Shown: positions 1-64,000 of the stretch, one piece after another
How positions within the stretch are numbered: position 1 is the first letter of the stretch
How the letters are laid out: each line of letters opens with the position of its first letter
Source of the DNA: Escherichia coli
Lineage (GTDB): Bacteria > Pseudomonadota > Gammaproteobacteria > Enterobacterales > Enterobacteriaceae
DNA length: 64,000 nt
Direction: 5' to 3' (one strand)
NCBI RefSeq assembly: GCF_003334335.1
Contig: NZ_QOWQ01000009.1
Notes under the pieces: generated by a model
Database searches by the model: none
Told to the model about the DNA's origin: nothing
Seen by the model: the letters and a program-made list of their open reading frames with translations, nothing else
Made by a program: the position numbers and the translations under genes

Positions 1-629
1 TCAATGCTGCCAACAATCGTCGCTCCGACCAGAATCTGCGCCATTGGGCCAAATTCGGTATCGAAAAGGCAAATCACGCGTTCGTTACGGGCAAACAGAT
101 TCGGCACGTTCTGAGCCGTGAGATGGTTAACGGAGAAGAGATCGCCCGGCACGTAGATCATCTCACGCAGAATACCGTTGCACGGCATGTGTACGCGGTG
201 GTAGTCACGCGGGGAGAGGTAAGTGGTCACAAACGTACCGTTGCGGAACAGGTCCGCCATCAGATAGTTGCCTGCCAGCAGGGCTTCGAGGCTGTAGTTG
301 TGGCCTTTGGCTTGCAGGATTTTATCTTCTTCGATTTTACCCAACTGGCTGATAACGCCATCGGCAGGCATGACCAGTACATTCGGATCGGTATCGATTG
401 GGCGTACTTCGTCACGCAGCGGACGGACAAAGAATTCGTTAAAGGTGCGGTAGCTGGCGGTGTCCGGCTTTTGCGCCTCTTTCATGTCGACCTTGTAGTA
501 TTTAACGAACAGATCGATAACCAGTTTTGTCAGCCATCCTGCCCGCTTGCTTGCGCCCCAACCCGCCAGGCGAGTAAGCCATAGTTTCGGCAGAATGTAC
601 TGTAGCGAAAGTTTAAATGAATTTAACAA
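1..629 (-). CDS. psd: phosphatidylserine decarboxylase proenzyme, N-terminal part (gene continues past window start)
   Basis: Minus-strand translation from 629 reads (M)[28 protein letters not shown], matching the Psd N-terminus as I remember it; GGAGG 5 nt upstream; apparent TTG start, no in-frame ATG before the upstream stop; not in ORF track because no stop inside window. Confidence 0.85.
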
Positions 630-725
630 GGTAGCCTCCAGGCCATTGTTTTGTCGTTCCTGATCCGGCCTACATGCCGGATCCTGAAAAAAAGGGGACG
701 ATTCTAACGACGGTTAGCTTAATTG

Positions 726-1778
726 TCAGTCATCCGTATCAGAAAAGTTTTTACGCGTTTTTACCTGCGCCATGCTTTCCAGAATACGGTGATAGTTTTC
801 GAAACGGGTTTCCGCGATTTTCCCTTCCTCAACCGCTTCCCGGATAGCGCAGCCCGGATCGGTATCGTGTTTGCAATCGCGATATTTACACAGACCTAAA
901 TAGTCATGGAATTCGACAAAGCCCTGAGTGATTTGTTCCGGCTCCAGGTGCCAGAGGCCGAACTCACGCACTCCTGGGGAGTCAATCACATCACCGCCGT
1001 GCGGGAAGTGATACAGCCGAGCGGCGGTCGTGGTGTGCTGACCGAGCCCCGAGTTGTCAGAGATATCGTTGGTCAGGATCTCTTTTTGCAGCCCCAGCAA
1101 CGCATTCAGCAGGCTGGATTTGCCGACGCCAGACTGCCCGGCAAAAATGCTGATGCGCCCGGTCAACGCCTCTTCCAGCGGTTTTAGCCCATCCTGAGTA
1201 TGGCTGGAAACCATCAATACGCGATAACCGATATTGCGGTAGATATCCATCTGCTCGTTGACGAACGCCATGCCTTCGTCGTCCAGCAGGTCTATCTTGT
1301 TGAGCACAATAATCGGCTCAATCTGCAAGGTTTCGCAGGCCACCAGGTAACGGTCGATAATATTGAGCGACAGCTCCGGCAAAATGGCGGAGACAATGAC
1401 AATCTGGTCGATGTTGGCGGCAATAGGTTTTACGCCGTCGTAGAAATCCGGACGCGTCAACACCGAGGTACGCTCATGCACCGCTTCCACGATCCCTTTG
1501 ACATTTACGCCTTCCGCCGCCGGTTTACCCGGACGCCAGACTACGCGGTCGCCGGTTACCAGCGAACGGATGGTACGGCGAATATTGCAGCGGTGAACGT
1601 CGCCATCGGCGGATTCCACATCAGCGTGCATACCAAAGCGGCTGATGACGATACCTTCATCAGGCTCGCCAAACAGATTGTCGTCGTAGTCGGGCTTCTC
1701 CTTAGACGTTTTAAGACGACGCTGGTGATTGGCGTTCACGCGGCGCTGCTGGCCTTTGGAGAGTTTATTTTTACTCAA
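726..1778 (-). CDS. rsgA: small ribosomal subunit biogenesis GTPase RsgA (YjeQ)
   Basis: ORF 726..1811 translation contains [20 protein letters not shown] and G-protein motifs (GQSGVGKSS); start trimmed to in-frame TTG at 1778 to give the 350-aa protein; the ATG at 1811 is an alternative. Confidence 0.9.
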
Positions 1779-1872
1779 TCGTACAGACTCCTGGTCGCCC
1801 CTGATGGGCAAAACATCTATGATACACGCAATTGTGGATCAATATAGTCACTGTGAATGGGTGGAAAATAGC

Positions 1873-2418
1873 ATGAGTGCCAATGAAAACAACCTGATTT
1901 GGATCGATCTTGAGATGACCGGTCTGGATCCCGAGCGCGATCGCATTATTGAGATTGCCACGCTGGTGACCGATGCCAACCTGAATATTCTGGCAGAAGG
2001 GCCGACCATTGCAGTACACCAGTCTGATGAACAGCTGGCGCTGATGGATGACTGGAACGTGCGCACCCATACCGCCAGCGGGCTGGTAGAGCGCGTGAAA
2101 GCGAGCACGATGGGCGATCGGGAAGCTGAACTGGCAACGCTCGAATTTTTAAAACAGTGGGTGCCTGCGGGAAAATCGCCGATTTGCGGTAACAGCATCG
2201 GTCAGGACCGTCGTTTCCTGTTTAAATACATGCCGGAGCTGGAAGCCTACTTCCACTACCGTTATCTCGATGTCAGCACCCTGAAAGAGCTGGCGCGCCG
2301 CTGGAAGCCGGAAATTCTGGATGGTTTTACCAAGCAGGGGACGCATCAGGCGATGGATGATATCCGTGAATCGGTGGCGGAGCTGGCTTACTACCGCGAG
2401 CATTTTATCAAGCTGTAA
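1873..2418 (+). CDS. orn: oligoribonuclease
   Basis: ORF 1729..2418; sequence [34 protein letters not shown] is Orn; start set to ATG at 1873 (181 aa). Confidence 0.93.
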
Positions 2419-2543
2419 AATTTTTCCTGGTCACGTAAGCGCCGGAATCCACTTGCGGCGGCGTGATTTTGACGCTAAATTGAACGTCTTGCTGATAATT
2501 TCAGCACTTGAGATAAAAACGCAAAAAAAACTTTTTTGGGGGG

Positions 2544-2571
2544 TTGCAGAGGGAAAGATTTCTCGTATAAT
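2544..2571 (+). promoter_or_regulatory. sigma70-type promoter for the tRNA-Gly operon: -35 TTGCAG, 16-nt spacer, -10 TATAAT, GC-rich discriminator GCGCCTCCC
   Basis: Read directly: TTGCAG at 2544-2549, TATAAT at 2566-2571, A/T-rich UP-like tract upstream, tRNA starts at 2629. Confidence 0.6.
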
Positions 2572-2628
2572 GCGCCTCCCGTAACGACGCAGAAATGCGA
2601 AAATTACGAAAGCAAAATTAAGTAGTAC

Positions 2629-2704
<76 letters not shown>

Positions 2705-2740
2705 AAATTTGAAAAGTGCTGCAAAGCACAGACCACCCAA

Positions 2741-2816
<76 letters not shown>

Positions 2817-2834
2817 AATTCTTCTCTCAATAAA

Positions 2835-3084
2835 ATATCCACAGCGACGCGATGCGTTATTGCTGGTTTTTGTTGTCTCTGACAAACTCTTGTAAACAGA
2901 GTTATCCACAGCCTCAGGCTGTAATCTTAATTTCAAAGAAACTTCGCACGGTGAATAGTATTTTTTTAACCTATTGATAGATAAGTTAAAAATTAAGATT
3001 CCGTTTTGTCGAGTCGATCACTTGACGATTTTATTCGTCTTGAATTGCAATGCGTTTTTATTTTTATTCACAAGCTGTGGATGA
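2835..3084. promoter_or_regulatory. datA: DnaA-box cluster with IHF-like site, consistent with the datA DnaA-titration locus
   Basis: TTATCCACA at 2902-2910 and TTATTCACA at 3064-3072 match TTATNCACA exactly; ATATCCACA at 2835-2843 and minus-strand TCATCCACA at 3076-3084 are 8/9; TATCAATAGGTTA (WATCAANNNNTTR) on minus strand about 2967-2979; location downstream of tRNA-Gly and into queG 3' end fits my recollection of datA. Confidence 0.6.
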
Positions 3085-3085
3085 A

Positions 3086-4223
3086 TCAGGCGTCACGCGG
3101 TAACCCTTTTTCAATCACCCGAACCAGACGCTGTTTTTTCGGCAATTGCACTTCGACTATGCACGCATTTCGTCTCTCTATTTGCTGCGCAATCGCCCAC
3201 GCTATGTGCTCATCGAGAAGTGGGTGCTCACCTTTACGACTTTCCAGCGCTGTCAAAATCGTTTCATCCCAAGGGGCATTGCCTAATGCTACGGCGATAT
3301 TACGCAGCCAACGCAGGTGACCAATACGACGAATCGCCGATCCTTCCGTGACTTTTAAAAACTTCTCTTCGCTCCAGGCGAATAACTCAATGAGTTCCGG
3401 TGCGTGTAGCGGCTTACGCGGGCTGAAATCCTCTTCTGTGGTGAGTTGTGAATAGCGATTCCACGGGCAGATAAGCTGGCAGTCATCGCAACCGTAAATA
3501 CGGTTTCCCATTAACGGTCGCAACTCTTCCGGGATCGCCCCTTCAAGTTCGATGGTGAGATAAGAGATACAGCGGCGAGCATCGACGGTATATGGCTCGA
3601 CGATGGCACCGGTCGGGCAAATCGTCATACAGGCCACGCATTTGCCGCATCCTTCCTCGACTGGTTGATCCACGGGCAGCGGAATATCGACCAGCAATTC
3701 GCCTAAAAAGAAGAACGAACCGGCCTCGCGATTGAGGATAAGTGAGTGCTTACCTGTCCAGCCGAGCCCAGCTTTTTCAGCTAACGGGCGCTCGAGAATA
3801 GGCGCAGAATCGACAAACGGTCTAAAATTCAGCGAAACACAATGTTGCTGAATCATCTCGCCCAGCTTTTTGAGTCGGTTGCGCAGAAGTTTGTGATAGT
3901 CACGGCCCAGCGCATAACGGCTAACATAGCCGAGTTTGGGGTTTTTCAGCGTGCTGGCAAATGCGGCGTTAGCAGGAAGGTAATTCATCCGCACGCTGAT
4001 CACGCGCAGCGTACCGGGCAATAACTCATGAGGGCGAGCGCGCAGCATACCGTGACGTGCCATCCAGTCCATTTCGCCGTGGTATTGTTTGTCCAGCCAT
4101 GCTTGCAGTTTGGGCTCGGACTCGCTGAGATCGGTATCGGTAATACCTACCTGCTGAAAGCCCAGTTCCAGCCCCCACTGTTTAATTTTTTGCGCTAACT
4201 GATTGAGATCGAGGGGCTCTGAC

Positions 4224-4225
<2 letters not shown>
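3086..4225 (-). CDS. queG: epoxyqueuosine reductase (4Fe-4S, cobalamin-dependent)
   Basis: ORF 3086..4333; MSEPLDLNQLAQKIKQWGLELGFQQVGITDTDL and Cys clusters CGKCVACMTICP / CDDCQLICP; start trimmed to ATG at 4225 (379 aa). Confidence 0.9.
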
Positions 4226-6204
<1,979 letters not shown>

Positions 6205-6222
6205 CCTTTGAAAGGTGGCGGG

Positions 6223-7560
6223 ATGATGTATCGCATCAGAAATTGGTTGGTAGCGACGCTGCTGCTGCTGTGCACGCCGGTGGGTGCCGCGACGCTCTCT
6301 GATATTCAGGTTTCTAACGGTAATCAACAGGCGCGGATAACGTTGAGTTTTATTGGCGATCCTGATTATGCGTTTAGCCATCAAAGCAAACGCACCGTGG
6401 CGCTCGATATCAAACAAACGGGCGTGATTCAGGGACTGCCGTTGTTGTTCAGCGGCAATAATCTGGTGAAGGCGATTCGCTCTGGAACGCCTAAAGATGC
6501 ACAAACGCTACGGCTGGTGGTCGATCTTACCGAAAACGGTAAAACCGAAGCGGTGAAGCGGCAGAATGGCAGCAATTACACTGTCGTCTTTACGATTAAC
6601 GCCGATGTGCCGCCACCGCCTCCTCCGCCGCCCGTGGTTGCGAAACGCGTTGAAACGCCTGCGGTTGTCGCACCGCGCGTCAGCGAACCGGCGCGCAATC
6701 CGTTTAAAACGGAAAGTAACCGCACTACGGGTGTTATCAGCAGTAATACGGTAACGCGTCCGGCAGCGCGCGCGACGGCTAACACTGGCGATAAAATTAT
6801 CATCGCTATTGATGCCGGACACGGCGGTCAGGACCCTGGCGCTATCGGCCCCGGTGGTACGCGGGAGAAAAATGTCACCATCGCCATCGCGCGTAAATTG
6901 CGTACTTTGCTCAATGACGATCCGATGTTTAAAGGCGTTTTAACCCGTGACGGGGATTACTTTATCTCGGTGATGGGGCGCAGTGATGTGGCACGTAAGC
7001 AAAACGCCAATTTCCTCGTGTCGATTCACGCTGATGCCGCACCGAACCGCAGTGCGACTGGCGCTTCCGTATGGGTGCTCTCTAACCGTCGCGCCAACAG
7101 TGAAATGGCCAGCTGGCTGGAGCAGCACGAGAAACAGTCGGAGCTGCTGGGTGGGGCGGGTGATGTGCTGGCGAACAGTCAGTCTGACCCCTATTTAAGC
7201 CAGGCGGTGCTGGATTTACAGTTCGGTCATTCCCAGCGGGTAGGGTATGATGTAGCGACCAGTATGATCAGTCAGTTGCAACGCATTGGCGAAATACATA
7301 AACGTCGACCAGAACACGCCAGCCTTGGCGTTCTGCGCTCGCCGGATATCCCATCAGTACTGGTCGAAACCGGTTTTATCAGCAACAACAGCGAAGAACG
7401 TTTGCTGGCGAGCGACGATTACCAACAACAGCTGGCAGAAGCCATTTACAAAGGCCTGCGCAATTACTTCCTTGCGCATCCGATGCAATCTGCGCCGCAG
7501 GGTGCAACGGCACAAACTGCCAGTACGGTGACGACGCCAGATCGCACGCTGCCAAACTAA
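6223..7560 (+). CDS. amiB: N-acetylmuramoyl-L-alanine amidase AmiB
   Basis: ORF 6208..7560; [30 protein letters not shown] signal peptide, Pro-rich linker, amidase_3 domain; start set at 6223 (445 aa). Confidence 0.9.
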
Positions 7561-7569
7561 GGACGATTG

Positions 7570-9417
7570 ATGCCAATTCAGGTCTTACCGCCACAACTGG
7601 CGAACCAGATTGCCGCAGGTGAGGTGGTCGAGCGACCTGCGTCGGTAGTCAAAGAACTAGTGGAAAACAGCCTCGATGCAGGTGCGACGCGTATCGATAT
7701 TGATATCGAACGCGGTGGGGCGAAACTTATCCGCATTCGTGATAACGGCTGCGGTATCAAAAAAGATGAGCTGGCGCTGGCGCTGGCTCGTCATGCCACC
7801 AGTAAAATCGCCTCTCTGGACGATCTCGAAGCCATTATCAGCCTGGGCTTTCGCGGTGAGGCGCTGGCGAGTATCAGTTCGGTTTCCCGCCTGACGCTCA
7901 CTTCACGCACCGCAGAACAGCAGGAAGCCTGGCAGGCCTATGCCGAAGGGCGCGATATGAACGTGACGGTAAAACCGGCGGCGCATCCTGTGGGGACGAC
8001 GCTGGAGGTGCTGGATCTGTTCTACAACACCCCGGCGCGGCGCAAATTCCTGCGCACCGAGAAAACCGAATTTAACCACATTGATGAGATCATCCGCCGC
8101 ATTGCGCTGGCGCGTTTCGACGTCACGATCAACCTGTCGCATAACGGTAAAATTGTGCGTCAGTACCGCGCAGTGCCGGAAGGCGGGCAAAAAGAACGGC
8201 GCTTAGGCGCGATTTGCGGCACCGCTTTTCTTGAACAAGCGCTGGCGATTGAATGGCAACACGGCGATCTCACGCTACGCGGCTGGGTGGCCGATCCAAA
8301 TCACACCACGCCCGCACTGGCAGAAATTCAGTATTGCTACGTGAACGGTCGCATGATGCGCGATCGCCTGATCAATCACGCGATCCGCCAGGCCTGCGAA
8401 GACAAACTGGGGGCCGATCAGCAACCGGCATTTGTGTTGTATCTGGAGATCGACCCACATCAGGTGGACGTCAACGTGCACCCCGCCAAACACGAAGTGC
8501 GTTTCCATCAGTCGCGTCTGGTGCATGATTTTATCTATCAGGGCGTGCTGAGCGTGCTACAACAGCAACTGGAAACGCCGCTACCGCTGGACGATGAACC
8601 CCAACCTGCACCGCGTTCCATTCCGGAAAACCGCGTGGCGGCGGGGCGCAATCACTTTGCAGAACCGGCAGCTCGTGAGCCGGTAGCTCCGCGCTACACT
8701 CCTGCGCCAGCATCAGGCAGTCGTCCGGCTGCCCCCTGGCCGAATGCGCAGCCAGGCTACCAGAAACAGCAAGGTGAAGTGTATCGCCAGCTTTTGCAAA
8801 CGCCCGCGCCGATGCAAAAATTAAAAGCGCCGGAACCGCAGGAACCTGCACTTGCGGCGAACAGTCAGAGTTTTGGTCGGGTACTGACTATCGTCCATTC
8901 CGACTGTGCGTTGCTGGAGCGCGACGGCAACATTTCACTTTTATCCTTGCCAGTGGCAGAACGTTGGCTGCGTCAGGCACAATTGACGCCGGGTGAAGCG
9001 CCCGTTTGCGCCCAGCCGCTGCTGATTCCGTTGCGGCTAAAAGTTTCTGCCGAAGAAAAATCGGCATTAGAAAAAGCGCAGTCTGCCCTAGCGGAATTGG
9101 GTATTGATTTCCAGTCAGATGCACAGCATGTGACCATCAGGGCAGTGCCTTTACCCTTACGCCAACAAAATTTACAAATCTTGATTCCTGAACTGATAGG
9201 CTACCTGGCGAAGCAGTCCGTATTCGAACCTGGCAATATTGCGCAGTGGATTGCACGAAATCTGATGAGCGAACATGCGCAGTGGTCAATGGCACAGGCC
9301 ATAACCCTGCTGGCGGACGTGGAACGGTTATGTCCGCAACTTGTGAAAACGCCGCCGGGTGGTCTGTTACAATCTGTTGATTTACATCCGGCGATAAAAG
9401 CCCTGAAAGATGAGTGA
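7570..9417 (+). CDS. mutL: DNA mismatch repair protein MutL
   Basis: ORF 7567..9417; [40 protein letters not shown] (GHKL ATPase motifs); 615 aa from ATG 7570. Confidence 0.95.
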
Positions 9418-10360
9418 TATCAGTAAGGCGAGCCTGCCTAAGGCGATTTTTTTGATGGGGCCGACGGCCTCCGGTAAAACGGCGTTAGCCATTGAGCTGC
9501 GTAAAATTTTACCAGTAGAGTTGATAAGCGTTGATTCTGCCCTTATTTACAAAGGGATGGATATCGGGACGGCGAAGCCGAACGCTGAAGAGTTACTCGC
9601 CGCGCCGCACCGATTGCTGGATATTCGTGATCCGTCGCAGGCTTACTCGGCTGCTGATTTTCGCCGCGATGCGCTGGCGGAAATGGCCGATATCACCGCG
9701 GCGGGGCGGATCCCACTGTTAGTGGGCGGTACGATGTTGTATTTCAAGGCATTGCTGGAAGGGTTGTCGCCGCTACCGTCGGCAGACCCGGAAGTACGGG
9801 CCAGAATTGAGCAACAGGCGGCAGAGCAAGGTTGGGAGTCATTGCATCGTCAACTTCAGGAGGTAGATCCGGTTGCGGCAGCAAGGATTCATCCAAATGA
9901 TCCACAAAGGCTTTCCCGGGCACTGGAAGTTTTTTTCATTTCGGGTAAAACTTTAACGGAACTGACGCAAACGTCAGGAGACGCTCTACCGTATCAGGTG
10001 CATCAGTTCGCCATCGCCCCGGCGAGCCGTGAACTGCTCCATCAACGCATTGAGCAGCGTTTTCATCAGATGTTGGCTTCAGGTTTTGAAGCAGAAGTCC
10101 GGGCGCTTTTTGCCCGAGGAGATTTGCATACGGACTTGCCTTCCATTCGTTGCGTGGGTTATCGCCAGATGTGGTCTTACCTTGAAGGCGAAATCTCATA
10201 CGATGAAATGGTTTATCGAGGTGTTTGCGCCACGAGACAGTTGGCGAAGCGGCAGATAACCTGGCTGCGTGGTTGGGAAGGGGTTCACTGGCTTGACAGT
10301 GAAAAACCAGAACAGGCGCGTGACGAAGTATTACAGGTTGTTGGTGCTATCGCAGGCTGA
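9410..10360 (+). CDS. miaA: tRNA dimethylallyltransferase
   Basis: 316 aa, [32 protein letters not shown]; overlaps mutL 3' end by 8 nt. Confidence 0.95.
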
Positions 10361-10433
10361 ATGTGTACAATTGAGACGTATCGTGCGCAATTTTTTCAGA
10401 ATCGAAAGGTTCAAAGTACAAATAAGCATATAA

Positions 10434-10773
<340 letters not shown>

Positions 10774-10829
10774 ACACGGGGAGCCAGCGATCCTGCGTTC
10801 CCCGCTGATCTATTTAGAGGGTTATACGC

Positions 10830-12110
10830 TTGTTTGACCGTTATGATGCTGGTGAGCAGGCGGTACTGGTACACATCTATTTTACGCAAGACAAAGATAT
10901 GGAAGACCTCCAGGAGTTTGAATCTCTGGTCTCTTCCGCCGGTGTCGAAGCATTGCAGGTGATTACCGGTAGCCGTAAAGCGCCGCACCCAAAGTATTTT
11001 GTAGGTGAAGGTAAAGCAGTTGAAATTGCGGAAGCTGTCAAAGCGACGGGTGCTTCGGTCGTTCTTTTTGACCATGCCCTGAGCCCGGCGCAAGAGCGTA
11101 ACCTGGAGCGTTTGTGCGAGTGTCGTGTTATCGACCGCACCGGCCTTATTTTAGATATTTTCGCCCAACGTGCGCGTACCCATGAGGGTAAGTTGCAGGT
11201 TGAGCTGGCGCAGCTGCGCCATCTGGCTACGCGCCTGGTGCGTGGCTGGACCCACCTTGAAAGACAGAAAGGCGGGATAGGTTTGCGTGGTCCGGGTGAA
11301 ACCCAGCTCGAAACCGACCGTCGTTTGTTGCGTAATCGCATCGTGCAGATACAGTCGCGCCTGGAAAGAGTTGAAAAGCAGCGTGAGCAGGGGCGGCAAT
11401 CGCGTATCAAAGCCGACGTTCCTACTGTTTCGCTGGTGGGATATACCAACGCCGGTAAATCTACCCTTTTCAATCGCATCACCGAAGCGCGGGTCTACGC
11501 GGCAGACCAGTTGTTTGCCACCCTCGACCCGACGTTGCGGCGTATTGACGTTGCAGATGTCGGTGAAACCGTACTTGCAGATACCGTAGGGTTTATTCGC
11601 CACCTGCCGCACGATCTGGTGGCGGCATTTAAAGCCACGTTACAAGAGACGCGGCAAGCCACATTACTGCTGCACGTCATTGATGCGGCGGATGTGCGTG
11701 TACAAGAAAACATCGAAGCGGTGAATACGGTTCTTGAAGAGATCGACGCTCACGAGATCCCAACCCTGCTGGTGATGAACAAGATCGATATGCTGGAAGA
11801 TTTCGAACCGCGTATTGATCGGGACGAAGAGAACAAACCGATCCGTGTCTGGCTTTCCGCACAGACCGGAGCGGGGATACCACAGCTTTTTCAGGCTTTG
11901 ACGGAGCGGCTTTCCGGCGAGGTGGCGCAGCATACATTGCGTCTGCCACCGCAGGAAGGGCGTCTGAGAAGTCGTTTTTATCAGCTTCAGGCAATAGAAA
12001 AAGAGTGGATGGAGGAGGACGGCAGCGTAAGTCTGCAAGTTCGTATGCCGATCGTTGACTGGCGTCGCCTCTGTAAACAAGAACCGGCGTTGATCGATTA
12101 CCTGATCTAA
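10830..12110 (+). CDS. hflX: ribosome-associated GTPase HflX
   Basis: 426 aa; (M)[30 protein letters not shown]-domain GYTNAGKST; start codon at 10830 is TTG. Confidence 0.93.
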
Positions 12111-12195
12111 CGGCGTAGCGTCTGAAGCGTGGAGTCATATCCTCTGGCGTCGAAAGACAACAGGGATCACCGCATAACAAATATGGAGCACAAAC

Positions 12196-13455
12196 ATGGC
12201 GTGGAATCAGCCCGGTAATAACGGACAAGACCGCGACCCGTGGGGAAGCAGCAAACCTGGCGGCAACTCTGAGGGAAATGGAAACAAAGGCGGTCGCGAT
12301 CAAGGGCCACCTGATTTAGATGATATCTTCCGCAAACTGAGCAAAAAGCTCGGTGGTCTGGGCGGCGGTAAAGGCACCGGATCTGGCGGTGGCAGTTCAT
12401 CGCAAGGCCCGCGCCCGCAGCTTGGCGGTCGTGTCGTTACCATCGCAGCGGCAGCGATTGTCATTATCTGGGCGGCCAGTGGTTTCTATACCATTAAAGA
12501 AGCCGAACGCGGCGTGGTAACACGCTTTGGTAAATTCAGCCATCTTGTTGAGCCGGGTCTGAACTGGAAACCGACGTTTATCGACGAAGTCAAACCGGTG
12601 AACGTGGAAGCCGTGCGTGAACTGGCCGCTTCTGGTGTGATGCTGACGTCGGACGAGAACGTAGTGCGCGTTGAGATGAACGTGCAGTACCGCGTCACCA
12701 ATCCGGAAAAATATCTGTATAGCGTGACCAGCCCGGATGACAGCCTGCGTCAGGCTACCGACAGCGCCCTGCGTGGAGTTATCGGTAAATACACCATGGA
12801 CCGCATTCTGACGGAAGGTCGTACCGTGATTCGTAGCGATACTCAGCGCGAACTGGAAGAGACGATTCGTCCGTATGACATGGGTATCACGCTGCTGGAC
12901 GTCAACTTCCAGGCTGCTCGTCCGCCGGAAGAAGTAAAAGCGGCGTTTGACGATGCGATTGCCGCGCGTGAAAACGAACAGCAATACATTCGTGAAGCAG
13001 AAGCGTATACCAACGAAGTTCAGCCGCGTGCGAACGGTCAGGCGCAACGTATCCTCGAAGAGGCGCGTGCGTACAAGGCCCAGACCATCCTGGAAGCTCA
13101 GGGTGAAGTGGCGCGCTTTGCTAAACTTCTGCCGGAATATAAAGCCGCGCCGGAAATTACTCGCGAGCGTCTGTATATCGAGACGATGGAAAAAGTGTTG
13201 GGTAACACCCGCAAAGTGCTGGTTAACGATAAAGGTGGCAACCTGATGGTTCTGCCGTTAGACCAGATGCTGAAAGGTGGTAACGCCCCTGCGGCGAAGA
13301 GCGATAACGGTGCCAGCAATCTGCTGCGTCTGCCGCCAGCCTCTTCCTCCACAACCAGTGGAGCAAGCAACACGTCGTCCACCAGTCAGGGCGATATTAT
13401 GGACCAACGCCGCGCCAACGCGCAGCGTAACGACTACCAGCGTCAGGGGGAATAA
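12196..13455 (+). CDS. hflK: FtsH protease modulator HflK
   Basis: 419 aa; MAWNQPGNNGQDRDPWGSS, Gly-rich N-terminus, SPFH/band-7 domain. Confidence 0.95.
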   Translation: MAWNQPGNNGQDRDPWGSSKPGGNSEGNGNKGGRDQGPPDLDDIFRKLSKKLGGLGGGKGTGSGGGSSSQGPRPQLGGRVVTIAAAAIVIIWAASGFYTIKEAERGVVTRFGKFSHLVEPGLNWKPTFIDEVKPVNVEAVRELAASGVMLTSDENVVRVEMNVQYRVTNPEKYLYSVTSPDDSLRQATDSALRGVIGKYTMDRILTEGRTVIRSDTQRELEETIRPYDMGITLLDVNFQAARPPEEVKAAFDDAIAARENEQQYIREAEAYTNEVQPRANGQAQRILEEARAYKAQTILEAQGEVARFAKLLPEYKAAPEITRERLYIETMEKVLGNTRKVLVNDKGGNLMVLPLDQMLKGGNAPAAKSDNGASNLLRLPPASSSTTSGASNTSSTSQGDIMDQRRANAQRNDYQRQGE

Positions 13456-13457
13456 CG

Positions 13458-14462
13458 ATGCGTAAGTCAGTTATCGCGATTATCATCATCGTGCTGGTAG
13501 TGCTTTACATGTCTGTCTTTGTCGTCAAAGAAGGTGAGCGCGGTATTACGCTGCGTTTTGGTAAGGTACTGCGTGACGATGACAACAAACCTCTGGTTTA
13601 TGAGCCGGGTCTGCATTTCAAGATACCGTTCATTGAAACGGTGAAAATGCTCGACGCACGTATTCAGACCATGGACAACCAGGCCGACCGCTTTGTGACC
13701 AAAGAGAAGAAAGACCTGATCGTCGACTCTTACATCAAATGGCGCATCAGCGATTTCAGCCGTTACTACCTGGCAACGGGTGGTGGCGACATTTCGCAAG
13801 CGGAAGTGCTGTTGAAACGTAAGTTCTCTGACCGTCTGCGTTCTGAAATTGGTCGCCTGGACGTGAAAGATATCGTCACCGATTCCCGTGGTCGTCTGAC
13901 CCTCGAAGTACGTGACGCGCTGAACTCCGGTTCTGCGGGTACAGAAGATGAAGTTACTACCCCGGCGGCAGATAACGCCATTGCCGAAGCGGCAGAGCGC
14001 GTAACGGCTGAGACGAAGGGCAAAGTTCCGGTCATCAACCCGAACAGTATGGCGGCGCTGGGTATTGAAGTTGTCGATGTGCGTATCAAGCAGATCAACC
14101 TGCCGACCGAAGTGTCTGAAGCGATCTACAACCGTATGCGCGCCGAGCGTGAAGCGGTAGCGCGTCGTCACCGTTCACAAGGTCAGGAAGAAGCGGAAAA
14201 ACTGCGCGCGACTGCCGACTATGAAGTGACCAGAACGCTGGCAGAAGCTGAGCGTCAGGGCCGCATCATGCGTGGTGAAGGCGATGCCGAAGCAGCCAAA
14301 CTGTTTGCTGATGCATTCAGTAAAGATCCGGACTTCTACGCATTCATCCGTAGCCTGCGTGCTTATGAGAACAGCTTCTCTGGCAATCAGGACGTGATGG
14401 TCATGAGCCCGGATAGCGATTTCTTCCGCTACATGAAGACGCCGACTTCCGCAACGCGTTAA
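13458..14462 (+). CDS. hflC: FtsH protease modulator HflC
   Basis: 334 aa; MRKSVIAIIIIVLVVLYMSVFVVKEGERGI, SPFH domain; starts 3 nt after hflK stop. Confidence 0.95.
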   Translation: MRKSVIAIIIIVLVVLYMSVFVVKEGERGITLRFGKVLRDDDNKPLVYEPGLHFKIPFIETVKMLDARIQTMDNQADRFVTKEKKDLIVDSYIKWRISDFSRYYLATGGGDISQAEVLLKRKFSDRLRSEIGRLDVKDIVTDSRGRLTLEVRDALNSGSAGTEDEVTTPAADNAIAEAAERVTAETKGKVPVINPNSMAALGIEVVDVRIKQINLPTEVSEAIYNRMRAEREAVARRHRSQGQEEAEKLRATADYEVTRTLAEAERQGRIMRGEGDAEAAKLFADAFSKDPDFYAFIRSLRAYENSFSGNQDVMVMSPDSDFFRYMKTPTSATR

Positions 14463-14490
14463 TATAACGACTGCGGTACAGGTCAATAAA

Positions 14491-14530
14491 GCCACCGCAT
14501 CCTCAGGGATGTCGGTGGTTTTCTTTTTCT
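14491..14530 (+). terminator. probable rho-independent terminator after hflC
   Basis: Imperfect hairpin GCCACCGCATCC..GGATGTCGGTGG followed by TTTTCTTTTTC. Confidence 0.55.
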
Positions 14531-14543
14531 ATAAGGATAATGA

Positions 14544-26449: not shown

Positions 26450-26597
26450 CGTCAGCTCCATTTTTCGTTTCCCCACATGTTGCAGGGCATTCCATCGCGG
26501 TAATAAACGCCCAGGCTTCCAGCCGGTAATTTATTGTGCACAGGTAAACGCATAGGGACGCAAAGCAATGTAAAGCTGACTATGTAAGTTGTCTGAT

Positions 26598-26927
26598 TTA
26601 TTTACGGTACAAAATGGCTTGTGAATACCACTGTCCTGTCACGATGGTTTCGTCCACCATGACGACAACGTAATAATCAGCTTTTGCAGCGACAGCTTTC
26701 GCTTTGATTTCTGCTAATGCGTCATCCGGAGAACCCCGAACCATCGTGCTTACGCTACCTATTCGCTGTAACCCTTGCGTCTGGTCGCGGCGAATCTCTT
26801 GCGGATGGTCCGTTACTGGCGGTGCTGGCTGTGGCGTACCTTGCAGTGCGCTACAGGCACTTAACATCAACACCAATAATAAACTGGCAAACCGGTAAAT
26901 AACGCTATTACGTTTCCTGCTAACCAT
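26598..26927 (-). CDS. bsmA: biofilm stress and motility lipoprotein BsmA (YjfO)
   Basis: ORF 26598..27026; start set to ATG 26927 (109 aa); lipobox LSAC. Confidence 0.8.
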   Translation of the reverse strand: MVSRKRNSVIYRFASLLLVLMLSACSALQGTPQPAPPVTDHPQEIRRDQTQGLQRIGSVSTMVRGSPDDALAEIKAKAVAAKADYYVVVMVDETIVTGQWYSQAILYRK

Positions 26928-27108
26928 AGTGTAGTGCCTTATTAATTTAACTTTGGGGGAATGTTCCCGAATTGTTACCTGGTACGCGATTTTCGAATGA
27001 AAACGTGACGAAAGCGTAACCCACATCTCAACATTATGAACTAATACCGCCAGCAGAAACTTGTGCTAAGGATTTCTTCATGTCATACCAGACAAAAAGG
27101 AGAGACAG

Positions 27109-27858
27109 ATGATTGAAATAGAATCACGCGAGCTGGCAGATATTCCCGTTCTTCATGCTTATCCTGTCGGACAAAAAGATACCCCGTTACCGTGCGCGAT
27201 TTTTTATCACGGCTTTACTTCGTCCAGTCTGGTGTATAGCTATTTTGCCGTTGCGCTGGCGCAGGCTGGTTTGCGGGTGATCATGCCGGATGCGCCCGAT
27301 CACGGTAGTCGTTTTAGTGGCGACGCAGCGCGGCGGTTAAATCAATTCTGGCAAATCTTGCTACAAAGTATGCAGGAATTCACTACTTTACGTGCGGCAA
27401 TAGCCGAAGAAAAGTGGCTGCTTGATGACCGTCTGGCAGTCGGTGGTGCGTCGATGGGCGCGATGACGGCACTGGGGATTACCGCTCGCCACCCCACGGT
27501 GAGATGTACCGCCAGCATGATGGGATCGGGCTATTTTACATCGCTCGCCCGTTCACTGTTTCCACCGCTGATACCTGAAACGGCAGCACAACAGAATGAA
27601 TTCAATAACATTGTCGCGCCGCTGGCAGAGTGGGAAGCGACAAACCACCTGGAACAACTTGGTGACAGACCTCTACTGCTGTGGCATGGCCTCGACGATG
27701 ACGTTGTGCCTGCCGATGAATCACTACGTTTGCAGCAGGCCTTAAGCGAGACGGGACGGGATAAACTGCTAACCTGTTCATGGCAGCCAGGCGTGCGTCA
27801 CCGCATTACGCCTGAGGCGTTAGATGCTGCAGTGACATTTTTCCGCCAGCATCTTTAA
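27109..27858 (+). CDS. yjfP: alpha/beta-hydrolase esterase YjfP
   Basis: 249 aa; GASMGAM nucleophile-elbow motif. Confidence 0.88.
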
Positions 27859-28610
27859 ACACGCAGAATGCTGACCCCTTGCGCTTCCAGTTGTTGCAGG
27901 ATTTCCGGGTTAGCATTTTTGCCGGTGATCAGCATATCAATTTGATCGGCACGGCTAAAAAGCATTCCCGCGCGTTCGCCAATCTTACTGCTATCAACCA
28001 GTACCACCAGTTTCCCTACCACGCTCAGCATCTTCTGCTCTGCCATTGCCGTCAGCATATCGGTTTTATACAACCCTTCTGCTGTCAGTCCTTTGCCGCT
28101 GGTAAACATCCAGTGCCCGGCATAGAGACTGTTTTCGCTGCCCTGCGGGCTTAAAGTGATGGACTGACTTTTGTTGTACTGTCCGCCCATAATGATCACG
28201 CTGTCATGTTCTTGATCGATCAGGTAATTTGCCAGCGGTAGATAATTAGTGATGATTTGCACTGGCTTGCCACACATTTCCCGCCCAAGCAGAAACGCGG
28301 TGGAGCCGCAGTTGATGACTACGCTTTCGCCCGGATTAACCAGCTGCGAGGCCGCTTTAGCGATACGTACTTTTTCATCGTGATTCTGCGCCTGATGCAG
28401 ATTCATCGGCGTCCAGCGCGGGCGCTGTTGGGTAATAGCTTCTGCGCCATTGCGCACTTTTTTCAGTTTGCCGCTTTCGTCAAGTTTATTGATATCGCGT
28501 CGCGCAGTGGCAGGCGAAATTCCCAGACGCTCAACGACTTTCTCAACGGTCACAAAGCCCAATTGTGCGAGCATTTCCAGGAGGATTTGATGTCTTTGTG
28601 CTTCAGTCAT
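27855..28610 (-). CDS. ulaR: DeoR-family repressor of the ula (L-ascorbate) regulon
   Basis: 251 aa; [55 protein letters not shown]; convergent 4-nt overlap with yjfP. Confidence 0.92.
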
Positions 28611-28671
28611 GAGCTATTCCGATAAAATTTGATTTTTTTAGATGATATTTGAAATAGCCAGGAAATACTAC

Positions 28672-28704
28672 GCCGGATAGCGCGAACTACTCCACGCTAT
28701 CCGG
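28672..28704. repeat. inverted repeat between ulaG stop and ulaR start (possible ulaG terminator or REP-like)
   Basis: CCGGATAGCG / CGCTATCCGG 10-bp arms with 12-nt loop; no clean U-run on the minus strand. Confidence 0.4.
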
Positions 28705-28717
28705 TATAAACGACAGA

Positions 28718-29782
28718 TTACAGGAATGACTTGAACGGCAGATCCGGTTCAATAGTGAAGCAATCATCGAAACCACGCGGATAGTGGTACTCGAAGTTGT
28801 CTTTATCCAACGGCCAGGTAAATTTGCCGCCAACCTGCCAGATAAACGGCTTGAAGCCATACTTCAGGCGATCTTTTTTCATCTCCCACAGCACGCGGAT
28901 CTCTTGCGGATCGGCCTGGAAGTTTGACCAGATATCGTGGTGGAACGGGATAACCACTTTCGCATTCAGGGCTTCACCCATACGCAGCATATCGGCGCTG
29001 GTCATTTTGTCGGTGATACCGCGCGGGTTTTCGCCGTATGAACCTAAAGCCACGTCGATCTGATGTTCGTTACCGTGCTTCGCATAATAGTTAGAGTAGT
29101 GGGAGTCGCCGCTGTGATACAGGGAGCCGCCAGGCGTTTTGAACAGATAGTTCACCGCGCGATCGTCCATGCCGTCCGGCAGTACGCCAGCCGCTTTTTG
29201 ATCGGCAGGCAGGGTGATCAGTGCAGTACGGTCGAAAGCGTCAAGCGCATGAATTTCAATGTCTTTCACTTTTACAACATCGCCCGGTTTGACCACGATG
29301 CAACGCTCTTTCGGTACGCCCCAGCCAATCCACAAATCCACACAGGTTTTCGGTCCAATGAACGGTACGTCATCAGCACAGTTCTGCATCACAGCAGCAG
29401 CGACGTTGACGTCGATATGATCGTTGTGATCGTGAGTCGCCAGTACCGCGTCGACCTGGCGAATCGCAAACGGATCAAGAACAAACGGGGTGGTGCGCAG
29501 GTTTGGCTGCAGTTTTTTCACGCCAGCCATGCGCTGCATTTGGTGACCCTGTTTCATTAACGGGTTACCGTGACTTTGTTTGCCAGTGCCGCACCAGAAA
29601 TCAACGCAAACGTTGGTGCCACCTTCCGATTTTAACCAGATCCCGGTGCAGCCAAGCCACCACATCGCAAATGTGCCAGGAGCGACCTGTTCTTGTTCAA
29701 TTTCTTCATTCAACCAGCTACCCCACTCCGGGAAAGTGCTCAGGATCCAGGATTCACGGGTGATACTTTTCACTTTACTCAT
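28718..29782 (-). CDS. ulaG: L-ascorbate-6-phosphate lactonase (metallo-beta-lactamase fold)
   Basis: ORF 28718..29788; start set to ATG 29782 (354 aa, [27 protein letters not shown]); HxHxDH motif ([10 protein letters not shown]). Confidence 0.93.
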
Positions 29783-31534
<1,752 letters not shown>

Positions 31535-31549
31535 TAAGGAGTTTTGATT

Positions 31550-31855
31550 ATGACCGTACGTATTCTGGCTGTGTGTGGCAACGGACAAGGCAGTTCCATG
31601 ATCATGAAGATGAAAGTGGACCAGTTTTTAACCCAATCAAACATTGACCACACGGTAAACAGCTGCGCGGTTGGCGAATACAAAAGCGAGTTGAGCGGCG
31701 CGGATATCATCATCGCTTCTACGCACATTGCGGGCGAAATCACCGTGACCGGCAACAAATACGTGGTTGGTGTGCGCAACATGCTCTCTCCTGCCGACTT
31801 TGGCCCGAAACTGCTGGAAGTGATCAAAGAGCATTTCCCGCAGGATGTGAAGTAA
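31550..31855 (+). CDS. ulaB: PTS ascorbate-specific EIIB
   Basis: ORF 31544..31855; 101 aa from ATG 31550, [23 protein letters not shown] (phospho-Cys motif). Confidence 0.95.
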
Positions 31856-31864
31856 GGACGCGCC

Positions 31865-32329
31865 ATGAAATTACGTGATTCGCTGGCGGAGAATAAATCC
31901 ATCCGCCTGCAGGCTGAAGCTGAGACATGGCAGGACGCAGTAAAAATCGGCGTTGACCTGCTGGTGGCGGCGGATGTTGTCGAGCCGCGTTACTACCAGG
32001 CGATTCTGGATGCGGTTGAACAGCACGGTCCGTACTTTGTGCTCGCACCAGGCCTGGCAATGCCGCACGGTCGCCCGGAAGAGGGCGTTAAGAAAACCGG
32101 TTTTGCGCTGGTGACGCTGAAAAAGCCTCTGGAGTTCAACCACGAAGATAACGACCCGGTGGATATCCTCATCACCATGGCGGCGGTCGATGCCAACACG
32201 CACCAGGAAGTGGGCATCATGCAGATCGTCAACCTGTTTGAAGATGAAGAAAATTTCGACCGTTTACGTGCCTGCCGTACCGAGCAGGAAGTACTGGATC
32301 TCATTGACCGCACCAACGCGGCAGCTTAA
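31865..32329 (+). CDS. ulaC: PTS ascorbate-specific EIIA
   Basis: 154 aa, [33 protein letters not shown]. Confidence 0.95.
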
Positions 32330-32342
32330 GAAGGAATTGAAG

Positions 32343-32993
32343 ATGTCATTACCGATGTTACAAGTCGCGCTGGACAACCAGACTATGGATAGCGCCTACG
32401 AAACCACTCGCCTGATTGCCGAAGAAGTCGACATTATCGAAGTGGGTACCATTCTGTGCGTGGGCGAAGGCGTGCGTGCGGTTCGCGATCTGAAAGCGCT
32501 TTACCCGCACAAAATCGTACTGGCAGACGCCAAAATTGCCGATGCGGGCAAAATCCTCTCTCGTATGTGCTTCGAAGCCAACGCTGACTGGGTGACGGTA
32601 ATTTGCTGTGCGGATATCAACACCGCCAAAGGCGCGCTGGACGTAGCAAAAGAGTTTAACGGCGACGTGCAGATCGAACTGACCGGCTACTGGACCTGGG
32701 AACAGGCGCAGCAGTGGCGTGACGCAGGCATTCAGCAGGTGGTTTATCACCGCAGCCGTGACGCGCAGGCCGCAGGCGTAGCGTGGGGCGAAGCGGACAT
32801 TACCGCGATCAAACGTCTTTCCGATATGGGCTTCAAAGTCACCGTCACCGGTGGCCTGGCGCTGGAAGATCTGCCGCTGTTCAAAGGTATTCCGATTCAT
32901 GTGTTTATCGCTGGTCGCAGCATCCGTGATGCCGCTTCTCCGGTTGAAGCTGCACGTCAGTTCAAACGTTCCATCGCCGAACTGTGGGGCTAA
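32343..32993 (+). CDS. ulaD: 3-keto-L-gulonate-6-phosphate decarboxylase
   Basis: ORF 32190..32993; start set to ATG 32343 (216 aa, [36 protein letters not shown]). Confidence 0.95.
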
Positions 32994-33002
32994 GGAGCGG
33001 AT

Positions 33003-33857
33003 ATGTTGTCCAAACAAATCCCGCTTGGCATCTATGAAAAAGCGCTCCCCGCCGGGGAGTGCTGGCTGGAACGCCTGCAACTGGCAAAAACGTTGGGCTT
33101 CGATTTTGTCGAGATGTCGGTAGATGAAACGGACGAGCGCCTGTCGCGCCTCGACTGGAGCCGCGAGCAGCGTCTGGCGCTGGTGAACGCGATTGTTGAA
33201 ACCGGCGTGCGCGTGCCGTCCATGTGCCTTTCTGCTCATCGTCGTTTCCCGCTGGGCAGTGAAGATGACGCGGTGCGGGCGCAGGGGCTGGAGATTATGC
33301 GTAAAGCTATCCAGTTCGCCCAGGATGTCGGTATTCGCGTGATCCAACTGGCGGGCTATGACGTTTACTATCAGGAAGCCAATAACGAAACGCGTCGTCG
33401 TTTCCGTGACGGCCTGAAAGAGAGCGTTGAGATGGCAAGCCGCGCGCAGGTGACGCTGGCGATGGAGATCATGGATTACCCATTGATGAACTCCATCAGC
33501 AAGGCGCTGGGCTACGCGCACTATCTCAACAACCCGTGGTTCCAGCTCTACCCGGATATCGGCAACCTCTCGGCGTGGGACAACGACGTGCAGATGGAGT
33601 TGCAGGCCGGAATCGGGCATATCGTCGCGGTACATGTGAAAGACACCAAACCGGGCGTCTTCAAAAACGTGCCGTTTGGCGAAGGCGTGGTGGATTTCGA
33701 ACGTTGTTTCGAAACGCTCAAACAGAGTGGCTATTGCGGGCCGTACCTGATTGAGATGTGGAGCGAAACGGCGGAAGACCCGGCGGCAGAAGTGGCGAAA
33801 GCGCGTGATTGGGTGAAAGCGCGCATGGCGAAAGCGGGCATGGTGGAGGCGGCATAA
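33003..33857 (+). CDS. ulaE: L-ribulose-5-phosphate 3-epimerase
   Basis: 284 aa, xylose-isomerase-like TIM barrel; [42 protein letters not shown]. Confidence 0.95.
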
Positions 33858-34543
33858 TGCAAAAGCTAAAACAGCAGGTATTTGAAGCCAACATGGAGCT
33901 GCCGCGCTACGGGCTGGTGACCTTTACCTGGGGCAACGTCAGCGCTATCGACCGCGAACGCGGGCTGGTGGTGATCAAGCCCAGCGGCGTTGCCTACGAA
34001 ACCATGAAAGCGGCCGATATGGTGGTGGTTGATATGAGCGGCAAGGTGGTGGAAGGGGAGTATCGCCCATCTTCCGACACCGCGACGCATCTCGAACTCT
34101 ACCGTCGTTACCCGTCGCTTGGCGGCATTGTCCATACCCACTCCACTCATGCCACCGCATGGGCGCAGGCGGGGCTGGCGATCCCGGCGTTAGGCACCAC
34201 GCACGCTGACTACTTCTTTGGTGATATCCCGTGCACGCGCGGATTAAGCGAAGAAGAGGTGCAGGGTGAGTACGAACTGAACACTGGCAAAGTGATTATC
34301 GAAACGCTGGGCAACGCCGAGCCGCTGCATACGCCGGGAATTGTGGTGTATCAGCACGGACCGTTCGCCTGGGGGAAAGATGCCCACGACGCGGTGCATA
34401 ACGCGGTAGTGATGGAAGAAGTGGCGAAAATGGCGTGGATTGCGCGCAGTATTAATCCACAACTCAATCACATCGACAGCTTCCTGATGAATAAACACTT
34501 CATGCGTAAACACGGTCCTAACGCTTATTACGGGCAGAAGTAG
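33857..34543 (+). CDS. ulaF: L-ribulose-5-phosphate 4-epimerase
   Basis: ORF 33809..34543; start set to ATG 33857 (228 aa, [34 protein letters not shown]); TAATG overlap with ulaE stop. Confidence 0.95.
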
Positions 34544-34550
34544 AACACGC

Positions 34551-34606
34551 GCTGCGGAAATTTCCTTCCTCGGGAGATAACTGGTCTAATTCCGCAGCCG
34601 TTTTTC
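34551..34606 (+). terminator. candidate ula operon terminator (long-loop hairpin plus T-run)
   Basis: GCTGCGGAA (34551-34559) pairs with TTCCGCAGC (34590-34598), followed by CGTTTTTC; loop is unusually long (30 nt). Confidence 0.45.
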
Positions 34607-34631
34607 AAAAAAAGCCCCCTGAGAAGGGGGC
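34606..34631 (-). terminator. rho-independent terminator for yjfY
   Basis: Hairpin GCCCCCT-GAGA-AGGGGGC (34614-34631) preceded on plus strand by AAAAAAA, i.e. followed by a U-run on the minus-strand transcript. Confidence 0.75.
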
Positions 34632-34671
34632 AAAGCAAACTATGGCAATGTTTCTTTGGTTATACCTGGTG

Positions 34672-34947
34672 CTAGCGATAAATATCCGCGCTGGCGTGCA
34701 TATTGCCGTTACTCCCCGGTTCCCGCATCAGAATCACGTGGTAGTACGTTGCGCCCTGCGCATCTGTCTCTTCATTTAATGCCTGACGCGCTTCGCTTTC
34801 AGTGGCGAAATTATGATTGATATAAATCACGCCTAAGCTTTGCACATCGTCCATATTTCTGGCCTGGTGGTTATTAATTTCAATGGCTGCCCATGTATTT
34901 GCACTTAGCAAAAGCACAGCCAGAAGGGCTAAAACACGGCTGAACAT
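34672..34947 (-). CDS. yjfY: DUF1471/YdgH-BhsA-family periplasmic protein YjfY
   Basis: 91 aa, MFSRVLALLAVLLLSANTWA signal peptide; paralogous in family to yjfN. Confidence 0.85.
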   Translation of the reverse strand: MFSRVLALLAVLLLSANTWAAIEINNHQARNMDDVQSLGVIYINHNFATESEARQALNEETDAQGATYYHVILMREPGSNGNMHASADIYR

Positions 34948-35147
34948 AGATACCTCCTCGACGGCTGTTTTTGTGTGCTCTCCTCATGTGGTGATGGTCT
35001 GATTTAATTTTAATCACGGATGAAAAAGTTGATGGCGACCATTTCTGATGCAGTTGTTCAAAAAAACAGCATGATGAAGTGTGATGAACTTCAAATCAGC
35101 GGCTTAGTGGTTATTTGCGAAAGGGGAGATTTATTTCTGCTCTGCCC

Positions 35148-35176
35148 TTGAGTTTAGCAAGGTATGTCAGTACTAT
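35148..35176 (+). promoter_or_regulatory. candidate rpsF operon promoter (-35 TTGAGT, 17-nt spacer, -10 TACTAT) with structured leader downstream
   Basis: Motifs read directly at 35148-35153 and 35171-35176; the leader to 35274 contains inverted repeat CAGCCGA...TCGGCTG, plausibly the autoregulatory structure of this operon. Confidence 0.45.
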
Positions 35177-35256
35177 AACGCGTCATTTTTCAGCCGACCT
35201 TTAACACGTTCCTTGCCTCCCCGGGATTCGGCTGACCCAGACAGGAGGCTGAATAA

Positions 35257-35670
<414 letters not shown>

Positions 35671-35676
35671 TTTCTG

Positions 35677-36223
<547 letters not shown>

Positions 36224-36252
36224 TCGGTCACGGTCCATTAATACGACTTTGA

Positions 36253-36714
<462 letters not shown>

Positions 36715-36738
36715 TTCGTTATTCAACGAGACGTAAAA

Positions 36739-36768
36739 ACGCCGACCATTGGTCGGCGTTTTGCTTTT
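36739..36768. terminator. bidirectional rho-independent terminator (rplI on plus strand; accessory operon on minus strand)
   Basis: Hairpin ACGCCGACC-ATTG-GGTCGGCGT flanked by AAAAA upstream and TTTTGCTTTT downstream. Confidence 0.8.
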
Positions 36769-36825
36769 GTAGCGAGCACTTGCAGATATCGATAAGGGCC
36801 ACAATAAGCAGCCCTACGAAGATAA

Positions 36826-37797
36826 TTACTTAGCTGCCTGAATATCAGCCAGCATTGGGGCAAGGGCTGGGTTGTCCTTAGCGAAGTTTGCGTACATTGG
36901 CTGTACTTTCTCGATAAACGGAGCTTTATCTACCTGGTAGACTTTCACGCCCATTTTATCCAGTTTTGCAAATTCTTGTTTCTCTTCCTCGCTCCACAAG
37001 TCTTTCATGTAGCTCATTGATTCTTTAGCTGCTTTTAATATAACTGCCTGATTTTCCTGGCTAAGTTTATCAAACGCAGCATTGCTCATCAGAACCACAT
37101 CGGGAACCATAGTGTGTTCGTCAAGGCTGAAGGATTTTGCCACTTCACCGTGACGCATGGTAGTCAGCGCCATCACGCTGTTTTCTGCCATATCGACCAC
37201 ACCCTGCTGTAAGGCTGTATACAACTCGCCGTAATCCAGTGGCGTCGGGTTACCGCCCATGACTTTGATCATTTCAACTGCGCCAGGGCTTGGCTGGACA
37301 CGGACTTTCATGCCTTTCAGATCGTCTGGTTTCAGTACTGGTTTATTGCCATAGAAACTGCGGGCGCCTCCATCATAAAAAGTCAGCCCGAAATAACCTT
37401 TGCTTTTCGTTGAGTCGAGGATTTTTCTCCCGATATCGCCCTGCATGACCTGATAATAATGATCACGATCGCGGAACAAATAAGGCAGGCTAAATAATTT
37501 ATAGGAATTTTCAAATGCTTCCATTTCTGCCGCATTGGTTTTTACCAGGGGAATAGCGCCAGAACGAATCAGCTCCATTGTTTCTCGTTGAGTACCCAAT
37601 GTTCCATTTGGATAAATACGAATAGTAATATCACCGTTAGAGTACTCTTTGCTCTTTTTCGCAAAGAACTCCATCGCTTTATGAACAGGATGAGACTTAT
37701 CCTGATTATGACTCAGTTTTAATGTCACTGCCCAGGACTGGCTTGCGGATAACATAAGAACAGCACCGATAATGCCAGCGGATACTTTTATTTTCAT
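36826..37797 (-). CDS. TRAP transporter periplasmic solute-binding protein (DctP family)
   Basis: 323 aa, signal peptide MKIKVSAGIIGAVLMLSASQSWA; DctP-like fold with Arg in YDGGARSFYG at the position typical for carboxylate binding; last gene of operon; AT-rich. Confidence 0.8.
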   Translation of the reverse strand: MKIKVSAGIIGAVLMLSASQSWAVTLKLSHNQDKSHPVHKAMEFFAKKSKEYSNGDITIRIYPNGTLGTQRETMELIRSGAIPLVKTNAAEMEAFENSYKLFSLPYLFRDRDHYYQVMQGDIGRKILDSTKSKGYFGLTFYDGGARSFYGNKPVLKPDDLKGMKVRVQPSPGAVEMIKVMGGNPTPLDYGELYTALQQGVVDMAENSVMALTTMRHGEVAKSFSLDEHTMVPDVVLMSNAAFDKLSQENQAVILKAAKESMSYMKDLWSEEEKQEFAKLDKMGVKVYQVDKAPFIEKVQPMYANFAKDNPALAPMLADIQAAK

Positions 37798-37849
37798 AGA
37801 TGTTCCTTTTCTAATAAATATGGCGGCAGGTGCCGCCAGTGAATGCGCA

Positions 37850-39151
37850 TCAGTAGCCCAGTGCTCTTGGCAATGCCATACTGATTTGCGGAATATAGGT
37901 CACCATTGCCAGCACCAATACCATCACGGCATAGAATGGCAGCATAGGTTTGATAATTTTATTAATCGGTAATTTAGATACACTACAACCGACAAATAAC
38001 ACACTGCCTACAGGCGGAGTACAAATACCGATACACATGTTCAGTACCATGACAATACCAAAGTGAATCGGGTCCATGCCCAGTTCGGTGACAACCGGTA
38101 AAAATATCGGCGTAAAAATCAGTACCGCCGGTGTCATATCCATAAAAGTGCCGATAATCAACAGGATAATATTGATAATAAGCAGGATTATTATTGGGTT
38201 GTCAGAAATAGTGTTAAGCAAATCGAGAATCAGGAAGGGAACGTCAGCGTTTGACATTGCCCATGACATACCCATCGAAGAACCAATTAATAACAAGACA
38301 ATTGCAGTGGTAATAACGGATTCCAGAAATATTTTAGGTAAATCTTTAACTGAGATTTCACGATAAAGAACCAGTGCAAGGAAAAGGGTATAAATTACTG
38401 CAATTGCGGAGGCCTCTGTCGGGGTAAAAATACCACTTAATACACCCCCCATAATTAAAATAATCAGGAAAATACTGGGGATAGCCATCCATATCGCAAC
38501 GCCAGCCTGGCGTAAAGTCGGGCGTTCTGGCTTTGGATAACCGCGACGTACCGCGATAATACCGGCTATTACCATCAGTGCCAGACCCAGCAAAATTCCC
38601 GGAACATAACCCGCCAGGAACAGTGCGGCAATAGAAGTACCACCACTGACCAGTGAATAGACGATTAACGTATTACTTGGTGGAATAAGCAAACCCGTCG
38701 GGGCAGAGGCAACGTTAACCGCAGTACTGAATGCCGGGTCGTAACCCTCTTTAACCTGTTGCGGATGCATGACGCCGCCCATCGCAGCCGCCGAAGCCAC
38801 GGCTGAACCAGAAATTGCCCCGAACAGCATATTGGCGAGAATATTACAGTGGGCAAGTGAGCCTGGCAGACGACCGCCGAGAATACGGGCAAAGTTGATT
38901 AATCGTCGCGCTATTCCTCCATGGTTCATAATGTTGCCAGACAAGATAAAAAATGGGATTGCCAACAACGTAAAACTATCTAACCCGGAGGCTAACTTTT
39001 GGGAAACCACACTCAATGCTGAGTTGAAATCGAGTTGTGTGGAAATTGATGCCAGTGTCGATAAACCAATGGCATAAACAATAGGTACACCTAATGCCAA
39101 CATAAAAAAGAAGGCACCAAATAACACAATAATCGGTAACCAGTAATCCAT
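37850..39151 (-). CDS. TRAP transporter large permease (DctM family)
   Basis: 433 aa polytopic membrane protein, typical DctM N-terminus MDYWLPIIVLFGAFFFMLALGVPIVYAIGLSTLA; GGAG SD before ATG; sampled lines about 30% G+C. Confidence 0.85.
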   Translation of the reverse strand: MDYWLPIIVLFGAFFFMLALGVPIVYAIGLSTLASISTQLDFNSALSVVSQKLASGLDSFTLLAIPFFILSGNIMNHGGIARRLINFARILGGRLPGSLAHCNILANMLFGAISGSAVASAAAMGGVMHPQQVKEGYDPAFSTAVNVASAPTGLLIPPSNTLIVYSLVSGGTSIAALFLAGYVPGILLGLALMVIAGIIAVRRGYPKPERPTLRQAGVAIWMAIPSIFLIILIMGGVLSGIFTPTEASAIAVIYTLFLALVLYREISVKDLPKIFLESVITTAIVLLLIGSSMGMSWAMSNADVPFLILDLLNTISDNPIIILLIINIILLIIGTFMDMTPAVLIFTPIFLPVVTELGMDPIHFGIVMVLNMCIGICTPPVGSVLFVGCSVSKLPINKIIKPMLPFYAVMVLVLAMVTYIPQISMALPRALGY

Positions 39152-39193
39152 AATTTCTCCATTCCTACTATGGTTGGTTGTTGTTTGTTATCT

Positions 39194-39694
39194 TTAGAGT
39201 GGTTGTTTAAGTTCGGTTAAAACCATATCTATGGTGTATATAATAATAAGTACACCACTAATCGGGATGCTCATATAGATATATCCCATTTGCCAGCCTA
39301 AAGCGGGCGAGGTCTGACCTGAATCGAATGTATCCATCGTTAATAGCCCACCACCATATACCATAATGATGGTTGCGAAGATAATAACGATAATCTGAAT
39401 ACACAAAAATAAATGACGTCGGGCTTTTCCTTTCAGCATCATAGGTAGCAGGTCAATCGCCAGATGCCGGTTTTGCCCTGCGGTGTATGCCCCACCAAAA
39501 AGTCCAAGACAAATAAAGAGCAAACGGCTGAGTTCATCTGTAAAAATACTGGGACTAGTAAATATAAATCGTGCAGCCACCTGCCACGTCACACATGCCA
39601 CGATGATCGCCAAAATGGTAATGTTCAATGCTGCAAGCAGAGCATTAATAGATCTAATTATATTTCGCATAGTGATTAACCTTTGCAATATCAT
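39194..39694 (-). CDS. TRAP transporter small permease (DctQ family)
   Basis: 166 aa, four hydrophobic segments, size and position typical of DctQ; start ATG overlaps stop of upstream flavoprotein gene (ATGA). Confidence 0.7.
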   Translation of the reverse strand: MILQRLITMRNIIRSINALLAALNITILAIIVACVTWQVAARFIFTSPSIFTDELSRLLFICLGLFGGAYTAGQNRHLAIDLLPMMLKGKARRHLFLCIQIIVIIFATIIMVYGGGLLTMDTFDSGQTSPALGWQMGYIYMSIPISGVLIIIYTIDMVLTELKQPL

Positions 39695-41772
39695 TCATCC
39701 TGTGGCTGGTAAATTGTCCCATTAAGAAAACCAGGCCAGTTTTTTTCAAACCAAATACCTCGGATAATAGGAAACTCACGAACAGGTGTTTCTCTGACGT
39801 GAAAGATACCGTTGCAATAATGAATAAGTAGTTTATCTTTTTTATCCTCAGTACGCTCTGAACGAAAGCGCCAGGCATCACAAAAACCATTTCGTGTTTG
39901 CGGAATAGAATTTCCATCCCTGTCGAGAATAATACGTGCTCCCCGACTACCACCACCTGCGTCAATATAATGCGTTAATTGCGTTAATACGGCGGCAGAA
40001 GTCAGTGCCATATGCCGCCACATAAACAGCTCGGCAACTTCACCCACATGTTTGATAGCCAATCCATGCCGTTGGACAAATTCGCTCAATAGCAGGGCAT
40101 CGCGAGTGGCGCGTCGGACTTTATCGGCATGGCAAATAAATCCCGCATGGTCAGACATTCGTGCCTGAATTTTTTCTCTCACAACCGACAACGGCATCCC
40201 GGTCCCGTTATCGTGCGCCTGAGTAATGATCTCTCTTATAGAAGCCAGTGTAGGAGCTACCAGCTGTGCTATATCTCCATCAATATTCCGCTTTTGCGTG
40301 CAACCAATAAAACGTGCCAGACGAACAGCAAAAACCTGCCCGGCATTCAATGCTGCACCACCAGGGCGAGTGACGCCGTGTGTGCCAGCAACTTCCCCCA
40401 CGGCGAAACAGCCGGGCAGGGAGGTTTGTCCCCAGATATCCACTTCAATGCCGCCATTCATATGCTGATTATTCATGGCAAACTGCAAAGGCTGTGTGGT
40501 GAGATCGTAACCGTGCATCTTATACAGCGAGATAGACAGCGGATTCATTCGTTGCAGCCGTTCGATGGGCGATGGTGCCAGAGCGTCGTTATTTTCCAGA
40601 TACGCGCGAACGTCGTCGTCCAGTCGATCTAATGAGAACGGCAGGTCACCCGGCACCGCTTCAGGATTGCGATTGAAATCCATAAATACCTGACGCCCTG
40701 ATTGCTGCTCTTGCGCTACTGCCATATCTAACAAGCTGGAGCCAAAATCCATCACCCGAGTGGCGTGGAACGGCCACTGATAGCCTTTACGGAAAATGTT
40801 TGAAGCCAGCTCCTGGGTGGTGCGATAGTAATCCGCGAGGAAGTTATACTCGTTACCCTCAGCATCCACGGAATAGATATACGGGATCACCTGTACATAG
40901 GTGCCGGATAAATTCCACGGAAACGTGCTACGCGGCGTGCCTATACCAAACTGGCTTTCGGTCAGATTGGTTAGCGTCAGGCCTTCCTCCAGCGCCAGCC
41001 CCAGCGAGCCAAAACATTTGTGTGGGTACACACTGTCGCGATAAAGCTCGCCAGGCCCTCCTGTTGCCAGTACCACATTGGGCGCAGTCACAATTGCCAG
41101 CCCCCAAGGGTTATGGGCGCGATGACCGGTCGCGAGGATTGCCCCCGCAACACGGTCTTCGCCGTTTTCGTCACGCTGATGCAGCAGTTTAATCACTGTT
41201 GCACTGGTCAACACTGGAATGGCGAGGCGCTGTACTTCTTCCAACAGCACTTTCACCATTAACCTTGAGGTACGCGGCCCACACGAGGTTGCACGCCCGG
41301 CTTCGTCATGGTCGGTTTGATAACGAAGAATCGCGCCATAGCGATCTTCCGGTAATTCCAGACCAAGATATTGCAACCCGCCAAGAGTGTGCAGAGAACC
41401 TACCGCTTCGACATAAGCGGTGTCGTGATCCATCGCCCCACCGCTCGCCAGTGCCTCTGCCAGTTTGGTGAAGTTGTCGCCGTTGCCCGCGGTAGCGGCG
41501 GTAAACAGTGTCTGTTTATCGGAACCAGAACATGCCGACGTCCCCATATATAACCCGGCGGTGGCGATCAGCACATTTTGCTGGCGGCGTTTAAGTTCCA
41601 CAGCTGCACGCAGCCCGGCTGCACCACTGCCGACTACCAGGGCATCTGTTTGCCAGAGTGGGTAATCAACACCGTCTACCGTGACAACCCATGCGGGCTC
41701 TGCCTGTGCAAAACCCTTTGGGAAAGTAACGTGCGTCAGCGCATCAAGGATGGTGTCATCAAGCTGACTCAT
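39691..41772 (-). CDS. FAD-dependent oxidoreductase, fumarate reductase/succinate dehydrogenase flavoprotein-like (693 aa)
   Basis: N-terminal dinucleotide-binding motif ALVVGSGAAGLRAAVEL; C-terminal FAD motif GCFAVGEVAGTHGVTRPGGAALNAGQVFAVRLARFI; no RSHT-type covalent-FAD His motif seen; ATGA overlaps on both sides. Confidence 0.75.
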   Translation of the reverse strand: MSQLDDTILDALTHVTFPKGFAQAEPAWVVTVDGVDYPLWQTDALVVGSGAAGLRAAVELKRRQQNVLIATAGLYMGTSACSGSDKQTLFTAATAGNGDNFTKLAEALASGGAMDHDTAYVEAVGSLHTLGGLQYLGLELPEDRYGAILRYQTDHDEAGRATSCGPRTSRLMVKVLLEEVQRLAIPVLTSATVIKLLHQRDENGEDRVAGAILATGHRAHNPWGLAIVTAPNVVLATGGPGELYRDSVYPHKCFGSLGLALEEGLTLTNLTESQFGIGTPRSTFPWNLSGTYVQVIPYIYSVDAEGNEYNFLADYYRTTQELASNIFRKGYQWPFHATRVMDFGSSLLDMAVAQEQQSGRQVFMDFNRNPEAVPGDLPFSLDRLDDDVRAYLENNDALAPSPIERLQRMNPLSISLYKMHGYDLTTQPLQFAMNNQHMNGGIEVDIWGQTSLPGCFAVGEVAGTHGVTRPGGAALNAGQVFAVRLARFIGCTQKRNIDGDIAQLVAPTLASIREIITQAHDNGTGMPLSVVREKIQARMSDHAGFICHADKVRRATRDALLLSEFVQRHGLAIKHVGEVAELFMWRHMALTSAAVLTQLTHYIDAGGGSRGARIILDRDGNSIPQTRNGFCDAWRFRSERTEDKKDKLLIHYCNGIFHVRETPVREFPIIRGIWFEKNWPGFLNGTIYQPQDE

Positions 41773-43310
41773 GCATCCTCCATCGGCGTAAACAGGCTAC
41801 TTTCCATCAGGCGTGGGTGCTTGATAATTGGACGGAAAGCCATATACGGCAGAATGTCGCGCTCAATCTCCACACCCGGCGCGATTTCAATTAATTCAAC
41901 GCCTTCTGCCGTTAACTGGAATACTGCGCGTTCAGTGATATACAACACTTCCTGACCACTTTGCTGTGCGTAGGCGGCGCTAAAAGTGATTTTTTCCACC
42001 TTGGTAACCAGTTTAGGGATTTGACCTGACTGGGCGATATGCAAGCCATCTGGTGTTATATCGATCTTGCTGCCTTTAGCGTCGAACGTGCCGCAGAACA
42101 CCACTTTACGGGCATTTTGCGCAATTTCGAGAAATCCGCCGGGGCCAATCAGATTGCCATTGAGATGGGAGACGTTGACGTTACCGTACTGATCCATCTC
42201 TCCCATGCCGAGGAAGGTGATATCGATCCCTCCGCCACTGTAGAACTCAAATTGATCGAGTGATGGAATAATGGCATCGGCGTTGCGGGCGCAGCCGAAA
42301 AACGCATCATCCAGCATCATGCCGTTATGTACGCCTTGCTCGACGCTCAGCCATAAACTTTGGTAAGGAACGCCTTCGCGCAGCGCTACTCCTGGAATGC
42401 CGCCGGGAATACCAAAGCCAAAGTTGGTTGAAGCGCCAGCTACCAGTTCGCGTGCTGCCCGACGGGCAATCAGGCGACGTACCGGATGACTAACCAGTTC
42501 AATAGCGTCGTTAGAACTCAGACGGCGATGTTGGCCGCTGATGGTCAGGTCGTAACCGCCAAGATAGGTTTGTGGTTGTTCGCGGTGTTCAACGATGCCA
42601 TCAACCAGAATGCCCGGTAATTTGACCCGGCGTGGTTCAATCGCGCCAGCTTCCAGCACATCGCGTACCTGTACGAACACTTTGCCGCCGCTGTTGTGTG
42701 CTGCCAGCGCCATGGAATAGCTATCCATATCAATCGCTTCTTCTTCAAGGCTGACGTTGCCTCGAGGATCGGCATAAGTGCCACGCAAAATCGCGTAATC
42801 CACTTTGAAAGGGCGATAACGAAGTTTGGTTTCACCGTCGATTTCAATCAGTTCTACCAGCTCGTCGGTAGTGCATTCATTCGACTTACCGCCGCCATTG
42901 CGTGGATCAACAAACGATCCCAGCCCAACGTGGGTAAAAAGCCCCGGACGTCCGGCGCCGATCTCCCGTAGCAGTGCCTGAATCACGCCACCAGGAAAGC
43001 AGTAGGCTTCAATCGTGTTATTTTTTACCAGCGCCTGCATTTTGGGCGACCAGGTAAAGTGCCCGGCAATAATGCGTTTGAGCATCTCTGCGTGCGCAAA
43101 ACGATTAGTGCCTTTGCAGTCGCGATCGCCAATACCCAGCGAGTGGATTAGCGTCAGGTCGCGAGGGTGTCCGGTTTGCAGGAAACGCGCTTCAATAGCA
43201 GCCAGAATATGGTCGGCTTCCACCATACCGCCGCCGTTACCGCTAATAGCAATAGTCGCACCGTCCTGAATTTGCGCCGCCAGTGCCTCGGCGGTTGTTA
43301 TCTTACGCAT
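41769..43310 (-). CDS. family-I CoA-transferase, fused alpha/beta subunits (YdiF / propionate-CoA-transferase-like)
   Basis: 513 aa; GNGGG-containing N-terminus (ATIAISGNGGGMVEADHILAAI) and overall layout of fused 3-oxoacid/acetate CoA-transferases; family call from memory of fold. Confidence 0.7.
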   Translation of the reverse strand: MRKITTAEALAAQIQDGATIAISGNGGGMVEADHILAAIEARFLQTGHPRDLTLIHSLGIGDRDCKGTNRFAHAEMLKRIIAGHFTWSPKMQALVKNNTIEAYCFPGGVIQALLREIGAGRPGLFTHVGLGSFVDPRNGGGKSNECTTDELVELIEIDGETKLRYRPFKVDYAILRGTYADPRGNVSLEEEAIDMDSYSMALAAHNSGGKVFVQVRDVLEAGAIEPRRVKLPGILVDGIVEHREQPQTYLGGYDLTISGQHRRLSSNDAIELVSHPVRRLIARRAARELVAGASTNFGFGIPGGIPGVALREGVPYQSLWLSVEQGVHNGMMLDDAFFGCARNADAIIPSLDQFEFYSGGGIDITFLGMGEMDQYGNVNVSHLNGNLIGPGGFLEIAQNARKVVFCGTFDAKGSKIDITPDGLHIAQSGQIPKLVTKVEKITFSAAYAQQSGQEVLYITERAVFQLTAEGVELIEIAPGVEIERDILPYMAFRPIIKHPRLMESSLFTPMEDA

Positions 43311-43319
43311 ACAATTTCC

Positions 43320-44102
43320 TTATTGATTATGGAAGCTCACGCTACTTTTTTCGGCAAAGGCGCGCGTCGCCTGCTGGCAATCCTGAGTGGCAGACATTAA
43401 TCCGGCCAGTAGCTGGTGCGGGTAATCGGCATGTTTATTTTCCAGTGCCAGAATCAGTTGCTTAATATGCGCCAGTGCCACCGGGCCGCATTTTTCCAGC
43501 TGCGCTAACTGGTTCGCCATCCAGCTTTCCACCTGTTCTTTTTCTACCACTTCATCAATTAAATTCGCCGCCTGGGCTTCCTGCGCCGTCAGGCGTTTAC
43601 CCAGCATCAGCATCTGGCGACCGACCACCGGACCAACCTGATTAAGCACACGTTCAATGCCCATCCAGCCAGGCACCATGCCGAGCATCACTTCCGGGTT
43701 AGAGAATTTCGCGCCGGGGCGGGCAATACGAATATCGCAGCACAAGGCCAGTTCAATACCACCGCCGATGGTATGACCGTTGAGATTCGCAACGGTTAAT
43801 TGGGGTAAGTTTCGCAGGCGATTAAAAACGTCATTACCGCGTTTAATCCATTTTCTGCCCATATCTAATGGCGAATAGGCCGACCACGATTTAATATCGC
43901 CGCCCGCACAAAAGAATTTATCGCCGGTTGCCGTTAATTCGACTAATCGTAATGTGGTGTCGTTTTCAATTTCATTTAAATAATGGTCGAGAGATTCGAT
44001 CATCTCTTCGTTAATAGCATGACATTTATCTTCACGGTTCAATGTCAGGCGGCAGGAAGCCGCCGCTCTGCTGAACAGAACGGGTTGGTCACTCATGATC
44101 AT
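43320..44102 (-). CDS. enoyl-CoA hydratase/isomerase (crotonase fold)
   Basis: 260 aa; oxyanion-hole motif FCAGGDIK, catalytic Glu motifs GGGIELALCCDIRIA and FSNPEVMLGMVPGWMG. Confidence 0.8.
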   Translation of the reverse strand: MIMSDQPVLFSRAAASCRLTLNREDKCHAINEEMIESLDHYLNEIENDTTLRLVELTATGDKFFCAGGDIKSWSAYSPLDMGRKWIKRGNDVFNRLRNLPQLTVANLNGHTIGGGIELALCCDIRIARPGAKFSNPEVMLGMVPGWMGIERVLNQVGPVVGRQMLMLGKRLTAQEAQAANLIDEVVEKEQVESWMANQLAQLEKCGPVALAHIKQLILALENKHADYPHQLLAGLMSATQDCQQATRAFAEKSSVSFHNQ

Positions 44103-44105
44103 TCC

Positions 44106-44948
44106 TTAACAATAATGCGCGATGCGATCGACGCTAATATCCAGCGTGCTGTTAATATCTTTTTGCCACCAGTACGGCGAGAATATTTCCAGTTCAATAG
44201 CGCCATTAAATCCGGCGTTTTCAACCAGCCGACGAATTGACGGAATATTGATGACGCCATCTCCCGGCATACCACGGTCATTGACCAGATCAGTGGTCGG
44301 CACTAACCAGTCGGAAACATGAAACGCGAGGATGCGTTTTCCGGCACGCAGGATCTGACTGGCGAGATCCGGATCCCACCAGACGTGATAAACATCCACC
44401 GCCACGCCGAGGCCAAACTCACCATCGGGATCGAGTTCATCACACCAGTCCAGCGCCTGGCGTAACGTGCACAGGCAAGAGCGATCGGCAGCTGTCATCG
44501 GGTGCAGTGGCTCCAGCGCAATTGGCACGCCGACATCTTTCGAATGTGGCAGCAACTGGCGAATCCCTTGTTTCACTTGTTCTCGCGCTTCATATAGATC
44601 TTTAGTGCCCGTTGGCAGACCGCCAACCACCTGCATATAACAGGCGGCGTTAAGCACCGCTGCGTCGTCCAGCGCCCGGCGGTTATCATCAATCGCCAGT
44701 TTGCGTTCCGCCAGTGTCGGCGCGGTGTAGTAAGTGCTACGGCACAAACCGGAAACGCTCATGTTACTGGCGGCAAGCTGGTGGGCGATTTGCTGGAGAT
44801 CTTCACCTTGCAACTCCCTGCGCCAGGGAGCAATCGCGCCAATACCACGCGCGGCGCAGGCATCAATAATGGCGGGTAGCGGCGTTTTATAGCCCAGTGT
44901 TGCGGTATTGATACTGAATAAATCCGGGCGTTGTAACAGATCTCTCAT
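44106..44948 (-). CDS. sugar-phosphate isomerase/epimerase, xylose-isomerase-like TIM barrel
   Basis: 280 aa; conserved metal-ligand pattern of the family (IALEPLHP, DVYHVWWD, AIELEIF); the same fold as UlaE in this window but clearly a different sequence. Confidence 0.7.
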   Translation of the reverse strand: MRDLLQRPDLFSINTATLGYKTPLPAIIDACAARGIGAIAPWRRELQGEDLQQIAHQLAASNMSVSGLCRSTYYTAPTLAERKLAIDDNRRALDDAAVLNAACYMQVVGGLPTGTKDLYEAREQVKQGIRQLLPHSKDVGVPIALEPLHPMTAADRSCLCTLRQALDWCDELDPDGEFGLGVAVDVYHVWWDPDLASQILRAGKRILAFHVSDWLVPTTDLVNDRGMPGDGVINIPSIRRLVENAGFNGAIELEIFSPYWWQKDINSTLDISVDRIAHYC

Positions 44949-44957
44949 GATTCAGCC

Positions 44958-45749
44958 TCAGAAGCGCGGCATACTTAAGCCGCCGTCGATGGCGACCGCC
45001 TGACCACAGGTGTAAATCAGTTTACCTTCCGCCATCGCGCGGACAGTGGAAGCAATATCAGCCGGATAACCCCAACGTCCCCACGGCACCAGACCTTTGG
45101 CAATCAGTTCGTCGTAATAAGCCGTTGCCGGAATAGTCATATCAGTTTTGATGAGACCTGGGCGCACTTCATAAACGCCAATTTGTTCATTACAAAGGCG
45201 AGCTGCAAATAGACGAGCAGCGGCAGAAACGGCGGTTTTGGCAATGGTGTATTCGCCGCGATTCATCGCCAGCATGATGGCGTTGATGGAACTGACGAAA
45301 ATAATCGAGCGGTGCGGCAGTTCCGCTTCCGGTTTCGGCTGTGCCAGTAAACGCTTACTGAATGCCTGAGCAAGGAAGAACGGCGCGCGGGTGTTAATGG
45401 CAATGTTTTGATCGAAGCTGTCTGGTTCGAGGTCGAGGAGGTCACCGCGTTTTTTCACTGAAATGCCTGCGTTGTTGAGCAGGCAGTCCAGACGTCCCCA
45501 CAGGTTTTGCGCCGCGTCGAGCATCTCTTCATGCAAGGAGAGATCGCCGACATCGGCAGGGAAGCAAATCACTTCCACGCCTTCAGCTATACATTCTTGT
45601 TGTGTGATATGCAGTTTTTCTACGCTGTCGGCATCGGGAAGATCGTTAATCAGCAGGTTAAATCCGCCACGAGCAAGCTCCAGCGCACAGCCCTTTCCAA
45701 TACCACGAGCGGCTCCGGTAATCACGGCAACAGGACGAGTGGATTTCAT
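44958..45749 (-). CDS. short-chain dehydrogenase/reductase (SDR), first gene of accessory operon
   Basis: TGAARGIGKG cofactor motif, NNAG, catalytic YTIAK; ORF track begins at a TTG (45791); first ATG at 45749 gives the usual spacing before the Gly motif. Confidence 0.85.
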   Translation of the reverse strand: MKSTRPVAVITGAARGIGKGCALELARGGFNLLINDLPDADSVEKLHITQQECIAEGVEVICFPADVGDLSLHEEMLDAAQNLWGRLDCLLNNAGISVKKRGDLLDLEPDSFDQNIAINTRAPFFLAQAFSKRLLAQPKPEAELPHRSIIFVSSINAIMLAMNRGEYTIAKTAVSAAARLFAARLCNEQIGVYEVRPGLIKTDMTIPATAYYDELIAKGLVPWGRWGYPADIASTVRAMAEGKLIYTCGQAVAIDGGLSMPRF

Positions 45750-45795
45750 ACAATAGCTCTCTTTTTTTGAATATTGTTTTCTAAGTGACAATTAG

Positions 45796-45839
45796 CTTGC
45801 GACGTGCCGCAAGAAAGATCAACCATCTGGTTGGTTGAT
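45796..45839. promoter_or_regulatory. two adjacent palindromes in the divergent control region between the accessory operon and its TetR gene (candidate operators)
   Basis: CTTGCG-ACGTGC-CGCAAG (45796-45813) and ATCAACCA-TCTGGT-TGGTTGAT (45818-45839, with nested AACCA-TC-TGGTT); read directly. Confidence 0.5.
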
Positions 45840-45961
45840 ATGCGATAGTGATCACAGGACATTTGATAACTTGATGAAAGTACAAGTTTTTATCCTTTTT
45901 ACTGGAGCTTCTAATTAATCGGGTTAAGATAGTTATCTTGAAGAGGTCGTGGGGAAGCGTT

Positions 45962-46609
45962 ATGTATCTTGATACCAGCAACGTACAGAGCCTGAAGGAA
46001 AAGCTGCTGTTATGCGCGGTTAATGAATTTGCCGAATATGGTTATGAAGGGGCCAGGGTCGATAATATTGTTAAGGCTGCGGGGTGTAGTAAACAGACGG
46101 TTTATCATCACTTTGGTAATAAAGAAAATTTATTTATTGAAGTACTGGAATATACCTGGAACGATATTCGACAAAAAGAAAAGGCCCTTGATTTCTCAGA
46201 TCTTCCGCCACAAAAAGCCATTGAGAAAATTATTGATTTTACATGGGATTATTATATTGCTAATCCCTGGTTTTTAAAAATTGTGCATAGTGAAAATCAA
46301 AGTAAAGGTGTGCATTATGCAAAATCACAGCGTCTCTTAGAAATTAACCATGCGCACTTGCAGTTAATGGAATCCTTATTGGATGAAGGGAAGAAACACA
46401 ATATTTTTAAGCCAGATATCGACCCATTGCAGGTGAATATTAATATTGCTGCGCTTGGCGGATATTATTTGATCAACCAGCATACGCTTGGCCTGGTTTA
46501 TCATATCAGTATGGTTTCCCCCCAGGCACTGGAAGCCAGACGTAAGGTCATCAAAGAGACAATCCTTAGCTGGCTTTTGGTTGACCCTTCATCTACCGCG
46601 CACGAATAA
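45962..46609 (+). CDS. TetR-family transcriptional regulator
   Basis: N-terminal [47 protein letters not shown]; ORF track start 45938 is TTG, first ATG at 45962; 3' end overlaps ytfB 3' end by 17 nt. Confidence 0.8.
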
Positions 46610-47231
46610 AACTGCCATCCGGCTGGCGGGTGAACAGGACCTGTTGATTATTCCCCGTATCAATGGTTAAGCCCGTCACCACGCCGCTGGCGTTCTGGCG
46701 GATTTTCACCATTTGCCCGTTTTGCAAATTACTCAGCGGCTTACCCGCGCCTTCTACCTGCGCCATTGCATAGACATCGGTAGCGGGCAGTCCGTGGTCG
46801 CGGAACAGCTGCGCCATCGTTTTACCGGGTTCGACACGGTAAGAGCGCCATTGATTATCAATTCCGCTATCTGGCTGGAATGGTTGTGTTTGGGTAGTTT
46901 GCGGCTGTTCTTCTGGCTGGCCTTCCTGTATAGGTTCTGGAGCGACCGGAGCCACCTGATCAGGATCATTTTGTGGTGTGACTAATTGCGCCCGCAGCTG
47001 TTCTTCTGTCGGCGGTTGTGATTGCGACTGAATATCTAACTGCGCTTCACGCGTCACCACCGGCGCGTTGGGCGTATCATCAGATGGAAGCAGAAATCCG
47101 ACCACCAATATAATGGCGGCAATAATGATCCCCCGACGATGCATCGGCGGCAGCGGGTCCATGAAGCGAAAATTGTCCGGCGCGTGCCAGACTTTCTCCA
47201 GGGTTGGTTTTAGTTCAAAGCGCCCGGGCAT
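46593..47231 (-). CDS. ytfB: cell-division protein YtfB (OapA/LysM-like)
   Basis: ORF 46593..47267; start set to ATG 47231 (212 aa, [46 protein letters not shown]). Confidence 0.88.
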
Positions 47232-47449
47232 GGTTTCCTCCTGCTCCGCGTCTTGTTCCTCAATCATAGCCTATGAATAAGCTAACGCTATGATGTCCGT
47301 GGTAAACCCGCCTTTATTATATTCATACGGGATATTGCTATTGTTTCTTTTTCCCCGGGATTTGTCATCATTCCTGCGACAAAGTTTTACCCAAAGAAGT
47401 GTGGCTGATATGCTGCCCGCTACTTTTATACCCTAAGAAAGGAAATACG

Positions 47450-48070
47450 ATGACCACCCCAACTTTTGACACCATCGAAGCGCAAGCAAGCTACGGCATT
47501 GGTTTACAGGTAGGCCAACAACTGAGTGAATCTGGCCTGCAAGGGCTGCTGCCGGAGGCGCTGGTGGCTGGTATTGCAGATGCGCTGGAAGGCAAACATC
47601 CGGCTGTTCCGGTTGATGTGGTGCATCGCGCGCTGCGTGAAATCCACGAACGCGCCGATGCCGTTCGTCGTCAGCGTTTCCAGGCGATGGCTGCCGAAGG
47701 TGTGAAATATCTTGAAGAAAATGCCAAAAAAGAAGGTGTGAACAGCACCGAATCTGGCCTGCAATTCCGCGTGATCAACCAGGGTGAAGGCGCAATTCCG
47801 GCACGTACTGACCGCGTTCGTGTTCATTACACCGGTAAACTGATCGACGGCACCGTGTTTGACAGCTCCGTTGCTCGTGGTGAACCCGCTGAATTCCCGG
47901 TTAATGGCGTGATCCCTGGCTGGATTGAAGCACTGACTCTGATGCCGGTAGGTTCTAAATGGGAACTGACTATCCCGCAGGAACTGGCATATGGCGAGCG
48001 CGGCGCAGGCGCATCCATCCCTCCGTTCAGCACCCTGGTGTTTGAAGTCGAACTGCTGGAAATCCTCTAA
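47450..48070 (+). CDS. fklB: FKBP-type peptidyl-prolyl cis-trans isomerase
   Basis: ORF 47399..48070; start set to ATG 47450 (206 aa, [25 protein letters not shown]); FKBP domain at C-terminus. Confidence 0.93.
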
Positions 48071-48378
48071 GCAGCGCATTCTGTTCCCCTCGAACCAGAG
48101 GGGAGCAGGCATTCAGCAATAAACCCTTCAGTTTGCCAAACGGCGCTATTTTGTGTTGCAAAGACCCCGTAAGCGTGTATTTTTGTGAGCTGTTTCGCGT
48201 TATCACCGTGATATGACACTCACTTTAAACATAAAATTAACATTAGATCTAAATCTTAGTATTCATCCCGCGTATTGTTACCTAATATCGATGAGTCCCG
48301 ATACAGATTCGTCGTATCATAGACTGACTAAAGGCCGTAGAGCCTGAACAACACAGACAGGTACAGGAAGAAAAAAAC

Positions 48379-64000: not shown

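Follow-up and report, generated by a model that had tools for sequence, protein, structure and literature searches.

The window analyzed here is a stretch of 64,000 nucleotides from contig NZ_QOWQ01000009.1 of Escherichia coli. The part of interest has the gene order orn, two tRNA-Gly genes, an intergenic region of 269 bp (2817-3085), queG, and nnr. The intergenic region has an A+T content of 65%, compared with 48% for the whole window. DnaA boxes were scored against the consensus TTATNCACA and IHF sites against the consensus WATCAANNNNTTR; the resulting motifs are compiled, along with the neighboring genes, in Table 1. Four boxes, two of them perfect, span together 250 nt of the intergenic region (2835-3084). 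The two perfect boxes, boxes 2 and 3, are 162 bp apart and enclose one IHF-binding site (IBS), which is separated from box 2 by 56 bp and from box 3 by 84 bp and is bordered 5' by an A/T-rich tract (positions 2980-2995 of the plus strand). Boxes 3 and 4 are convergent, with a spacer of 3 bp. The original prediction, which was made from the letters of the window, had listed these two perfect and two 8/9 boxes and the IHF match within about 250 nt, as well as a further 8/9 box on the minus strand inside queG. All of these motifs were recovered where it had put them. Absent from its list was box 7, an essential box of low affinity that precedes box 2 by 3 bp and points the same way; TTGTAAACA is the only site with no more than two mismatches that is found directly upstream of box 2 in the orientation of the latter.

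The tRNA-Gly genes are preceded by a probable promoter, the -10 element of which is followed by a GC-rich discriminator, GCGCCTCCC, as read from the sequence. The exact placing of this promoter is our own and is to be taken as probable; a scan for consensus promoters listed none here, and the -35 element TTGCAG matches the consensus at only 3 of 6 positions. Similarly, the terminator scan overlooked the known glyV-X-Y terminator, which has an interrupted stem, and RNA folding recovered it as a hairpin of -14.3 kcal/mol (z = -2.8), along with a second, small hairpin that overlaps box 2. According to the literature, the glyV-X-Y promoter is the source of read-through transcription across datA, and the terminator TglyV-X-Y, which overlaps box 1, is an attenuator that permits this read-through (PMC10950094).

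Table 1. Genes, transcription signals, and protein-binding motifs in the tRNA-Gly/queG region (positions in the window)
Feature	Position	Strand	Basis or remark
orn	1873-2418	+	
glyV-X-Y promoter (probable)	2544-2571	+	-35 TTGCAG 2544-2549, 16-nt spacer, perfect -10 TATAAT 2566-2571
tRNA-Gly(GCC), first copy	2629-2704	+	ARAGORN; annotation of identical strain
tRNA-Gly(GCC), second and last copy	2741-2816	+	Aligns to K-12 glyY; ARAGORN; MG1655 alignment
DnaA box 1, ATATCCACA	2835-2843	+	8/9; dispensable for DDAH; motif scan
TglyV-X-Y intrinsic terminator/attenuator	2839-2875	+	Hairpin 2839-2866, then UUUUUGUUG; overlaps box 1
Minimal functional datA (boxes 7, 2, IBS, 3, 4)	2890-3084		195 bp; published sizes
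DnaA box 7, TTGTAAACA	2890-2898	+	2 mismatches; low affinity, essential; coordinates inferred from review descriptions
DnaA box 2, TTATCCACA	2902-2910	+	Perfect; essential; motif scan, subDnaAbox2_L/R primers
IHF-binding site (IBS), TATCAATAGGTTA	2967-2979	-	Exact WATCAANNNNTTR match; published MG1655 IBS
yjeV	3050-3103	+	Annotated ORF of 17 codons; overlaps boxes 3 and 4 as well as the 3' end of queG
DnaA box 3, TTATTCACA	3064-3072	+	Perfect; essential; motif scan, literature
DnaA box 4, TCATCCACA	3076-3084	-	8/9; stimulatory, not essential; motif scan, PMC5742627
queG (epoxyqueuosine reductase)	3086-4225	-	Downstream neighbor bounding datA
DnaA box in queG, CTATTCACA	3447-3455	-	8/9; outside the minimal region; motif scan
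nnr		+	Beyond queG

To identify the locus, we aligned positions 2741 to 3500 with positions 4392583 to 4393342 of strain MG1655, which extend from glyY through the 3' part of queG, and found 760 of 760 positions to be identical. According to the literature, datA follows glyV-X-Y and precedes queG (PMC10950094, PMC10380432), and the locus analyzed here is situated between the last tRNA-Gly gene, whose final base is 2816, and the stop codon of queG (3086-3088). Several published items fall on the very same bases. (i) The IBS of MG1655 datA, printed as TATCAATAGGTTA in Suppl. Fig. S11 of Frimodt-Moller et al. 2015, coincides with the site at 2967-2979. (ii) The primers subDnaAbox2_L/R (PMC10950094, Kasho et al. 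2024) directly adjoin the 9-mer at 2902-2910, and the primer ChdatAsubIBS from the same study substitutes 2967-2979, namely, the IBS. (iii) The primers delter_L/delteronly_R, again from PMC10950094, take out approximately 2832-2854, a segment that includes box 1 according to that paper. (iv) Box 7 through box 3 (2890-3072) covers exactly 183 bp, which is the published minimal length of datA without box 4 (PMC5742627); other values in the literature are 187 bp (PMC10380432) and, with box 4 included, about 200 bp. Since the published IBS, the mutagenesis primers, and the 183-bp length are all anchored to these bases, we consider it almost certain that region 2835-3084, with a functional core at 2890-3084, is the chromosomal locus datA and that it works via DDAH. 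No sequence feature that contradicts this identity was seen.

In K-12, datA is reportedly located at 94.7 min, in work attributed to Kitagawa in 1996 and 1998, to Kasho and Katayama in 2013, and to Kasho in 2017. The element in this stretch is hence an already known one, and there is nothing new in the finding itself: sequence, position, motif set, and spacing are identical to those of K-12 datA, and they are conserved. The two loci share boxes 1, 7, 2, 3, and 4, the IHF site, the spacing, the neighbors, and 100% identity from glyY to queG, and their sole difference is the upstream tRNA-Gly array, which has three copies in K-12 and two here. This two-copy array is the only strain-specific feature, and it brings the promoter approximately 112 bp nearer to the IHF site than in K-12. 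The 8/9 box within queG probably belongs to the outer boxes that the original 1-kb datA fragment carried, perhaps as box 5. With respect to location, the original prediction had compared the locus to datA, and the alignment goes beyond this comparison in that the locus is datA itself and not merely similar to it. The assigned role, hydrolysis of DnaA-bound ATP after initiation, agrees with DDAH, the published function (PMC5742627). It had also been stated that ORF-based annotation does not reveal the locus, and this is borne out by RefSeq, where yjeV or a "hypothetical protein" is the only annotation inside datA (MG1655 and a PGAP-annotated strain). Reading of the raw sequence can therefore recover a functional noncoding replication-control element that annotation omits.

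For this strain, the mechanism and timing of datA action can be proposed by carrying them over from the identical K-12 sequence. ATP-DnaA would occupy the high-affinity boxes 2 and 3 and, in a cooperative manner, the low-affinity box 7 (PMC5742627); boxes 7, 2, and 3 all point in the same direction, an arrangement that should allow head-to-tail AAA+ contacts. After initiation, IHF is expected to bind to the single IBS between boxes 2 and 3 and to bend the DNA sharply, and this bend would bring the arm with boxes 7 and 2 into contact with the arm with boxes 3 and 4. The DnaA oligomer assembled at datA would then hydrolyze its ATP, a reaction for which Arg285, Arg281, and Arg334 would be required. 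ADP-DnaA would dissociate, so that datA could act catalytically, lower the initiation potential, and prevent untimely reinitiation. Prior to initiation, read-through from the tRNA-Gly promoter over the IHF site is proposed to exclude IHF; the tRNA terminator/attenuator over box 1 and DnaA bound to box 2 would lower this read-through, and IHF, once bound, would block it in return (PMC10950094). Negative supercoiling and the early duplication of the oriC-proximal datA may also favor action after initiation; in K-12, datA is found at about 0.47 Mb from oriC, on the replichore that also carries DARS1 (PMC5742627, PMC4585315). HU cannot substitute for IHF at datA (PMC5742627). For the K-12 sequence, the stimulation of DnaA-ATP hydrolysis is known to depend on IHF, and removal of datA is known to result in untimely initiation (PMC5742627, PMC5835720). 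DDAH is described as auxiliary to RIDA in one report, according to which cells without all extrinsic DnaA regulators can be nearly normal (PMC11331064). Few other DNA elements are known that change the nucleotide state of a protein catalytically, and datA ties tRNA transcription to replication timing.

The conservation of the locus was assessed at two levels. Within the species, a 1.1-kb query around the locus matched every one of the 5426 complete E. coli genomes, in several cases at 100%, and the 269-bp intergenic region was present once in each of the 5426, with an identity of at least 95% in all but 3 of them. Across species, we took one GTDB representative genome for each species and searched it for the architecture TTATNCACA-N50-62-TAANNNNTTGATW-N76-92-TTATNCACA, a pattern that could return only loci within these preset spacing ranges. 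At least 120 loci were obtained; among the matches listed, 45 were from Enterobacterales and showed datA synteny, and 75 were from other bacteria. The Enterobacterales species listed belong to the genera Escherichia, Enterobacter, Buttiauxella, Cedecea, Pantoea, Tatumella, Serratia, Rahnella, Rouxiella, Chimaeribacter, Edwardsiella, Providencia, Morganella, Photorhabdus, and Xenorhabdus. Their loci are preceded by one to seven tRNA-Gly genes wherever the stored flank reaches that far, and queG has its 3' end 190 to 220 bp downstream of box 2; in the 45th locus, that of Tatumella, orn and nnr are present and no queG match was obtained.

A number of conclusions can be drawn from the 45 species listed. 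(i) The spacing is narrower than the search demanded, since the gap between box 2 and the IBS is 55 to 58 bp (50 to 62 bp permitted by the pattern) and that between the IBS and box 3 is 82 to 86 bp (76 to 92 bp permitted). (ii) Box 2 reads TTATCCACA in 45 of 45 loci, even though the search had left position 5 free, and the ACAGA upstream of it, which comprises the 3' half of box 7 and part of the spacer, is invariant in all 45 species. The long spacers between the motifs otherwise diverge freely. The comparison thus lends support, beyond what the search pattern imposed, to box 7 and to the fixed 56/84-bp geometry. (iii) Only 19 of the 45 species have an inverted box resembling box 4 at 3 bp past box 3, which fits the published stimulatory but nonessential role of box 4 (PMC5742627) and shows that this box is dispensable. 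(iv) The geometry is kept regardless of the distance to the tRNA array, which ranges from 90 to 1,400 bp among the species listed.

The main alternative to DDAH is the original model of 1996 to 1998, in which the boxes form a passive sink that soaks up free DnaA and leaves its nucleotide state unchanged. As the sole function of the locus we regard this as very unlikely. The two perfect and several near-perfect boxes are compatible with such a sink, datA does titrate DnaA directly, and point mutations in box 2 or the IBS merely reduce titration (PMC5835720). However, a point mutation in the IBS, in box 2, or in box 7 produces a complete delta-datA phenotype, and DDAH largely accounts for the titration that had appeared to be very high (PMC5835720, PMC5742627). 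Half a dozen boxes are also too few to hold a large share of the cellular DnaA, and simple titration does not need the strict IHF site, orientation, and spacing seen in the 45 species listed. In K-12, replacement of the IBS or inversion of box 3, with the boxes kept, is reported to abolish function. Titration by the datA boxes is real but secondary (PMC5835720); in the double designation of the original prediction, titration/inactivation, it is consequently inactivation, in the form of DDAH, that stands as the principal activity.

Less probable still, to the point of being highly improbable, is a role confined to transcription, in which roadblocks of DnaA and IHF, together with the terminator, would govern tRNA-Gly read-through into the convergent queG or the yjeV promoter and any effect on DnaA would be incidental. 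The hairpins over boxes 1 and 2 would suit such a role, and read-through is indeed attenuated by IHF bound to the IBS and by DnaA bound to box 2 (PMC10950094). That study, however, reads transcription as the regulator of IHF binding and not the reverse, the published phenotypes of the point mutants contradict a purely transcriptional function, and the geometry is conserved at all of the tRNA array distances given above.

We further considered that the boxes might form a DnaA-reactivating site of the DARS type, which promotes ADP release, or a cryptic origin. A set of DnaA boxes with an IHF site is also found in DARS2 and oriC, and the convergent boxes 3 and 4 resemble DARS boxes I and II. As read from DARS1 and DARS2 of E. 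coli, the DARS core consists of box III, 3 bp, box II, 5 bp, and the inverted box I, i.e., TTATNCACA-N3-TTATNCACA-N5-TGTGNATAA. No such triple is present at 2835-3084, where boxes 3 and 4 are 3 bp apart and lack a third box, and none was found in the 45 Enterobacterales datA loci among the matches listed. A 13-mer DUE consensus, GATCTNTTNTTTT, was not found in 2600-3300 with up to two mismatches, and the flanks are taken by the tRNA genes and queG. The chance that the locus is a DARS-type site or an origin is accordingly negligible.

The comparison with these elements places datA, acting via DDAH, among related systems. (i) DARS2, located between rppH and mutH in E. coli, is likewise a noncoding box cluster with a convergent box pair that needs timely IHF binding and negative supercoiling. 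In contrast to datA, its output is ADP release and not ATP hydrolysis, and it requires the core triple III-3bp-II-5bp-I and Fis sites, whereas the essential boxes of datA are all head to tail. (ii) The left DnaA-oligomerization region of oriC (R1, IBS1, R5M, and others) shares with datA an IHF bend between boxes that leads to a head-to-tail oligomer of ATP-DnaA and an involvement of Arg285 and Arg281 (PMC5742627). Unlike oriC, datA has no duplex-unwinding element, and its interbox distance is longer, so that HU cannot stand in for IHF (PMC5742627). The outcomes also differ, namely, unwinding at oriC and ATP hydrolysis, for which Arg334 is needed, at datA. (iii) In Bacillus subtilis and Streptomyces coelicolor, untimely initiation is repressed by chromosomal clusters of DnaA boxes that have been cited as datA analogues (PMC5742627), but their sequence and context are unrelated, and they are not known to act by IHF-dependent hydrolysis.

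To evaluate a chance grouping of box-like 9-mers, we used first-order Markov simulations of the 64-kb window as the null model. Exact copies of TTATNCACA number 2 in the 64 kb, compared with 1.97 expected, and both are in the tRNA-Gly/queG intergenic region; with up to one mismatch, 50 were observed and 47 expected. The window is therefore not rich in boxes overall, because the total counts match expectation. The intergenic cluster is the densest in the window, with 4 boxes in 250 bp and 5 in 650 bp (up to one mismatch). Four such boxes in 250 bp were reached in 6 of 200 simulated sequences, and the number of 8/9-or-better boxes is thus by itself only modestly unusual. Two perfect boxes within 170 bp were encountered in 12 of 1500 simulated sequences, and at least two perfect boxes plus at least four boxes in total within 250 bp were encountered in 1 of 1405. 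The claim of a density "far above chance" needs to be qualified, as it is too strong for the plain number of boxes at up to one mismatch. On the two strands of the 64 kb together, there are three exact matches to the IHF consensus, one of which is located between the two perfect boxes. Although the region is AT rich and 3% of the simulated windows match the cluster by count alone, the rarity of the joint cluster, the exact IHF site between the boxes, the identity to an experimentally defined locus, and the conservation of boxes and not of spacers across genera leave practically no room for a chance grouping. In the background scan, the remainder of the window showed no similar density, and all other local maxima have at most 3 boxes each and none that is perfect. 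Two of these groups were tried as rival clusters and rejected: that at 37607-37752 is covered by an ORF (36826-37797) in a TRAP-transporter segment, that at 46282-46323 maps into fklB, and neither contains a perfect box.

Apart from the enteric loci, the scan revealed that a datA-like layout, in which a consensus box is followed after about 56 bp by an IHF site oriented as in datA and, about 84 bp further on, by a box cluster, recurs outside the Enterobacterales. Among the matches listed, the loci with this layout form conserved families in Oxalobacteraceae, Methylophilaceae, Sutterella, Methylococcales-like genomes, and Xanthomonadales. For most of the 75 nonenteric matches listed, orthology to datA was rejected, as they have no tRNA-Gly or queG synteny. 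About ten of the 75 are from AT-rich metagenome-assembled genomes of Bacteroidota, Firmicutes, or alphaproteobacteria and look like chance matches due to base composition; we estimated the chance matches for the pattern at about 0.2 at uniform composition and tens-fold more at 70% A+T. Since the scan preselected the spacing, the nonenteric geometry is to be seen as a lead and not as a result. The DARS2 homologues described in the literature that we covered all come from gammaproteobacterial relatives of E. coli, Vibrio and Shewanella among them; our searches returned nothing usable on DnaA-reactivating sequences in betaproteobacteria or otherwise outside the Gammaproteobacteria and no description of a widespread IHF-looped DnaA-regulatory family. 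A tentative and rather doubtful reading of these layouts would be that datA and DARS2 are two specializations of one ancestral IHF-looped DnaA-regulatory module and that a widespread family of such modules controls the DnaA nucleotide cycle in Beta- and nonenteric Gammaproteobacteria. Loci with a DARS core outside the Enterobacterales, if validated, could extend the paradigm of the DnaA cycle past the relatives of E. coli.

An origin-related role of the nonenteric loci appears unlikely. Neither dnaA, dnaN, nor mnmG was among the neighbors examined, and no AT-rich unwinding region was found beside the GC-rich loci of Oxalobacteraceae. The neighbors vary by clade and include hemE|priA, tatD-family|mtnA, positions downstream of hrpA, and positions upstream of argS. 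The box cluster at the right end contains a DARS-type triple in 47 of the 75 loci listed, TTATYCACA-3bp-TTATCCACA-5bp-TGTGGAnAn, which has the exact geometry of the DARS core; in six Sutterella loci among the matches listed, this triple is on the left side instead. Relative to the core, the IHF consensus of the nonenteric loci is oriented like IBS2 of DARS2 in E. coli, and the distance between them is 82 to 86 bp in the loci listed, compared with 74 bp in E. coli DARS2. In four of the nonenteric clades, the distal box is mostly TTATGCACA among the matches listed. The Xanthomonadales loci have head-to-tail boxes only, in the form TTcccCACA-gac-TTATCCACA, and this arrangement resembles the pair of boxes 7 and 2 of datA.

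A scan of genome contigs (one genome per species, loci L003 to L122) for the datA architecture, that is, a DnaA box, 50 to 62 bp, an IHF consensus, 76 to 92 bp, and a second box at preset spacing, revealed at least about 65 conserved loci outside the Enterobacterales that fit this pattern, including L064, L066, L040, L110, L074, and L118. Among the matches listed, these loci were found in the Oxalobacteraceae, Methylophilaceae, Sutterella, Methylococcales-like bacteria, and Xanthomonadales, and they were without tRNA-Gly/queG synteny. At least 47 of the non-Enterobacterales loci terminate in an exact DARS-type triple (box, 3 bp, box, 5 bp, inverted box), which is located 82 to 86 bp from the IHF consensus; on the opposite side of the consensus, these loci contain a TTATGCACA box at 56 to 59 bp. 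In the literature that could be searched, no description of DARS-type loci was found beyond Gammaproteobacteria related to E. coli.

A variant was observed in Xanthomonadales (Rhodanobacter, Dyella, and Lysobacteraceae; loci L005, L023, L037, L081, and L109), with argS downstream. Its elements are arranged in the order TTATGCACA, 58 bp, IHF site, 84 bp, and TTcccCACA-gac-TTATCCACA, and its DnaA boxes are oriented in the same direction only. The final pair resembles box 7/box 2 of datA, although in datA that pair lies across the IHF site from this position. This variant could be an analogue of datA rather than a DARS.

Additional features were identified within datA itself (see the table). The predicted hairpin has a folding energy of -8.0 kcal/mol (z = -3.5) and is not kept in E. 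albertii or the other genera compared; it possibly contributes to the attenuation ascribed to box 2. Several short blocks at 3013-3063, in the spacer that separates box 3 from the IHF site, lie outside the search pattern yet are kept in many Enterobacterales genera. We know of no published role for these blocks; they may serve as low-affinity DnaA sites or as a target of Dam/SeqA.

Predicted and conserved sequence features within datA
Feature	Position	Remarks
Small GC-rich hairpin ACAGCC-UCA-GGCUGU	2908-2922	RNA fold prediction; overlaps the 3' end of box 2
Conserved block GATCACTTG	within 3013-3063	contains GATC at 3016
Conserved block TTGAnnnnCAA	around 3040-3052	
Conserved T-run	immediately 5' of box 3	

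Upstream of datA, the window contains only two tRNA-Gly(GCC) genes (2629-2816), whereas K-12 possesses three (glyV, glyX, and glyY). When a 1.1-kb query with the two-copy array was compared with the 5426 complete E. coli genomes, 626 of them matched 80% or more of its length in one piece. Among the Enterobacterales matches listed, the copy number ranged from 1 to 7, with seven copies in Enterobacter ludwigii (L091). Since read-through from the tRNA-Gly operon regulates IHF binding at datA (PMC10950094), the length of the array might tune this binding.

The datA intergenic region (2817-3085) had 5429 matches in E. coli genomes; two of these were on plasmid-classed records and might represent F-prime-like captures or artefacts of assembly. 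A datA-type element (ACAGAG-TTATCCACA, IHF site, TTATTCACA) was also present in the very AT-rich metagenome-assembled genome Enterobacteriaceae bacterium Fux382_bin38 (L042). Neither queG nor tRNA-Gly was detectable near it within the stored flanks, which suggests that datA can persist after the loss of its usual neighbours.

Elsewhere in the window, a strain-variable segment (36776-39934) codes for a TRAP transporter (DctP/Q/M-like). This version was found in about 1445 of 5426 genomes, some of which carry an IS1 insertion within the segment; strain LH10-b-1 has an MFS transporter in its place.

Follow-up and report, generated by a model that had tools for sequence, protein, structure and literature searches.

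Alternative arrangements of a probably old, TetR-regulated catabolic operon between rplI and ytfB in Escherichia coli

Our comparative analysis of a 64,000-nucleotide stretch of Escherichia coli DNA (contig NZ_QOWQ01000009.1, hereafter the window) makes it very probable that the 10-kb block separating rplI from ytfB is an old TetR-regulated catabolic operon and no inserted island, that it lies at a site with multiple arrangements, and that the K-12 form of this site is a derivative carrying two deletions (Table 1). The locus is multi-allelic and core-flanked and is probably shaped by homologous recombination and deletion, which represents ordinary genome plasticity. In the history that we propose, the TetR-regulated operon would have been resident for a long time between rplI and ytfB in Escherichia; no fewer than two further enterobacterial genera also carry it there. 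Variation would start directly past the rplI terminator, which would act as an anchor for homologous recombination. The importer would be a swappable cassette, either the TRAP system DctPQM, as in the window, or a sugar-acid-type MFS permease, and the short space separating the terminator from the importer gene could be empty or hold yjfZ or hipBA. The K-12 form would have arisen from the yjfZ+MFS form via two illegitimate deletions, one of 7.3 kb and one of 541 bp between 8-bp direct repeats. What was left would be yjfZ, a 102-bp piece of the ketoreductase gene in decay, and ytfA, a TetR gene that lacks both its promoter and its DNA-binding domain. From the sharing of alleles we infer that homologous recombination within the conserved flanking sequences probably moved the arrangements between lineages.

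Table 1. Features of the rplI-ytfB region in the window.
Feature	Position	Strand	Remarks and source
rplI	36265..36714	+	Last gene of the rpsF-priB-rpsR-rplI operon; conserved left anchor; annotation of 100%-identical strain 190 (RefSeq)
GC-rich hairpin ending rplI	36736..36762		Terminator scan and RNA folds, both strands
Left breakpoint	36767..36768		BLAST breakpoints and junction sequences
TRAP-allele-specific tract	36768 to about 39985	-	TRAP genes and last ~98 flavoprotein codons (39691 to about 39985)
DctP	36826-37797	-	TRAP tract
DctM	37850-39151	-	TRAP tract
DctQ	39194-39670	-	TRAP tract
Enzyme block	39691..45749	-	Five genes common to TRAP and MFS alleles; RefSeq annotation, NCBIfam, Pfam on K. 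huaxiensis orthologues
FAD_binding_2 flavoprotein (FAD-oxidoreductase)	39691-41772	-	693 aa; enzyme block
CoA-transferase	41769-43310	-	Enzyme block
Enoyl-CoA hydratase	43320-44096	-	Enzyme block
Xylose-isomerase-like TIM barrel	44106-44948	-	Enzyme block
SDR ketoreductase	44958-45749	-	Enzyme block
Ketoreductase fragment kept in K-12-type genomes	45559..45660	-	Decayed, 102 bp, 79-85% identical
Second K-12 deletion	45663..46211		541 bp, between 8-bp direct repeats TCCGCCAC (45663-45670, 46204-46211)
Palindrome ATCAACCA-N6-TGGTTGAT	45818..45839		In 212-bp divergent intergenic region; candidate TetR operator
TetR-family regulator	45962..46609	+	Intact, 215 aa; divergent from operon; RefSeq annotation, NCBIfam
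TetR/ytfB convergent overlap	46593..46609		17 nt; conserved in K-12 and Klebsiella huaxiensis
ytfB	46593..47231	-	212 aa, core gene; C-terminus identical with and without the operon

The left boundary is sharp. An earlier note on this DNA had proposed that the block abuts the rplI terminator hairpin, and every allele examined indeed splits just past the hairpin. This breakpoint is common to the TRAP, MFS, yjfZ+MFS, hipBA+MFS and K-12-type alleles and to other species; in the allele comparisons, identity is 98-100% through 36767 and then homology is gone. The rplI protein is 100% identical in the Escherichia outgroups, and the end of the rplI terminator is the last strongly constrained base and therefore a natural anchor for homologous recombination. 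The hairpin comprises 12 pairs with z-scores from RNA folding of -4.0 on the plus and -4.7 on the minus strand, and is followed on its 3′ side by TTTTGCTTTT on the plus and TTTTTAC on the minus strand. With such a stable GC-rich stem and a U-run on each strand, it does look usable by the minus-strand operon too, as had been noted, and it could also end this convergent operon by bidirectional termination.

At the right, the boundary depends on the comparator: it lies at 46207 within the TetR gene relative to K-12, and at about 39985 within the flavoprotein gene relative to MFS alleles. Homology of the window to K-12 runs to 36767 and resumes from 46207, with an extra 81%-identical BLAST match at 45559-45660. 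The K-12 pseudogene ytfA (b4205) corresponds to the 3′ two-thirds of the TetR gene (46207-46609) and matches residues 83-215 with 100% amino-acid identity. Because ytfA is this part of the same gene, K-12 has the same 17-nt overlap with ytfB; however, the K-12 version has lost its promoter, its start codon and its DNA-binding domain, whereas the window gene is intact and divergent from the operon. The earlier note had correctly placed the TetR stop (46609) 17 nt inside the convergent ytfB, whose stop codon is at 46593-46595, but its placing of the right edge at ytfB does not hold: the overlap in K-12 (locus L002, 4237-4253) is identical, and homology is already back at 46207. Likewise, its suggestion that the C-terminus of YtfB may differ is contradicted by the comparison of the K-12 and window proteins, which differ by I41V alone, and by the last 100 nt of ytfB, which are 100/100 identical. 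Since K-12 shares the overlap and the YtfB C-terminus is unchanged, ytfB is no island edge. In a survey of TetR-family regulators, every E. albertii and E. fergusonii strain examined had ytfA, whereas in E. coli it was restricted to a subset of strains (PMC6790063).

The K-12 locus can be read as a shortened yjfZ+MFS allele. Positions 1001-3747 of K-12 (L002) are colinear with 1-2748 of a yjfZ+MFS allele (L003), then jump to 10079-10180 and from there to 10727. The first deletion junction has weak microhomology (5/6 bases), and the second deletion takes out the 5′ end of the ketoreductase gene, the promoter region between the divergent genes and the first 82 TetR codons, which encode the DNA-binding domain. 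Within the retained 102 bp, a small sample, differences are spread evenly over the codon positions in three deletion alleles (7/6/6, 7/3/5 and 9/5/7), while seven functional ketoreductase alleles show a third-position bias over the same stretch (e.g., 0/1/6, 2/2/7 and 3/3/25); the remnant thus appears to evolve without coding constraint. We also considered that the fragment could be a diverged but functional foreign allele. This was ruled out by the missing third-position bias and by its about equal distance (79-85% identity) from every Escherichia allele. A probe across both deletion junctions matched 2,227 genomes with 92-100% identity, which indicates that the double-junction deletion probably represents one old event, its age resting on 102 bp. 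Together, the remnants, the outgroup operons at the locus and the short direct repeat at one junction argue for derivation of the empty K-12 form by deletion.

The same operon was found at the rplI-ytfB locus in E. whittamii, E. albertii, a cryptic Escherichia lineage, Entomohabitans and Klebsiella huaxiensis, and in Escherichia sp. MOD1-EC7003 it could be followed from rplI to the CoA-transferase gene, where the contig ends. Its presence at this locus in other species and genera means that the K-12 state is a loss and not an ancestral empty site. In K. huaxiensis the order is rplI-EamA-DctPMQ-operon-TetR-ytfB with the same 17-nt overlap. The cryptic Escherichia lineage carries the TRAP form in a 16-kb colinear region of 92.6% identity, in which the TRAP genes have diverged to the same extent as the flanks. 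An MFS importer occupies the locus in E. whittamii, Escherichia sp. MOD1-EC7003 and Entomohabitans. Outside Escherichia the distribution of the operon is patchy: Entomohabitans alone had it among one representative genome per species, and K. huaxiensis came from a protein search run separately. In place of strictly vertical descent, genera may have exchanged the operon via the conserved flanks.

These comparisons bear directly on how the block came to its position. The earlier note regarded it as an old replacement by homologous recombination in flanking core genes rather than a recent mobile-element insertion; age, conserved recombinogenic flanks and the absence of a mobile element stand, but the polarity is reversed, K-12 being the loss, and the right edge is not at ytfB. 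As an observation that would count against it, the note had named the presence of the same genes in K-12, and this is partly the case: TetR residues 83-215 and the 102-bp ketoreductase fragment are there. A model with a K-12-like empty site as the ancestral state, into which the island was swapped via recombination in rplI and ytfB with alteration of the ytfB 3′ end, would agree with the lack of mobility genes and repeats and with a left edge exactly where the conserved rplI terminator ends. Nevertheless, we consider it very unlikely, given these remnants in K-12, a ytfB 3′ end that is identical with and without the operon, and the operon at the same locus in other species and genera.

A recent insertion by an IS element, a transposon or an integrative island whose traces were missed has a negligible probability. 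As stated in the earlier note, integrase, transposase, IS inverted repeats, tRNA and flanking direct repeats are all lacking: ARAGORN found no tRNA or tmRNA gene in 30000-52000, the longest direct or inverted repeats that the left edge shares with any of the candidate right edges were 7-8 nt (shuffle mean ~7), a repeat scan of 36600-47400 yielded nothing flanking a boundary, and none of 10 proteins matched mobility families in PHROGs or NCBIfam, the ORFs in 36768-46609 all being transport, enzyme or regulator genes. IS remnants or att-like repeats at the borders, which the note had listed as evidence against its view, were looked for in the window and not found. Copies of IS609 and IS1 do occur in the rplI-ytfB interval of some strains; however, they lie within ytfA (corresponding to window position 46502) or transporter genes and at no breakpoint, and the window itself is without IS. 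Terminal inverted repeats and target duplications are absent as well, the intergenic gaps of the block measure only 20-212 bp, and the TRAP genes of the 92.6%-identical lineage diverged like the core flanks. The block resembles classical integrative islands, which are tRNA-linked and carry an integrase and direct repeats, in its strain-variable presence and perhaps in its partly low G+C content, but integrase, tRNA site and flanking repeats are all missing from it. The TRAP and TetR parts have a G+C content of 37-47%, against 50-57% in the enzyme genes, and the low values hint at an older foreign origin of these parts.

Where the window has the TRAP tract, other E. coli carry a cassette with an MFS transporter. 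TRAP and MFS alleles show 60-75% identity up to about 39985 and 95-100% past this point, and the enzyme block to its right is 97-100% identical to the allele of strain B. Flavoprotein residues 1-595 group by species and are 99% identical between the E. coli TRAP and MFS alleles; from residue 596 to the end, identity between these alleles is only 61%. Low identity at the 3′ end of the gene as a misalignment in a MAFFT bin was dismissed, since direct comparison confirmed that it is real. Each importer thus comes with its own last ~98 flavoprotein codons, which places the right-hand crossover within the flavoprotein gene at about 39985. Both cassette ends show an abrupt change from near-identity to deep divergence, as for allelic replacement by homologous recombination. 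Grouping of the C-terminal part by importer across genera was not borne out, as the E. coli TRAP version is 58% identical to that of K. huaxiensis TRAP and 61% to that of E. coli MFS; this part of the protein is simply fast-evolving and deeply split.

A variant of our main reading keeps the K-12 form as deletion-derived but takes MFS as the ancestral importer in Escherichia and the TRAP cassette as a secondary import from another enterobacterium, with crossovers at the rplI terminator and in the flavoprotein gene. We regard this variant as possible, though somewhat less probable than its opposite. It would account for the MFS importer in E. whittamii, Escherichia sp. MOD1-EC7003 and Entomohabitans, for TRAP modules that are very uniform in E. 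coli (1,405 of ~1,480 at >=99% identity, most MFS modules being at 95-99%), and for a flavoprotein C-terminal part that differs between E. coli alleles as much as between genera. On the other hand, TRAP is present at normal species-level divergence in the cryptic Escherichia lineage and at the same locus in K. huaxiensis, and could therefore be equally old. Moreover, the search for a donor found none: the nearest TRAP binding protein outside Escherichia, that of K. huaxiensis in a protein search, is only 81-84% identical, the next relatives (Vibrio and others) drop to ~60%, and none of 80 loci encoding flavoprotein relatives had a close TRAP system outside Escherichia (best 41-55%). It appears unlikely, but is conceivable, that the deeply diverged TRAP, MFS and deletion forms have coexisted for about as long as the Escherichia species have been separate, as a maintained polymorphism affecting the route of sugar-acid uptake or the choice of acid, with the flavoprotein tail functionally coupled to the importer.

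Allele counts were taken among 5,426 complete E. coli genomes. The TRAP form accounts for ~27% (1,446-1,456 genomes), the MFS-transporter form, including its variants with yjfZ or hipBA, for ~31% (1,674) and the deletion form for 41%; a full-length TetR gene together with ytfB was counted in 3,132 genomes, yjfZ in 2,523 and hipBA in 1,041. K-12 belongs to the deletion and strain B to the MFS form. One locus (L091, CP125919.1) was left out as a probable mixed or mosaic assembly, being 89% identical and gap-ridden with embedded K-12-like fragments. The operon is thus still intact in ~58% of complete E. coli genomes, and the K-12 reference shows a degraded state of this catabolic operon, whose ruins are ytfA and the spacer between yjfZ and ytfA. 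The base-level breakpoints and allele frequencies can be used for pangenome or GWAS work on this operon.

None of these findings is surprising in kind. E. coli is known for core-flanked hotspots of gene gain and loss and for cassette loci, for example the O-antigen genes flanked by galF and gnd. Like these, the rplI-ytfB interval lacks mobility genes and holds alternative gene sets between conserved genes, which are probably exchanged via flank homology. It differs in being small (1-10 kb), in having one breakpoint within an enzyme gene, and in offering two importers for one otherwise common pathway plus a deletion form. It provides a clean case of two unrelated importers exchanged ahead of one common pathway.

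The pathway around the 693-aa flavoprotein is uncharacterised and probably handles a sugar acid; it is common in E. coli but invisible to K-12 genetics, and literature searches for the operon, based on gene names, protein accessions and PDB codes of the relatives of the TIM barrel, brought up no relevant work. The best solved relatives of DctP include 4OVR, 4X8R, 4N8Y and 4N15 (E-values 1e-66 to 1e-71). Among these, 4X8R and 4N8Y are glucuronate- and galacturonate-bound TRAP binding proteins, respectively (PMC11668362), and 4N15 has served as modelling template for the glucuronate binder STM3169 of Salmonella (PMC7660916). Hexuronate-binding TRAP transporters are among the closest known systems, but the neighbours in the window are CoA-transferase, hydratase and flavoprotein genes instead of uxuAB/uxaC, which leaves room for another sugar acid or an organic acid as the substrate. 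The TRAP and MFS importers probably transport identical or similar sugar acids.

The divergent operon is presumably under the control of the TetR regulator, whose N-terminus matches a TetR-type domain (PF00440 and PF17938 on the K. huaxiensis orthologue). Around the palindrome of the intergenic region, surrounded by DNA that did not align, positions 45817-45855 are 87% conserved in Entomohabitans.

Our comparison of the locus between rplI and ytfB across strains and species reverses the polarity proposed in the earlier note, which had treated block 36739-47231 as an inserted island: the catabolic operon is the older state and the K-12 reference carries a deletion. Positions 35000-49000 match E. 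coli strain 190 (NZ_CP020520) at 100% identity, and the RefSeq annotation of that strain gives the gene order tabulated here; NCBIfam and Pfam assignments are consistent with it. An Rfam search revealed nothing beyond the RpsF leader.

Features of the rplI-ytfB locus in window coordinates, with genes from the RefSeq annotation of strain 190
Feature	Position	Strand	Remark
RpsF leader (Rfam RF02893, 110 bits)	35193-35277	+	upstream of rpsF; expected in such a ribosomal-protein operon
rpsF-priB-rpsR-rplI		+	left end of locus
rplI hairpin	36736-36762	both	candidate two-way terminator
Divergence point	36767/36768		right after the rplI terminator
DctP, DctM, DctQ (TRAP importer)		-	right of rplI
Swapped tract	36768 to about 39985		three TRAP genes and last ~98 flavoprotein codons
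FAD-dependent oxidoreductase (flavoprotein), 693 aa	39691-41772	-	
Acyl-CoA:acetate/3-ketoacid CoA-transferase, then enoyl-CoA hydratase		-	after oxidoreductase
Sugar-phosphate isomerase/epimerase-family TIM barrel, then SDR ketoreductase		-	after hydratase
Isolated K-12 match	45559-45660		102 bp, 81% identity, inside ketoreductase gene
Direct repeat TCCGCCAC	45663-45670 and 46204-46211		8 bp; flanks 541-bp deletion
Candidate TetR operator	45818-45839		perfect palindrome, 8-bp arms, ATCAACCA-N6-TGGTTGAT; divergent ketoreductase/TetR intergenic region
TetR/AcrR regulator	45962-46609	+	divergent from operon
IS609 site in ytfA (equivalent position)	46502		arrangement with IS609
TetR/ytfB overlap	46593-46609		17 nt, convergent
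ytfB	46593-47231	-	convergent with TetR; fklB and cycA next

BLAST homology to K-12 ends at 36767 and starts again within the TetR gene, at 46207; in between lies the isolated ketoreductase match. The translated K-12 pseudogene ytfA is 100% identical to TetR residues 83-215. K-12 therefore retains remnants of the operon, namely ytfA and the ketoreductase fragment. The TetR stop does lie inside ytfB as described; however, ytfA and ytfB share that 17-nt overlap in K-12, and the K-12 and window ytfB genes agree over their final 100 nt (the sole YtfB difference is I41V), so that this conserved overlap is no island edge and the YtfB C-terminus is independent of the operon. The breaks actually fall at 36767/36768, within the flavoprotein gene at about 39985, and, for the K-12 deletions, at 45559, 45660 and 46207.

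The sequence itself had been read accurately, and a mobile element was correctly dismissed. No tRNA or tmRNA was found in 30000-52000, none of the ten block proteins matched a mobility family, and the intergenic gaps of just 20-212 bp leave no room for IS remnants. When the left edge was compared with every candidate right edge, the shared words (7-8 nt) were no longer than in shuffles, and a general scan revealed no repeat flanking any boundary. The left edge at the rplI terminator also held, since all arrangements diverge directly after it, including those of E. whittamii, Escherichia sp. MOD1-EC7003 and Entomohabitans. On either strand the hairpin folds into a strong stem (z = -4.0 on plus, -4.7 on minus), followed by TTTTGCTTTT on the plus and TTTTTAC on the minus strand, and could by its sequence terminate in both directions; the proposed two-way action is to this extent a possibility.

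Six arrangements were distinguished in E. coli: the TRAP type of the window (rplI, TRAP, five enzymes, TetR, ytfB); the same with an MFS importer instead (e.g. strain B); the MFS type with yjfZ or with hipBA adjoining rplI; the K-12 type (rplI, yjfZ, ketoreductase fragment, ytfA, ytfB); and the K-12 type with IS609 (tnpA/tnpB) in ytfA. Among 5,426 complete E. coli genomes, the TRAP module was present in 1,446 (the whole 14 kb in 1,456), the MFS module in 1,674, yjfZ in 2,523 and hipBA in 1,041, while a probe over both K-12 deletion junctions matched 2,227 at 92-100% identity. Full-length TetR plus ytfB occurred in 3,132, matching the sum of TRAP and MFS, so that the operon persists in ~58% and the deletion form accounts for 41%. 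Subtracting the counts leaves roughly 300 genomes with yjfZ+MFS and roughly 340 with MFS only.

A small slot between the rplI terminator and the importer stop codon varies in cargo by lineage, holding nothing (about 40 bp), orphan yjfZ (DUF2686) or the hipBA toxin-antitoxin pair, and in other genera an EamA transporter and a MaoC-like hydratase (e.g. compared loci L003 1772-2846, L005 1769-3975, L011 13470-15330 and L089 10975-12100). For the one hipA copy inspected (L005), the annotation records a frameshift. IS609, an IS200/IS605-family element with a partial tnpA and an intact TnpB/InsQ RNA-guided nuclease gene, interrupts the ytfA remnant of O157:H7 and of many further genomes with the deletion (L006 3146-4894; L087 about 3040-4747), among them nine of the 12 deletion-type rows in an evenly spaced sample; its site is not at a deletion junction. 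In single strains (H31, H35, H43, H112), an occasional IS1 copy breaks TRAP, MFS or hipBA genes, which inactivates the importer secondarily.

Polarity was addressed by a flavoprotein scan of one genome per species, followed by tblastn mapping. E. whittamii has rplI, MFS, operon, TetR, ytfB, fklB and cycA, and Entomohabitans teleogrylli the same order with EamA and MaoC-like genes after rplI. Escherichia sp. MOD1-EC7003 has rplI, MaoC-like, MFS, flavoprotein and CoA-transferase genes up to a contig end; in E. albertii, operon, TetR and ytfB are present, with a contig end inside the flavoprotein gene. The TRAP type recurs in a cryptic Escherichia lineage, in a genome that bears the label E. coli (L007). 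It shares 16 kb of colinear sequence with the window at 92.6% identity, and its TRAP genes (91-93%) have diverged as much as ulaF and cycA. Klebsiella huaxiensis, the nearest non-Escherichia relative for DctP, has rplI, EamA, DctPMQ, operon, TetR and ytfB, the last two again overlapping by 17 nt; its proteins share 76-95% identity with those of the window. Because the operon occupies the same locus in other species and genera, it predates E. coli here. Some exchange between genera via the conserved flanks is possible, given the patchy distribution outside Escherichia. The locus is core-flanked, with several arrangements and a reference-strain deletion, which is useful to know and not surprising. 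The palindrome in the divergent intergenic region is kept in Entomohabitans, whose surrounding spacer did not align.

The K-12 form derives from the yjfZ+MFS allele (L003) by two deletions, of 7.3 kb and 541 bp, as indicated by the jumps in colinearity: K-12 follows L003 through yjfZ to ~100 bp short of the MFS stop codon, then continues at 10079-10180 (ketoreductase interior) and from 10727 (TetR interior). The 7.3-kb junction has matching bases at just 5/6 positions. With the 541-bp deletion went the region of the divergent promoter, the candidate operator and the DNA-binding domain of TetR. What survives of the ketoreductase gene shows 79-85% identity to all Escherichia alleles, and its differences spread evenly over codon positions (7/6/6, 7/3/5 and 9/5/7 in three deletion alleles), whereas in functional alleles most differences fall at third positions (0/1/6, 2/2/7, 3/3/25). 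This reflects neutral decay following an old inactivation. Since the junction probe aligns in one piece even at 92% identity, the deletion appears to have happened once and long ago, although 102 bp permit rough dating only.

BLAST homology with MFS alleles begins at 39709; in direct comparison, identity is 60-75% to about 39985 and 95-100% beyond, a switch that ends the swapped tract inside the flavoprotein gene. Flavoprotein residues 1-595 cluster by species, with 99% identity between the TRAP and MFS alleles of E. coli; the remainder is 61% identical between these alleles, a depth as between genera. As this tail does not group cleanly by importer type, we do not claim co-evolution of tail and importer. 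E. coli TRAP modules are more uniform than MFS modules; TRAP also occurs in the cryptic lineage and Klebsiella.

The closest solved relatives of DctP include 4X8R with glucuronate and 4N8Y with galacturonate bound (PMC11668362); the glucuronate binder STM3169 was modelled on 4N15, and the same paper describes 4N91 and 4MHF as binding glucuronate (PMC7660916). The MFS protein is nearest the D-galactonate-transporter subfamily TIGR00893, scoring below the curated cut-off. On this basis, both cassettes resemble importers of sugar acids or organic anions that supply one pathway, which we infer to comprise the CoA-transferase, hydratase, SDR, TIM-barrel enzyme and fumarate-reductase-like flavoprotein. 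A literature search found no paper on the operon, and the flavoprotein, of the FAD_binding_2 type, had no solved-structure relative at E <= 1e-10. Its homologues (54-62% identity) in Rhizobiales, Rhodobacterales, Planctomycetota, Lentisphaerota and Verrucomicrobiota have as neighbours either TIM-barrel plus SDR genes or CoA-transferase plus hydratase genes; the flavoprotein thus seems to represent an uncharacterised enzyme family.

Around 355 E. coli genomes (e.g. strain d1-58) carry a deeply diverged 1.65-kb tract, equivalent to about 45750-47400 (10750-12400 in compared locus L088), spanning TetR, ytfB and both adjoining intergenic regions. It is ~79% identical to the window and every Escherichia species sampled and 73% to Klebsiella, between flanks of 98-100%. 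Here TetR has 212 aa and YtfB 209 aa (annotated just as LysM-like), the genes abut without overlap, and the YtfB C-terminus FIRAR is kept. The tract appears to have been imported by recombination from a relative that has not been sampled. Furthermore, one E. coli genome (CP125919.1, 4978345-4999316) carries a TRAP-type copy that is only 89% identical and has 123 gaps, broken-up genes and embedded pieces of K-12-like remnants, between flanks of 97-100% identity, probably a mixed-culture or mosaic assembly artefact.

What the first reader, a model, noticed from the sequence alone, without database searches (positions are those of the whole stretch)
36770..46610. Accessory ~9.8 kb operon between rplI and ytfB: TRAP transporter plus CoA-dependent enzyme set plus TetR regulator
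Eight minus-strand genes run without gaps over 9 nt in the enzyme part (two ATGA stop/start overlaps, 42-52 nt gaps only between the TRAP genes): SDR oxidoreductase, xylose-isomerase-like TIM-barrel enzyme, crotonase-type hydratase, fused family-I CoA-transferase, 693-aa fumarate-reductase-like flavoprotein, then DctQ/DctM/DctP. A TetR gene is divergent. As far as I recall, K-12 has yjfZ/ytfA here, so this is a strain-variable replacement island. The gene set suggests import of a carboxylate, activation as a CoA thioester, then hydration/dehydration, oxidation and C=C redox chemistry, but no thiolase, lyase or acyl-CoA dehydrogenase fold is present, so it does not match any textbook beta-oxidation, carnitine or ascorbate route I can name.
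Basis: partly seen in the sequence, partly recalled or inferred. Interest (0 to 1): 0.85.

Follow-up and report, generated by a model that had tools for sequence, protein, structure and literature searches.

The report
Uncharacterised sugar-acid operon in E. coli
This is an intact, regulated eight-gene operon, present in over half of sequenced E. coli but lost from K-12, that most likely breaks down a still-unidentified sugar-acid-like nutrient; two of its five enzyme families have never been characterised.

Summary
Window 36826-45749 (minus strand) holds SDR, TIM-barrel, crotonase, fused family-I CoA-transferase, a 693-aa FrdA-like flavoprotein and DctQ/M/P. Spacing is tight, with two ATGA overlaps, and a TetR gene is divergent.

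The "replacement island" reading is the wrong way round.
- The five enzymes plus TetR occupy the same ytfB-rplI site in Klebsiella oxytoca and Salmonella.
- K-12's ytfA pseudogene is the 3' remnant of this TetR gene.
- 3126 of 5426 complete E. coli genomes carry the enzyme genes: 1448 with this TRAP transporter, 1686 with a sugar-acid-type MFS instead.

The same five-gene set recurs in Sodalis, Rhodocyclaceae and human-gut metagenome contigs.

Both transporter types point to a hexuronate- or aldonate-like carboxylate.

The flavoprotein has the SdhA/FrdA fold but not its defining features.
- It lacks the covalent-FAD histidine and half of the dicarboxylate site.
- It has no Fe-S partner gene.
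- Relatives are fused or adjacent to OYE-type NADH:flavin modules.

I found no curated family, solved structure or paper that assigns a substrate.

Best reading: a catabolic operon under TetR control (a CRP site is tentative) that combines keto-sugar-acid chemistry with a CoA-dependent dehydration and ene-redox module. The substrate is unknown.

The parts
36736..36762 (.). G+C-rich hairpin between the convergent rplI and dctP genes; likely a bidirectional terminator closing the operon
   Evidence: 12-pair stem flanked by an A run and a T run. K-12 homology to the window ends at 36767, just beyond it.
36826..37797 (-). DctP-type TRAP solute-binding protein, 323 aa; the N-terminus looks like a signal peptide
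   Evidence: TIGR00787 at 2.9e-73; the best solved relatives are 4ovr, 4x8r, 4n8y, 4n15, 4n91 and 4mhf. Of these, 4x8r, 4n91 and 4mhf bind glucuronate, and 4n8y binds galacturonate (PMC11668362, PMC7660916). R146, R166, N206, N31, Q32 and D233 are kept in the SBPs linked to this operon at 39-75% identity. Unrelated neighbouring SBPs do not keep them.
37850..39151 (-). DctM large TRAP permease, 433 aa
   Evidence: TIGR00786 at 2e-137, above cut-off. It is 85% identical to the Rhodocyclaceae homologue in L089.
39194..39694 (-). DctQ small TRAP permease (166 aa; PGAP aa starting at 39670)
   Evidence: The long start forms an ATGA overlap with the flavoprotein stop codon.
39691..41772 (-). 693-aa cytoplasmic flavoprotein of the SdhA/FrdA/NadB superfamily; member of a large family with no characterised representative
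   Evidence: Pfam PF00890. AF2 model has pLDDT 86.5. The closest solved folds are SdhA/FrdA, with TM about 0.65 at 15-18% identity. hhalign against E. coli FrdA: H44->G77, H232->G276, R287 falls in a gap, H355->H437 and R390->R469 are kept. All NCBIfam equivalogs score far below cut-off; the best is 126 bits against 718. The family has 422 clusters at 50% identity with E<1e-30. All AFDB50 neighbours are unnamed.
41769..43310 (-). Fused family-I CoA-transferase, 513 aa; paralogue of E. coli YdiF
   Evidence: PDB 2ahu (YdiF) at 1.2e-113. Staphylococcal FadX model at 2.8e-114, below cut-off. E324 in SVEQG aligns with the TVETG glutamate of YdiF.
43320..44102 (-). Crotonase-superfamily enoyl-CoA hydratase/dehydratase, 260 aa
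   Evidence: the best solved relative is 3-hydroxypropionyl-CoA dehydratase 5zai at 3.6e-40. Both canonical catalytic glutamates are present: E117 in GGGIE and E137 in NPE.
44106..44948 (-). Xylose-isomerase-like TIM-barrel protein (PF01261), 280 aa, of an uncharacterised subfamily
   Evidence: PDB 3ju2/3qc0 (SMc04130) at 1e-84 and 7vpf at 1e-60; all are only 'putative sugar isomerase'. AF2 model has pLDDT 92.4. Characterised subfamilies IolO and Hyi score only 26-28 bits against cut-offs of 300-353.
44958..45749 (-). Classical SDR oxidoreductase, 263 aa, PRK12745 family
   Evidence: NF009386 at 417.5 bits, above its cut-off of 250. Motifs: TGAARGIG 11-18, D36 at the end of beta-2 (NAD-type by rule of thumb), NNAG 92-95, Y167/K171.
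45818..45839 (.). Perfect palindrome ATCAACCA-N6-TGGTTGAT in the divergent promoter region; candidate TetR operator
   Evidence: a unique exact match in the window; conserved in the E. coli MFS-type, K. oxytoca, Salmonella and Sodalis intergenic regions that are otherwise diverged.
45841..45856 (.). CRP-like site TGCGA-N6-TCACA next to the palindrome (tentative)
   Evidence: one mismatch to TGTGA-N6-TCACA. The count in the window is not above chance (3 found, 1.7 expected). Support comes only from position and from GTGATC-N4-TCACA being kept in Klebsiella, Salmonella and Sodalis.
45962..46609 (+). Divergent TetR/AcrR regulator, 215 aa. Its 3' part from 46207 survives in K-12 as pseudogene ytfA.
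   Evidence: Orthologues carry PF00440 plus PF17938. K-12 comparison.

Best explanation
**What it is.** A catabolic operon for an imported polyhydroxylated carboxylate, most likely a C6 sugar acid of the hexuronate or aldonate type. It is TetR-repressed and probably CRP-activated.

**Proposed mechanism.** Each step is marked as shown or inferred.
1. The TRAP system imports the acid. In 1686 other E. coli genomes, and in Klebsiella, Salmonella and Sodalis, an ACS-family MFS takes its place. The transporter families are shown. The ligand class is inferred.
2. The NAD-type SDR oxidises a secondary hydroxyl to a ketone. The metal-dependent TIM-barrel enzyme then moves or epimerises that ketone, or eliminates water next to it. 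This follows the logic of YcjS/YcjR, IolG/IolE and KduD/KduI. Inferred from folds and from the conserved SDR-TIM(-GFO)-flavoprotein module.
3. The YdiF-like transferase puts CoA on the carboxylate. The catalytic glutamate is shown. The donor, probably acetyl-CoA or the pathway's own acyl-CoA product, is inferred.
4. The crotonase removes (or adds) water across the alpha,beta bond of the thioester. Both catalytic glutamates are shown.
5. The FrdA-like flavoprotein carries out the alpha,beta C=C/C-C redox step next to the carboxylate. It most likely acts as a 2-enoate reductase on the free acid, after CoA has been passed on.

**Overall logic.** The module is beta-oxidation-like, with a new cytoplasmic FrdA-type flavoenzyme in place of the acyl-CoA dehydrogenase. 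It resembles the carnitine route (CaiB/CaiD/CaiA).

**Product.** Presumably a keto-deoxy acid handled by core enzymes such as KdgK/Eda. In other phyla these genes sit in the same cluster.
For: **Intactness and architecture:**

**Conservation as a unit**
- Same locus in K. oxytoca and Salmonella.
- Same gene order in Rhodocyclaceae and Uliginosibacterium.
- Also in Sodalis ligni and in human-gut metagenome contigs.
- CoA-transferase, crotonase and the flavoprotein also share one Rhizobium operon, together with a KdgK-like kinase.
- The SDR lies beside the flavoprotein in 29 of 74 loci and the TIM protein in 11.

**Sugar-acid substrate**
- The closest solved SBPs bind glucuronate or galacturonate.
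- Putative contact residues are conserved across the operon-linked SBPs.
- The alternative transporter belongs to the D-galactonate/hexuronate MFS subfamily: 314 bits in E. coli and 302 bits in Sodalis.
- KdgK- and Eda-like genes flank the flavoprotein in Alphaproteobacteria and Phycisphaerae.

**Ene-redox role of the flavoprotein**
- FrdA fold with the H355/R390 equivalents retained.
- An acyl-CoA dehydrogenase occupies its place in L097.

**Reductase direction**
- No covalent-FAD histidine.
- OYE-type genes are adjacent in 12 loci, and one homologue is fused to an OYE domain.
- A flavodoxin gene follows the operon in Sodalis.
- Family members occur in strict anaerobes.

**Regulation:** a conserved palindrome and a CRP-like site.
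Against: - No substrate has been shown. Every catalytic step is inferred from superfamily membership.
- The flavoprotein lacks the FrdA H232 and R287 equivalents. Its chemistry could therefore differ, for example alpha-hydroxy or alpha-amino oxidation as in NadB.
- E. coli encodes no electron-donor partner in the operon, so the direction is open.
- A sugar acid hydroxylated at every carbon gives ketones on dehydration, not stable C=C bonds. The need for an ene-reductase is therefore unexplained unless a deoxy position or an ether is involved.
- Brenneria has SDR-TIM-flavoprotein with a PcaK-like aromatic-acid transporter and no CoA enzymes. This fits a hydroaromatic acid as well.
- The CRP-like site is not statistically distinctive.
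- Mapping the SBP residues onto the STM3169 glucuronate contacts rests on a constant numbering offset, not on an alignment with that protein.
Confidence: 0.45

Rival explanations
1. Hydroaromatic-acid pathway. The substrate is quinate, shikimate or 3-dehydroshikimate.
- SDR acts as quinate/shikimate dehydrogenase.
- The TIM barrel acts as a dehydroquinate- or dehydroshikimate-type dehydratase.
- The FrdA-like enzyme reduces the ring C1=C2 bond that is conjugated to the carboxylate.
- CoA-transferase and crotonase carry out further dehydroxylation at thioester level.
This would match the shikimate-to-cyclohexanecarboxyl-CoA route of Streptomyces. It would also match the old observation that gut bacteria reduce shikimate; that observation is recalled from memory.
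For: - Shikimate is a stable, sugar-like alpha,beta-unsaturated carboxylate shaped like a pyranuronate.
- The closest characterised relative of the CoA-transferase, YdiF, sits beside ydiB (quinate/shikimate dehydrogenase) and aroD in K-12.
- Brenneria pairs close SDR/TIM homologues (74% and 71% identity) with a PcaK-like aromatic-acid:H+ symporter.
- The 3-dehydroshikimate dehydratase QuiC1 (5hmq; identified as QuiC1 from memory) is among the remote TIM fold matches.
- A shikimoyl-CoA route exists in the literature (reference 64 of PMC13304725).
Against: - Flavoprotein homologues in Alphaproteobacteria and Phycisphaerae sit with sugar ABC transporters, KdgK- and Eda-like genes. This does not fit a carbocyclic acid.
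- The E. coli and Sodalis MFS proteins match the sugar-acid (D-galactonate transporter) subfamily model TIGR00893 best. ShiA's family, which I place from memory in TIGR00883, was not among their hits.
- No aroD, aroQ, aroE or pca genes were seen in any locus.
- The QuiC1 match is no better than the matches to sugar epimerases.
- Paper searches found nothing.
Confidence: 0.2
2. Short-chain 3-oxo/3-hydroxy-acid reduction module used as an electron sink.
- The route would run from malonate semialdehyde or 3-hydroxypropionate through 3-HP-CoA and acryloyl-CoA or acrylate to propionate, or an analogous C4 route.
- The FrdA-like protein would be an acrylate/enoate reductase.
- The SDR would be the 3-oxo reductase.
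For: - The best solved crotonase relative is 3-hydroxypropionyl-CoA dehydratase.
- The transferase is of the YdiF/Pct type.
- L014 combines the same genes with AcrC-like acyl-CoA dehydrogenase, EtfAB and MaoC.
- OYE-associated FrdA-type enoate reductases are a known architecture (from memory).
Against: - The SBP signature and the ACS-type MFS argue for a larger polyhydroxylated acid.
- A TIM-barrel sugar-isomerase-like enzyme has no obvious role.
- The crotonase match is generic.
Confidence: 0.12
3. Decaying remnant. The cluster is a non-functional relic on its way to loss, as in K-12.
For: - K-12 and O157 Sakai have lost it.
- IS insertions and truncated or fused ORFs occur in some strains and in Shigella.
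Against: - All nine ORFs are intact in the window, with catalytic residues present.
- 3123 of 5426 genomes keep at least 80% of the flavoprotein gene.
- Enzymes are 93-98% identical between the two E. coli variants.
- Gene order and the operator palindrome are conserved across genera.
Confidence: 0.03

Closest known systems
E. coli YdiF and the ydi cluster (ydiN-ydiB-aroD-ydiF-ydiO-ydiQRST-fadK)
   Same: The CoA-transferase is a clear paralogue of YdiF (1e-113, catalytic Glu aligned). Both clusters combine a transporter, a hydroxyl dehydrogenase, a dehydratase/isomerase-type enzyme, this transferase and an alpha,beta-ene flavoenzyme.
   Different: The ydi cluster uses an acyl-CoA dehydrogenase with ETF, an AroE-type dehydrogenase and AroD. 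This operon uses an FrdA-like flavoprotein, an SDR, a TIM barrel and a crotonase. From memory, the physiological role of the ydi cluster is also unresolved.
Carnitine pathway CaiB/CaiD/CaiA of E. coli
   Same: It works alike: a CoA-transferase activates a beta-hydroxy acid, a crotonase dehydrates it, a flavoenzyme reduces the enoyl product, and CoA is recycled to the next substrate molecule.
   Different: From memory, CaiB is a family-III transferase and CaiA an acyl-CoA dehydrogenase acting on the thioester, and the transporter is CaiT. Here the transferase is family I and the flavoenzyme is FrdA-like. The Cai system has no TIM-barrel or SDR step.
Soluble and respiratory fumarate reductase, succinate dehydrogenase and L-aspartate oxidase flavoproteins; OYE-linked NADH:enoate (fumarate, acrylate, cinnamate) reductases
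   Same: Same fold (TM about 0.65). The FrdA H355/R390-type carboxylate-binding pair is retained. Non-covalent FAD, as in soluble reductases and NadB. Homologues are fused or adjacent to OYE-type modules.
   Different: Only 15-18% identity. The FrdA H232 and R287 equivalents are missing. There is no Fe-S subunit, haem or FMN_bind domain. There is an extra C-terminal beta-rich region. Scores are far below every curated cut-off.
Hexuronate TRAP binding proteins (STM3169, Apre_1383, Bpro_3107, Bamb_6123)
   Same: These are the best solved relatives (E 1e-60 to 1e-71). The carboxylate arginines and several polar contacts are conserved.
   Different: Position 70 is Gln or Asn where the glucuronate binders have Glu. 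This SBP is also coupled to CoA-dependent enzymes rather than to UxaC/UxuAB.
Keto-sugar isomerase/epimerase/dehydratase TIM barrels paired with dehydrogenases (YcjR/YcjS/YcjQ, IolE/IolG, IolO, OtnI, KduI/KduD logic)
   Same: A PF01261 TIM barrel encoded beside NAD-dependent dehydrogenases (SDR, and Gfo/Idh/MocA in sister clusters). The fold matches include IolI and YcjR.
   Different: Sequence membership in any of those subfamilies was tested and not met (26-28 bits against cut-offs of 300-353). The nearest structures, SMc04130 and 7vpf, have no known function.

Membership tests
Family-I CoA-transferase (fused YdiF/Pct type) | CoA_trans (PF01144) fold covering both halves in one chain | tested here: met
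   alpha-like residues 4-244 and beta-like residues 278-483; YdiF at 1e-113. Orthologues carry PF01144.
Family-I CoA-transferase (fused YdiF/Pct type) | Catalytic glutamate that forms the enzyme-CoA thioester (E333 of YdiF; residue number from memory) | tested here: met
   E324 in SVEQG aligns with the E of TVETG in YdiF.
Crotonase-type enoyl-CoA hydratase | ECH_1 fold with both catalytic glutamates (rat E144/E164 equivalents; from memory) | tested here: met
   for the family hits. E117 in GGGIE and E137 in NPE.
Fumarate reductase / succinate dehydrogenase flavoprotein subunit | Histidine for covalent 8-alpha-FAD linkage (FrdA H44) | tested here: not met
   It aligns to G77.
Fumarate reductase / succinate dehydrogenase flavoprotein subunit | Complete dicarboxylate site (FrdA H232, R287, H355, R390) | tested here: not met
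   H437 and R469 are kept. H232 aligns to G276, and R287 falls in an alignment gap.
Fumarate reductase / succinate dehydrogenase flavoprotein subunit | Adjacent Fe-S subunit gene, and a curated model score above cut-off | tested here: not met
   No frdB/sdhB-like gene in the operon. The best NCBIfam equivalog scores 126 bits against a cut-off of 718.
SdhA/FrdA/NadB structural superfamily (FAD_binding_2) | PF00890 domain and the three-domain fold | tested here: met
   PF00890. Foldseek E 2e-30 and TM 0.62-0.67 to SdhA/FrdA.
TRAP transporter, DctP type | DctP, DctQ and DctM components encoded together | tested here: met
   TIGR00787 and TIGR00786 score above cut-off. DctQ scores weakly, but its orthologues carry PF04290.
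Hexuronate-specific TRAP binding proteins | Binding of D-glucuronate or D-galacturonate | not testable with these tools
   Sequence similarity and conserved R146/R166/N206/N31/Q32/D233 only. Q70 differs from the Glu of the glucuronate binders.
Characterised PF01261 subfamilies (IolO, hydroxypyruvate isomerase) | Score above the curated equivalog cut-off | tested here: not met
   IolO 28.3 bits against 300; Hyi 26.4 bits against 353. The closest structures are functionally unassigned.
KduD (2-dehydro-3-deoxy-D-gluconate 5-dehydrogenase) | Score above the curated cut-off | tested here: not met
   TIGR01832 scores 115 bits against 339. The protein belongs to PRK12745 instead, at 417 bits against 250.
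TetR-family repressor with a divergent target operon | TetR_N HTH, a divergent arrangement and a palindromic operator in the shared promoter region | tested here: met
   for the HTH and the arrangement. The palindrome at 45818-45839 is conserved across four genera. Binding itself is not testable here.
Carnitine (Cai) pathway | Family-III transferase CaiB and acyl-CoA dehydrogenase CaiA | tested here: not met
   The transferase is family I. There is no acyl-CoA dehydrogenase fold in the operon. The resemblance is mechanistic only.

The most novel reading that the evidence does not exclude
The operon encodes a previously undescribed CoA-dependent route for a sugar acid whose ordinary catabolism is blocked.
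- Candidate substrates are a substituted or non-reducing hexuronate such as 4-O-methyl-glucuronate from dietary xylan, an anhydro-uronate, or L-iduronate.
- Thioester activation would let a crotonase eliminate the beta substituent.
- A new class of cytoplasmic FrdA-like ene-reductase, with an uncharacterised TIM-barrel enzyme, would finish the conversion to a keto-deoxy acid.
- If so, two function-less protein families get a function, and 58% of E. coli, but not K-12, have a nutrient niche that has gone unnoticed.
Probability: 0.3. Interest if true: 0.8.

Novelty: new variant of a known kind. Interest (0 to 1): 0.62.

Why it matters
- E. coli is the best-annotated organism, yet this five-enzyme operon is present in 3126 of 5426 complete genomes. 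It is also found in the K. oxytoca group, some Salmonella and gut anaerobes. It has no assigned substrate because K-12 and O157 lost it.
- The FrdA-like flavoprotein family has 422 clusters at 50% identity and spans many phyla, including an Asgard archaeon. The SMc04130-type TIM-barrel family has been solved three times. Neither family has a characterised member.
- Identifying the substrate would annotate thousands of genes.
- It would also add a nutrient or electron-sink niche relevant to gut colonisation.
- It could reveal CoA-dependent sugar-acid chemistry for which I found no precedent.
- The system is directly testable, because the binding protein, the repressor with its operator and the isogenic natural variants are all in hand.

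Tried and rejected
**Literature.** Nine paper searches found nothing on this operon.
- PDB codes and SMc04130.
- Shikimate, quinate and cyclohexanecarboxylate.
- Gene-set keywords.
- yjfZ, ytfA and TRAP.
- Uronyl-, shikimoyl- and quinoyl-CoA names.
- 4-O-methylglucuronate catabolism.
- The PDB-code search only confirmed SBP ligands.
- The library lacks most subscription journals, so a missed paper cannot be excluded.

**Fold searches.** PDB and AFDB50 searches gave no functional lead for the flavoprotein. The PDB search gave none for the TIM barrel.

**Short metagenome contigs.** The contigs around distant flavoprotein homologues were too short to help.

**STM3169 residue mapping.** I tried to confirm it by pulling the 4N91 alignment with an N-terminal fragment. 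It failed because 4N91 did not rank in the top five. That fragment's best match was 4o8m, which from memory is an L-galactonate binder.

**Ideas considered and rejected**
- A periplasmic respiratory reductase like Fcc3 or UrdA: I saw no signal or TAT motif by eye, and a dedicated importer is present.
- A true fumarate reductase: defining residues and the Fe-S partner are absent.
- Recent horizontal acquisition of the whole island: the locus is syntenic across three genera.
- RNA elements inside the operon: no Rfam hit.
- A fatty-acid role suggested by the staphylococcal FadX hit: the score is below cut-off and the transporters are sugar-acid types.

Full report
**1. Observation**

The window is E. 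coli chromosome. It is 100% identical over 10,001 nt to many complete genomes. Between rplI (36265-36714, +) and ytfB (46593-47267, -) lie eight co-oriented minus-strand ORFs and one divergent ORF.

| Gene | Coordinates | Note |
|---|---|---|
| SDR | 44958-45749 | |
| TIM barrel | 44106-44948 | |
| Crotonase | 43320-44102 | |
| CoA-transferase | 41769-43310 | |
| Flavoprotein | 39691-41772 | |
| DctQ | 39194-39694 | |
| DctM | 37850-39151 | |
| DctP | 36826-37797 | |
| TetR | 45962-46609 | plus strand |

- Gaps in the enzyme part are 3-9 nt.
- Two ATGA stop/start overlaps are present in the sequence.
- The TRAP genes are 42 and 52 nt apart.
- A hairpin at 36736-36762 closes the convergent rplI and dctP ends.
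- PGAP annotates all nine genes as intact, with generic names only.
- No Rfam family lies inside the operon.

**2. What the proteins are**

- *Transporter.* The TRAP components match their families above cut-off.
- *CoA-transferase.*
  - It is a fused family-I enzyme and a paralogue of YdiF (PDB 2ahu, 1.2e-113).
  - Its glutamate E324 aligns with the catalytic glutamate motif of YdiF.
- *Crotonase.* It keeps both hydratase glutamates, E117 and E137. It is therefore a real (de)hydratase rather than an isomerase or hydrolase variant.
- *SDR.*
  - It belongs to PRK12745 (417 bits against a cut-off of 250).
  - It has the classical TGxxxGIG, NNAG and YxxxK motifs.
  - It has an Asp at the end of beta-2, which usually indicates NAD(H) (the rule is from general SDR knowledge).
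- *TIM barrel.*
  - It is PF01261.
  - Its only close relatives with structures are S. meliloti SMc04130 (3ju2/3qc0, 49-50% identity) and Paenibacillus 7vpf. All were deposited as "putative sugar isomerase".
  - The characterised subfamilies hit in NCBIfam, IolO and hydroxypyruvate isomerase, score only 26-28 bits.
- *Flavoprotein.*
  - It carries PF00890.
  - A confident model (pLDDT 86.5) superposes on SdhA/FrdA at TM about 0.65, with only 15-18% identity.
  - Profile alignment to E. coli FrdA gives the following. The covalent-FAD histidine H44 is glycine. H232 is glycine. R287 falls in a gap. The H355/R390 pair next to the flavin is retained as H437/R469.
  - There is no Fe-S subunit gene, and by inspection no signal peptide.
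  - It is thus a cytoplasmic, non-covalent-FAD member of the superfamily, but not a fumarate reductase.

**3. The flavoprotein family is large and uncharacterised**

- A library clustered at 50% identity holds 422 clusters with E<1e-30.
- Every source name and every AFDB50 neighbour is generic. Members include Succinatimonas hippei, Enterocloster bolteae, Victivallis, Halanaerobium, Treponema and an Asgard archaeon.
- Across 16 members at 35-55% identity, many aromatic and polar residues are invariant in the region that by position corresponds to the FrdA capping domain. Examples are W286, N287, S289, Y292, Q294, K329, Y331 and W333. This fits a conserved, probably carbohydrate-like substrate. 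That last point is inference.

**4.

- K-12 has rplI-yjfZ-ytfA(pseudogene)-ytfB.
- K-12 homology to the window stops at 36767 and resumes at 46207, inside the TetR gene. K-12 also keeps a 102-bp, 81%-identical relic of the SDR gene. ytfA is therefore the 3' stump of this regulator.
- K. oxytoca and Salmonella enterica carry TetR | SDR-TIM-crotonase-transferase-flavoprotein at the same ytfB-rplI site. Sodalis ligni has the same gene set elsewhere.
- In all three, and in E. coli "strain 131", the transporter is an MFS rather than TRAP.

Counts over 5426 complete E. coli genomes:

| Feature | Genomes |
|---|---|
| Flavoprotein gene | 3126 |
| This TRAP version | 1448 |
| MFS version | 1686 |
| yjfZ | 2539 |

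- O157 Sakai has yjfZ plus an IS609.
- The enzymes are 93-98% identical between the two E. coli versions.
- The TRAP genes are 67-85% identical to those of a Rhodocyclaceae genome whose enzymes are only 40-62% identical.
- The TRAP segment has GC 0.40-0.46 against 0.51-0.55 for the enzyme genes.

The simplest reading has three parts. The enzyme operon is ancestral in Enterobacteriaceae. It was lost in the K-12 and O157 lineages. In a subset of E. coli its MFS was replaced by a TRAP module.

**5. The gene set is a conserved functional unit**

Starting from the TIM protein alone, five of five informative contexts contain the CoA-transferase. Four of them also contain the flavoprotein.

| Locus | Gene content |
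|---|---|
| Rhodocyclaceae, Uliginosibacterium (L089, L090) | TetR \| MaoC-SDR-TIM-ECH-CoAT-FAD-DctQM, DctP |
| Sodalis ligni (L091) | MFS version, followed by a flavodoxin gene |
| Human-gut metagenome contigs (L098, L099) | TIM-ECH-CoAT \| TetR \| SDR-FAD-SDR-DctPQM |
| L097 | CoAT, an acyl-CoA dehydrogenase, SDR, DUF993, TIM |

In L097 the acyl-CoA dehydrogenase stands where the flavoprotein would be. This is a likely non-orthologous replacement and argues for an alpha,beta ene-redox role.

Starting from the flavoprotein (74 loci):
- An SDR is adjacent in 29 loci and the TIM protein in 11.
- A Gfo/Idh/MocA dehydrogenase accompanies them in Pseudescherichia, Phytobacter, Mangrovibacter, Verrucomicrobia and Lentisphaeria.
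- In Alphaproteobacteria the flavoprotein follows a levoglucosan-dehydrogenase-like GFO and precedes a KdgK-like kinase.
  - These genes lie behind a sugar ABC transporter and two GMC oxidoreductases.
  - The complete Rhizobium operon also contains the YdiF-like transferase, a crotonase and an aldehyde dehydrogenase.
- In Phycisphaerae it sits with an SDR, an Eda-like aldolase, a PfkB kinase and an OYE/GltD-type oxidoreductase.
- OYE-family genes are adjacent in 12 loci.
- One homologue (P0150) is a fusion of an OYE domain and the FAD_binding_2 domain.

**6. Substrate class**

Two independent transporter solutions point the same way.

- *The TRAP binding protein.*
  - Its best solved relatives are EFI structures (E 1e-60 to 1e-71).
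  - Of these, 4X8R, 4N91 and 4MHF hold glucuronate and 4N8Y holds galacturonate (PMC11668362, PMC7660916).
  - The carboxylate arginines and an asparagine (R146, R166, N206) are conserved.
  - With a constant offset of four, N31, Q32 and D233 match the glucuronate contacts N35, Q36 and D237 reported for STM3169. E74 corresponds to Q70. The offset mapping is inference.
- *Conservation of these residues.*
  - They are kept in the operon-linked binding proteins of Rhodocyclaceae (75% identity).
  - They are kept on the gut contig (39% identity, with Q70 replaced by N).
  - They are not kept in unrelated neighbouring TRAP binding proteins.
- *The alternative MFS.* In E. coli, Klebsiella, Salmonella and Sodalis it falls in the D-galactonate/hexuronate (ACS) subfamily, at 314 and 302 bits.

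Together with the KdgK/Eda neighbours elsewhere, a C6 sugar acid is the best-supported class.

The Glu-to-Gln/Asn change could reflect a ligand position that accepts rather than donates a hydrogen bond, such as an ether or a keto group. This is only a lead.

**7. Regulation**

- The divergent promoter region holds a perfect palindrome, ATCAACCA-N6-TGGTTGAT, at 45818-45839. It is unique in the window.
- It is conserved in Klebsiella, Salmonella and Sodalis, while the surrounding sequence has diverged. It is the candidate TetR operator.
- Next to it lies a CRP-like TGCGA-N6-TCACA at 45841-45856.
- That motif is not statistically special in the window. It is similarly placed and closer to consensus in the other genera. 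I treat it as tentative.

**8. Mechanism I commit to**

1. The acid is imported by TRAP or MFS.
2. The SDR oxidises a secondary hydroxyl using NAD.
3. The TIM-barrel enzyme transfers a proton next to the new ketone, giving isomerisation, epimerisation or beta-elimination.
4. The YdiF-like transferase forms the thioester.
5. The crotonase dehydrates or hydrates across the alpha,beta bond.
6. The FrdA-like flavoprotein performs the C=C/C-C redox step next to the carboxylate.

I favour the reductive direction on the free 2-enoate, with CoA recycled as in the carnitine system. Four observations support it:
- FAD is non-covalent.
- OYE fusions and OYE neighbours occur.
- A flavodoxin gene follows the operon in Sodalis.
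- Many family members live in strict anaerobes.

What is shown: gene families, catalytic residues, conservation of the set, transporter classes and the operator candidate. Everything else is inferred.

Weak points:
- The flavoprotein lacks half of the FrdA site, so NadB-like alpha-oxidation is possible.
- E. coli has no dedicated electron donor in the operon.
- The need for an ene step in a fully hydroxylated sugar acid is unexplained, unless the substrate has a deoxy, ether or ring feature.

**9. Rivals**

- *Quinate or shikimate.* This is the strongest rival. The supporting points are these:
  - YdiF neighbours ydiB and aroD in K-12.
  - Brenneria uses a PcaK-like transporter.
  - Shikimate is a stable sugar-like enoate.
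  - The KdgK/Eda and ABC-sugar contexts speak against it, as does the ACS-type MFS.
- *A short-chain 3-HP/acrylate-type electron-sink module.* It fits the crotonase and transferase relatives and L014. It does not fit the transporters or the TIM barrel.
- *Pseudogenisation.* This is excluded for the window, although IS hits and truncations exist in some strains.

**10. Comparison with the known, and verdict**

- The operon works like the Cai pathway or a beta-oxidation turn. Its keto-sugar part works like YcjRS, IolGE or KduID.
- Membership tests fail for fumarate reductase, CaiA/CaiB and KduD. They also fail for the two characterised PF01261 subfamilies that gave any NCBIfam hit.
- No curated family, structure or paper in the searchable library assigns a substrate.
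- I rate it a new variant of a known kind: a catabolic operon built from known superfamilies, with two function-less families and unprecedented coupling.
- It is of above-average interest because of its prevalence in E. coli and gut bacteria, and because the decisive experiments are simple.

Noticed in passing
window 46207-46609 (K-12 NC_000913.3 4427694-4428095): The K-12 pseudogene ytfA is the 3' remnant of this operon's TetR regulator. K-12 also keeps a 102-bp, 81%-identical relic of the SDR gene (window 45559-45660) next to yjfZ.
   Followed up: yes
L094 (E. coli strain 131) 4495-7676; L095, L096: The MFS-type variant of the locus in E. coli carries an HTH gene plus a frameshifted HipA-family toxin gene between rplI and the MFS gene. 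Klebsiella and Salmonella have an EamA transporter gene there instead.
   Followed up: partly
Protein hits P0308-P0322, P0337, P0345; P0002, P0034, P0086: E. coli and Shigella records contain 207-aa and shorter TIM-barrel fragments at about 72% identity. Some E. coli records contain 973-1078-aa ORFs that fuse the flavoprotein and CoA-transferase domains. This suggests local decay or stop-codon loss at the ATGA overlap in some lineages.
   Followed up: no
E. coli hits H25, H31, H55, H60-H64: IS5 or IS1 elements interrupt the flavoprotein, MFS or TRAP genes in several otherwise island-positive strains. This indicates recurrent independent inactivation.
   Followed up: no
L093 (O157:H7 Sakai) 46842-48589: O157 Sakai has yjfZ followed by an IS609 (IS200/IS605 family) copy between yjfZ and ytfB. 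No ytfA remnant is annotated.
   Followed up: no
window 2629-2816: There are only two tandem tRNA-Gly(GCC) genes here, whereas O157 Sakai has three (glyV, glyX, glyY) at the corresponding site.
   Followed up: no
window 36800-39700 versus 39700-45500: There is a compositional step: the TRAP genes and the TetR gene have GC about 0.40-0.46, and the enzyme genes about 0.51-0.55. The TRAP proteins are 67-85% identical to a Rhodocyclaceae set whose enzymes are only 40-62% identical.
   Followed up: partly
P0150 (1084 aa): A distant homologue of the flavoprotein is fused to an N-terminal OYE-type NADH:flavin oxidoreductase domain. This is a Rosetta-stone hint at the electron donor.
   Followed up: partly
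L097 7829-9004: A DUF993 (PF06187) gene sits between the SDR and the TIM-barrel gene, in a cluster where an acyl-CoA dehydrogenase replaces the flavoprotein. Its function is unknown.
   Followed up: no
window 35193-35277, 55076-55198, 58550-58729: Rfam hits outside the finding: the RpsF leader upstream of rpsF, and the sRNAs ES239, STnc450 and ES036.
   Followed up: no
window 36238-36804 (-): A 188-aa TTG ORF lies antisense to rplI and reaches into the intergenic hairpin. It is almost certainly spurious.
   Followed up: no

Follow-up and report, generated by a model that had tools for sequence, protein, structure and literature searches.

An AT-rich TRAP transporter block as a probable old, exchangeable uptake slot in an Escherichia coli catabolic operon

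The TRAP transporter genes dctQ, dctM and dctP, at the 3′ end of a CoA-dependent catabolic operon of the Enterobacteriaceae, are clearly richer in AT than the enzyme genes that precede them. The explanation that we favor, with a probability of about 0.6, is that these genes occupy an old uptake slot whose contents are exchangeable, and that their composition reflects ordinary mosaicism and not a recent insertion. The window analyzed here is a 64-kb stretch of E. coli DNA, in which the chromosomal operon fills the interval between rplI and ytfB, with a divergent TetR gene followed by genes encoding a short-chain dehydrogenase (SDR), a TIM-barrel isomerase, an enoyl-CoA hydratase (ECH), a CoA-transferase, a flavoprotein (FADox), DctQ, DctM and DctP. 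The features are as follows.

36736..36762, no strand: hairpin 3′ of rplI, a perfect stem with an A-run and a T-run
36826..37797, minus strand: dctP, TRAP substrate-binding protein, 323 aa (NCBIfam TIGR00787; GC 0.447, GC3 0.457)
37850..39151, minus strand: dctM, TRAP large permease, 433 aa (NCBIfam TIGR00786; GC 0.446, GC3 0.442)
39194..39670, minus strand: dctQ, TRAP small permease, 158 aa (RefSeq annotation; GC 0.414, GC3 0.395)
39691..41772, minus strand: FADox, flavoprotein, 693 aa (Pfam FAD_binding_2; GC 0.524)
39691..39950, minus strand: hypervariable AT-rich 3′ end of FADox, last ~85 codons (GC3 0.25-0.28)
39951..40400, minus strand: FADox mosaic segment, by identity to the two MFS-type strains compared
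41769..43310, minus strand: family-I CoA-transferase (match to YdiF structure 2ahu; GC 0.532)
43320..44096, minus strand: enoyl-CoA hydratase/isomerase family protein, ECH (GC 0.505)
44106..44948, minus strand: xylose-isomerase-like TIM-barrel protein (AP_endonuc_2; GC 0.550)
44958..45749, minus strand: short-chain dehydrogenase, SDR, first gene of the operon (NCBIfam PRK12745, 417 bits; GC 0.534)
45818..45839, no strand: palindrome ATCAACCA-N6-TGGTTGAT in the SDR-TetR intergenic region, conserved across enterics
45962..46609, plus strand: divergent TetR-family regulator (GC 0.397, GC3 0.397)

The hairpin is a bidirectional terminator serving the convergent rplI and dctP transcripts, and conserved core sequence stops just past it, at ~36767-36775, in every variant of the locus. 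On the FADox side of the transporter block, 20 nt separate the FADox stop codon from the dctQ start. Apart from the rplI hairpin, promoter and terminator scans revealed no enrichment, and the sole match in an Rfam search was the RpsF leader. FADox belongs to the fumarate-reductase / L-aspartate-oxidase flavoprotein superfamily, and a profile search found no equivalog for it. The CoA-transferase is a full-length relative of E. coli YdiF (2ahu, E = 1e-113), and that acyl-CoA:acetate CoA-transferase, encoded in a separate operon, is a paralogue. The TetR gene corresponds, in intact form, to the K-12 pseudogene ytfA and is AT-rich in every enteric genus examined; the palindrome upstream of it, which every enteric version of the locus retains with 0 or 1 mismatch, is a candidate TetR operator. 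Literature searches by gene names and gene content returned no description of the locus, its pathway or the function of the operon, and the only relevant mention is of ytfA as a TetR gene of variable presence.

The transporter itself is readily assigned. DctP scores 246.5 bits against TIGR00787 (cut-off 175) and 251 bits against NF037995 (cut-off 50) and has many solved relatives, DctM scores 458 bits against TIGR00786 (cut-off 268), and orthologues of DctQ at 91% and 76% identity carry Pfam PF04290, so that a DctP-family binding subunit stands alongside DctM and DctQ, with all three reading frames intact. By sequence comparison, 4n15, 4n91 and 4mhf are among the closest solved relatives of DctP (E = 1e-60 to 1e-66), and these are hexuronate-binding TRAP proteins for D-glucuronate/D-galacturonate (PMC7660916). 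The YiaMNO transporter of K-12, specific for 2,3-diketo-L-gulonate, is likewise built from three components, and the YiaN model matches DctM. However, the scores fall far below the equivalog cut-offs (YiaN 290.6 bits against 800, YiaM 36.5 bits against 260), the locus is another one, and the relatives of the binding protein differ.

In base composition, the TRAP block (36826-39694) has a computed G+C content of 0.437, compared to 0.527 for the enzyme block, 0.517 for the window and a mean of 0.526 (sd 0.036) for the 54 core genes of the window. A sliding-window calculation, proposed as a check in an earlier sequence-only reading, shows that no other 2.9-kb stretch of the window has a lower G+C content than the block and that less than 1% of stretches of this length are equally low. 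That reading was correct about the direction of the difference between transporter and enzyme genes (44% vs 53% G+C) but overstated its size, since the 30-37% G+C that it gave for dctM and dctP becomes 0.446 and 0.447 when computed. Only 28% of the 60-nt lines of the block are at or below 37% G+C and the median line is at 45%; the hand counts therefore caught the low tail. The TetR gene at the opposite end of the operon is as AT-rich as the TRAP block (GC 0.397), and of the features that define genomic islands, atypical composition and codon usage are confined to the TRAP block and TetR, whereas the enzyme genes resemble those of the host.

The difference extends to synonymous sites. GC3 is 0.439 in the TRAP genes and 0.530 in the enzymes (Fisher p = 6e-6), and synonymous codon usage differs both between these two sets (G = 79, 41 df, p = 4e-4) and between the TRAP genes and the core genes (G = 164, p = 1e-16), the reference being the 54 core genes of the window. 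The codons ATA, AGA, CGA, TTA and GCA are commoner in the TRAP genes, and the synonymous shortage of GC is more pronounced in dctM than in any other gene of the window (z = -7.7, in binomial sd below expectation). The possibility that would have undone the sequence-only reading, namely the lack of a significant difference in GC or codon usage between transporter and enzymes, is thus not what is observed. It could be proposed that there is no real break, and that the lower G+C is a matter of hydrophobic membrane-protein composition or of sampling noise in the hand counts. Amino-acid composition combined with native codon usage does predict a G+C of 0.501 for the TRAP genes and 0.547 for the enzymes, a gap of 4.5 points; it accounts for about half of the observed 0.088, the remainder being synonymous. 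The Rhodocyclaceae TRAP genes discussed below likewise lie 3-8 G+C points under their enzymes despite a uniform GC3. However, native transporter genes (ulaA, cycA, ytfF and paeA) have a GC3 of 0.653, as compared to 0.430 for dctQ and dctM together, so membrane character does not account for the synonymous part, and dctP, which is periplasmic and not membrane-embedded, is low as well. For the synonymous component this proposal is refuted; as a whole it is very improbable, and composition remains a partial contributor only.

The break is also not located where it would be expected from the gene map. The GC3 change point lies inside FADox at ~40363 (support 40285-40480), off any gene boundary, with a likelihood ratio of 44 against a maximum of 20 over 500 permutations. 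A compositional break inside the operon, as the sequence-only reading proposed, is therefore real and significant, but the step falls within the flavoprotein gene, and TetR is equally AT-rich.

The position of the step finds a counterpart in comparisons with other E. coli loci. Among 5,426 complete E. coli genomes, 3,115 have the enzymes, 1,446 the TRAP genes, 1,686 one MFS cassette (MFS-A) and two another MFS gene with a MaoC gene (MFS-B+MaoC), while about 2,300 are without the operon. With enzyme modules that are 94-100% identical at the nucleotide level, the slot holds dctQMP in some genomes and an unrelated MFS gene in others. In the K-12-type locus the whole operon is replaced, and yjfZ and a truncated TetR gene are found. 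Between conserved flanks, here the rplI terminator and FADox/TetR sequences, conspecific genomes therefore hold unrelated content (dctQMP, MFS, MFS+MaoC or yjfZ), and identity drops sharply at definable breakpoints. On the left, homology between TRAP and MFS forms ends just after the rplI terminator (~36770; 36767-36775 against both MFS-type and K-12-type loci). On the right, it ends in the 3′ part of FADox, at ~39950 or ~40400: identity to the window falls from 95-99% to 55-60% at ~39950 in the MFS-type strain GN06098, and from 92-100% to 65-81% at ~40400 in the MFS-type strain ST12468. The FADox tail (39691-39950) is thus only 55-60% identical to MFS-type alleles, against 95-99% for the rest of the gene, while the segment 39951-40400 is 95-99% identical to GN06098 but only 65-81% identical to ST12468. 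The end of this mosaic segment is close to the GC3 change point.

The last ~85 codons of FADox change together with the transporter that follows them. Most TRAP-type tails have the motif G-x-W-FEKNWP...IYQP, with Y for W in the divergent Escherichia TRAP allele, and MFS-type tails share x-Y-FEKNWP. ST12468 has no differences from the window at 376 four-fold sites of cycA and fklB, and its FADox is about 100% identical to that of the window over 40794-41800, yet it carries the MFS cassette; cassette exchange is thus still going on within E. coli. It is conceivable, if quite improbable, that the FADox tail is a transporter-specific docking module coupling uptake to the first flavin-dependent step, or, in a milder version, that TRAP and MFS forms are a trans-species balanced polymorphism kept by niche-dependent substrate concentration. 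If the docking model were true, the position of the breakpoint inside FADox would follow from the coupling of tail and transporter.

Salmonella, Klebsiella, Citrobacter and divergent Escherichia also have the operon between rplI and ytfB, and its enteric versions include at least four cassette types. MFS forms occur in Salmonella, K. oxytoca/grimontii, Citrobacter, E. albertii and E. marmotae. The TRAP form is also at this locus in a Klebsiella sp. and two further enterics, and in Escherichia lineages ~92-94% identical to the window, where its divergence resembles that of the flanking core genes. Absence from related species at the same position, another feature expected of a genomic island, is thus not seen, and no integrase, tRNA target, direct repeats or plasmid or phage carriage was found at the borders of the region, formed by the rplI terminator on one side and the overlap of TetR and ytfB on the other. 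Plasmid matches at 99% identity or more are all to records of 0.37-4.8 Mb and therefore represent mislabelled chromosomal sequence, so plasmid carriage was rejected. A recent sweep of the TRAP form in E. coli was also rejected: in four TRAP-type strains, TRAP and enzyme genes are both about 98-100% identical.

These observations bear directly on recent import, in which dctQMP and the FADox tail would have come from a lower-GC donor whose composition has yet to be ameliorated. The compositional detection of horizontally acquired DNA and its subsequent amelioration is reportedly the subject of work by Lawrence and Ochman (1997), and the locus resembles their model in its local G+C drop, its atypical codons and its patchy spread as a gene block across E. 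coli. In contrast to that model, the block is old at its locus, no drift toward the host is apparent and no lower-GC donor was found. Across three Escherichia lineages, synonymous changes in the TRAP genes, polarised by three-taxon parsimony without a rooted outgroup, number 109 from AT to GC and 108 from GC to AT, so the AT-to-GC excess toward the host that amelioration predicts is absent. These counts imply an equilibrium GC3 of 0.42, the same as the current value (0.42). The window's own branch does have 31 AT-to-GC against 19 GC-to-AT changes, but this is non-significant (p = 0.12). TetR is balanced (25 and 25), whereas the enzymes have 148 changes toward GC and 239 toward AT (p = 4e-6; equilibrium GC3 0.44 vs current 0.56), and the core flanks 47 and 79.

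The search for a donor leads to similar conclusions. A scan of a genome collection with DctM as query detected one Escherichia locus and 79 P-Q-M systems (63-70% identity), none of which has the enzyme genes nearby and none of which is a donor. The more distant DctM relatives (64-70%) are mostly from low-GC Vibrionaceae, Pasteurellaceae and Morganellaceae, as import from such a source would predict. C4-dicarboxylate-type DctPQM systems of Vibrionaceae/Pasteurellaceae (DctM 64-70%, DctP 53-59% identity) are the commonest close relatives among species-representative genomes outside the Enterobacteriaceae, but they are ordered P-Q-M rather than Q-M-P, lack the enzyme module and are less similar than the Rhodocyclaceae relatives. 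The closest non-enteric relatives (DctM 80-86%, DctP 74-77%) are in 53-65% G+C DNA. In two GC-rich Rhodocyclaceae loci the operon recurs, with dctQM placed after FADox and a uniform GC3 of about 0.8, and a close DctM relative is on a 3-kb metagenomic contig of 53% G+C in P-Q-M order. No low-GC donor was found among the DctM-scan matches, the Rhodocyclaceae loci, the metagenomic contig or the plasmid matches. In all enteric genera examined, MFS cassettes, the FADox tail and TetR have a low GC content too, and the compositional step alone is therefore no donor signature; the GC3 of this periphery, transporters included, rises with host GC. Taken with the same-locus occurrence in other enteric genera, these results make recent import unlikely, and neither the recent mosaic of the sequence-only reading nor its different donor, taken here as one of lower GC, is borne out.

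What does survive of its proposal that the transporter module was separately joined to the enzymes is that the module has a history of its own, visible in the MFS alternative, the FADox breakpoints and the protein-distance ratios. Within Enterobacteriaceae the TRAP/enzyme ratio is about 0.75 for QM and 0.9-1.6 for P, and these proportional distances suggest that TRAP and enzymes co-diverged. Relative to Rhodocyclaceae the ratios are 0.40 (QM) and 0.53 (P), two- to three-fold different. As the ratios are not constant across this deep split, one exchange or more must have set the two histories apart. Divergence at four-fold sites between E. coli and the Klebsiella sp. is 1.3-2.2 for TRAP and 0.7-0.9 for the enzymes. 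Because the former values are saturated, a recent transfer of the TRAP genes between the two is rejected; the higher divergence could reflect separate acquisition events and not a weaker constraint on synonymous sites. The ECH proteins are only 39% identical between enterics and Rhodocyclaceae, and that distance comparison could be distorted if the enzyme genes are paralogues.

It may instead be that the TRAP-linked operon is original, with no joining event in E. coli, and that the MFS genes are the intruders, with the step as a gene-specific equilibrium of weakly expressed, weakly constrained peripheral genes. In favor of this, Rhodocyclaceae share the gene order from TetR to FADox-dctQ-dctM, and in enterics the TRAP genes diverge in step with the enzymes. 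The composition of the TRAP genes and TetR is at equilibrium, TetR, which all forms have in common, is equally AT-rich, and frequent inactivation by IS1 insertions and frameshifts suggests relaxed constraint. However, MFS forms are more widespread across genera, the distance ratios vary across the deep split, and the breakpoints inside FADox indicate that replacement happens. An ancestral TRAP form is thus doubtful, if less so than recent import. No donor or recipient lineage was identified, so replacement may have run in either direction, with TRAP entering an MFS operon or MFS a TRAP operon.

In the exchangeable-slot model that we prefer, the operon would be an old one of the Enterobacteriaceae, with its 3′ end as the uptake slot, occupied by TRAP here and by MFS in other E. 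coli. Cassettes would be swapped by homologous recombination, with one crossover just past the rplI terminator and a second in the 3′ third of FADox, so that the hypervariable last ~85 codons would move with the transporter. The compositional step would then divide an enzyme core that is conserved from a periphery that evolves on its own, and the synonymous half of the gap would be a long-standing stationary state near GC3 0.42, close to the equilibrium that the local substitution pattern implies for all genes of the region. Enzyme and core genes lie above this equilibrium, presumably because selection or GC-biased conversion keeps them there, a force that would be weaker on TetR, the FADox tail and the transporters.

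Paired transporter families are familiar from other systems. Sialic acid is taken up by NanT (MFS) in E. coli and by SiaPQM (TRAP) in Haemophilus, and Salmonella has both ExuT (MFS) and STM3169-3171 (TRAP) for hexuronate, two transporter families for one pathway. In each case, as here, an MFS carrier and a TRAP system that relies on a binding protein are alternative routes for a carboxylate. Unlike those pairs, the TRAP and MFS genes described here are allelic in one slot of one species (1,446 vs 1,686 genomes), with a crossover inside the upstream enzyme gene. High-affinity (TRAP) against lower-affinity (MFS) transport has been offered as the rationale for alternative carboxylate uptake (PMC7660916). 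By analogy, the two cassettes probably provide alternative routes for the same carboxylate substrate, with TRAP as the high-affinity system and MFS as a simple carrier.

The locus is a worked example in which a step inside an operon marks separately evolving modules, yet the usual inference, that a lower-GC donor supplied the DNA recently, fails: it is the GC-richer enzyme and core genes that are out of equilibrium, whereas the AT-rich part is old and its composition stationary. The operon is present in more than half of complete E. coli genomes, as well as in Salmonella and Klebsiella, and its function is undescribed in the literature searched. The TRAP/MFS allelic polymorphism, which splits E. 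coli into ~1,450 and 1,700 genomes, is a natural experiment in high-affinity versus carrier-type uptake, and the DctP binding protein offers a direct handle on the substrate of the operon.

The operon holding the TRAP transporter genes sits between rplI and ytfB on the E. coli chromosome; several complete genomes match positions 36000-47000 at 100% identity. Strain 190 is collinear with the whole window save for a few small indels: 1-nt differences near 10400 and 20200, and ~111 nt extra in the window (~1800-3100) between orn and queG, an interval in which strain 190 carries three tRNA-Gly genes in an array. The RpsF leader expected ahead of rpsF is present (35193-35277; Rfam RF02893, 110 bits). 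Annotation and family assignment define the following genes:

36826-37797, minus strand, dctP
37850-39151, minus strand, dctM
39194-39670, minus strand, dctQ
39691-41772, minus strand, FADox, a 693-aa flavoprotein of the fumarate-reductase superfamily
41769-43310, minus strand, YdiF-like CoA-transferase
43320-44096, minus strand, enoyl-CoA hydratase (ECH)
44106-44948, minus strand, xylose-isomerase-like TIM-barrel protein
44958-45749, minus strand, short-chain dehydrogenase (SDR)
45962-46609, plus strand, divergent TetR regulator

The closest solved relatives of DctP are TRAP binding proteins, hexuronate binders among them (PMC7660916). The enzyme set suggests a pathway in which an imported carboxylate would be CoA-activated and then pass through flavin-dependent, hydratase and dehydrogenase steps; a literature search by gene names and gene content found no publication describing it. 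Between the SDR and TetR genes lies a palindrome, ATCAACCA-N6-TGGTTGAT (45818-45839), a probable operator for the TetR regulator. Every version of the locus in Escherichia, Salmonella, Klebsiella and Citrobacter retains it with 0-1 mismatches, while no copy turned up in the Rhodocyclaceae loci.

A survey of 5,426 complete E. coli genomes found the enzyme module in 3,115 (94-100% identity) and TRAP genes in only 1,446. The remaining operon-bearing genomes (1,686) have an unrelated MFS transporter gene at the same position, and a third arrangement, in which MFS is joined by a MaoC dehydratase, occurs in two of the 5,426. K-12 has neither the TRAP nor the MFS form. It has lost the operon, with yjfZ (GC 0.42) now occupying the site, since it retains ytfA, a pseudogene corresponding to the 3'-terminal 400 nt of this TetR gene (window 46207-46609), and a 102-nt SDR remnant, 81% identical (window 45559-45660; K-12 locus L093, 3088-3596). 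Signs of decay are frequent in the population: IS1 has inserted into TRAP or MFS genes, dctQ and SDR carry frameshifts, and some called products are FADox/CoA-transferase fusions (examples: H16, H66, H71 (UTI89); L094 11369-11843; L096 17133-17925; L006 12903-14038; proteins P0002, P0034, P0086). In L006, a divergent Escherichia TRAP-type locus, dctP is probably frameshifted, as no gene is called there though the DNA is 92% identical.

Homology between TRAP-type and MFS-type loci has its left end at 36767-36775, directly past the rplI terminator hairpin, and its right end within FADox. Relative to the MFS-type strain GN06098, FADox is 95-99% identical above ~39950 and 55-60% below; relative to ST12468, also MFS-type, the drop starts at ~40400, matching a compositional change point. 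In ST12468, cycA and fklB match the window at all 376 four-fold sites and ~1 kb of FADox is ~100% identical, yet the strain carries MFS; recombination therefore continues to exchange cassettes within the species. The FADox C-terminal tail (residues ~609-693, the last ~85; window 39691-39950) evolves very fast and is hypervariable everywhere, with 40-56% identity against 78-96% in the protein body. It keeps a FEKNWPxFLxGxIY motif, and its types mostly sort with the downstream transporter type. At the right-hand edge of the locus, two TRAP-type E. coli strains (L094 and L095) have a second recombinant segment, matching window 45962-47231: their TetR and ytfB alleles are only 81% and 76% identical to the window, against 95-100% for the enzymes. 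The ytfB in these segments is annotated as a LysM-like protein.

The sequence-only reading had described the TRAP genes as AT-rich relative to the enzymes, at 30-37% G+C in hand-counted lines. The difference is real, but its size was overstated: computed G+C is 0.447 for dctP, 0.446 for dctM and 0.414 for dctQ, and only 28% of 60-nt lines in the TRAP block are at or below 37%. Enzyme genes range from 0.505 to 0.550, the window's 54 core genes average 0.526 (sd 0.036), and block 36826-39694, at 0.437, is the lowest 2.9-kb stretch in the window. Amino-acid composition explains about half of the 0.088 gap (predicted G+C with native codon usage is 0.501 for TRAP genes and 0.547 for enzymes). The remaining half is synonymous: GC3 is 0.439 against 0.530 (p = 6e-6), and TRAP codon usage is distinct, with ATA, AGA, CGA, TTA and GCA commoner. 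Membrane-protein nature is not the cause, because native transporter genes in the window reach a GC3 of 0.653. Likelihood change-point analysis along the operon places the GC3 step inside FADox, at ~40363 (support 40285-40480; the likelihood ratio is 44, and permutations reached at most 20), and GC3 falls to 0.25-0.28 in the final ~85 FADox codons. The TetR gene (0.397) matches the TRAP genes in AT-richness. The core-gene block yjfI-yjfM (20290-23182) is also GC-poor (yjfI 0.389, yjfL 0.440, synonymous z down to -4.4), and AT-rich genes in the window are therefore not confined to accessory DNA.

The arrangement is old. Divergent Escherichia lineages have the operon at this same rplI-ytfB position, as do Salmonella, Klebsiella oxytoca, Citrobacter tructae and a Klebsiella sp., with TRAP, three MFS classes (identity between them down to 50%), or MFS plus MaoC without a hydratase gene as the cassette. 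Where Escherichia lineages ~92-94% identical to the window carry a TRAP-type locus, its TRAP genes have diverged about as much as enzymes and flanks. Within Enterobacteriaceae, TRAP and enzyme proteins diverge roughly in proportion (distance ratios ~0.75 for DctQ+M, 0.9-1.6 for DctP), and four TRAP-type E. coli strains showed no deficit of TRAP diversity. In the version without the hydratase gene (L007 5660-14867, E. coli, Logan SRR11848740; L011 5742-13004, Salmonella), the MaoC-type dehydratase follows MFS and looks like a non-orthologous replacement of the hydratase. The two MFS proteins share 95.5% identity, a level that suggests intergeneric transfer. This version is richer in A+T along its whole length (CoA-transferase GC 0.46-0.47), and a HipA/HTH toxin-antitoxin pair adjoins rplI in the E. 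coli copy.

Outside Escherichia, the DctM relatives in species-representative genomes share 63-70% identity and belong mostly to low-GC Vibrionaceae, Pasteurellaceae and Morganellaceae; their genes run P-Q-M, and the enzyme genes are missing from the neighbourhood. Closer relatives in the protein database come from two Rhodocyclaceae (Uliginosibacterium sp. and a MAG; DctM 85-86%, DctP 74-75%), arranged as TetR, then MaoC-SDR-TIM barrel-ECH-CoA-transferase-FADox-dctQ-dctM; dctP lies on the other strand, and the DNA is 64-65% G+C with uniform GC3 (~0.8). Another DctM, 80% identical, lies on a 53% G+C contig. Because the Rhodocyclaceae enzymes are only 39-62% identical to those of E. coli, TRAP-to-enzyme distance ratios drop to 0.40 and 0.53, lower than within Enterobacteriaceae, which is evidence that transporter and enzymes differ in deep history. 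Species-representative genomes, the protein database and a plasmid search yielded no lower-GC source, and the plasmid search no genuine plasmid carriage.

Synonymous changes were polarised among three Escherichia lineages by unrooted parsimony.

Synonymous changes and GC3 (AT->GC; GC->AT; equilibrium GC3; current GC3)
TRAP genes: 109; 108; 0.42; 0.42
TetR: 25; 25; 0.39; 0.39
Enzymes (window 39951-45749): 148; 239 (p = 4e-6); 0.44; 0.56
Core flanks (cycA, fklB, ytfB, ulaF): 47; 79; 0.48; 0.61

With balanced changes and equilibrium equal to current GC3, the TRAP and TetR genes are stationary, close to the GC3 that local substitutions imply for every gene here. The significant GC->AT excess places enzyme and core genes above the equilibrium implied by recent substitutions. 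The proposed mosaic origin survives in part: the transporter end is a separately evolving, exchangeable cassette with a breakpoint inside FADox. Recent arrival is contradicted by these balanced changes and by same-locus TRAP genes in divergent Escherichia and the Klebsiella sp., and a lower-GC donor is not demonstrable. Two results qualify this: the window branch leans toward AT->GC (31 AT->GC against 19 GC->AT, p = 0.12), and at four-fold sites TRAP has diverged further from Klebsiella than the enzymes have. Un-ameliorated import from a lower-GC donor fits less well with the balance in the TRAP genes and with what is seen across hosts. In every enteric host, transporter genes, FADox tail and TetR lie below the enzymes and rise with host GC, TRAP GC3 being ~0.44 in E. 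coli, 0.43-0.55 in the Klebsiella sp., 0.60-0.71 in a 59% G+C enteric and ~0.8 in Rhodocyclaceae. AT-richness as a persistent property of the polymorphic periphery of this operon fits these observations better.

Follow-up and report, generated by a model that had tools for sequence, protein, structure and literature searches.

Comparison with described systems

Several described systems resemble the locus reported here: the D-glucuronate TRAP transporter STM3169-71 of Salmonella, the carnitine system CaiB/CaiD/CaiA and the flavoproteins of the fumarate reductase (FRD)/succinate dehydrogenase (SDH)/L-aspartate oxidase (NadB) superfamily. For STM3169 the residues N35, Q36, E74, R150, R170, N210 and D237 were reported as D-glucuronate contacts (PMC7660916). 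This transporter stands alone in the Salmonella genome, whereas the DctPQM transporter of our locus is joined to a five-enzyme operon. The carnitine system also combines a CoA-transferase, a crotonase, a flavoprotein and uptake in an operon, but the likeness is an analogy only: CaiB belongs to family III and CaiA is folded like an acyl-CoA dehydrogenase, while a family I transferase and a flavoprotein of FRD fold are found here.

The flavoprotein gene lies in a window of 64,000 nucleotides from Escherichia coli (contig NZ_QOWQ01000009.1). The ORF of 693 aa given in the preliminary description, at positions 39691..41772 on the minus strand, is real; RefSeq has identical coordinates and names the product 'FAD-dependent oxidoreductase' (WP_000080339.1). 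According to ORF analysis, Pfam, an AF2 model, Foldseek and a family alignment, it belongs to the FRD/SDH/NadB superfamily. FAD_binding_2 was the sole Pfam domain found (residues 43-475, 8.4e-28, model positions 1-414 of 414). Both FAD motifs claimed before were located, the GxGxxG motif as G48-S-G50-A-A-G53 and the C-terminal motif as G459-E460...G466...R469-P-G-G; among 60 family members G48, G50 and the C-terminal motif are invariant. The absence of an RSHT-type histidine for covalent FAD was also confirmed, His44 of FrdA being aligned in the profile alignment with the nearly invariant G77 within the motif GTS.N.GSDKQT.

A mis-called start was rejected: a Shine-Dalgarno sequence is present, and the N-terminal 38 residues were modelled at pLDDT 75-96. 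The N-terminus is conserved in relatives from residue 4-8; it is acidic and has neither a hydrophobic region nor a twin-arginine motif. Sequence reading and Pfam gave neither a signal peptide or Tat motif nor an FMN_bind or haem domain for the flavoprotein. It is predicted to be cytoplasmic with non-covalent FAD. A periplasmic respiratory reductase of the shikimate or urocanate reductase type was rejected, as signal peptide, FMN_bind and haem domain are missing.

The AlphaFold model (pLDDT 93.4, pTM 0.94) has the four-domain FrdA/SdhA fold with predicted FAD-binding, capping, helical and C-terminal domains. FrdA and SdhA were the best Foldseek matches (E ~1e-31, target-normalised TM 0.72-0.80, 15-19% identity) with alignments of 665-700 columns, and hhalign aligned residues 39-623 with FrdA 3-543. 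Alignment and fold thus cover the full FrdA architecture, and an extra capping or substrate domain of ~150 residues, considered previously, is absent. The protein had been called unusually long. This holds against NadB (540 aa), but not against FrdA (602 aa) or its own family: at E<=1e-30 it matches 422 clusters (50% identity), mostly of 640-700 aa. The surplus length consists of a 38-residue N-terminal extension and small insertions. In the AFDB50 fold search all neighbours were unnamed 'FAD-binding protein' entries with no functional name. The flavoprotein is the founding E. coli member of a large uncharacterised clade, whose members are annotated only in this way.

No NCBIfam family scored above its cut-off for the flavoprotein. 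TIGR00551 (nadB) gave 101 bits (cut-off 453), PRK07804 109 (639), TIGR01812 81 (567) and PRK09231 44 (854). Matches to PDB sequences reached 1e-9 at best, with remote NadB and Sdh proteins. The preliminary description had left room for an ordinary L-aspartate oxidase; NCBIfam, PDB and profile alignments show that it is not one. An ordinary NadB, FrdA or SdhA paralogue with a mis-called start is already refuted and has next to no probability. The best named NCBIfam and PDB matches, TfrA, NadB and Sdh/Frd, would fit such a paralogue, but the scores are 4-8 times under the family cut-offs, the equivalents of FrdA H232, R287 and the covalent-FAD histidine are all missing, genes for Fe-S or membrane-anchor subunits are lacking in the operon, and the start is well supported by its Shine-Dalgarno sequence and by a well-modelled N-terminus conserved in relatives.

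With FrdA and SdhA the protein shares the fold, both FAD motifs, the equivalent of R390 and a similar size; it differs in sequence, in the replacement of H232, R287 and H355 by Gly, Ser and Gln, in the covalent-FAD histidine, in the N-terminal extension, in the undetected Pfam domain Succ_DH_flav_C and in the lack of Fe-S or anchor genes nearby. NadB is the top profile-profile match (hhalign E 2e-24), is likewise soluble and has non-covalent FAD and no partner subunits. However, the flavoprotein is ~150 residues longer, has no equivalents of His244 and Arg290, and stands in a context of sugar-acid catabolism, not of NAD synthesis. The thiol:fumarate reductase TfrA, also a soluble FRD-like flavoprotein, is the best NCBIfam match with 126 bits, but its cut-off is 718 bits and no TfrB-like Fe-S/heterodisulfide reductase partner is present here.

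Flavocytochrome c, UrdA and the NADH:fumarate, acrylate and cinnamate reductases, including the shikimate reductases of gut bacteria, have a FAD_binding_2 catalytic domain and act on a C=C bond beside a carboxylate. An OYE-like protein is encoded beside the gene of many anaerobes, which recalls the NADH-oxidising OYE-like domains of such reductases. These enzymes form another branch (TIGR01813, 37 bits against a cut-off of 285) and differ by FMN_bind, haem domain or signal peptide; furthermore, the OYE partner of our clade is a separate Fe-S protein, which is absent from E. coli. The pairing of KstD with hydroxysteroid SDRs resembles the pairing of SDR and FAD_binding_2 desaturase, and, as in KstD, the flavoprotein has lost the Arg/His catalytic set of FRD and may use a Tyr as base. 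Y151, Y292 and Y331 are nearly invariant in its family, and Y292 would be a candidate for this role. In contrast to KstD, the carboxylate-binding Arg is kept, the context is one of sugar acids instead of steroids, and the family score is not significant (PRK06134, 27 bits).

Gene organisation of the operon

The flavoprotein gene is part of an eight-gene operon under TetR control, with gaps of 3-52 nt between the genes. As proposed before, it is co-operonic with the CoA-transferase and the TRAP system. All genes of the operon lie on the minus strand. A classical SDR (44958..45749; NCBIfam PRK12745, 417 bits against a cut-off of 250) is followed by a xylose-isomerase-like TIM-barrel protein of the AP_endonuc_2 type (44106..44948), with matches to PDB 3qc0/3ju2 (SMc04130, 1e-84) and weak matches to IolO, Hyi and OtnI. 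By sequence, the latter is probably an isomerase, epimerase or dehydratase. Next are a crotonase-family enoyl-CoA hydratase (43320..44102; NCBIfam enoyl-CoA hydratase matches, 1e-44), which has both catalytic Glu motifs in its translation (GGGIELAL and NPEVMLG), and a YdiF-like family I CoA-transferase with fused alpha and beta parts (41769..43310; PDB 2ahu YdiF 1.2e-113, FadX/PcaIJ-type matches in NCBIfam). Downstream of the flavoprotein the TRAP small permease DctQ (39194..39670), the large permease DctM (37850..39151; TIGR00786, 458 bits) and the solute-binding protein DctP (36826..37797) are encoded. Genes for an Fe-S subunit, a membrane anchor or an electron-transfer partner are not encoded in the operon, and no publication on it was found in a literature search.

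The regulator of the TetR/AcrR family is encoded divergently (45962..46609, plus strand). A palindrome with 8-bp arms, ATCAACCA-N6-TGGTTGAT (45818..45839, no strand), was picked up between the SDR and TetR genes by a terminator scan of this regulatory region and is, by inference only, a candidate TetR operator; a separate inverted-repeat search of the region reported none. A hairpin with a 12-bp stem (36736..36762, no strand) separates rplI from the convergent dctP gene; it is the rplI terminator and likely the bidirectional end of the operon.

Overlaps of 4 nt (ATGA) had been claimed on both sides of the flavoprotein gene. The overlap between the CoA-transferase stop and the flavoprotein start was confirmed, with GGAGGA ahead of it. 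The one with dctQ exists with the longest dctQ ORF, starting at 39694, but the RefSeq start is the second ATG (39670), 20 nt past the flavoprotein stop. This shorter form, the probable one, matches the N-termini of DctQ homologues, with a conserved Trp at position 29 in both. Thus, the overlap is probably a start-codon artefact of the longest-ORF choice and translational coupling with dctQ is doubtful, although both genes are clearly co-operonic.

The ATGA coupling of flavoprotein and CoA-transferase fits a loop of CoA esters, in which the transferase activates the imported acid, the crotonase hydrates or dehydrates the acyl-CoA and the flavoprotein acts as a CaiA-like enoyl-CoA reductase or stands in for an acyl-CoA dehydrogenase. 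A beta-oxidation-like variant with CoA-transferase, flavoprotein, hydratase and SDR would follow the Ali/Bad pathway of alicyclic acids. The four enzyme types indeed form a complete set of this kind, the crotonase has both glutamates, and CoA-transferase, hydratase and flavoprotein genes are co-operonic in E. coli as well as on a Rhizobium plasmid (flavoprotein 55% identical). We regard this explanation as possible but rather doubtful in view of the neighbourhoods and the active site described below. To our knowledge, no enzyme of the FRD superfamily acts on a CoA ester.

Transport and substrate class

DctP is 45-50% identical to uronate-binding SBP structures and 52% to the STM3169 orthologue (PMC7660916). 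Six of the seven glucuronate contacts are kept (N31, Q32, R146, R166, N206 and D233), while Glu74 is replaced by Gln (Q70). On this basis DctP appears to be a hexuronate binding protein of the D-glucuronate type, as STM3169 and Apre_1383. A Paracoccus homologue of DctP adjoins uxaC, uxuA, uxuB and a GH2 gene. The TRAP transporter can be exchanged as a module: in at least 1041 E. coli genomes the same enzymes occur with a sugar-acid transporter of the MFS in its place, which belongs to the galactonate/hexuronate/aldarate subfamily of the ACS family.

These observations also bear on a different substrate, a cyclitol carboxylate such as quinate, shikimate or the dihydroshikimate formed by other gut bacteria instead of a uronate. 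The flavoprotein would then reduce or form a ring enoate, as shikimate reductases do in Eggerthella and Sutterella. The closest homologues of the TIM-barrel protein (54%) and the CoA-transferase (44%) in Paraburkholderia flank a shikimate dehydrogenase of the AroE/YdiB type and an MFS transporter of the aromatic-acid/sialate type. The ydiF gene of K-12 adjoins ydiB-aroD, and neighbours similar to IolG, IolM and IolO occur in several loci. Enzymes of the FRD family reducing the enoate of shikimate do exist (bioRxiv 10.1101/2022.12.26.521950). Nevertheless, a cyclitol is unlikely: the specific contacts of STM3169 with glucuronate are conserved in DctP, the alternative MFS is of a sugar-acid subfamily, family neighbourhoods hold UxaC, UxaE, UxaA and UxaB together with KdgK and Eda, and the known shikimate reductases are secreted proteins of the flavocytochrome/UrdA branch.

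Gene neighbourhoods of relatives

Relatives were surveyed by plasmid tblastn, exact-protein look-ups and one metagenome scan. The family occurs in Proteobacteria, Firmicutes, candidate phyla and one Asgard archaeon, with hundreds of sequence clusters. The commonest neighbour in other phyla is an SDR (PRK12745-type orthologues). In the various phyla the flavoprotein gene is accompanied by dehydrogenases of the SDR or Gfo/Idh/MocA type, often together with Fe-S OYE reductases and KDG-type kinases, and by KDG-type aldolases and hexuronate genes; the cross-phylum partner is the SDR or another NAD-dependent dehydrogenase and not the CoA-transferase, which is found beside the gene in the proteobacterial clade only. 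In Halanaerobium the order is UxaB-like, UxaE, UxaC, UxaA-like and flavoprotein gene, in Aminicenantes OYE, flavoprotein, SDR and a fusion of Eda and KdgK, and in Subdoligranulum IlvD/Edd dehydratase, LacI, TIM barrel, OYE, Zn-ADH, SDR and flavoprotein. In Rhizobium the genes for a KdgK-like kinase and an aldolase come after the flavoprotein gene, and in another locus a GH4 glycosidase adjoins the latter. An orthologue of the TIM-barrel protein (61% identity) adjoins an SDR-flavoprotein-TRAP cluster.

In the 80 metagenome loci surveyed, the clade with 35-42% identity had an SDR in 27/45 and a PfkB kinase in 18/45 loci, and that with 53-61% identity a Gfo/Idh/MocA dehydrogenase in 15/29 and a kinase directly downstream in 7/29, counts which overstate independent support because many loci come from few lineages and UvrA and IlvBN appear 'conserved' too. 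The synteny of the sediment lineage, where UvrA and IlvBN are equally 'conserved', was hence counted as one data point. An MtnA-like isomerase was observed beside the flavoprotein gene in one sediment lineage.

For the loop of CoA esters the survey gave a divided result. CoA-transferase and hydratase genes lie <=4 kb from the flavoprotein gene in 7-8 of the 29 loci of the 53-61% clade. However, orthologues with 44-46% identity stand in TetR-SDR-flavoprotein-TIM-TRAP clusters without a CoA enzyme, and in the metagenome loci CoA enzymes never occur beside the 35-42% clade. Overall the neighbourhoods are heterogeneous, with CoA enzymes in some and OYE/GltD Fe-S reductases in others; thus, different subclades may differ in substrate.

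Active site and proposed function

The capping-domain residues were mapped by profile alignment at 15-24% identity, not by structural superposition. According to this mapping, FrdA H232 corresponds to G276, R287 to S345 and H355 to Q436 (with H437 next to it); only R390 is kept, as R469. The same substitutions appear against NadB (QFH to QFG, APRD to GSSL), whose catalytic set of His244, Arg290, His351 and Arg386 is not present in full. G276, S345, Q436, H437 and R469 are invariant across the 60 sequences. The eight signatures of the clade, GTS.N.GSDKQT, QFG, FRWNLSG.YQQ, GYQWPF, GSSLID, CAQH.NGG, RPGGSALN and GGGSRG, are all present in the flavoprotein and invariant or nearly so in the family alignment; two of them, used as search patterns, led to 586 confirmed relatives in metagenomes. 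By these alignments, the clade has retained its flavin site, together with a single carboxylate clamp formed by R469 and H437/Q436, and has replaced the other residues for fumarate or aspartate binding and the proton shuttle. Hence, hydride would move between flavin N5 and a carbon beside a free carboxylate of a different, larger substrate. The Arg/His clamp of FRD and NadB is kept in every member and would be needless for a thioester, which argues for a free acid and against a CoA ester as substrate.

The loss of the proton-shuttle Arg and the substrate His would also suit a non-redox use of the flavin, in which a keto or unsaturated sugar acid would be isomerised, hydrated or dehydrated. A precedent is 2-haloacrylate hydratase, an FRD-like flavoprotein with hydratase activity, and a uronate that is turned into a Kdu-type intermediate undergoes a net dehydration. 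The E. coli operon has no electron-transfer partner, in agreement with such a use. In anaerobes, however, the gene is tightly paired with those of Fe-S OYE or NAD(P)H-linked OYE-GltD proteins, which indicates real electron flow and makes a non-redox role improbable.

The chemistry proposed before, that of a dehydrogenase or enoate reductase acting near a carboxylate, is still the most reasonable one. That the flavoprotein is a cytoplasmic oxidoreductase with non-covalent FAD, acting beside the carboxylate of a hexuronate-derived sugar acid, we consider to have an even chance of being correct. The data demonstrate the fold with its motifs and residue substitutions, the structure of the operon, the type of transporter, the distribution and the conserved neighbours. 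The substrate class, the reaction direction, the bond that is attacked and the part played by the CoA enzymes are inferred, substrate and direction from the gene neighbours only. A glucuronate-type sugar acid would be imported by the TRAP system, or by the sugar-acid MFS in other strains. The flavoprotein, the PRK12745-type SDR and the TIM-barrel isomerase would process an intermediate derived from a hexuronate towards a sugar acid of the 2-keto-3-deoxy type that KdgK and Eda of the core genome could use. The YdiF-like CoA-transferase and the crotonase, both confined to the proteobacterial clade, would most likely serve to provide or withdraw an intermediate as CoA ester; one option, modelled on CaiB/CaiD, would be that CoA assists in eliminating the hydroxyl group beta to the carboxylate.

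A complete glucuronate pathway with ExuT, UxaC, UxuB and UxuA already exists in E. coli. Thus, the true substrate may be a relative of glucuronate. Several explicit schemes from glucuronate to KDG using all five enzymes were tried and none was economical. More tentatively, the flavoprotein may catalyse a reaction new to the superfamily, in which a hexuronate-type sugar acid or its CoA-activated form would be desaturated, ene-reduced or, with the help of the flavin, dehydrated at C4-C5. If true, this would define a second, CoA-assisted route of hexuronate catabolism that most E. coli share and that has relatives in many anaerobes, invisible so far because K-12 deleted it. Solving one member would name the whole flavoprotein family, would show how the active site of fumarate reductase was rebuilt for a larger hydroxy acid and would probably reveal a new step in the catabolism of uronates or sugar acids, carbon sources relevant to colonisation of the gut and the urinary tract.

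Distribution in E. coli and loss from K-12

The five-enzyme core of SDR, TIM-barrel protein, crotonase, YdiF-like CoA-transferase and flavoprotein was found in 3113 of 5426 complete E. coli genomes (57%), including many human, urinary and animal isolates. The operon is without assigned function because laboratory K-12 retains only a regulator stub, the pseudogene ytfA, which corresponds to the last 133 codons of the TetR gene. By blastn of the island against the rplI-ytfB region of MG1655, the DNA missing from K-12 extends over 36768..46206 (no strand). The strain-specific DNA starts past the hairpin between rplI and dctP, and at the position of the island K-12 has ~1.1 kb with yjfZ.

Family and fold of the flavoprotein

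By its structure, the 693-aa flavoprotein encoded at 39691-41772 (minus strand) belongs to the FRD/SDH/NadB superfamily, and it would work in the manner of its members. Both the GxGxxG motif (residues 48-53) and the C-terminal FAD motif GE..G.HG..RPGG (459-472) noticed in the preliminary description were found again and are invariant across the family. Pfam matched FAD_binding_2 alone (residues 43-475), and no haem or FMN_bind domain was found with this database. The named NCBIfam matches were TfrA, NadB and Sdh/Frd, every score reaching at most a quarter of the curated cut-off (nadB model: 101 bits vs. 453), and the top matches in a PDB sequence search were at 5e-9. The protein fails the tests that define FrdA/SdhA, those that define NadB and those of the flavocytochrome/UrdA-type reductases.

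An AlphaFold model was built with an input alignment of 60 diverse relatives (pLDDT 93.4, pTM 0.94). Its nearest structures in Foldseek were E. coli FrdA and mitochondrial and bacterial SdhA (E ~1e-31, target-normalised TM 0.72-0.80, 665-700 columns, 15-19% identity), and an hhalign alignment between the family profile and FrdA spanned query residues 39-623 and FrdA residues 3-543. The modelled protein is therefore predicted to share all four parts (FAD, capping, helical and C-terminal) of the architecture found in complex II flavoproteins. The structural neighbours in AFDB, among them proteins of Succinatimonas, Enterocloster, Halanaerobium, Treponema, Coriobacterium and an Asgard archaeon, are all unnamed.

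The protein had been described as unusually long, with about 150 extra residues that might form a capping or substrate domain. Such a length is normal in the family: when 1.84 billion representatives were searched exhaustively, 422 clusters had E<=1e-30, the full-length ones measuring nearly all 640-700 aa, and enterobacterial orthologues have 689-698 aa. No additional domain was seen with Foldseek and hhalign, and the surplus consists of a 38-residue N-terminal extension and small insertions. Signal or Tat features were not found on reading the N-terminus, and we take the flavoprotein to be cytoplasmic.

Active site

Residues were mapped by profile alignments to FrdA and NadB, which were mutually consistent, the part in the capping domain being aligned at low identity. 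The histidine for covalent FAD attachment, not evident at first inspection, is indeed absent; FrdA His44 corresponds to G77, which is nearly invariant in the family. Binding of FAD is thus predicted to be non-covalent. The substrate-binding H232 of FrdA (QFHPT motif) is replaced by G276 (QFG), the proton shuttle R287 (GPRD motif) by S345 (GSSLID) and the substrate-binding H355 by Q436, followed by H437. G276, S345, Q436 and H437 are all invariant, as is R469 at the position of the carboxylate clamp R390. Further (nearly) invariant residues without FRD counterpart include S84-D85-K86-Q87-T88, R285-W286-N287, Y292, Q294, K329, W333 and R405. The pattern suggests that one carboxylate-binding subsite beside the flavin is retained and the remaining pocket is remodelled to take another substrate. 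The active-site substitutions exclude an ordinary aspartate oxidase or fumarate reductase. The view that the protein could prove to be an ordinary L-aspartate oxidase or another known paralogue (NadB, Frd or Sdh) is hereby refuted and keeps practically no probability.

Operon structure

The window derives from the E. coli chromosome; the 11.4-kb stretch around the flavoprotein gene is 100% identical to several complete E. coli genomes. Eight minus-strand genes follow one another without interruption, separated by 3-52 nt or overlapping by 4 nt: an SDR (44958-45749), a xylose-isomerase-like TIM barrel (44106-44948), a crotonase (43320-44102) with both catalytic glutamates present in the translation, a fused family I CoA-transferase (41769-43310), the flavoprotein, and dctQ, dctM and dctP, which end at 36826. 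A divergent TetR gene (45962-46609) accompanies the operon. Overlaps of the ATGA type had been claimed on both sides of the flavoprotein gene. The overlap of the CoA-transferase stop with the start of the flavoprotein gene was confirmed, and GGAGGA precedes it. The one with dctQ is seen with the longest dctQ ORF only, the RefSeq start being an ATG 24 nt further on. It is doubtful because alignment of DctQ homologues fits the N-terminus of the shorter form.

A palindrome with perfect 8-bp arms, ATCAACCA-N6-TGGTTGAT, lies at 45818-45839, in the region that separates the divergent genes for SDR and TetR. It was not reported by the repeat search and is a candidate operator. A TTG-started ORF of 188 aa (36238-36804, minus strand) runs antisense to rplI (36265-36714, plus strand); its translation is of low complexity and implausible, and with near certainty the ORF is no real gene.

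Distribution in E. coli

The enzyme core from SDR to flavoprotein, counted at a coverage of at least 80%, was detected in 3113 of 5426 complete E. coli genomes. The form with TRAP genes, as in the window, occurs in 1450 genomes. At least 1041 complete genomes, e.g. NZ_CP070162.1, carry a second form at the same rplI-ytfB locus: the five enzymes are the same (93% identity for the flavoprotein), an MFS transporter takes the place of the TRAP genes, and a HipA/HipB toxin-antitoxin pair follows. This second form was also found on a metagenome contig (L028, 8001-13400). The G+C content of the TRAP genes is 43-47% vs. 52-54% for the enzyme genes (36001-40000 vs. 40001-46000), which suggests a swapped transporter module of separate origin.

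Where the window has the segment 36768-46206, K-12 carries about 1.1 kb with yjfZ. The K-12 pseudogene ytfA represents the last 133 codons of the island TetR gene with 100% identity (46207-46609; 3694-4096 of the K-12 rplI-ytfB region, L002). Therefore, K-12 carries a deletion/replacement scar of the whole operon, a trait that the majority of E. coli have and K-12 lost. No literature on the operon was found, which we attribute to this loss. In the bacterium studied best of all, the flavoprotein is a widespread gap in knowledge that lends itself to experiments. A stretch of 48 residues just upstream of ytfA (L002 3587-3730, minus strand) matches the island SDR at its residues 21-64 with 52% identity (E 1e-8), perhaps as what is left of a diverged SDR gene within the replacement segment.

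Transporter and imported compound

DctP shows 45-50% identity to crystallised glucuronate/galacturonate-binding TRAP proteins and 52% to the orthologue of STM3169; the Salmonella protein STM3169 binds D-glucuronate specifically, with a Kd of ~0.2 µM (PMC7660916). Six of the seven ligand contacts of STM3169 are identical (N31, Q32, R146, R166, N206, D233), and Glu74 is replaced by Gln70. Gln is also found at this position in a Paracoccus homologue, which is encoded among uxaC, uxuA, a mannitol-dehydrogenase-family gene and a GH2 glycosidase. The MFS transporter of the second form, from the anion:cation symporter family, scored 314 bits on TIGR00893, the galactonate/hexuronate/aldarate transporter subfamily. 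The likeness of DctP together with this sugar-acid MFS points to a hexuronate-type sugar acid as the putative imported compound, in the simplest case D-glucuronate or a near relative of it.

Gene neighbourhoods

Homologues of the flavoprotein were surveyed in 80 metagenome loci, among which two clades by identity to the query differ. Within the 53-61% clade (29 loci) Gfo/Idh/MocA proteins were found in 15 loci, CoA-transferase plus crotonase in 7-8 and a PfkB kinase directly downstream in 7; LacI regulators and sugar ABC transporters occur, too. For the 35-42% clade (45 loci) the partners were an SDR (27/45), an Old-Yellow-Enzyme-family protein (OYE, 21/45), in many cases as a fusion with a GltD-like NAD(P)H module, and a KdgK-type kinase (18/45). 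Many of the 80 loci come from few lineages, and in a sediment lineage housekeeping genes such as uvrA and ilvBN are equally syntenic; therefore, architectures were counted instead of loci.

On a Rhizobium plasmid (55% identity) a single operon contains CoA-transferase, crotonase, ALDH, sugar ABC transporter, two GMC oxidoreductases, Gfo/Idh/MocA, flavoprotein, KdgK-like kinase and class I aldolase. In Halanaerobium the genes are arranged as TTT transporter, UxaB-like, UxaE, UxaC, UxaA-like and flavoprotein, in Aminicenantes as OYE, flavoprotein, SDR and Eda+KdgK fusion. The order in Subdoligranulum is IlvD/Edd dehydratase, LacI, TIM barrel, OYE, Zn-ADH, PRK12745 SDR and flavoprotein, in Anaerovirgula OYE, LacI, DctPQM, Zn-ADH and flavoprotein, and in a Firmicutes bin OYE, SDR and flavoprotein, beside DUF1961, Gfo/Idh/MocA and a sulfatase. 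Four themes recur across independent architectures: partnership with an NAD-dependent dehydrogenase, genes for sugar acids or hexuronates, an exit by a KDG-type kinase or aldolase and, in anaerobes, an NAD(P)H-linked Fe-S flavoprotein. In the sediment lineage a 500-aa BNR_4 beta-propeller protein, without match in NCBIfam, is encoded directly upstream of the flavoprotein (L074 6256-7749 and 10 other loci).

CoA-transferase and crotonase accompany the flavoprotein in the proteobacterial clade only. The flavoprotein could act on a CoA ester, either by reducing an enoyl-CoA as CaiA does or by standing in for an acyl-CoA dehydrogenase within a beta-oxidation-like set with CoA-transferase, crotonase and SDR. 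Its translational coupling to the CoA-transferase and the co-occurrence of CoA enzymes in Rhizobium and the soil clade are consistent with this, but the carboxylate clamp is retained, and unassigned metagenome contigs (44-46% identity) carry TetR, SDR, flavoprotein, TIM barrel and DctPQM in clusters from which the CoA enzymes are absent. We regard a CoA ester as a possible, rather doubtful substrate.

The nearest non-enterobacterial homologues of several island proteins (TIM barrel 49-54%, CoA-transferase 44%, TetR 40% identity) are encoded on plasmids of Paraburkholderia (L020 5335-11181) and Erwinia (L021 6921-12340). These clusters contain no flavoprotein; they comprise an AroE/YdiB-like shikimate dehydrogenase (annotated 'ThiF family'), an unusual 390-aa DHDPS-family protein, Gfo/Idh/MocA and an MFS transporter. 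The AroE-type dehydrogenase flanked by the nearest TIM-barrel and CoA-transferase homologues in Paraburkholderia would suit quinate, shikimate or dihydroshikimate as substrate, and gut bacteria have FRD-family shikimate reductases. However, both transporter types and the Uxa/KdgK neighbourhoods point elsewhere, and such a cyclitol carboxylate pathway is unlikely.

Proposed function

The fold and cofactor of the flavoprotein are known; its clade is uncharacterised, the active site remodelled and the metabolic context new. The protein probably stands for a step of uronate or sugar-acid catabolism that has yet to be described. The analysis shows an FRD-fold flavoprotein, taken to be cytoplasmic, that lacks the histidine for covalent FAD attachment, keeps one carboxylate clamp in a rebuilt pocket and belongs to a TetR-controlled operon for sugar-acid uptake. 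That it acts on a hexuronate-derived intermediate seems to us an evenly balanced proposition. Hydride would then pass between the N5 atom of the flavin and a carbon in the alpha or beta position relative to the free carboxylate group of this intermediate, by C-C desaturation, ene-reduction or NadB-like oxidation of the alpha-carbon. A non-redox role of the flavoenzyme is quite improbable. SDR and TIM-barrel isomerase would be the partners, as functional analogues of KduD and KduI, and the product would be a 2-keto-3-deoxy-type acid passed to KdgK/Eda. It may be speculated, by analogy with the carnitine dehydration by CaiB/CaiD, that CoA-transferase and crotonase would bring about a CoA-assisted loss of the hydroxyl beta to the carboxylate (C4-OH of a uronate). 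An economical route needing all five enzymes was sought and none was derived.

The E. coli operon is without OYE partner, and electrons would there probably go to the quinone pool or to oxygen. For anaerobes the OYE/GltD proteins suggest an NAD(P)H-driven reduction; the recurrent NAD(P)H-linked Fe-S flavoprotein could exchange electrons with the FAD protein. The OYE partners of ~450 aa in anaerobes (L015 6756-8114, L016 3131-4498, L019 8658-9998, L022 6812-8182, L010 4130-5485) are without NAD(P)H/FAD domain and have the sequence C-x2-C-x2-C-x11-C, typical of the FadH/BaiCD-type [4Fe-4S] cluster. OYE and FRD-like protein may form an Fe-S-wired two-flavin complex. In the sediment lineage the OYE is fused to the GltD-like module (L065 3744-6245).

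Follow-up and report, generated by a model that had tools for sequence, protein, structure and literature searches.

The window analysed here, a stretch of 64,000 nucleotides of Escherichia coli DNA, harbours a real and widespread accessory pathway that probably degrades a sugar-acid-like compound via CoA esters. The locus comprises nine genes (Table 1), a TetR repressor, five enzymes and a three-subunit TRAP importer, flanked by rplI on one side and by ytfB on the other. It reaches beyond positions 41769-45749, to which a first, sequence-only reading had confined it: that span placed the start of the short-chain dehydrogenase/reductase (SDR) gene correctly, but left out the genes of the flavoprotein, the transporter and the regulator. 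The four open reading frames of this span, all on the minus strand, match the RefSeq annotation of identical E. coli genomes and, since thousands of genomes keep them together as one block, they do not result from chance. A literature search for the operon returned no paper and no published function. Taken in full, the view of a TetR-repressed accessory catabolic operon handling a sugar-acid-like hydroxy-carboxylate by a putative CoA-ester mechanism is a tentative one, to which we would grant slightly less than an even chance.

Table 1. Features of the locus, in window coordinates
Feature	Coordinates	Strand	Remarks
Hairpin AAAACGCCGACCATTGGTCGGCGTTTT	36736..36762		GC-rich, 12 pairs; A and T runs flank; between convergent rplI and dctP
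DctP, TRAP periplasmic solute-binding protein	36826..37797	-	NCBIfam TRAP_S1/dctP, 246 bits
DctM, TRAP large membrane subunit	37850..39151	-	TIGR00786, 458 bits
DctQ, TRAP small membrane subunit	39194..39670	-	RefSeq call; YiaM-like match
Stand-alone cytoplasmic flavoprotein, SdhA/FrdA/NadB four-domain fold	39691..41772	-	693 aa
Fused family-I CoA-transferase, YdiF-like	41769..43310	-	513 aa; structure 2AHU, E 1e-113
Crotonase-fold enoyl-CoA hydratase/dehydratase	43320..44096	-	258 aa (RefSeq start); 260 aa if ATG 44102
Xylose-isomerase-like TIM-barrel metalloenzyme, SMc04130 family	44106..44948	-	280 aa; Pfam PF01261, E 2e-37
Classical SDR, NCBIfam PRK12745 type	44958..45749	-	263 aa; annotated '3-ketoacyl-ACP reductase'
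Probable TetR operator, palindrome ATCAACCAtctggtTGGTTGAT	45818..45839		core AACCATCTGGTTGGTT, 45821-45836; in 212-bp divergent promoter region
TetR/AcrR-family repressor	45962..46609	+	divergent from operon; RefSeq call; weak NCBIfam TetR-type matches

From the SDR gene down to dctP, the intergenic distances are 9, 3, 9, -4, -4 (20 with the RefSeq start of DctQ), 42 and 52 nt; the alternative upstream start of DctQ, at 39694, would overlap the stop of the flavoprotein gene, and the start of the latter shares 4 nt with the stop of the CoA-transferase gene. Promoter-like and terminator-like matches within the operon show no excess over shuffled sequence, and no Rfam element was found there. The four genes first singled out are indeed tightly packed in one operon, as the first three distances illustrate, but the unit is larger, extending to the flavoprotein, the transporter and TetR. 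Sequence features strongly support both the view that the nine genes form a single unit and the apparent integrity of all the catalytic motifs of the enzyme set.

The 22-bp palindrome is the sole inverted repeat of the region between the repressor and SDR genes. It occurs once in the window (0 matches expected by chance), it is kept with 1 mismatch in strain CE10, and related palindromes adjoin TetR homologues in Sodalis (ACCAACTAGTTGGT), in a Rhodocyclaceae MAG (AACCAACCGGTTAGTT) and in Erwinia (AACTAACTAGTTGGTT). A helix-turn-helix regulator together with a palindrome between divergent genes, as a putative operator, fits a TetR-regulated divergent operon, and the repressor presumably binds this site. 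Homologues of the repressor, in which TetR_N and TetR_C_29 domains are recorded, flank the TIM-barrel gene in 8 of the compared loci (L002, L003, L005-L009) with 31-61% identity. Homology with strain K-12 ends at position 36767 and resumes at position 46207 of the window, and the only part of the locus kept in K-12 is the pseudogene ytfA, a 3' stump of the repressor. At the opposite end, the hairpin is a probable bidirectional terminator and would also mark the left edge of the island.

The five enzyme genes, accompanied either by the TRAP importer or by an importer of the DgoT/ExuT-type MFS family, are present in 3114 of 5426 complete E. coli genomes, this count being that of the genomes covering at least 80% of them among the 3153 with any match. 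Across species, where about 20 hand-picked loci were compared, relatives of the TIM-barrel gene adjoin YdiF-type CoA-transferases, PRK12745-type SDRs and crotonases in Rhodocyclaceae, Sodalis, Sinorhizobium, Paracoccus, Sagittula, Paraburkholderia and a metagenome contig. The co-occurrence with CoA-transferases that the sequence-only reading had proposed to look for in other genomes thus recurs in alpha-, beta- and gammaproteobacteria, and for this reason the link of the TIM barrel to CoA enzymes is not a chance adjacency. A Rhodocyclaceae MAG (L002) and Sodalis ligni (L007) possess orthologues of every enzyme, 40-79% identical and in the same order. In Sinorhizobium, Paracoccus and Sagittula, the CoA-transferase and ECH genes are accompanied by a run of acyl-CoA dehydrogenase (ACAD), SDR, DUF993 and TIM-barrel genes, in some cases followed by EtfBA, and locus L003 reads CoA-transferase, ACAD, SDR, DUF993, TIM barrel. 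In the alphaproteobacterial versions, acyl-CoA dehydrogenase and ETF stand in for the flavoprotein: among the sampled loci that combine the TIM barrel with CoA enzymes, the flavoprotein is found in E. coli, L002 and L007, ACAD in L003, L008, L010/L012, L023 and L024, neither in L004, and never both together, a mutual exclusion that looks like non-orthologous displacement. Conservation of the enzyme set across proteobacterial classes therefore appears strongly supported.

The fused CoA-transferase aligns with 2AHU over residues 6-508, placing E324 opposite E333 of YdiF, which we take to be the catalytic glutamate, and GPGGF (389-393) opposite the GTGGF of YdiF, in the GxGGF oxyanion loop. The models of SCOT subunits A and B both match this two-domain single chain, and the FadX-like model of NCBIfam gives 383 bits, under its cut-off; the initial assignment to family I holds. 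In the crotonase, E117 (GGGIELA) and E137 (NPEVMLG) align with both glutamates of hydratases 5ZAI and 5Z7R, and a CAGGD oxyanion loop lies at 65-69; the best matches are short-chain hydratases (5ZAI, a 3-hydroxypropionyl-CoA dehydratase, 4e-40; 5Z7R, 4e-37). The two catalytic glutamates of enoyl-CoA hydratases are the equivalents of Glu144 and Glu164 of rat ECH, and the protein is the two-glutamate crotonase that had been announced. The SDR scores 417 bits against the PRK12745 model (cut-off 250) and displays the motifs of a classical member, TGAARGIG (11-18), NNAG (92-95), S153/S154 and the expected YxxxK (Y167-K171). The substitutions at the active sites of crotonase and SDR that might have spoken against the first reading are absent from the alignments, where the catalytic residues are intact. 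Genuine FabG models fall far under their cut-offs (TIGR01830: 122 versus 298), and the closest structures, 4DA9 and 4ONE, carry only generic SDR or 3-oxoacyl-ACP reductase entry names; the FabG-type name given by RefSeq to a gene of a catabolic operon is no evidence of function, and we propose a dehydrogenase converting hydroxyl to keto groups. The enzymes of the activate-hydrate-oxidise trio advanced at the outset are thus identified, but the trio has a source of enoyl-CoA only if the flavoprotein provides it or if the substrate is already unsaturated.

That the fourth enzyme is a xylose-isomerase-like TIM barrel is borne out by its Pfam match and by an AF2 model (pLDDT 86.7) with Foldseek matches across the family. 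It shares a subfamily (Foldseek TM 0.87-0.89) with SMc04130 (3QC0/3JU2, 50% identity) and with 7VPF from Paenibacillus sp. R4 ('novel putative sugar isomerase', 41%), the entry titles of which assign no function, while the next structural matches, IolI and ketose 3-epimerases, are only 13-20% identical. None of the residues E146, D185, H188, H210, D213, E252 and E254 varies among 14 homologues that share 55-88% identity with the query, and the spacing of E146, D185, H210 (and H188) and E252, judged from sequence positions alone, is near that of the Glu-Asp-His-Glu tetrad of ketose 3-epimerases, presumably 150/183/209/244. The models of IolO (28 bits for a cut-off of 300) and hydroxypyruvate isomerase (26 for 353) were rejected, and the protein does not fall within any of the known PF01261 functions considered (IolI, IolE, IolO, hydroxypyruvate isomerase, ketose 3-epimerase, 3-dehydroshikimate dehydratase). 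An epimerase, isomerase or eliminase working beside a keto group is proposed. At the nearest sampled locus of SMc04130 type (L009, 50% identity), the neighbours are TetR and Gfo/Idh/MocA-type genes, not CoA enzymes.

In the 693-residue flavoprotein, Pfam FAD_binding_2 (PF00890, E 8e-28) spans residues 43-475 only. The AF2 model (pLDDT 90) finds SDHA and FrdA as its best Foldseek matches (15-19% identity, TM 0.62-0.66), and the protein shares with SdhA, FrdA and NadB the full-length four-domain fold, the FAD dinucleotide motif and a His/Arg pair, H437 and R469 aligning with H351 and R386 of NadB. In contrast to these flavoproteins, it lacks the covalent-FAD histidine motif, has invariant motifs of its own (GSDKQT, KGYxWP, SRG), and reads QFGIG where QFHPT (H244 of NadB, H232 of FrdA) is expected, with G276, invariant in 18 members, opposite His244 of NadB. 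An identity as Sdh, Frd or NadB is rejected, the dicarboxylate-binding histidine being replaced and the NCBIfam models scoring far under their cut-offs (e.g. 127 versus 718); no gene for an Fe-S or membrane-anchor partner was found in the operon or in orthologous loci. The family is large (422 clusters at 50% identity, at E<1e-30) and pairs with PRK12745-type SDRs in sugar-acid clusters of other phyla. It is a new conserved family, for which we propose a role as C-C dehydrogenase or ene-reductase; to our knowledge, there is no precedent for an SdhA-fold enzyme working on acyl-CoA.

The importers have a bearing on the substrate. The TRAP system is complete, with P, Q and M subunits and, in DctP, a carboxylate-binding arginine. 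DctP has an apparent N-terminal signal peptide (…SQSWA|VT, judged by eye), and its best structures are 4OVR, 4X8R, 4N8Y, 4N15, 4N91 and 4MHF (E 1e-60 to 1e-71), among which 4X8R, 4N8Y, 4N91 and 4MHF are described in papers with glucuronate or galacturonate bound, and 4N15 is the template used for the glucuronate binder STM3169 of Salmonella. R146, R166 and N206 are conserved, R166 aligning with the carboxylate-clamp arginine of hexuronate binders. Alignment to the latter (4N15 Bamb_6123, 4N91 Apre_1383, 4MHF Bpro_3107, 4X8R, 4N8Y, STM3169) is good over the full length, but ligand-flanking positions differ (HNQDKS in DctP for D(T/V)H(P/G)D..., RE for KD, D233 for E), and the genes of these binders adjoin uxu/uxa genes, not CoA enzymes. 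The alternative E. coli importer, of the D-galactonate/ACS family (TIGR00893 'D-galactonate transporter', 315 bits), is orthologous to a Sodalis MFS protein (50% identity). TRAP proteins of E. coli and of the Rhodocyclaceae MAG are 66-85% identical (85% for DctM, from the syntenic operon), and the enzymes 40-62%; the same importer type therefore accompanies the enzyme set in both lineages. The comparison strongly supports an exchangeable importer, TRAP or MFS, and as both types come from sugar-acid families, they point to a sugar-acid-like anion, lending independent support to the hydroxylated, sugar-acid-like carboxylate of the sequence-only reading; that the substrate might be cyclic is pure speculation.

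We infer the identity of the substrate and the order of the steps as follows. The anion would enter through the TRAP importer (MFS in other strains) and lift TetR repression at the palindrome. The YdiF-like transferase would make the acyl-CoA without ATP, taking CoA from acetyl-CoA or from the thioester of the pathway's own product, in which case a CoA cycle would be closed as in carnitine metabolism. The SdhA-like flavoprotein, or acyl-CoA dehydrogenase and ETF in alphaproteobacteria, would introduce an alpha,beta double bond, which the crotonase would hydrate, and the SDR would turn the beta-hydroxyl thus formed into a beta-keto group by oxidation. The TIM barrel might then epimerise, isomerise or eliminate at the hydroxylated carbon beside the keto group, a chemistry typical of its superfamily. 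Finally, products would be released by a housekeeping thiolase, or CoA passed to the next substrate molecule. Neither the island nor the orthologous clusters examined contain the thiolase gene that would complete a canonical beta-oxidation cycle, and no version of the operon encodes a lyase or hydrolase for the last C-C or thioester cleavage. It must be stressed, against this scheme, that ordinary aldonic and uronic acids need no CoA activation, and that a desaturase would not find in them the saturated alpha,beta carbons it requires. Sugar-acid CoA esters have precedents in deoxyribonyl-CoA and glyceryl-CoA (PMC6365646).

Because relatives of the SDR, TIM barrel and flavoprotein also sit in clusters devoid of CoA enzymes, these three proteins may use the free acid, and action of the TIM barrel on a CoA ester is only putative. 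One may thus imagine, as a somewhat unlikely alternative, that they remodel a free sugar acid (hydroxyl to ketone, epimerisation, isomerisation or dehydration beside it, then desaturation or reduction of a C=C bond) and deliver a short hydroxy- or enoyl-acid to CoA-transferase and crotonase, which are closest to short-chain enzymes (YdiF and 3-hydroxypropionyl-CoA dehydratase). Flavoprotein relatives (35-55% identity) belong to sugar or sugar-acid clusters without CoA enzymes in Rhizobium (L019), Subdoligranulum (L020) and metagenome contigs (L015, L016), the gene of the Rhizobium protein (55%) having Gfo/Idh/MocA on one side and genes for a sugar kinase and an aldolase on the other. A PRK12745-type SDR adjoins a flavoprotein of about 690 residues, with no CoA enzyme called, in L015, L016, L017 (a 4-kb contig ending at the flavoprotein gene) and L020, often alongside TIM-barrel and OYE flavoenzyme genes, but in L015 and L016 the TIM barrels come from another subfamily, for which BLASTP gives no significant similarity. 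The TIM family is commonly accompanied by Gfo/Idh/MocA, DUF993 and enolase-superfamily genes, relatives of about 50% identity lying with the first two and without CoA enzymes. Against this separation of tasks, the complementarity of ACAD and flavoprotein in CoA-containing clusters favours a CoA-ester substrate, and the flavoprotein and CoA-transferase genes are translationally coupled through their 4-nt overlap.

An electron sink for the anaerobic gut, working reductively in the manner of cai, is improbable. The CoA-transferase would activate a beta-hydroxy acid, the crotonase dehydrate it and the flavoprotein reduce the enoyl-CoA, CoA being passed on while SDR and TIM barrel supply the right stereoisomer. 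The fumarate-reductase fold of the flavoprotein and the facultative anaerobic life of its gut hosts are in keeping with this, as are a flavodoxin gene after the Sodalis operon and the link with OYE, fused as an FMN domain to the flavoprotein homologue of L016 and adjacent in L015 and L020, an arrangement that resembles NADH:2-enoate reductases; ACAD with ETF can also run reductively, as in CaiA/FixAB. Yet the E. coli operon is without an electron-donor module, and the alphaproteobacterial versions, in aerobic soil bacteria, adjoin glycerate kinase, which suggests carbon assimilation. As for a TIM-barrel gene brought by accident from an unrelated sugar pathway, the existence of relatives without CoA enzymes hardly makes it credible, for it is already contradicted by recurrent synteny in three proteobacterial classes, and further by the 3-9 nt gaps on both sides of the gene and by the 3114 of 3153 matching E. 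coli genomes that carry at least 80% of the five enzyme genes.

If we return to the catabolic CoA-ester route and carry it further, the flavoprotein would represent a new class of SdhA/FrdA-fold enzymes, C-C dehydrogenases or ene-reductases working on acyl-CoA (or on polyhydroxy acids), and the TIM barrel would work on a CoA-tethered keto-polyol, a proposal that we consider rather unlikely. If true, this would give Enterobacteriaceae their first CoA-dependent route for handling a sugar acid or a hydroaromatic acid. In its most extreme version, the substrate would be a carbocyclic look-alike of uronates, quinate or shikimate for instance, and its processing would resemble that of bai; it has long been known that the gut converts quinate and shikimate to cyclohexanecarboxylate or benzoate, and this version, if true, could explain it.

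Known pathways display parts of this organization. The 2-deoxyribonate route of Klebsiella michiganensis likewise handles a sugar acid as a CoA thioester, with MFS import and the participation of a beta-hydroxyacyl-CoA dehydrogenase and a CoA-transferase, but its separate cluster has a CoA synthetase, thiolase, lactonase and glycerate kinase, whereas a crotonase, a TIM barrel and an SdhA-like flavoprotein are all absent from it (Price et al. 2019, PMC6365646). YdiF of E. coli (2AHU/2AHV/2AHW), a paralogue of the transferase, has in common with it the fused alpha/beta family-I architecture, the catalytic glutamate and the GxGGF loop, but belongs to a separate locus with other neighbours. The carnitine operon caiTABCDE of the same organism, like the present one, associates a transporter with a CoA-transferase that needs no ATP, a dehydratase of the crotonase type and a flavoprotein working on the enoyl-CoA, possibly in a closed CoA cycle; CaiB is however a family-III transferase and CaiA an ACAD, there is neither SDR nor TIM barrel, and a quaternary amine takes the place of the sugar acid as substrate. 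The ali/bad pathway of Rhodopseudomonas palustris (cyclohexanecarboxylate) and the bile-acid bai pathway, compared by their logic, use ACAD or OYE-type flavoenzymes and a second crotonase or a SnoaL-type dehydratase, with no TIM barrel; yet, combining CoA activation, desaturation by a flavoenzyme, hydration or dehydration and oxidation by an SDR on a ring-bearing carboxylate, they follow the same succession of activation, desaturation, hydration or dehydration, and oxidation that we propose here.

We classify the locus as a CoA-dependent carboxylate catabolic operon, the core of which consists of two enzyme families without assigned function. Its individual folds are standard and routine annotation gives them generic names. 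The sequence-only reading had singled out a quartet made of a CoA-transferase, a crotonase, a xylose-isomerase-like TIM barrel and a short-chain dehydrogenase/reductase (SDR). The four open reading frames are real, but they make up only the first four genes of an eight-gene operon with a regulator. The window is E. coli chromosome, and a genome search finds its segment 36800-46650 to be 100% identical to many complete E. coli genomes, while rplI and ytfB border the whole block in the RefSeq annotation of strain 190. In operon order, the gene-to-gene gaps are 9, 3, 9, -4, -4 (or 20), 42 and 52 nt. A scan for internal promoters and terminators found no excess over shuffled sequence and is uninformative on internal regulation; no Rfam family lies within the operon or its regulatory region, the sole match being a leader upstream of rpsF. 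The hairpin of the dctM-dctP gap may act in attenuation or in mRNA processing or stability, and so set how much binding protein is made relative to permease. Some public E. coli protein calls of about 970-1080 aa (P0122, P0154, P0206) fuse the CoA-transferase and the flavoprotein, matching PF01144 with or without PF00890. A frameshift or a wrong gene call where the two genes overlap by 4 nt is the probable cause, though they may also be natural fusions.

Features of the island and its borders, with RefSeq names of strain 190
Feature	Position	Strand	RefSeq name or remark
RpsF leader (RF02893, 110 bits)	35193-35277	+	upstream of the island-bordering rpsF-priB-rpsR-rplI operon
Strong hairpin	36736-36762		between rplI and dctP; marks the operon's other end
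TRAP genes	36826-39670	-	TRAP binding protein (36826-37797); TRAP large permease; TRAP small permease
GC-rich hairpin TGGCGGCACCTGCCGCCA	37821-37838	-	in the 52-nt dctM-dctP gap; followed by a T-rich tract
Flavoprotein	39691-41772	-	FAD-dependent oxidoreductase
Junction in fused calls	41769-41772
CoA-transferase	41769-43310	-	acyl CoA:acetate/3-ketoacid CoA transferase
Crotonase	43320-44096	-	enoyl-CoA hydratase/isomerase
TIM barrel	44106-44948	-	sugar phosphate isomerase/epimerase
SDR	44958-45749	-	3-ketoacyl-ACP reductase
Inverted repeat ATCAACCAtctggtTGGTTGAT	45818-45839		in the divergent promoter region
Repressor			TetR/AcrR regulator (45962-46609); divergent from the minus-strand genes

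The 212-bp divergent promoter region holds a single perfect inverted repeat, ATCAACCAtctggtTGGTTGAT, which occurs once in the window and is kept in strain CE10 with one change. Palindromes sharing the core AACyAACnnGTTrGTT adjoin homologous TetR genes in Sodalis, in a Rhodocyclaceae metagenome-assembled genome (MAG) and in Erwinia. The repeat is the probable operator of the TetR repressor.

The catalytic features proposed for the quartet are borne out by proper alignment. The CoA-transferase aligns over its full length with E. coli YdiF (2AHU, E 1e-113), E324 standing opposite YdiF E333 and GPGGF opposite GTGGF. The crotonase has both glutamates (E117 in GGGIELA, E137 in NPEVMLG) and its oxyanion loops, and finds its best matches among short-chain hydratases. 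In the SDR, which passes the NCBIfam model PRK12745, the YxxxK motif is intact (Y167xxxK171), together with TGAARGIG, NNAG and Ser153/154. The fourth protein is indeed a xylose-isomerase-like TIM barrel (PF01261). Its only close relatives of solved structure are SMc04130 (3QC0/3JU2, 50%) and a Paenibacillus protein (7VPF, 41%) labelled 'novel putative sugar isomerase', and none of these entries assigns a function. Identity to characterised members (IolI, ketose 3-epimerases, a QuiC1-type fusion protein, YcjR, UlaE) is 13-20%, and invariant acidic and histidine residues of the subfamily are spaced much as in the epimerase metal site.

The 693-aa flavoprotein belongs to a family of 422 clusters (50% identity) at E<1e-30. 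Pfam recognizes FAD_binding_2 alone, and the confident structural model (pLDDT 90) matches SDHA/FrdA over its full length, with 15-19% sequence identity. NadB H351 and R386 have their aligned counterparts in H437 and R469; where the QFHPT motif has its histidine, this family has an invariant glycine, along with invariant motifs of its own, and no gene for an Fe-S subunit accompanies the flavoprotein gene. A role as succinate dehydrogenase, fumarate reductase or aspartate oxidase was rejected because the histidine and the partners are lacking and the scores are low. In non-proteobacterial loci, namely two metagenome contigs (L016, 8001-11255; L015, 6364-9598) and Subdoligranulum (L020, 6756-11932), a homologue of the flavoprotein is fused to or lies near an OYE-type FMN oxidoreductase, the fusion being seen in one contig (L016); this arrangement is reminiscent of NADH:2-enoate reductases.

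What does the operon import? The best structure matches of the TRAP binding protein are 4OVR, 4X8R, 4N8Y, 4N15, 4N91 and 4MHF (E 1e-60 to 1e-71). Glucuronate is bound by 4X8R and galacturonate by 4N8Y (PMC11668362); D-glucuronate or D-galacturonate is the ligand of Apre_1383 (4N91) and Bpro_3107 (4MHF), and STM3169, a glucuronate binder, had 4N15 as its template (PMC7660916). The protein of the window falls in the glucuronate-binder clade and conserves R146, R166 and N206, while other ligand-flanking positions differ. The alternative importer of other strains, a member of the MFS that is 50% identical to the Sodalis MFS protein, scores 315 bits against TIGR00893, 'D-galactonate transporter', the ACS family to which DgoT, ExuT and GudP belong. 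Two unrelated importers, both of sugar-acid types, thus point to a sugar-acid-like anion as the substrate, in line with the hydroxylated, possibly sugar-acid-like carboxylate of the sequence-only reading. Glucuronate itself is unlikely, because the ligand-flanking residues differ and E. coli is already equipped with ExuT and UxaC/UxuAB. Between E. coli and the Rhodocyclaceae MAG, amino acid identity is 66-85% for the TRAP proteins and 40-62% for the enzymes, which argues that the transporter type travels with the enzyme set. The G+C content of the TRAP genes is about 0.39-0.50 (about 0.44 for the module), and that of the enzyme genes 0.50-0.57. Together with the higher TRAP identity, this suggests that the TRAP cassette was exchanged horizontally on its own.

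We prefer to understand the pathway as a modified beta-oxidation acting on a hydroxylated acyl-CoA, all steps after import being inferred. Once imported, the substrate would receive CoA by transfer, and then be desaturated by the flavoprotein and hydrated by the crotonase. The SDR would oxidize the product to create a keto group, the TIM barrel would work on the carbon beside it, and release would proceed through a housekeeping thiolase or through CoA transfer. The main rival is a two-module pathway, where the free acid would be the substrate of the SDR, the TIM barrel and the flavoprotein. In Rhizobium, the gene for a 55%-identical flavoprotein follows those for an ALDH, a sugar ABC transporter, a pair of GMC oxidoreductases and a Gfo/Idh/MocA protein, and is itself followed by a sugar kinase and an aldolase. 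Relatives at 35-46% identity directly adjoin a PRK12745-type SDR, often with an OYE flavoenzyme and another TIM barrel as well; in Subdoligranulum variabile the pair adjoins an IlvD/Edd-family dehydratase and a LacI regulator, and it is found in other metagenome contigs too. This pairing of SDR and flavoprotein therefore constitutes a conserved module that serves sugar or sugar-acid metabolism in several phyla, and CoA esters need not be its substrates. Clusters devoid of CoA enzymes likewise contain relatives of the TIM barrel (about 50% identity) and a homologous TetR, together with Gfo/Idh/MocA, DUF993 and enolase-superfamily proteins and carboxylate or ABC transporters. A reductive route of the cai type is a less likely alternative. 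Every model leaves two features unexplained: no enzyme cleaving C-C bonds is encoded in the operon, and the saturated alpha and beta carbons are absent from ordinary aldonates and uronates.

The co-occurrence of the TIM barrel with CoA-transferases was followed in about twenty hand-chosen loci. All enzymes have orthologues in the Rhodocyclaceae MAG and in Sodalis ligni (40-79% identity, tblastn), and the association recurs in three proteobacterial classes, so that chance adjacency of the TIM-barrel gene to the CoA genes can be dismissed. For their flavin enzyme, these CoA-containing clusters use the 693-aa flavoprotein or an acyl-CoA dehydrogenase (ACAD), often with ETF, and never both, which suggests functional replacement; one sampled locus (L004) has neither. 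On a Sagittula plasmid (L024, 8892-10163), a gene for a 'degradative HMG-CoA reductase' directly adjoins the TIM-barrel gene of the CoA-type cluster, with a TRAP transporter and a BKACE gene nearby. This arrangement may hint at the substrate, for instance a diol acid oxidized to a thioester.

Gene orders at loci that join the TIM barrel to CoA enzymes (ECH, crotonase; CoA-T, CoA-transferase)
Locus	Gene order
Rhodocyclaceae MAG	TetR, MaoC, SDR, TIM, ECH, CoA-T, flavoprotein, DctQ, DctM...DctP
Sodalis ligni	TetR, SDR, TIM, ECH, CoA-T, flavoprotein, MFS, flavodoxin
Sinorhizobium meliloti pSymA-type, Paracoccus, Sagittula	AKR, CoA-T, ECH, (glycerate kinase), AKR, ACAD, SDR, DUF993, TIM (, EtfB, EtfA)
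Metagenome contig	TetR, CoA-T, ACAD, SDR, DUF993, TIM
Paraburkholderia	MaoC, TetR, CoA-T, ThiF-like, DUF993, TIM, MFS

The operon is widespread and tractable. Of 5426 complete E. coli genomes searched, more than half (3114) cover the five enzyme genes to at least 80%, and 1448 cover the full TRAP-containing form; relatives are also present in Salmonella, Klebsiella and Citrobacter. E. coli has the locus in three states, as comparison over 36768-46206 shows: the TRAP form of the window, a form found in CE10 and other strains in which yjfZ and an MFS transporter replace the TRAP genes, and a remnant in K-12. Homology to K-12 stops at 36767 and resumes at 46207, with only yjfZ and the pseudogene ytfA between; ytfA is thus the 3′ stump of the operon's TetR repressor gene. 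K-12 itself seems to have arisen from the MFS form by deletion. Of several thousand E. coli genome matches, all but 1-4 are chromosomal. Several records of a plasmid collection that contain the island (H16, H56-H59) are non-mobilizable sequences of 0.37-4.8 Mb, and probably mislabelled chromosome.

That K-12 is devoid of the operon may be one reason for its neglect; a search of the open-access literature found no functional study of it. Solving it would give a function to a TIM-barrel family with three crystal structures and no known activity, and to the large family of SdhA-like flavoproteins. It would also explain the K-12 pseudogene ytfA, and reveal which nutrient sets E. coli lineages apart in the gut or the urinary tract, probably a sugar acid from the host, the diet or plants. 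A TIM-barrel 'sugar' enzyme placed inside a thioester pathway would be a chemically unusual pairing. The acyl-CoA deoxyribonate cluster of Klebsiella michiganensis was rejected as a match, as its gene set differs; as precedents, the nearest in concept are the cai operon, the ali/bad and bai pathways, and this Klebsiella acyl-CoA route for deoxyribonate.

Follow-up and report, generated by a model that had tools for sequence, protein, structure and literature searches.

The DNA between a TetR-family regulator gene and its divergent neighboring operon, in a stretch of 64,000 nt from Escherichia coli (the window, meaning the whole of the DNA analysed here), contains one palindrome, P2, that is conserved, single-copy and fixed in position, and a second palindrome, P1, that is not conserved. 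Comparison of orthologous sequences suggests that P2 is probably an operator bound by the adjacent regulator, the full-length form of YtfA, which would thereby repress a CRP-dependent promoter of the operon, and that P1 arose by chance. An initial annotation of this DNA had proposed both palindromes as TetR operators in a divergent region of ~210 nt. Re-reading of the sequence confirmed the presence of the two dyads exactly as described, in position and in sequence, and the spacer (45750-45961) measures 212 nt between the ATG codons of the SDR gene (45749, - strand) and the TetR gene (45962, + strand), whose start positions agree with the RefSeq gene calls. Conservation at orthologous loci, the check that the annotation itself had named, strongly bears out P2 as an operator candidate, whereas P1 fails it and does not exceed chance level. 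The features referred to in the text are the following.

36826-45749, - strand: the regulated operon, between rplI and ytfB; in order of transcription its genes encode an SDR, a TIM-barrel enzyme, an enoyl-CoA hydratase, a CoA-transferase, an FAD oxidoreductase, DctQ, DctM and DctP
39691-41772, - strand: gene of the FAD oxidoreductase (693 aa), distantly related to fumarate reductase and L-aspartate oxidase flavoproteins
44958-45749, - strand: SDR gene, the first gene of the long - strand cluster
45794-45799, - strand: predicted operon -10, CAAGCT, with a predicted TSS near 45787
45796-45801 and 45808-45813: arms of the P1 dyad, CTTGCG-N6-CGCAAG, non-conserved and allele-specific, in the spacer between the predicted -35 and -10
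45817-45822, - strand: predicted operon -35, TTGATC, inside or overlapping P2 and invariant in 17/18 loci
45818-45825 and 45832-45839: arms of the P2 dyad, ATCAACCA-N6-TGGTTGAT, operator candidate for full-length YtfA, the TetR encoded alongside
45841-45856: CRP site, TGCGA-TAGTGA-TCACA; the full 22-mer occupies 45838-45859 and is centred at 45848.5
45925-45930, + strand: predicted tetR -10, TAAGAT, with a conserved G at 45923 (-14) and a predicted TSS near 45937
45962-46609, + strand: gene of the TetR-family regulator (215 aa, RefSeq annotation), the full-length form of the K-12 pseudogene ytfA

Conservation of the P2 palindrome

The frequency of dyads expected by chance was estimated from 5000 dinucleotide-preserving shuffles of the spacer. 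In 45% of the shuffles there was a dyad whose arms measured 6 nt or more with 12 nt or less between them, and the mean was 0.75 per shuffle. Arms of at least 8 nt were seen in 3.2% of them, which makes P2 only modestly unusual on its own. The spacer contains several further 6-nt dyads absent from the initial annotation, namely AACTTG-N9-CAAGTT (45868-45888), AAGATA-GT-TATCTT (45926-45939) and GTGATCAC (45849-45856), and symmetry alone therefore cannot identify an operator here.

We compared 18 loci, made up of 15 orthologous loci and three further E. coli alleles. A scan of a genome collection yielded six true orthologous loci, and the remainder were obtained by exact-protein look-ups. The spacer alignment comprised the 15 loci, and column identity was scored on 11 non-redundant lineages. 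The TetR orthologs (57-99% identity) come from Escherichia, Salmonella, Citrobacter, Klebsiella, Lelliottia, Leminorella, Entomohabitans and metagenome contigs. All ortholog loci share the same gene order of SDR, TIM-barrel enzyme, enoyl-CoA hydratase and CoA-transferase, divergent from tetR, and the TetR gene is the only regulator gene that is linked to the operon at every locus, even where the other neighbors differ.

P2 is a 22-bp near-palindrome with the core AACCAtCTgGtTGGTT (45821-45836) and a dyad axis between 45828 and 45829. Its 22 columns have a mean identity of 0.90 compared with 0.66 for the whole spacer (11 lineages), and the top-ranked 22-nt conservation windows start at 45813-45818, on P2. 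The palindrome is conserved alongside the regulator in 18/18 loci, in most of them as the near-perfect 22-bp form ATCAACCAtCTAGtTGGTTGAT; the CAACC and GTTGGTT elements are invariant across the aligned loci, and between 7 and 10 of the 11 symmetric pairs are kept in all 15 of these.

The same picture emerged from the alleles found within E. coli. Among 5426 complete genomes, 3134 (~58%), ST131 included, carry the spacer, which falls into classes of at least 99% (~1460 genomes), ~85% (~1229 genomes, including ST131) and ~79% identity (~362 genomes). Both divergent classes carry P2 as ATCAACCATCTAGTTGGTTGAT. The CTAG-centred form, which is also present in Citrobacter, Lelliottia and Leminorella, is symmetric at 10/11 pairs, the value obtained for Citrobacter, Lelliottia and the ST131-type E. 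coli allele. The CTGG centre of the window's allele accounts for its 9/11 pairs and for the nested dyad described in the initial annotation. This dyad is indeed present, but with arms of 6+6 nt (CAACCA-TC-TGGTTG, 45820-45833) instead of the AACCA/TGGTT originally given, and only 5/7 of its pairs are kept in most orthologs.

Owing to the GGTTGGTT repeat, two symmetry axes located 2 bp apart can be drawn through P2. Axis A, AACCAnC-TA-GnTGGTT, can be extended to ATCAACCA...TGGTTGAT and occurs in all loci with 7-10/11 pairs. Axis B, CAACC-N4-GGTTG, is perfect in the window's allele and in both sites of L023, a metagenome locus with a 57%-identical TetR, and imperfect in most orthologs. We favour axis A over axis B as the likely register of P2.

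The motif CAACC-N5-GTTGGTT is found once per ~8.6-kb ortholog locus and always in the spacer (16 loci; two sites in L023). It was not found in eight loci of unrelated TetRs, and the 64-kb window contains no other good match to the P2 motif. P2 lies 66-73 nt from the SDR start codon everywhere except in L023 (81 nt); its distance from the tetR start is 107-141 nt, and 337 nt in Entomohabitans. The spacer of Entomohabitans teleogrylli (L006, 3577-4000) measures 423 nt instead of the usual ~210 nt, with an extra GC-rich segment of ~210 nt between the CRP/operator module and tetR, which has its own TATATAAT-like -10. Despite this insertion on the tetR side, P2 stays beside the SDR gene. L023 carries a second copy of the site, AACCAACC-ATTC-GGTTGGTT, ~50 nt closer to the SDR gene. 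One of its two copies (3825-3844 and 3874-3890) lies over the predicted -35, and the other covers the predicted TSS, just past the predicted -10. A site over the TSS is a classic repressor position.

Two Dam GATC sites, one at the operator and -35 (45817-45820) and one inside the CRP site (45850-45853), are spaced 33 bp apart and conserved in most orthologs. They are probably incidental to the binding motifs, and methylation at these sites could in principle affect binding.

The regulator encoded beside P2

The regulator comprises the Pfam domains TetR_N (PF00440) and TetR_C_29 (PF17938). Its AlphaFold2 model (pLDDT 91.8) is all helical, combining an N-terminal HTH with an all-helical C-terminal ligand domain, and the Foldseek matches are all TetR-family proteins. 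The residues of the HTH are nearly invariant among the orthologs, which fits the invariant half-sites of P2; as the arms of P2 do not vary, they offer no covariation between protein and site to exploit.

The gene is truncated in other E. coli lineages. In K-12-type strains (such as L028, 1436-2903), rplI and yjfZ are followed by a TetR gene without its N-terminus, and the K-12 pseudogene ytfA corresponds to the 3' 62% of the gene (nt 246-648). The K-12-type locus contains neither the nine-gene operon nor the spacer nor the part of the gene that encodes the HTH, and yjfZ (DUF2686) adjoins rplI. Many EHEC-type genomes contain a shorter ytfA fragment (nt 246-541). Consistent with this distribution, a survey of TetR-family factors in Gram-negative bacteria named ytfA as a TetR gene in only some E. 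coli strains (PMC6790063).

NCBIfam contains no curated equivalog for the TetR protein. Its nearest solved relatives, judged by sequence and fold, are an uncharacterized C. diphtheriae TetR, RutR and SCO proteins, followed more weakly by FadR, PfmR and KstR2. The initial annotation had suggested the pathway substrate or a CoA intermediate as the likely inducing ligand; these neighbors are generic TetRs and neither support nor refute a CoA-thioester as the inducer.

It is unlikely that P2 is conserved for a different factor, such as RutR or another global regulator, rather than for the adjacent TetR. RutR is among the closest fold neighbors of the protein, and the RutR box, which we take to be TTGACCAnnTGGTCAA with the core ACCA-NN-TGGT, shares this core with the nested dyad of the window's allele, CAACCAtcTGGTTG. 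However, only ~9/14 specified positions of the box are matched, and in that register most orthologs read TAGT and not TGGT. Moreover, P2 strictly co-occurs, as a single copy, with the TetR gene across differing neighbors, and no other regulator is consistently linked to it. We infer from this association that YtfA is the protein that binds P2.

CRP site and predicted promoters

Immediately beside P2, 0-1 nt away at every locus, is a CRP site, TGCGATAGTGATCACA, which was absent from the initial annotation. The site has one core mismatch to TGTGA-N6-TCACA; there are 0-2 core mismatches in all 18 orthologs, and the site of Leminorella is perfect. A CRP ChIP-seq peak has been reported for ETEC H10407 at position 4940903, between ETEC_4557 and ETEC_4558 (ytfA), with the site TGTGATCACTATCGCA (Haycocks et al. 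2015, PMC4287617, Table 1). The peak is listed as 'ETEC-specific/ytfA' and was not followed up in that paper (PMC4287617). The CRP site of the window is the exact reverse complement of TGTGATCACTATCGCA, that is, an identical 16-mer; in vivo CRP occupancy has thus already been published for the identical site in ETEC H10407. Another CRP ChIP-seq site of the same study (peak 4930149; PMC4287617), TGTGATGAACTTCAAA, is found at 35080-35095, between yjfY and rpsF. The two peaks are 10,754 nt apart, matching the spacing of ~10,761 nt in the window.

The predicted operon promoter lies on the - strand. In all 18 loci, the distance from TTGATC to a -10-like hexamer is a constant 17 nt, and the orthologs read CATCTT, CATTTT, CATCGT or TAAGTT at the latter. 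The alignment is ungapped between the -10-like hexamer and the operator, and the conserved -10 columns are the equivalents of A-11 and T-7 (45798 and 45794, each with an identity of at least 0.9). Numbered from the predicted TSS, P2 reaches from about -52 to -31, a stretch that includes the predicted -35 hexamer, and the CRP site is centred at -61.5, or at -60.5 in four loci with a 1-nt shorter gap. The position -61.5 is the canonical one for class I CRP activation (Busby and Ebright). Class I sites may also be centred near -71.5, -82.5 or -92.5. A consensus promoter scan at its thresholds found no sigma-70 promoter in the spacer. This outcome is attributable to CAAGCT, which matches the -10 consensus at only 2/6 positions, as would be expected for a weak, activator-dependent -10. 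The assignment of the putative operon promoter rests on conservation and geometry.

In the mechanism that we propose, the spacer would consist of two back-to-back promoters, of which the operon promoter (- strand) would be a CRP-dependent class I promoter composed of the -35 TTGATC, a 17-nt spacer and the -10 CAAGCT, with transcription starting at ~45787. Full-length YtfA bound to P2 would cover the -35 hexamer together with the DNA between the -35 and the CRP site. Because P2 lies over the predicted -35 and the DNA on which the alpha-CTD would dock, the bound repressor should block sigma-70 region 4 as well as alpha-CTD docking; with its operator between the CRP site and the -35, the TetR may in part be an anti-activator of CRP. 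A small-molecule inducer would release YtfA from P2, and the operon would be on only with the inducer present and cAMP-CRP high.

Some TetR-family proteins, although a minority, activate transcription, and P2 and the CRP site are separated by no more than 1 nt in every locus, as might be expected if YtfA were an activator or a co-activator with CRP. We nevertheless consider such a role quite improbable: P2 overlaps the predicted -35 hexamer instead of lying upstream of it, the second site of L023 is positioned over the predicted TSS, and repression is the usual role of TetR-family regulators of divergent catabolic operons.

P1, in turn, spans -26 to -9 of the predicted promoter and thus consists of non-conserved promoter spacer and the edge of the -10. 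Its conservation (mean identity 0.63) ranks 112 of 195 windows (11 lineages). Among the 15 aligned loci, all six pairs are present only in the window's allele; 4/6 pairs are kept in E. coli E69, E. whittamii and L024 (GCA_020555995), and 0-2/6 in the remaining eleven. Neither the ST131-type nor the JL05-type E. coli alleles (~1,590 genomes in total) have the dyad, and the two divergent E. coli allele classes read CTTGCGACTGGAGGATAA and CTTGCGACTGGCAGGTAA in its place. P1 is also unremarkable in size, as dyads of this kind are expected by chance (P=0.45). That P1 and P2 are both TetR operators, giving two-site control as in Tn10 tetO1/tetO2, is therefore highly improbable. Both dyads are real; 4 nt separate them, and both are part of the predicted promoter. 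The P1 dyad, however, has not survived in E. coli E69, E. whittamii or E. albertii, in the ST131-type and JL05-type alleles or in any other genus. Its half-site CTTGCG is unrelated to the P2 half-site ATCAACCA, so that one TetR would not read both. In L023, the only locus with a true second operator, that operator is a second CAACC/GGTTG copy, and nothing resembling P1 is present. We conclude that P1 is a chance symmetry inside the promoter spacer and not an operator.

P2 is very unlikely to be an RNA hairpin, whether a 5'-leader structure or, on the - strand, an intrinsic terminator that would stop transcripts reading through from ytfB, antisense to tetR. A terminator scan does flag it (8-bp stem and 6-nt loop, then CTTTCTT), and the hairpin folds at -9 kcal/mol (z=-3.4). 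Yet it is the sequence and not just the pairing that is conserved (invariant arms, a conserved CTAG loop centre and no compensatory changes). Only 3/8 pairs are G-C, the T-tract CTTTCTT is weak and interrupted, and ytfB, the nearest co-oriented upstream gene, ends ~750 nt away. P2 is kept in loci without ytfB downstream of tetR (Leminorella and metagenome loci), and it lies upstream of the predicted TSS and would not be transcribed from the operon promoter. An Rfam search at a permissive E-value gave only a meaningless viral match.

On the opposite side of the spacer, the predicted tetR -10 is replaced by TATGAT, TATAGT or TATAAT in nearly all orthologs, and the columns T45925, A45926, T45930 and G45923 each have an identity of at least 0.9. 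A search with the P2 motif throughout the 64-kb window found no operator-like sequence near this -10. The candidate operator P2 is located on the predicted operon -35, ~100-120 nt upstream of the predicted tetR promoter, and autoregulation by occlusion is thus unsupported. The initial annotation had viewed the spacer as a control region shared by both divergent transcription units; this view is upheld for the operon, but the sequence does not support tetR autoregulation. Two of the additional dyads, at 45868-45888 and 45926-45939, were considered as autoregulatory operators and rejected, being unconserved (mean identity 0.66 and 0.63). The latter, AAGATA-GT-TATCTT, results from a T-to-A change in the tetR -10 of the window's allele (TATGAT to TAAGAT), a change that is likely to make the tetR promoter of this allele class weaker. 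Taken together, these features fit a promoter, a CRP site and a single operator serving the operon better than a divergent control region with two operators.

Two further observations concern the surroundings of tetR. On the tetR side of the CRP site lies a moderately conserved block, TTGATAAC-N4-TGA (45863-45877), in which T45867, A45868, A45869, T45875 and G45876 each have an identity of at least 0.9; possible identities are a second tetR promoter (of the TTGATA...T-rich type), an UP-like element and the site of another factor. At the distal end, the coding regions of tetR (+ strand) and ytfB (- strand) converge and overlap by 17 nt (46593-46609), which leaves no room for an intervening terminator.

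The operon and related regulatory systems

The enzymes encoded by the operon include a TIM-barrel protein annotated as 'sugar phosphate isomerase/epimerase' (AP_endonuc_2) and a YdiF-type CoA-transferase, and DctQ, DctM and DctP form a TRAP transporter. The most unusual enzyme is the 693-aa FAD oxidoreductase, which has no PDB relative at E<=1e-10 and scores far below the NCBIfam cut-offs; NCBIfam provides no equivalog for the TIM-barrel enzyme or for this flavoprotein. The closest solved relatives of the TRAP binding protein are 4ovr, 4x8r, 4n8y and 4n15, presumably hexuronate binders, which we regard as a lead only. A literature search retrieved no paper on the pathway or substrate of the operon, and searches on the operon, its regulator and the sequence of the operator retrieved no functional study and no binding, footprint, TSS or expression data. 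The operon has never been studied because K-12 does not contain it.

Some copies of the island carry defects. The CoA-transferase gene is frameshifted in ATCC 8739 (L001, 8871-10411) and the SDR gene in YZ22PE68 (L027, 1-60), and L024 (GCA_020555995) contains many split genes. These defects may reflect decay of the island in some lineages or low quality of some assemblies.

The arrangement resembles that of Tn10 TetR/tetO, where a TetR-family HTH repressor is likewise encoded divergently from the gene that it controls, the operator is a palindrome overlapping core promoter elements (here predicted) and induction occurs by ligand-driven release (here expected). It differs from Tn10 in having, in most species, a single 22-bp operator that is located only on the predicted -35 of the target, in the lack of an operator at the regulator's own predicted promoter, in the additional CRP layer and in a half-site unrelated to tetO. 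RutR and the rut operon provide a second parallel, as RutR is an E. coli TetR-family protein encoded divergently from a catabolic operon and has a similar fold (TM ~0.72-0.81). Sequence identity to RutR, however, is ~21%, the flanking operator bases differ, the ACCA-NN-TGGT register is unconserved in most orthologs, and the uracil/thymine ligand of RutR has no evident link to the enzymes of the present operon.

A further resemblance is to the acyl-CoA-responsive TetR repressors Bacillus FadR (YsiA), Thermus PfmR and Mycobacterium KstR2, which regulate operons encoding CoA-transferase, enoyl-CoA hydratase and SDR-type enzymes. Their weak sequence similarity to the TetR described here reaches into the ligand domain (E 1e-5 to 1e-11), and some pipelines auto-annotate the Salmonella orthologs as 'KstR2'. 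The NCBIfam scores of the protein, however, lie far below the cut-offs (46 bits for FadR against a cut-off of 200); FadR, PfmR and KstR2 ranked below RutR and uncharacterized TetRs in the fold search, and their operator motifs differ from P2.

The regulatory logic is reminiscent of that of lac, with class I CRP at a predicted -61.5 and a pathway-specific repressor combining to give 'inducer present AND glucose absent'. In contrast to lac, the predicted operator is situated between the CRP site and the -35 (-52 to -31) and not downstream of the TSS, and the repressor belongs to the TetR and not the LacI family. The position of the operator suggests interference with the alpha-CTD and the -35, that is, anti-activation, besides plain occlusion. 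The design as such is conventional, a local TetR repressor together with catabolite activation constituting ordinary dual control.

We suggest, tentatively, that the YtfA operator and the CRP site could together form the switch for a nine-gene, CoA-dependent carboxylate pathway that was lost from K-12. The regulatory map obtained here concerns an accessory E. coli operon and is precise enough to be tested base by base: it tells which palindrome to mutate, predicts two TSSs and accounts for a CRP ChIP-seq peak that had been published without further examination. The operator and YtfA also amount to a ready-made biosensor design for the substrate of the operon, and if the proposed regulation is true, the substrate would be directly screenable by a reporter. 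The main value of these results lies in the precise starting point they provide for establishing the function of a widespread, non-K-12 E. coli operon.
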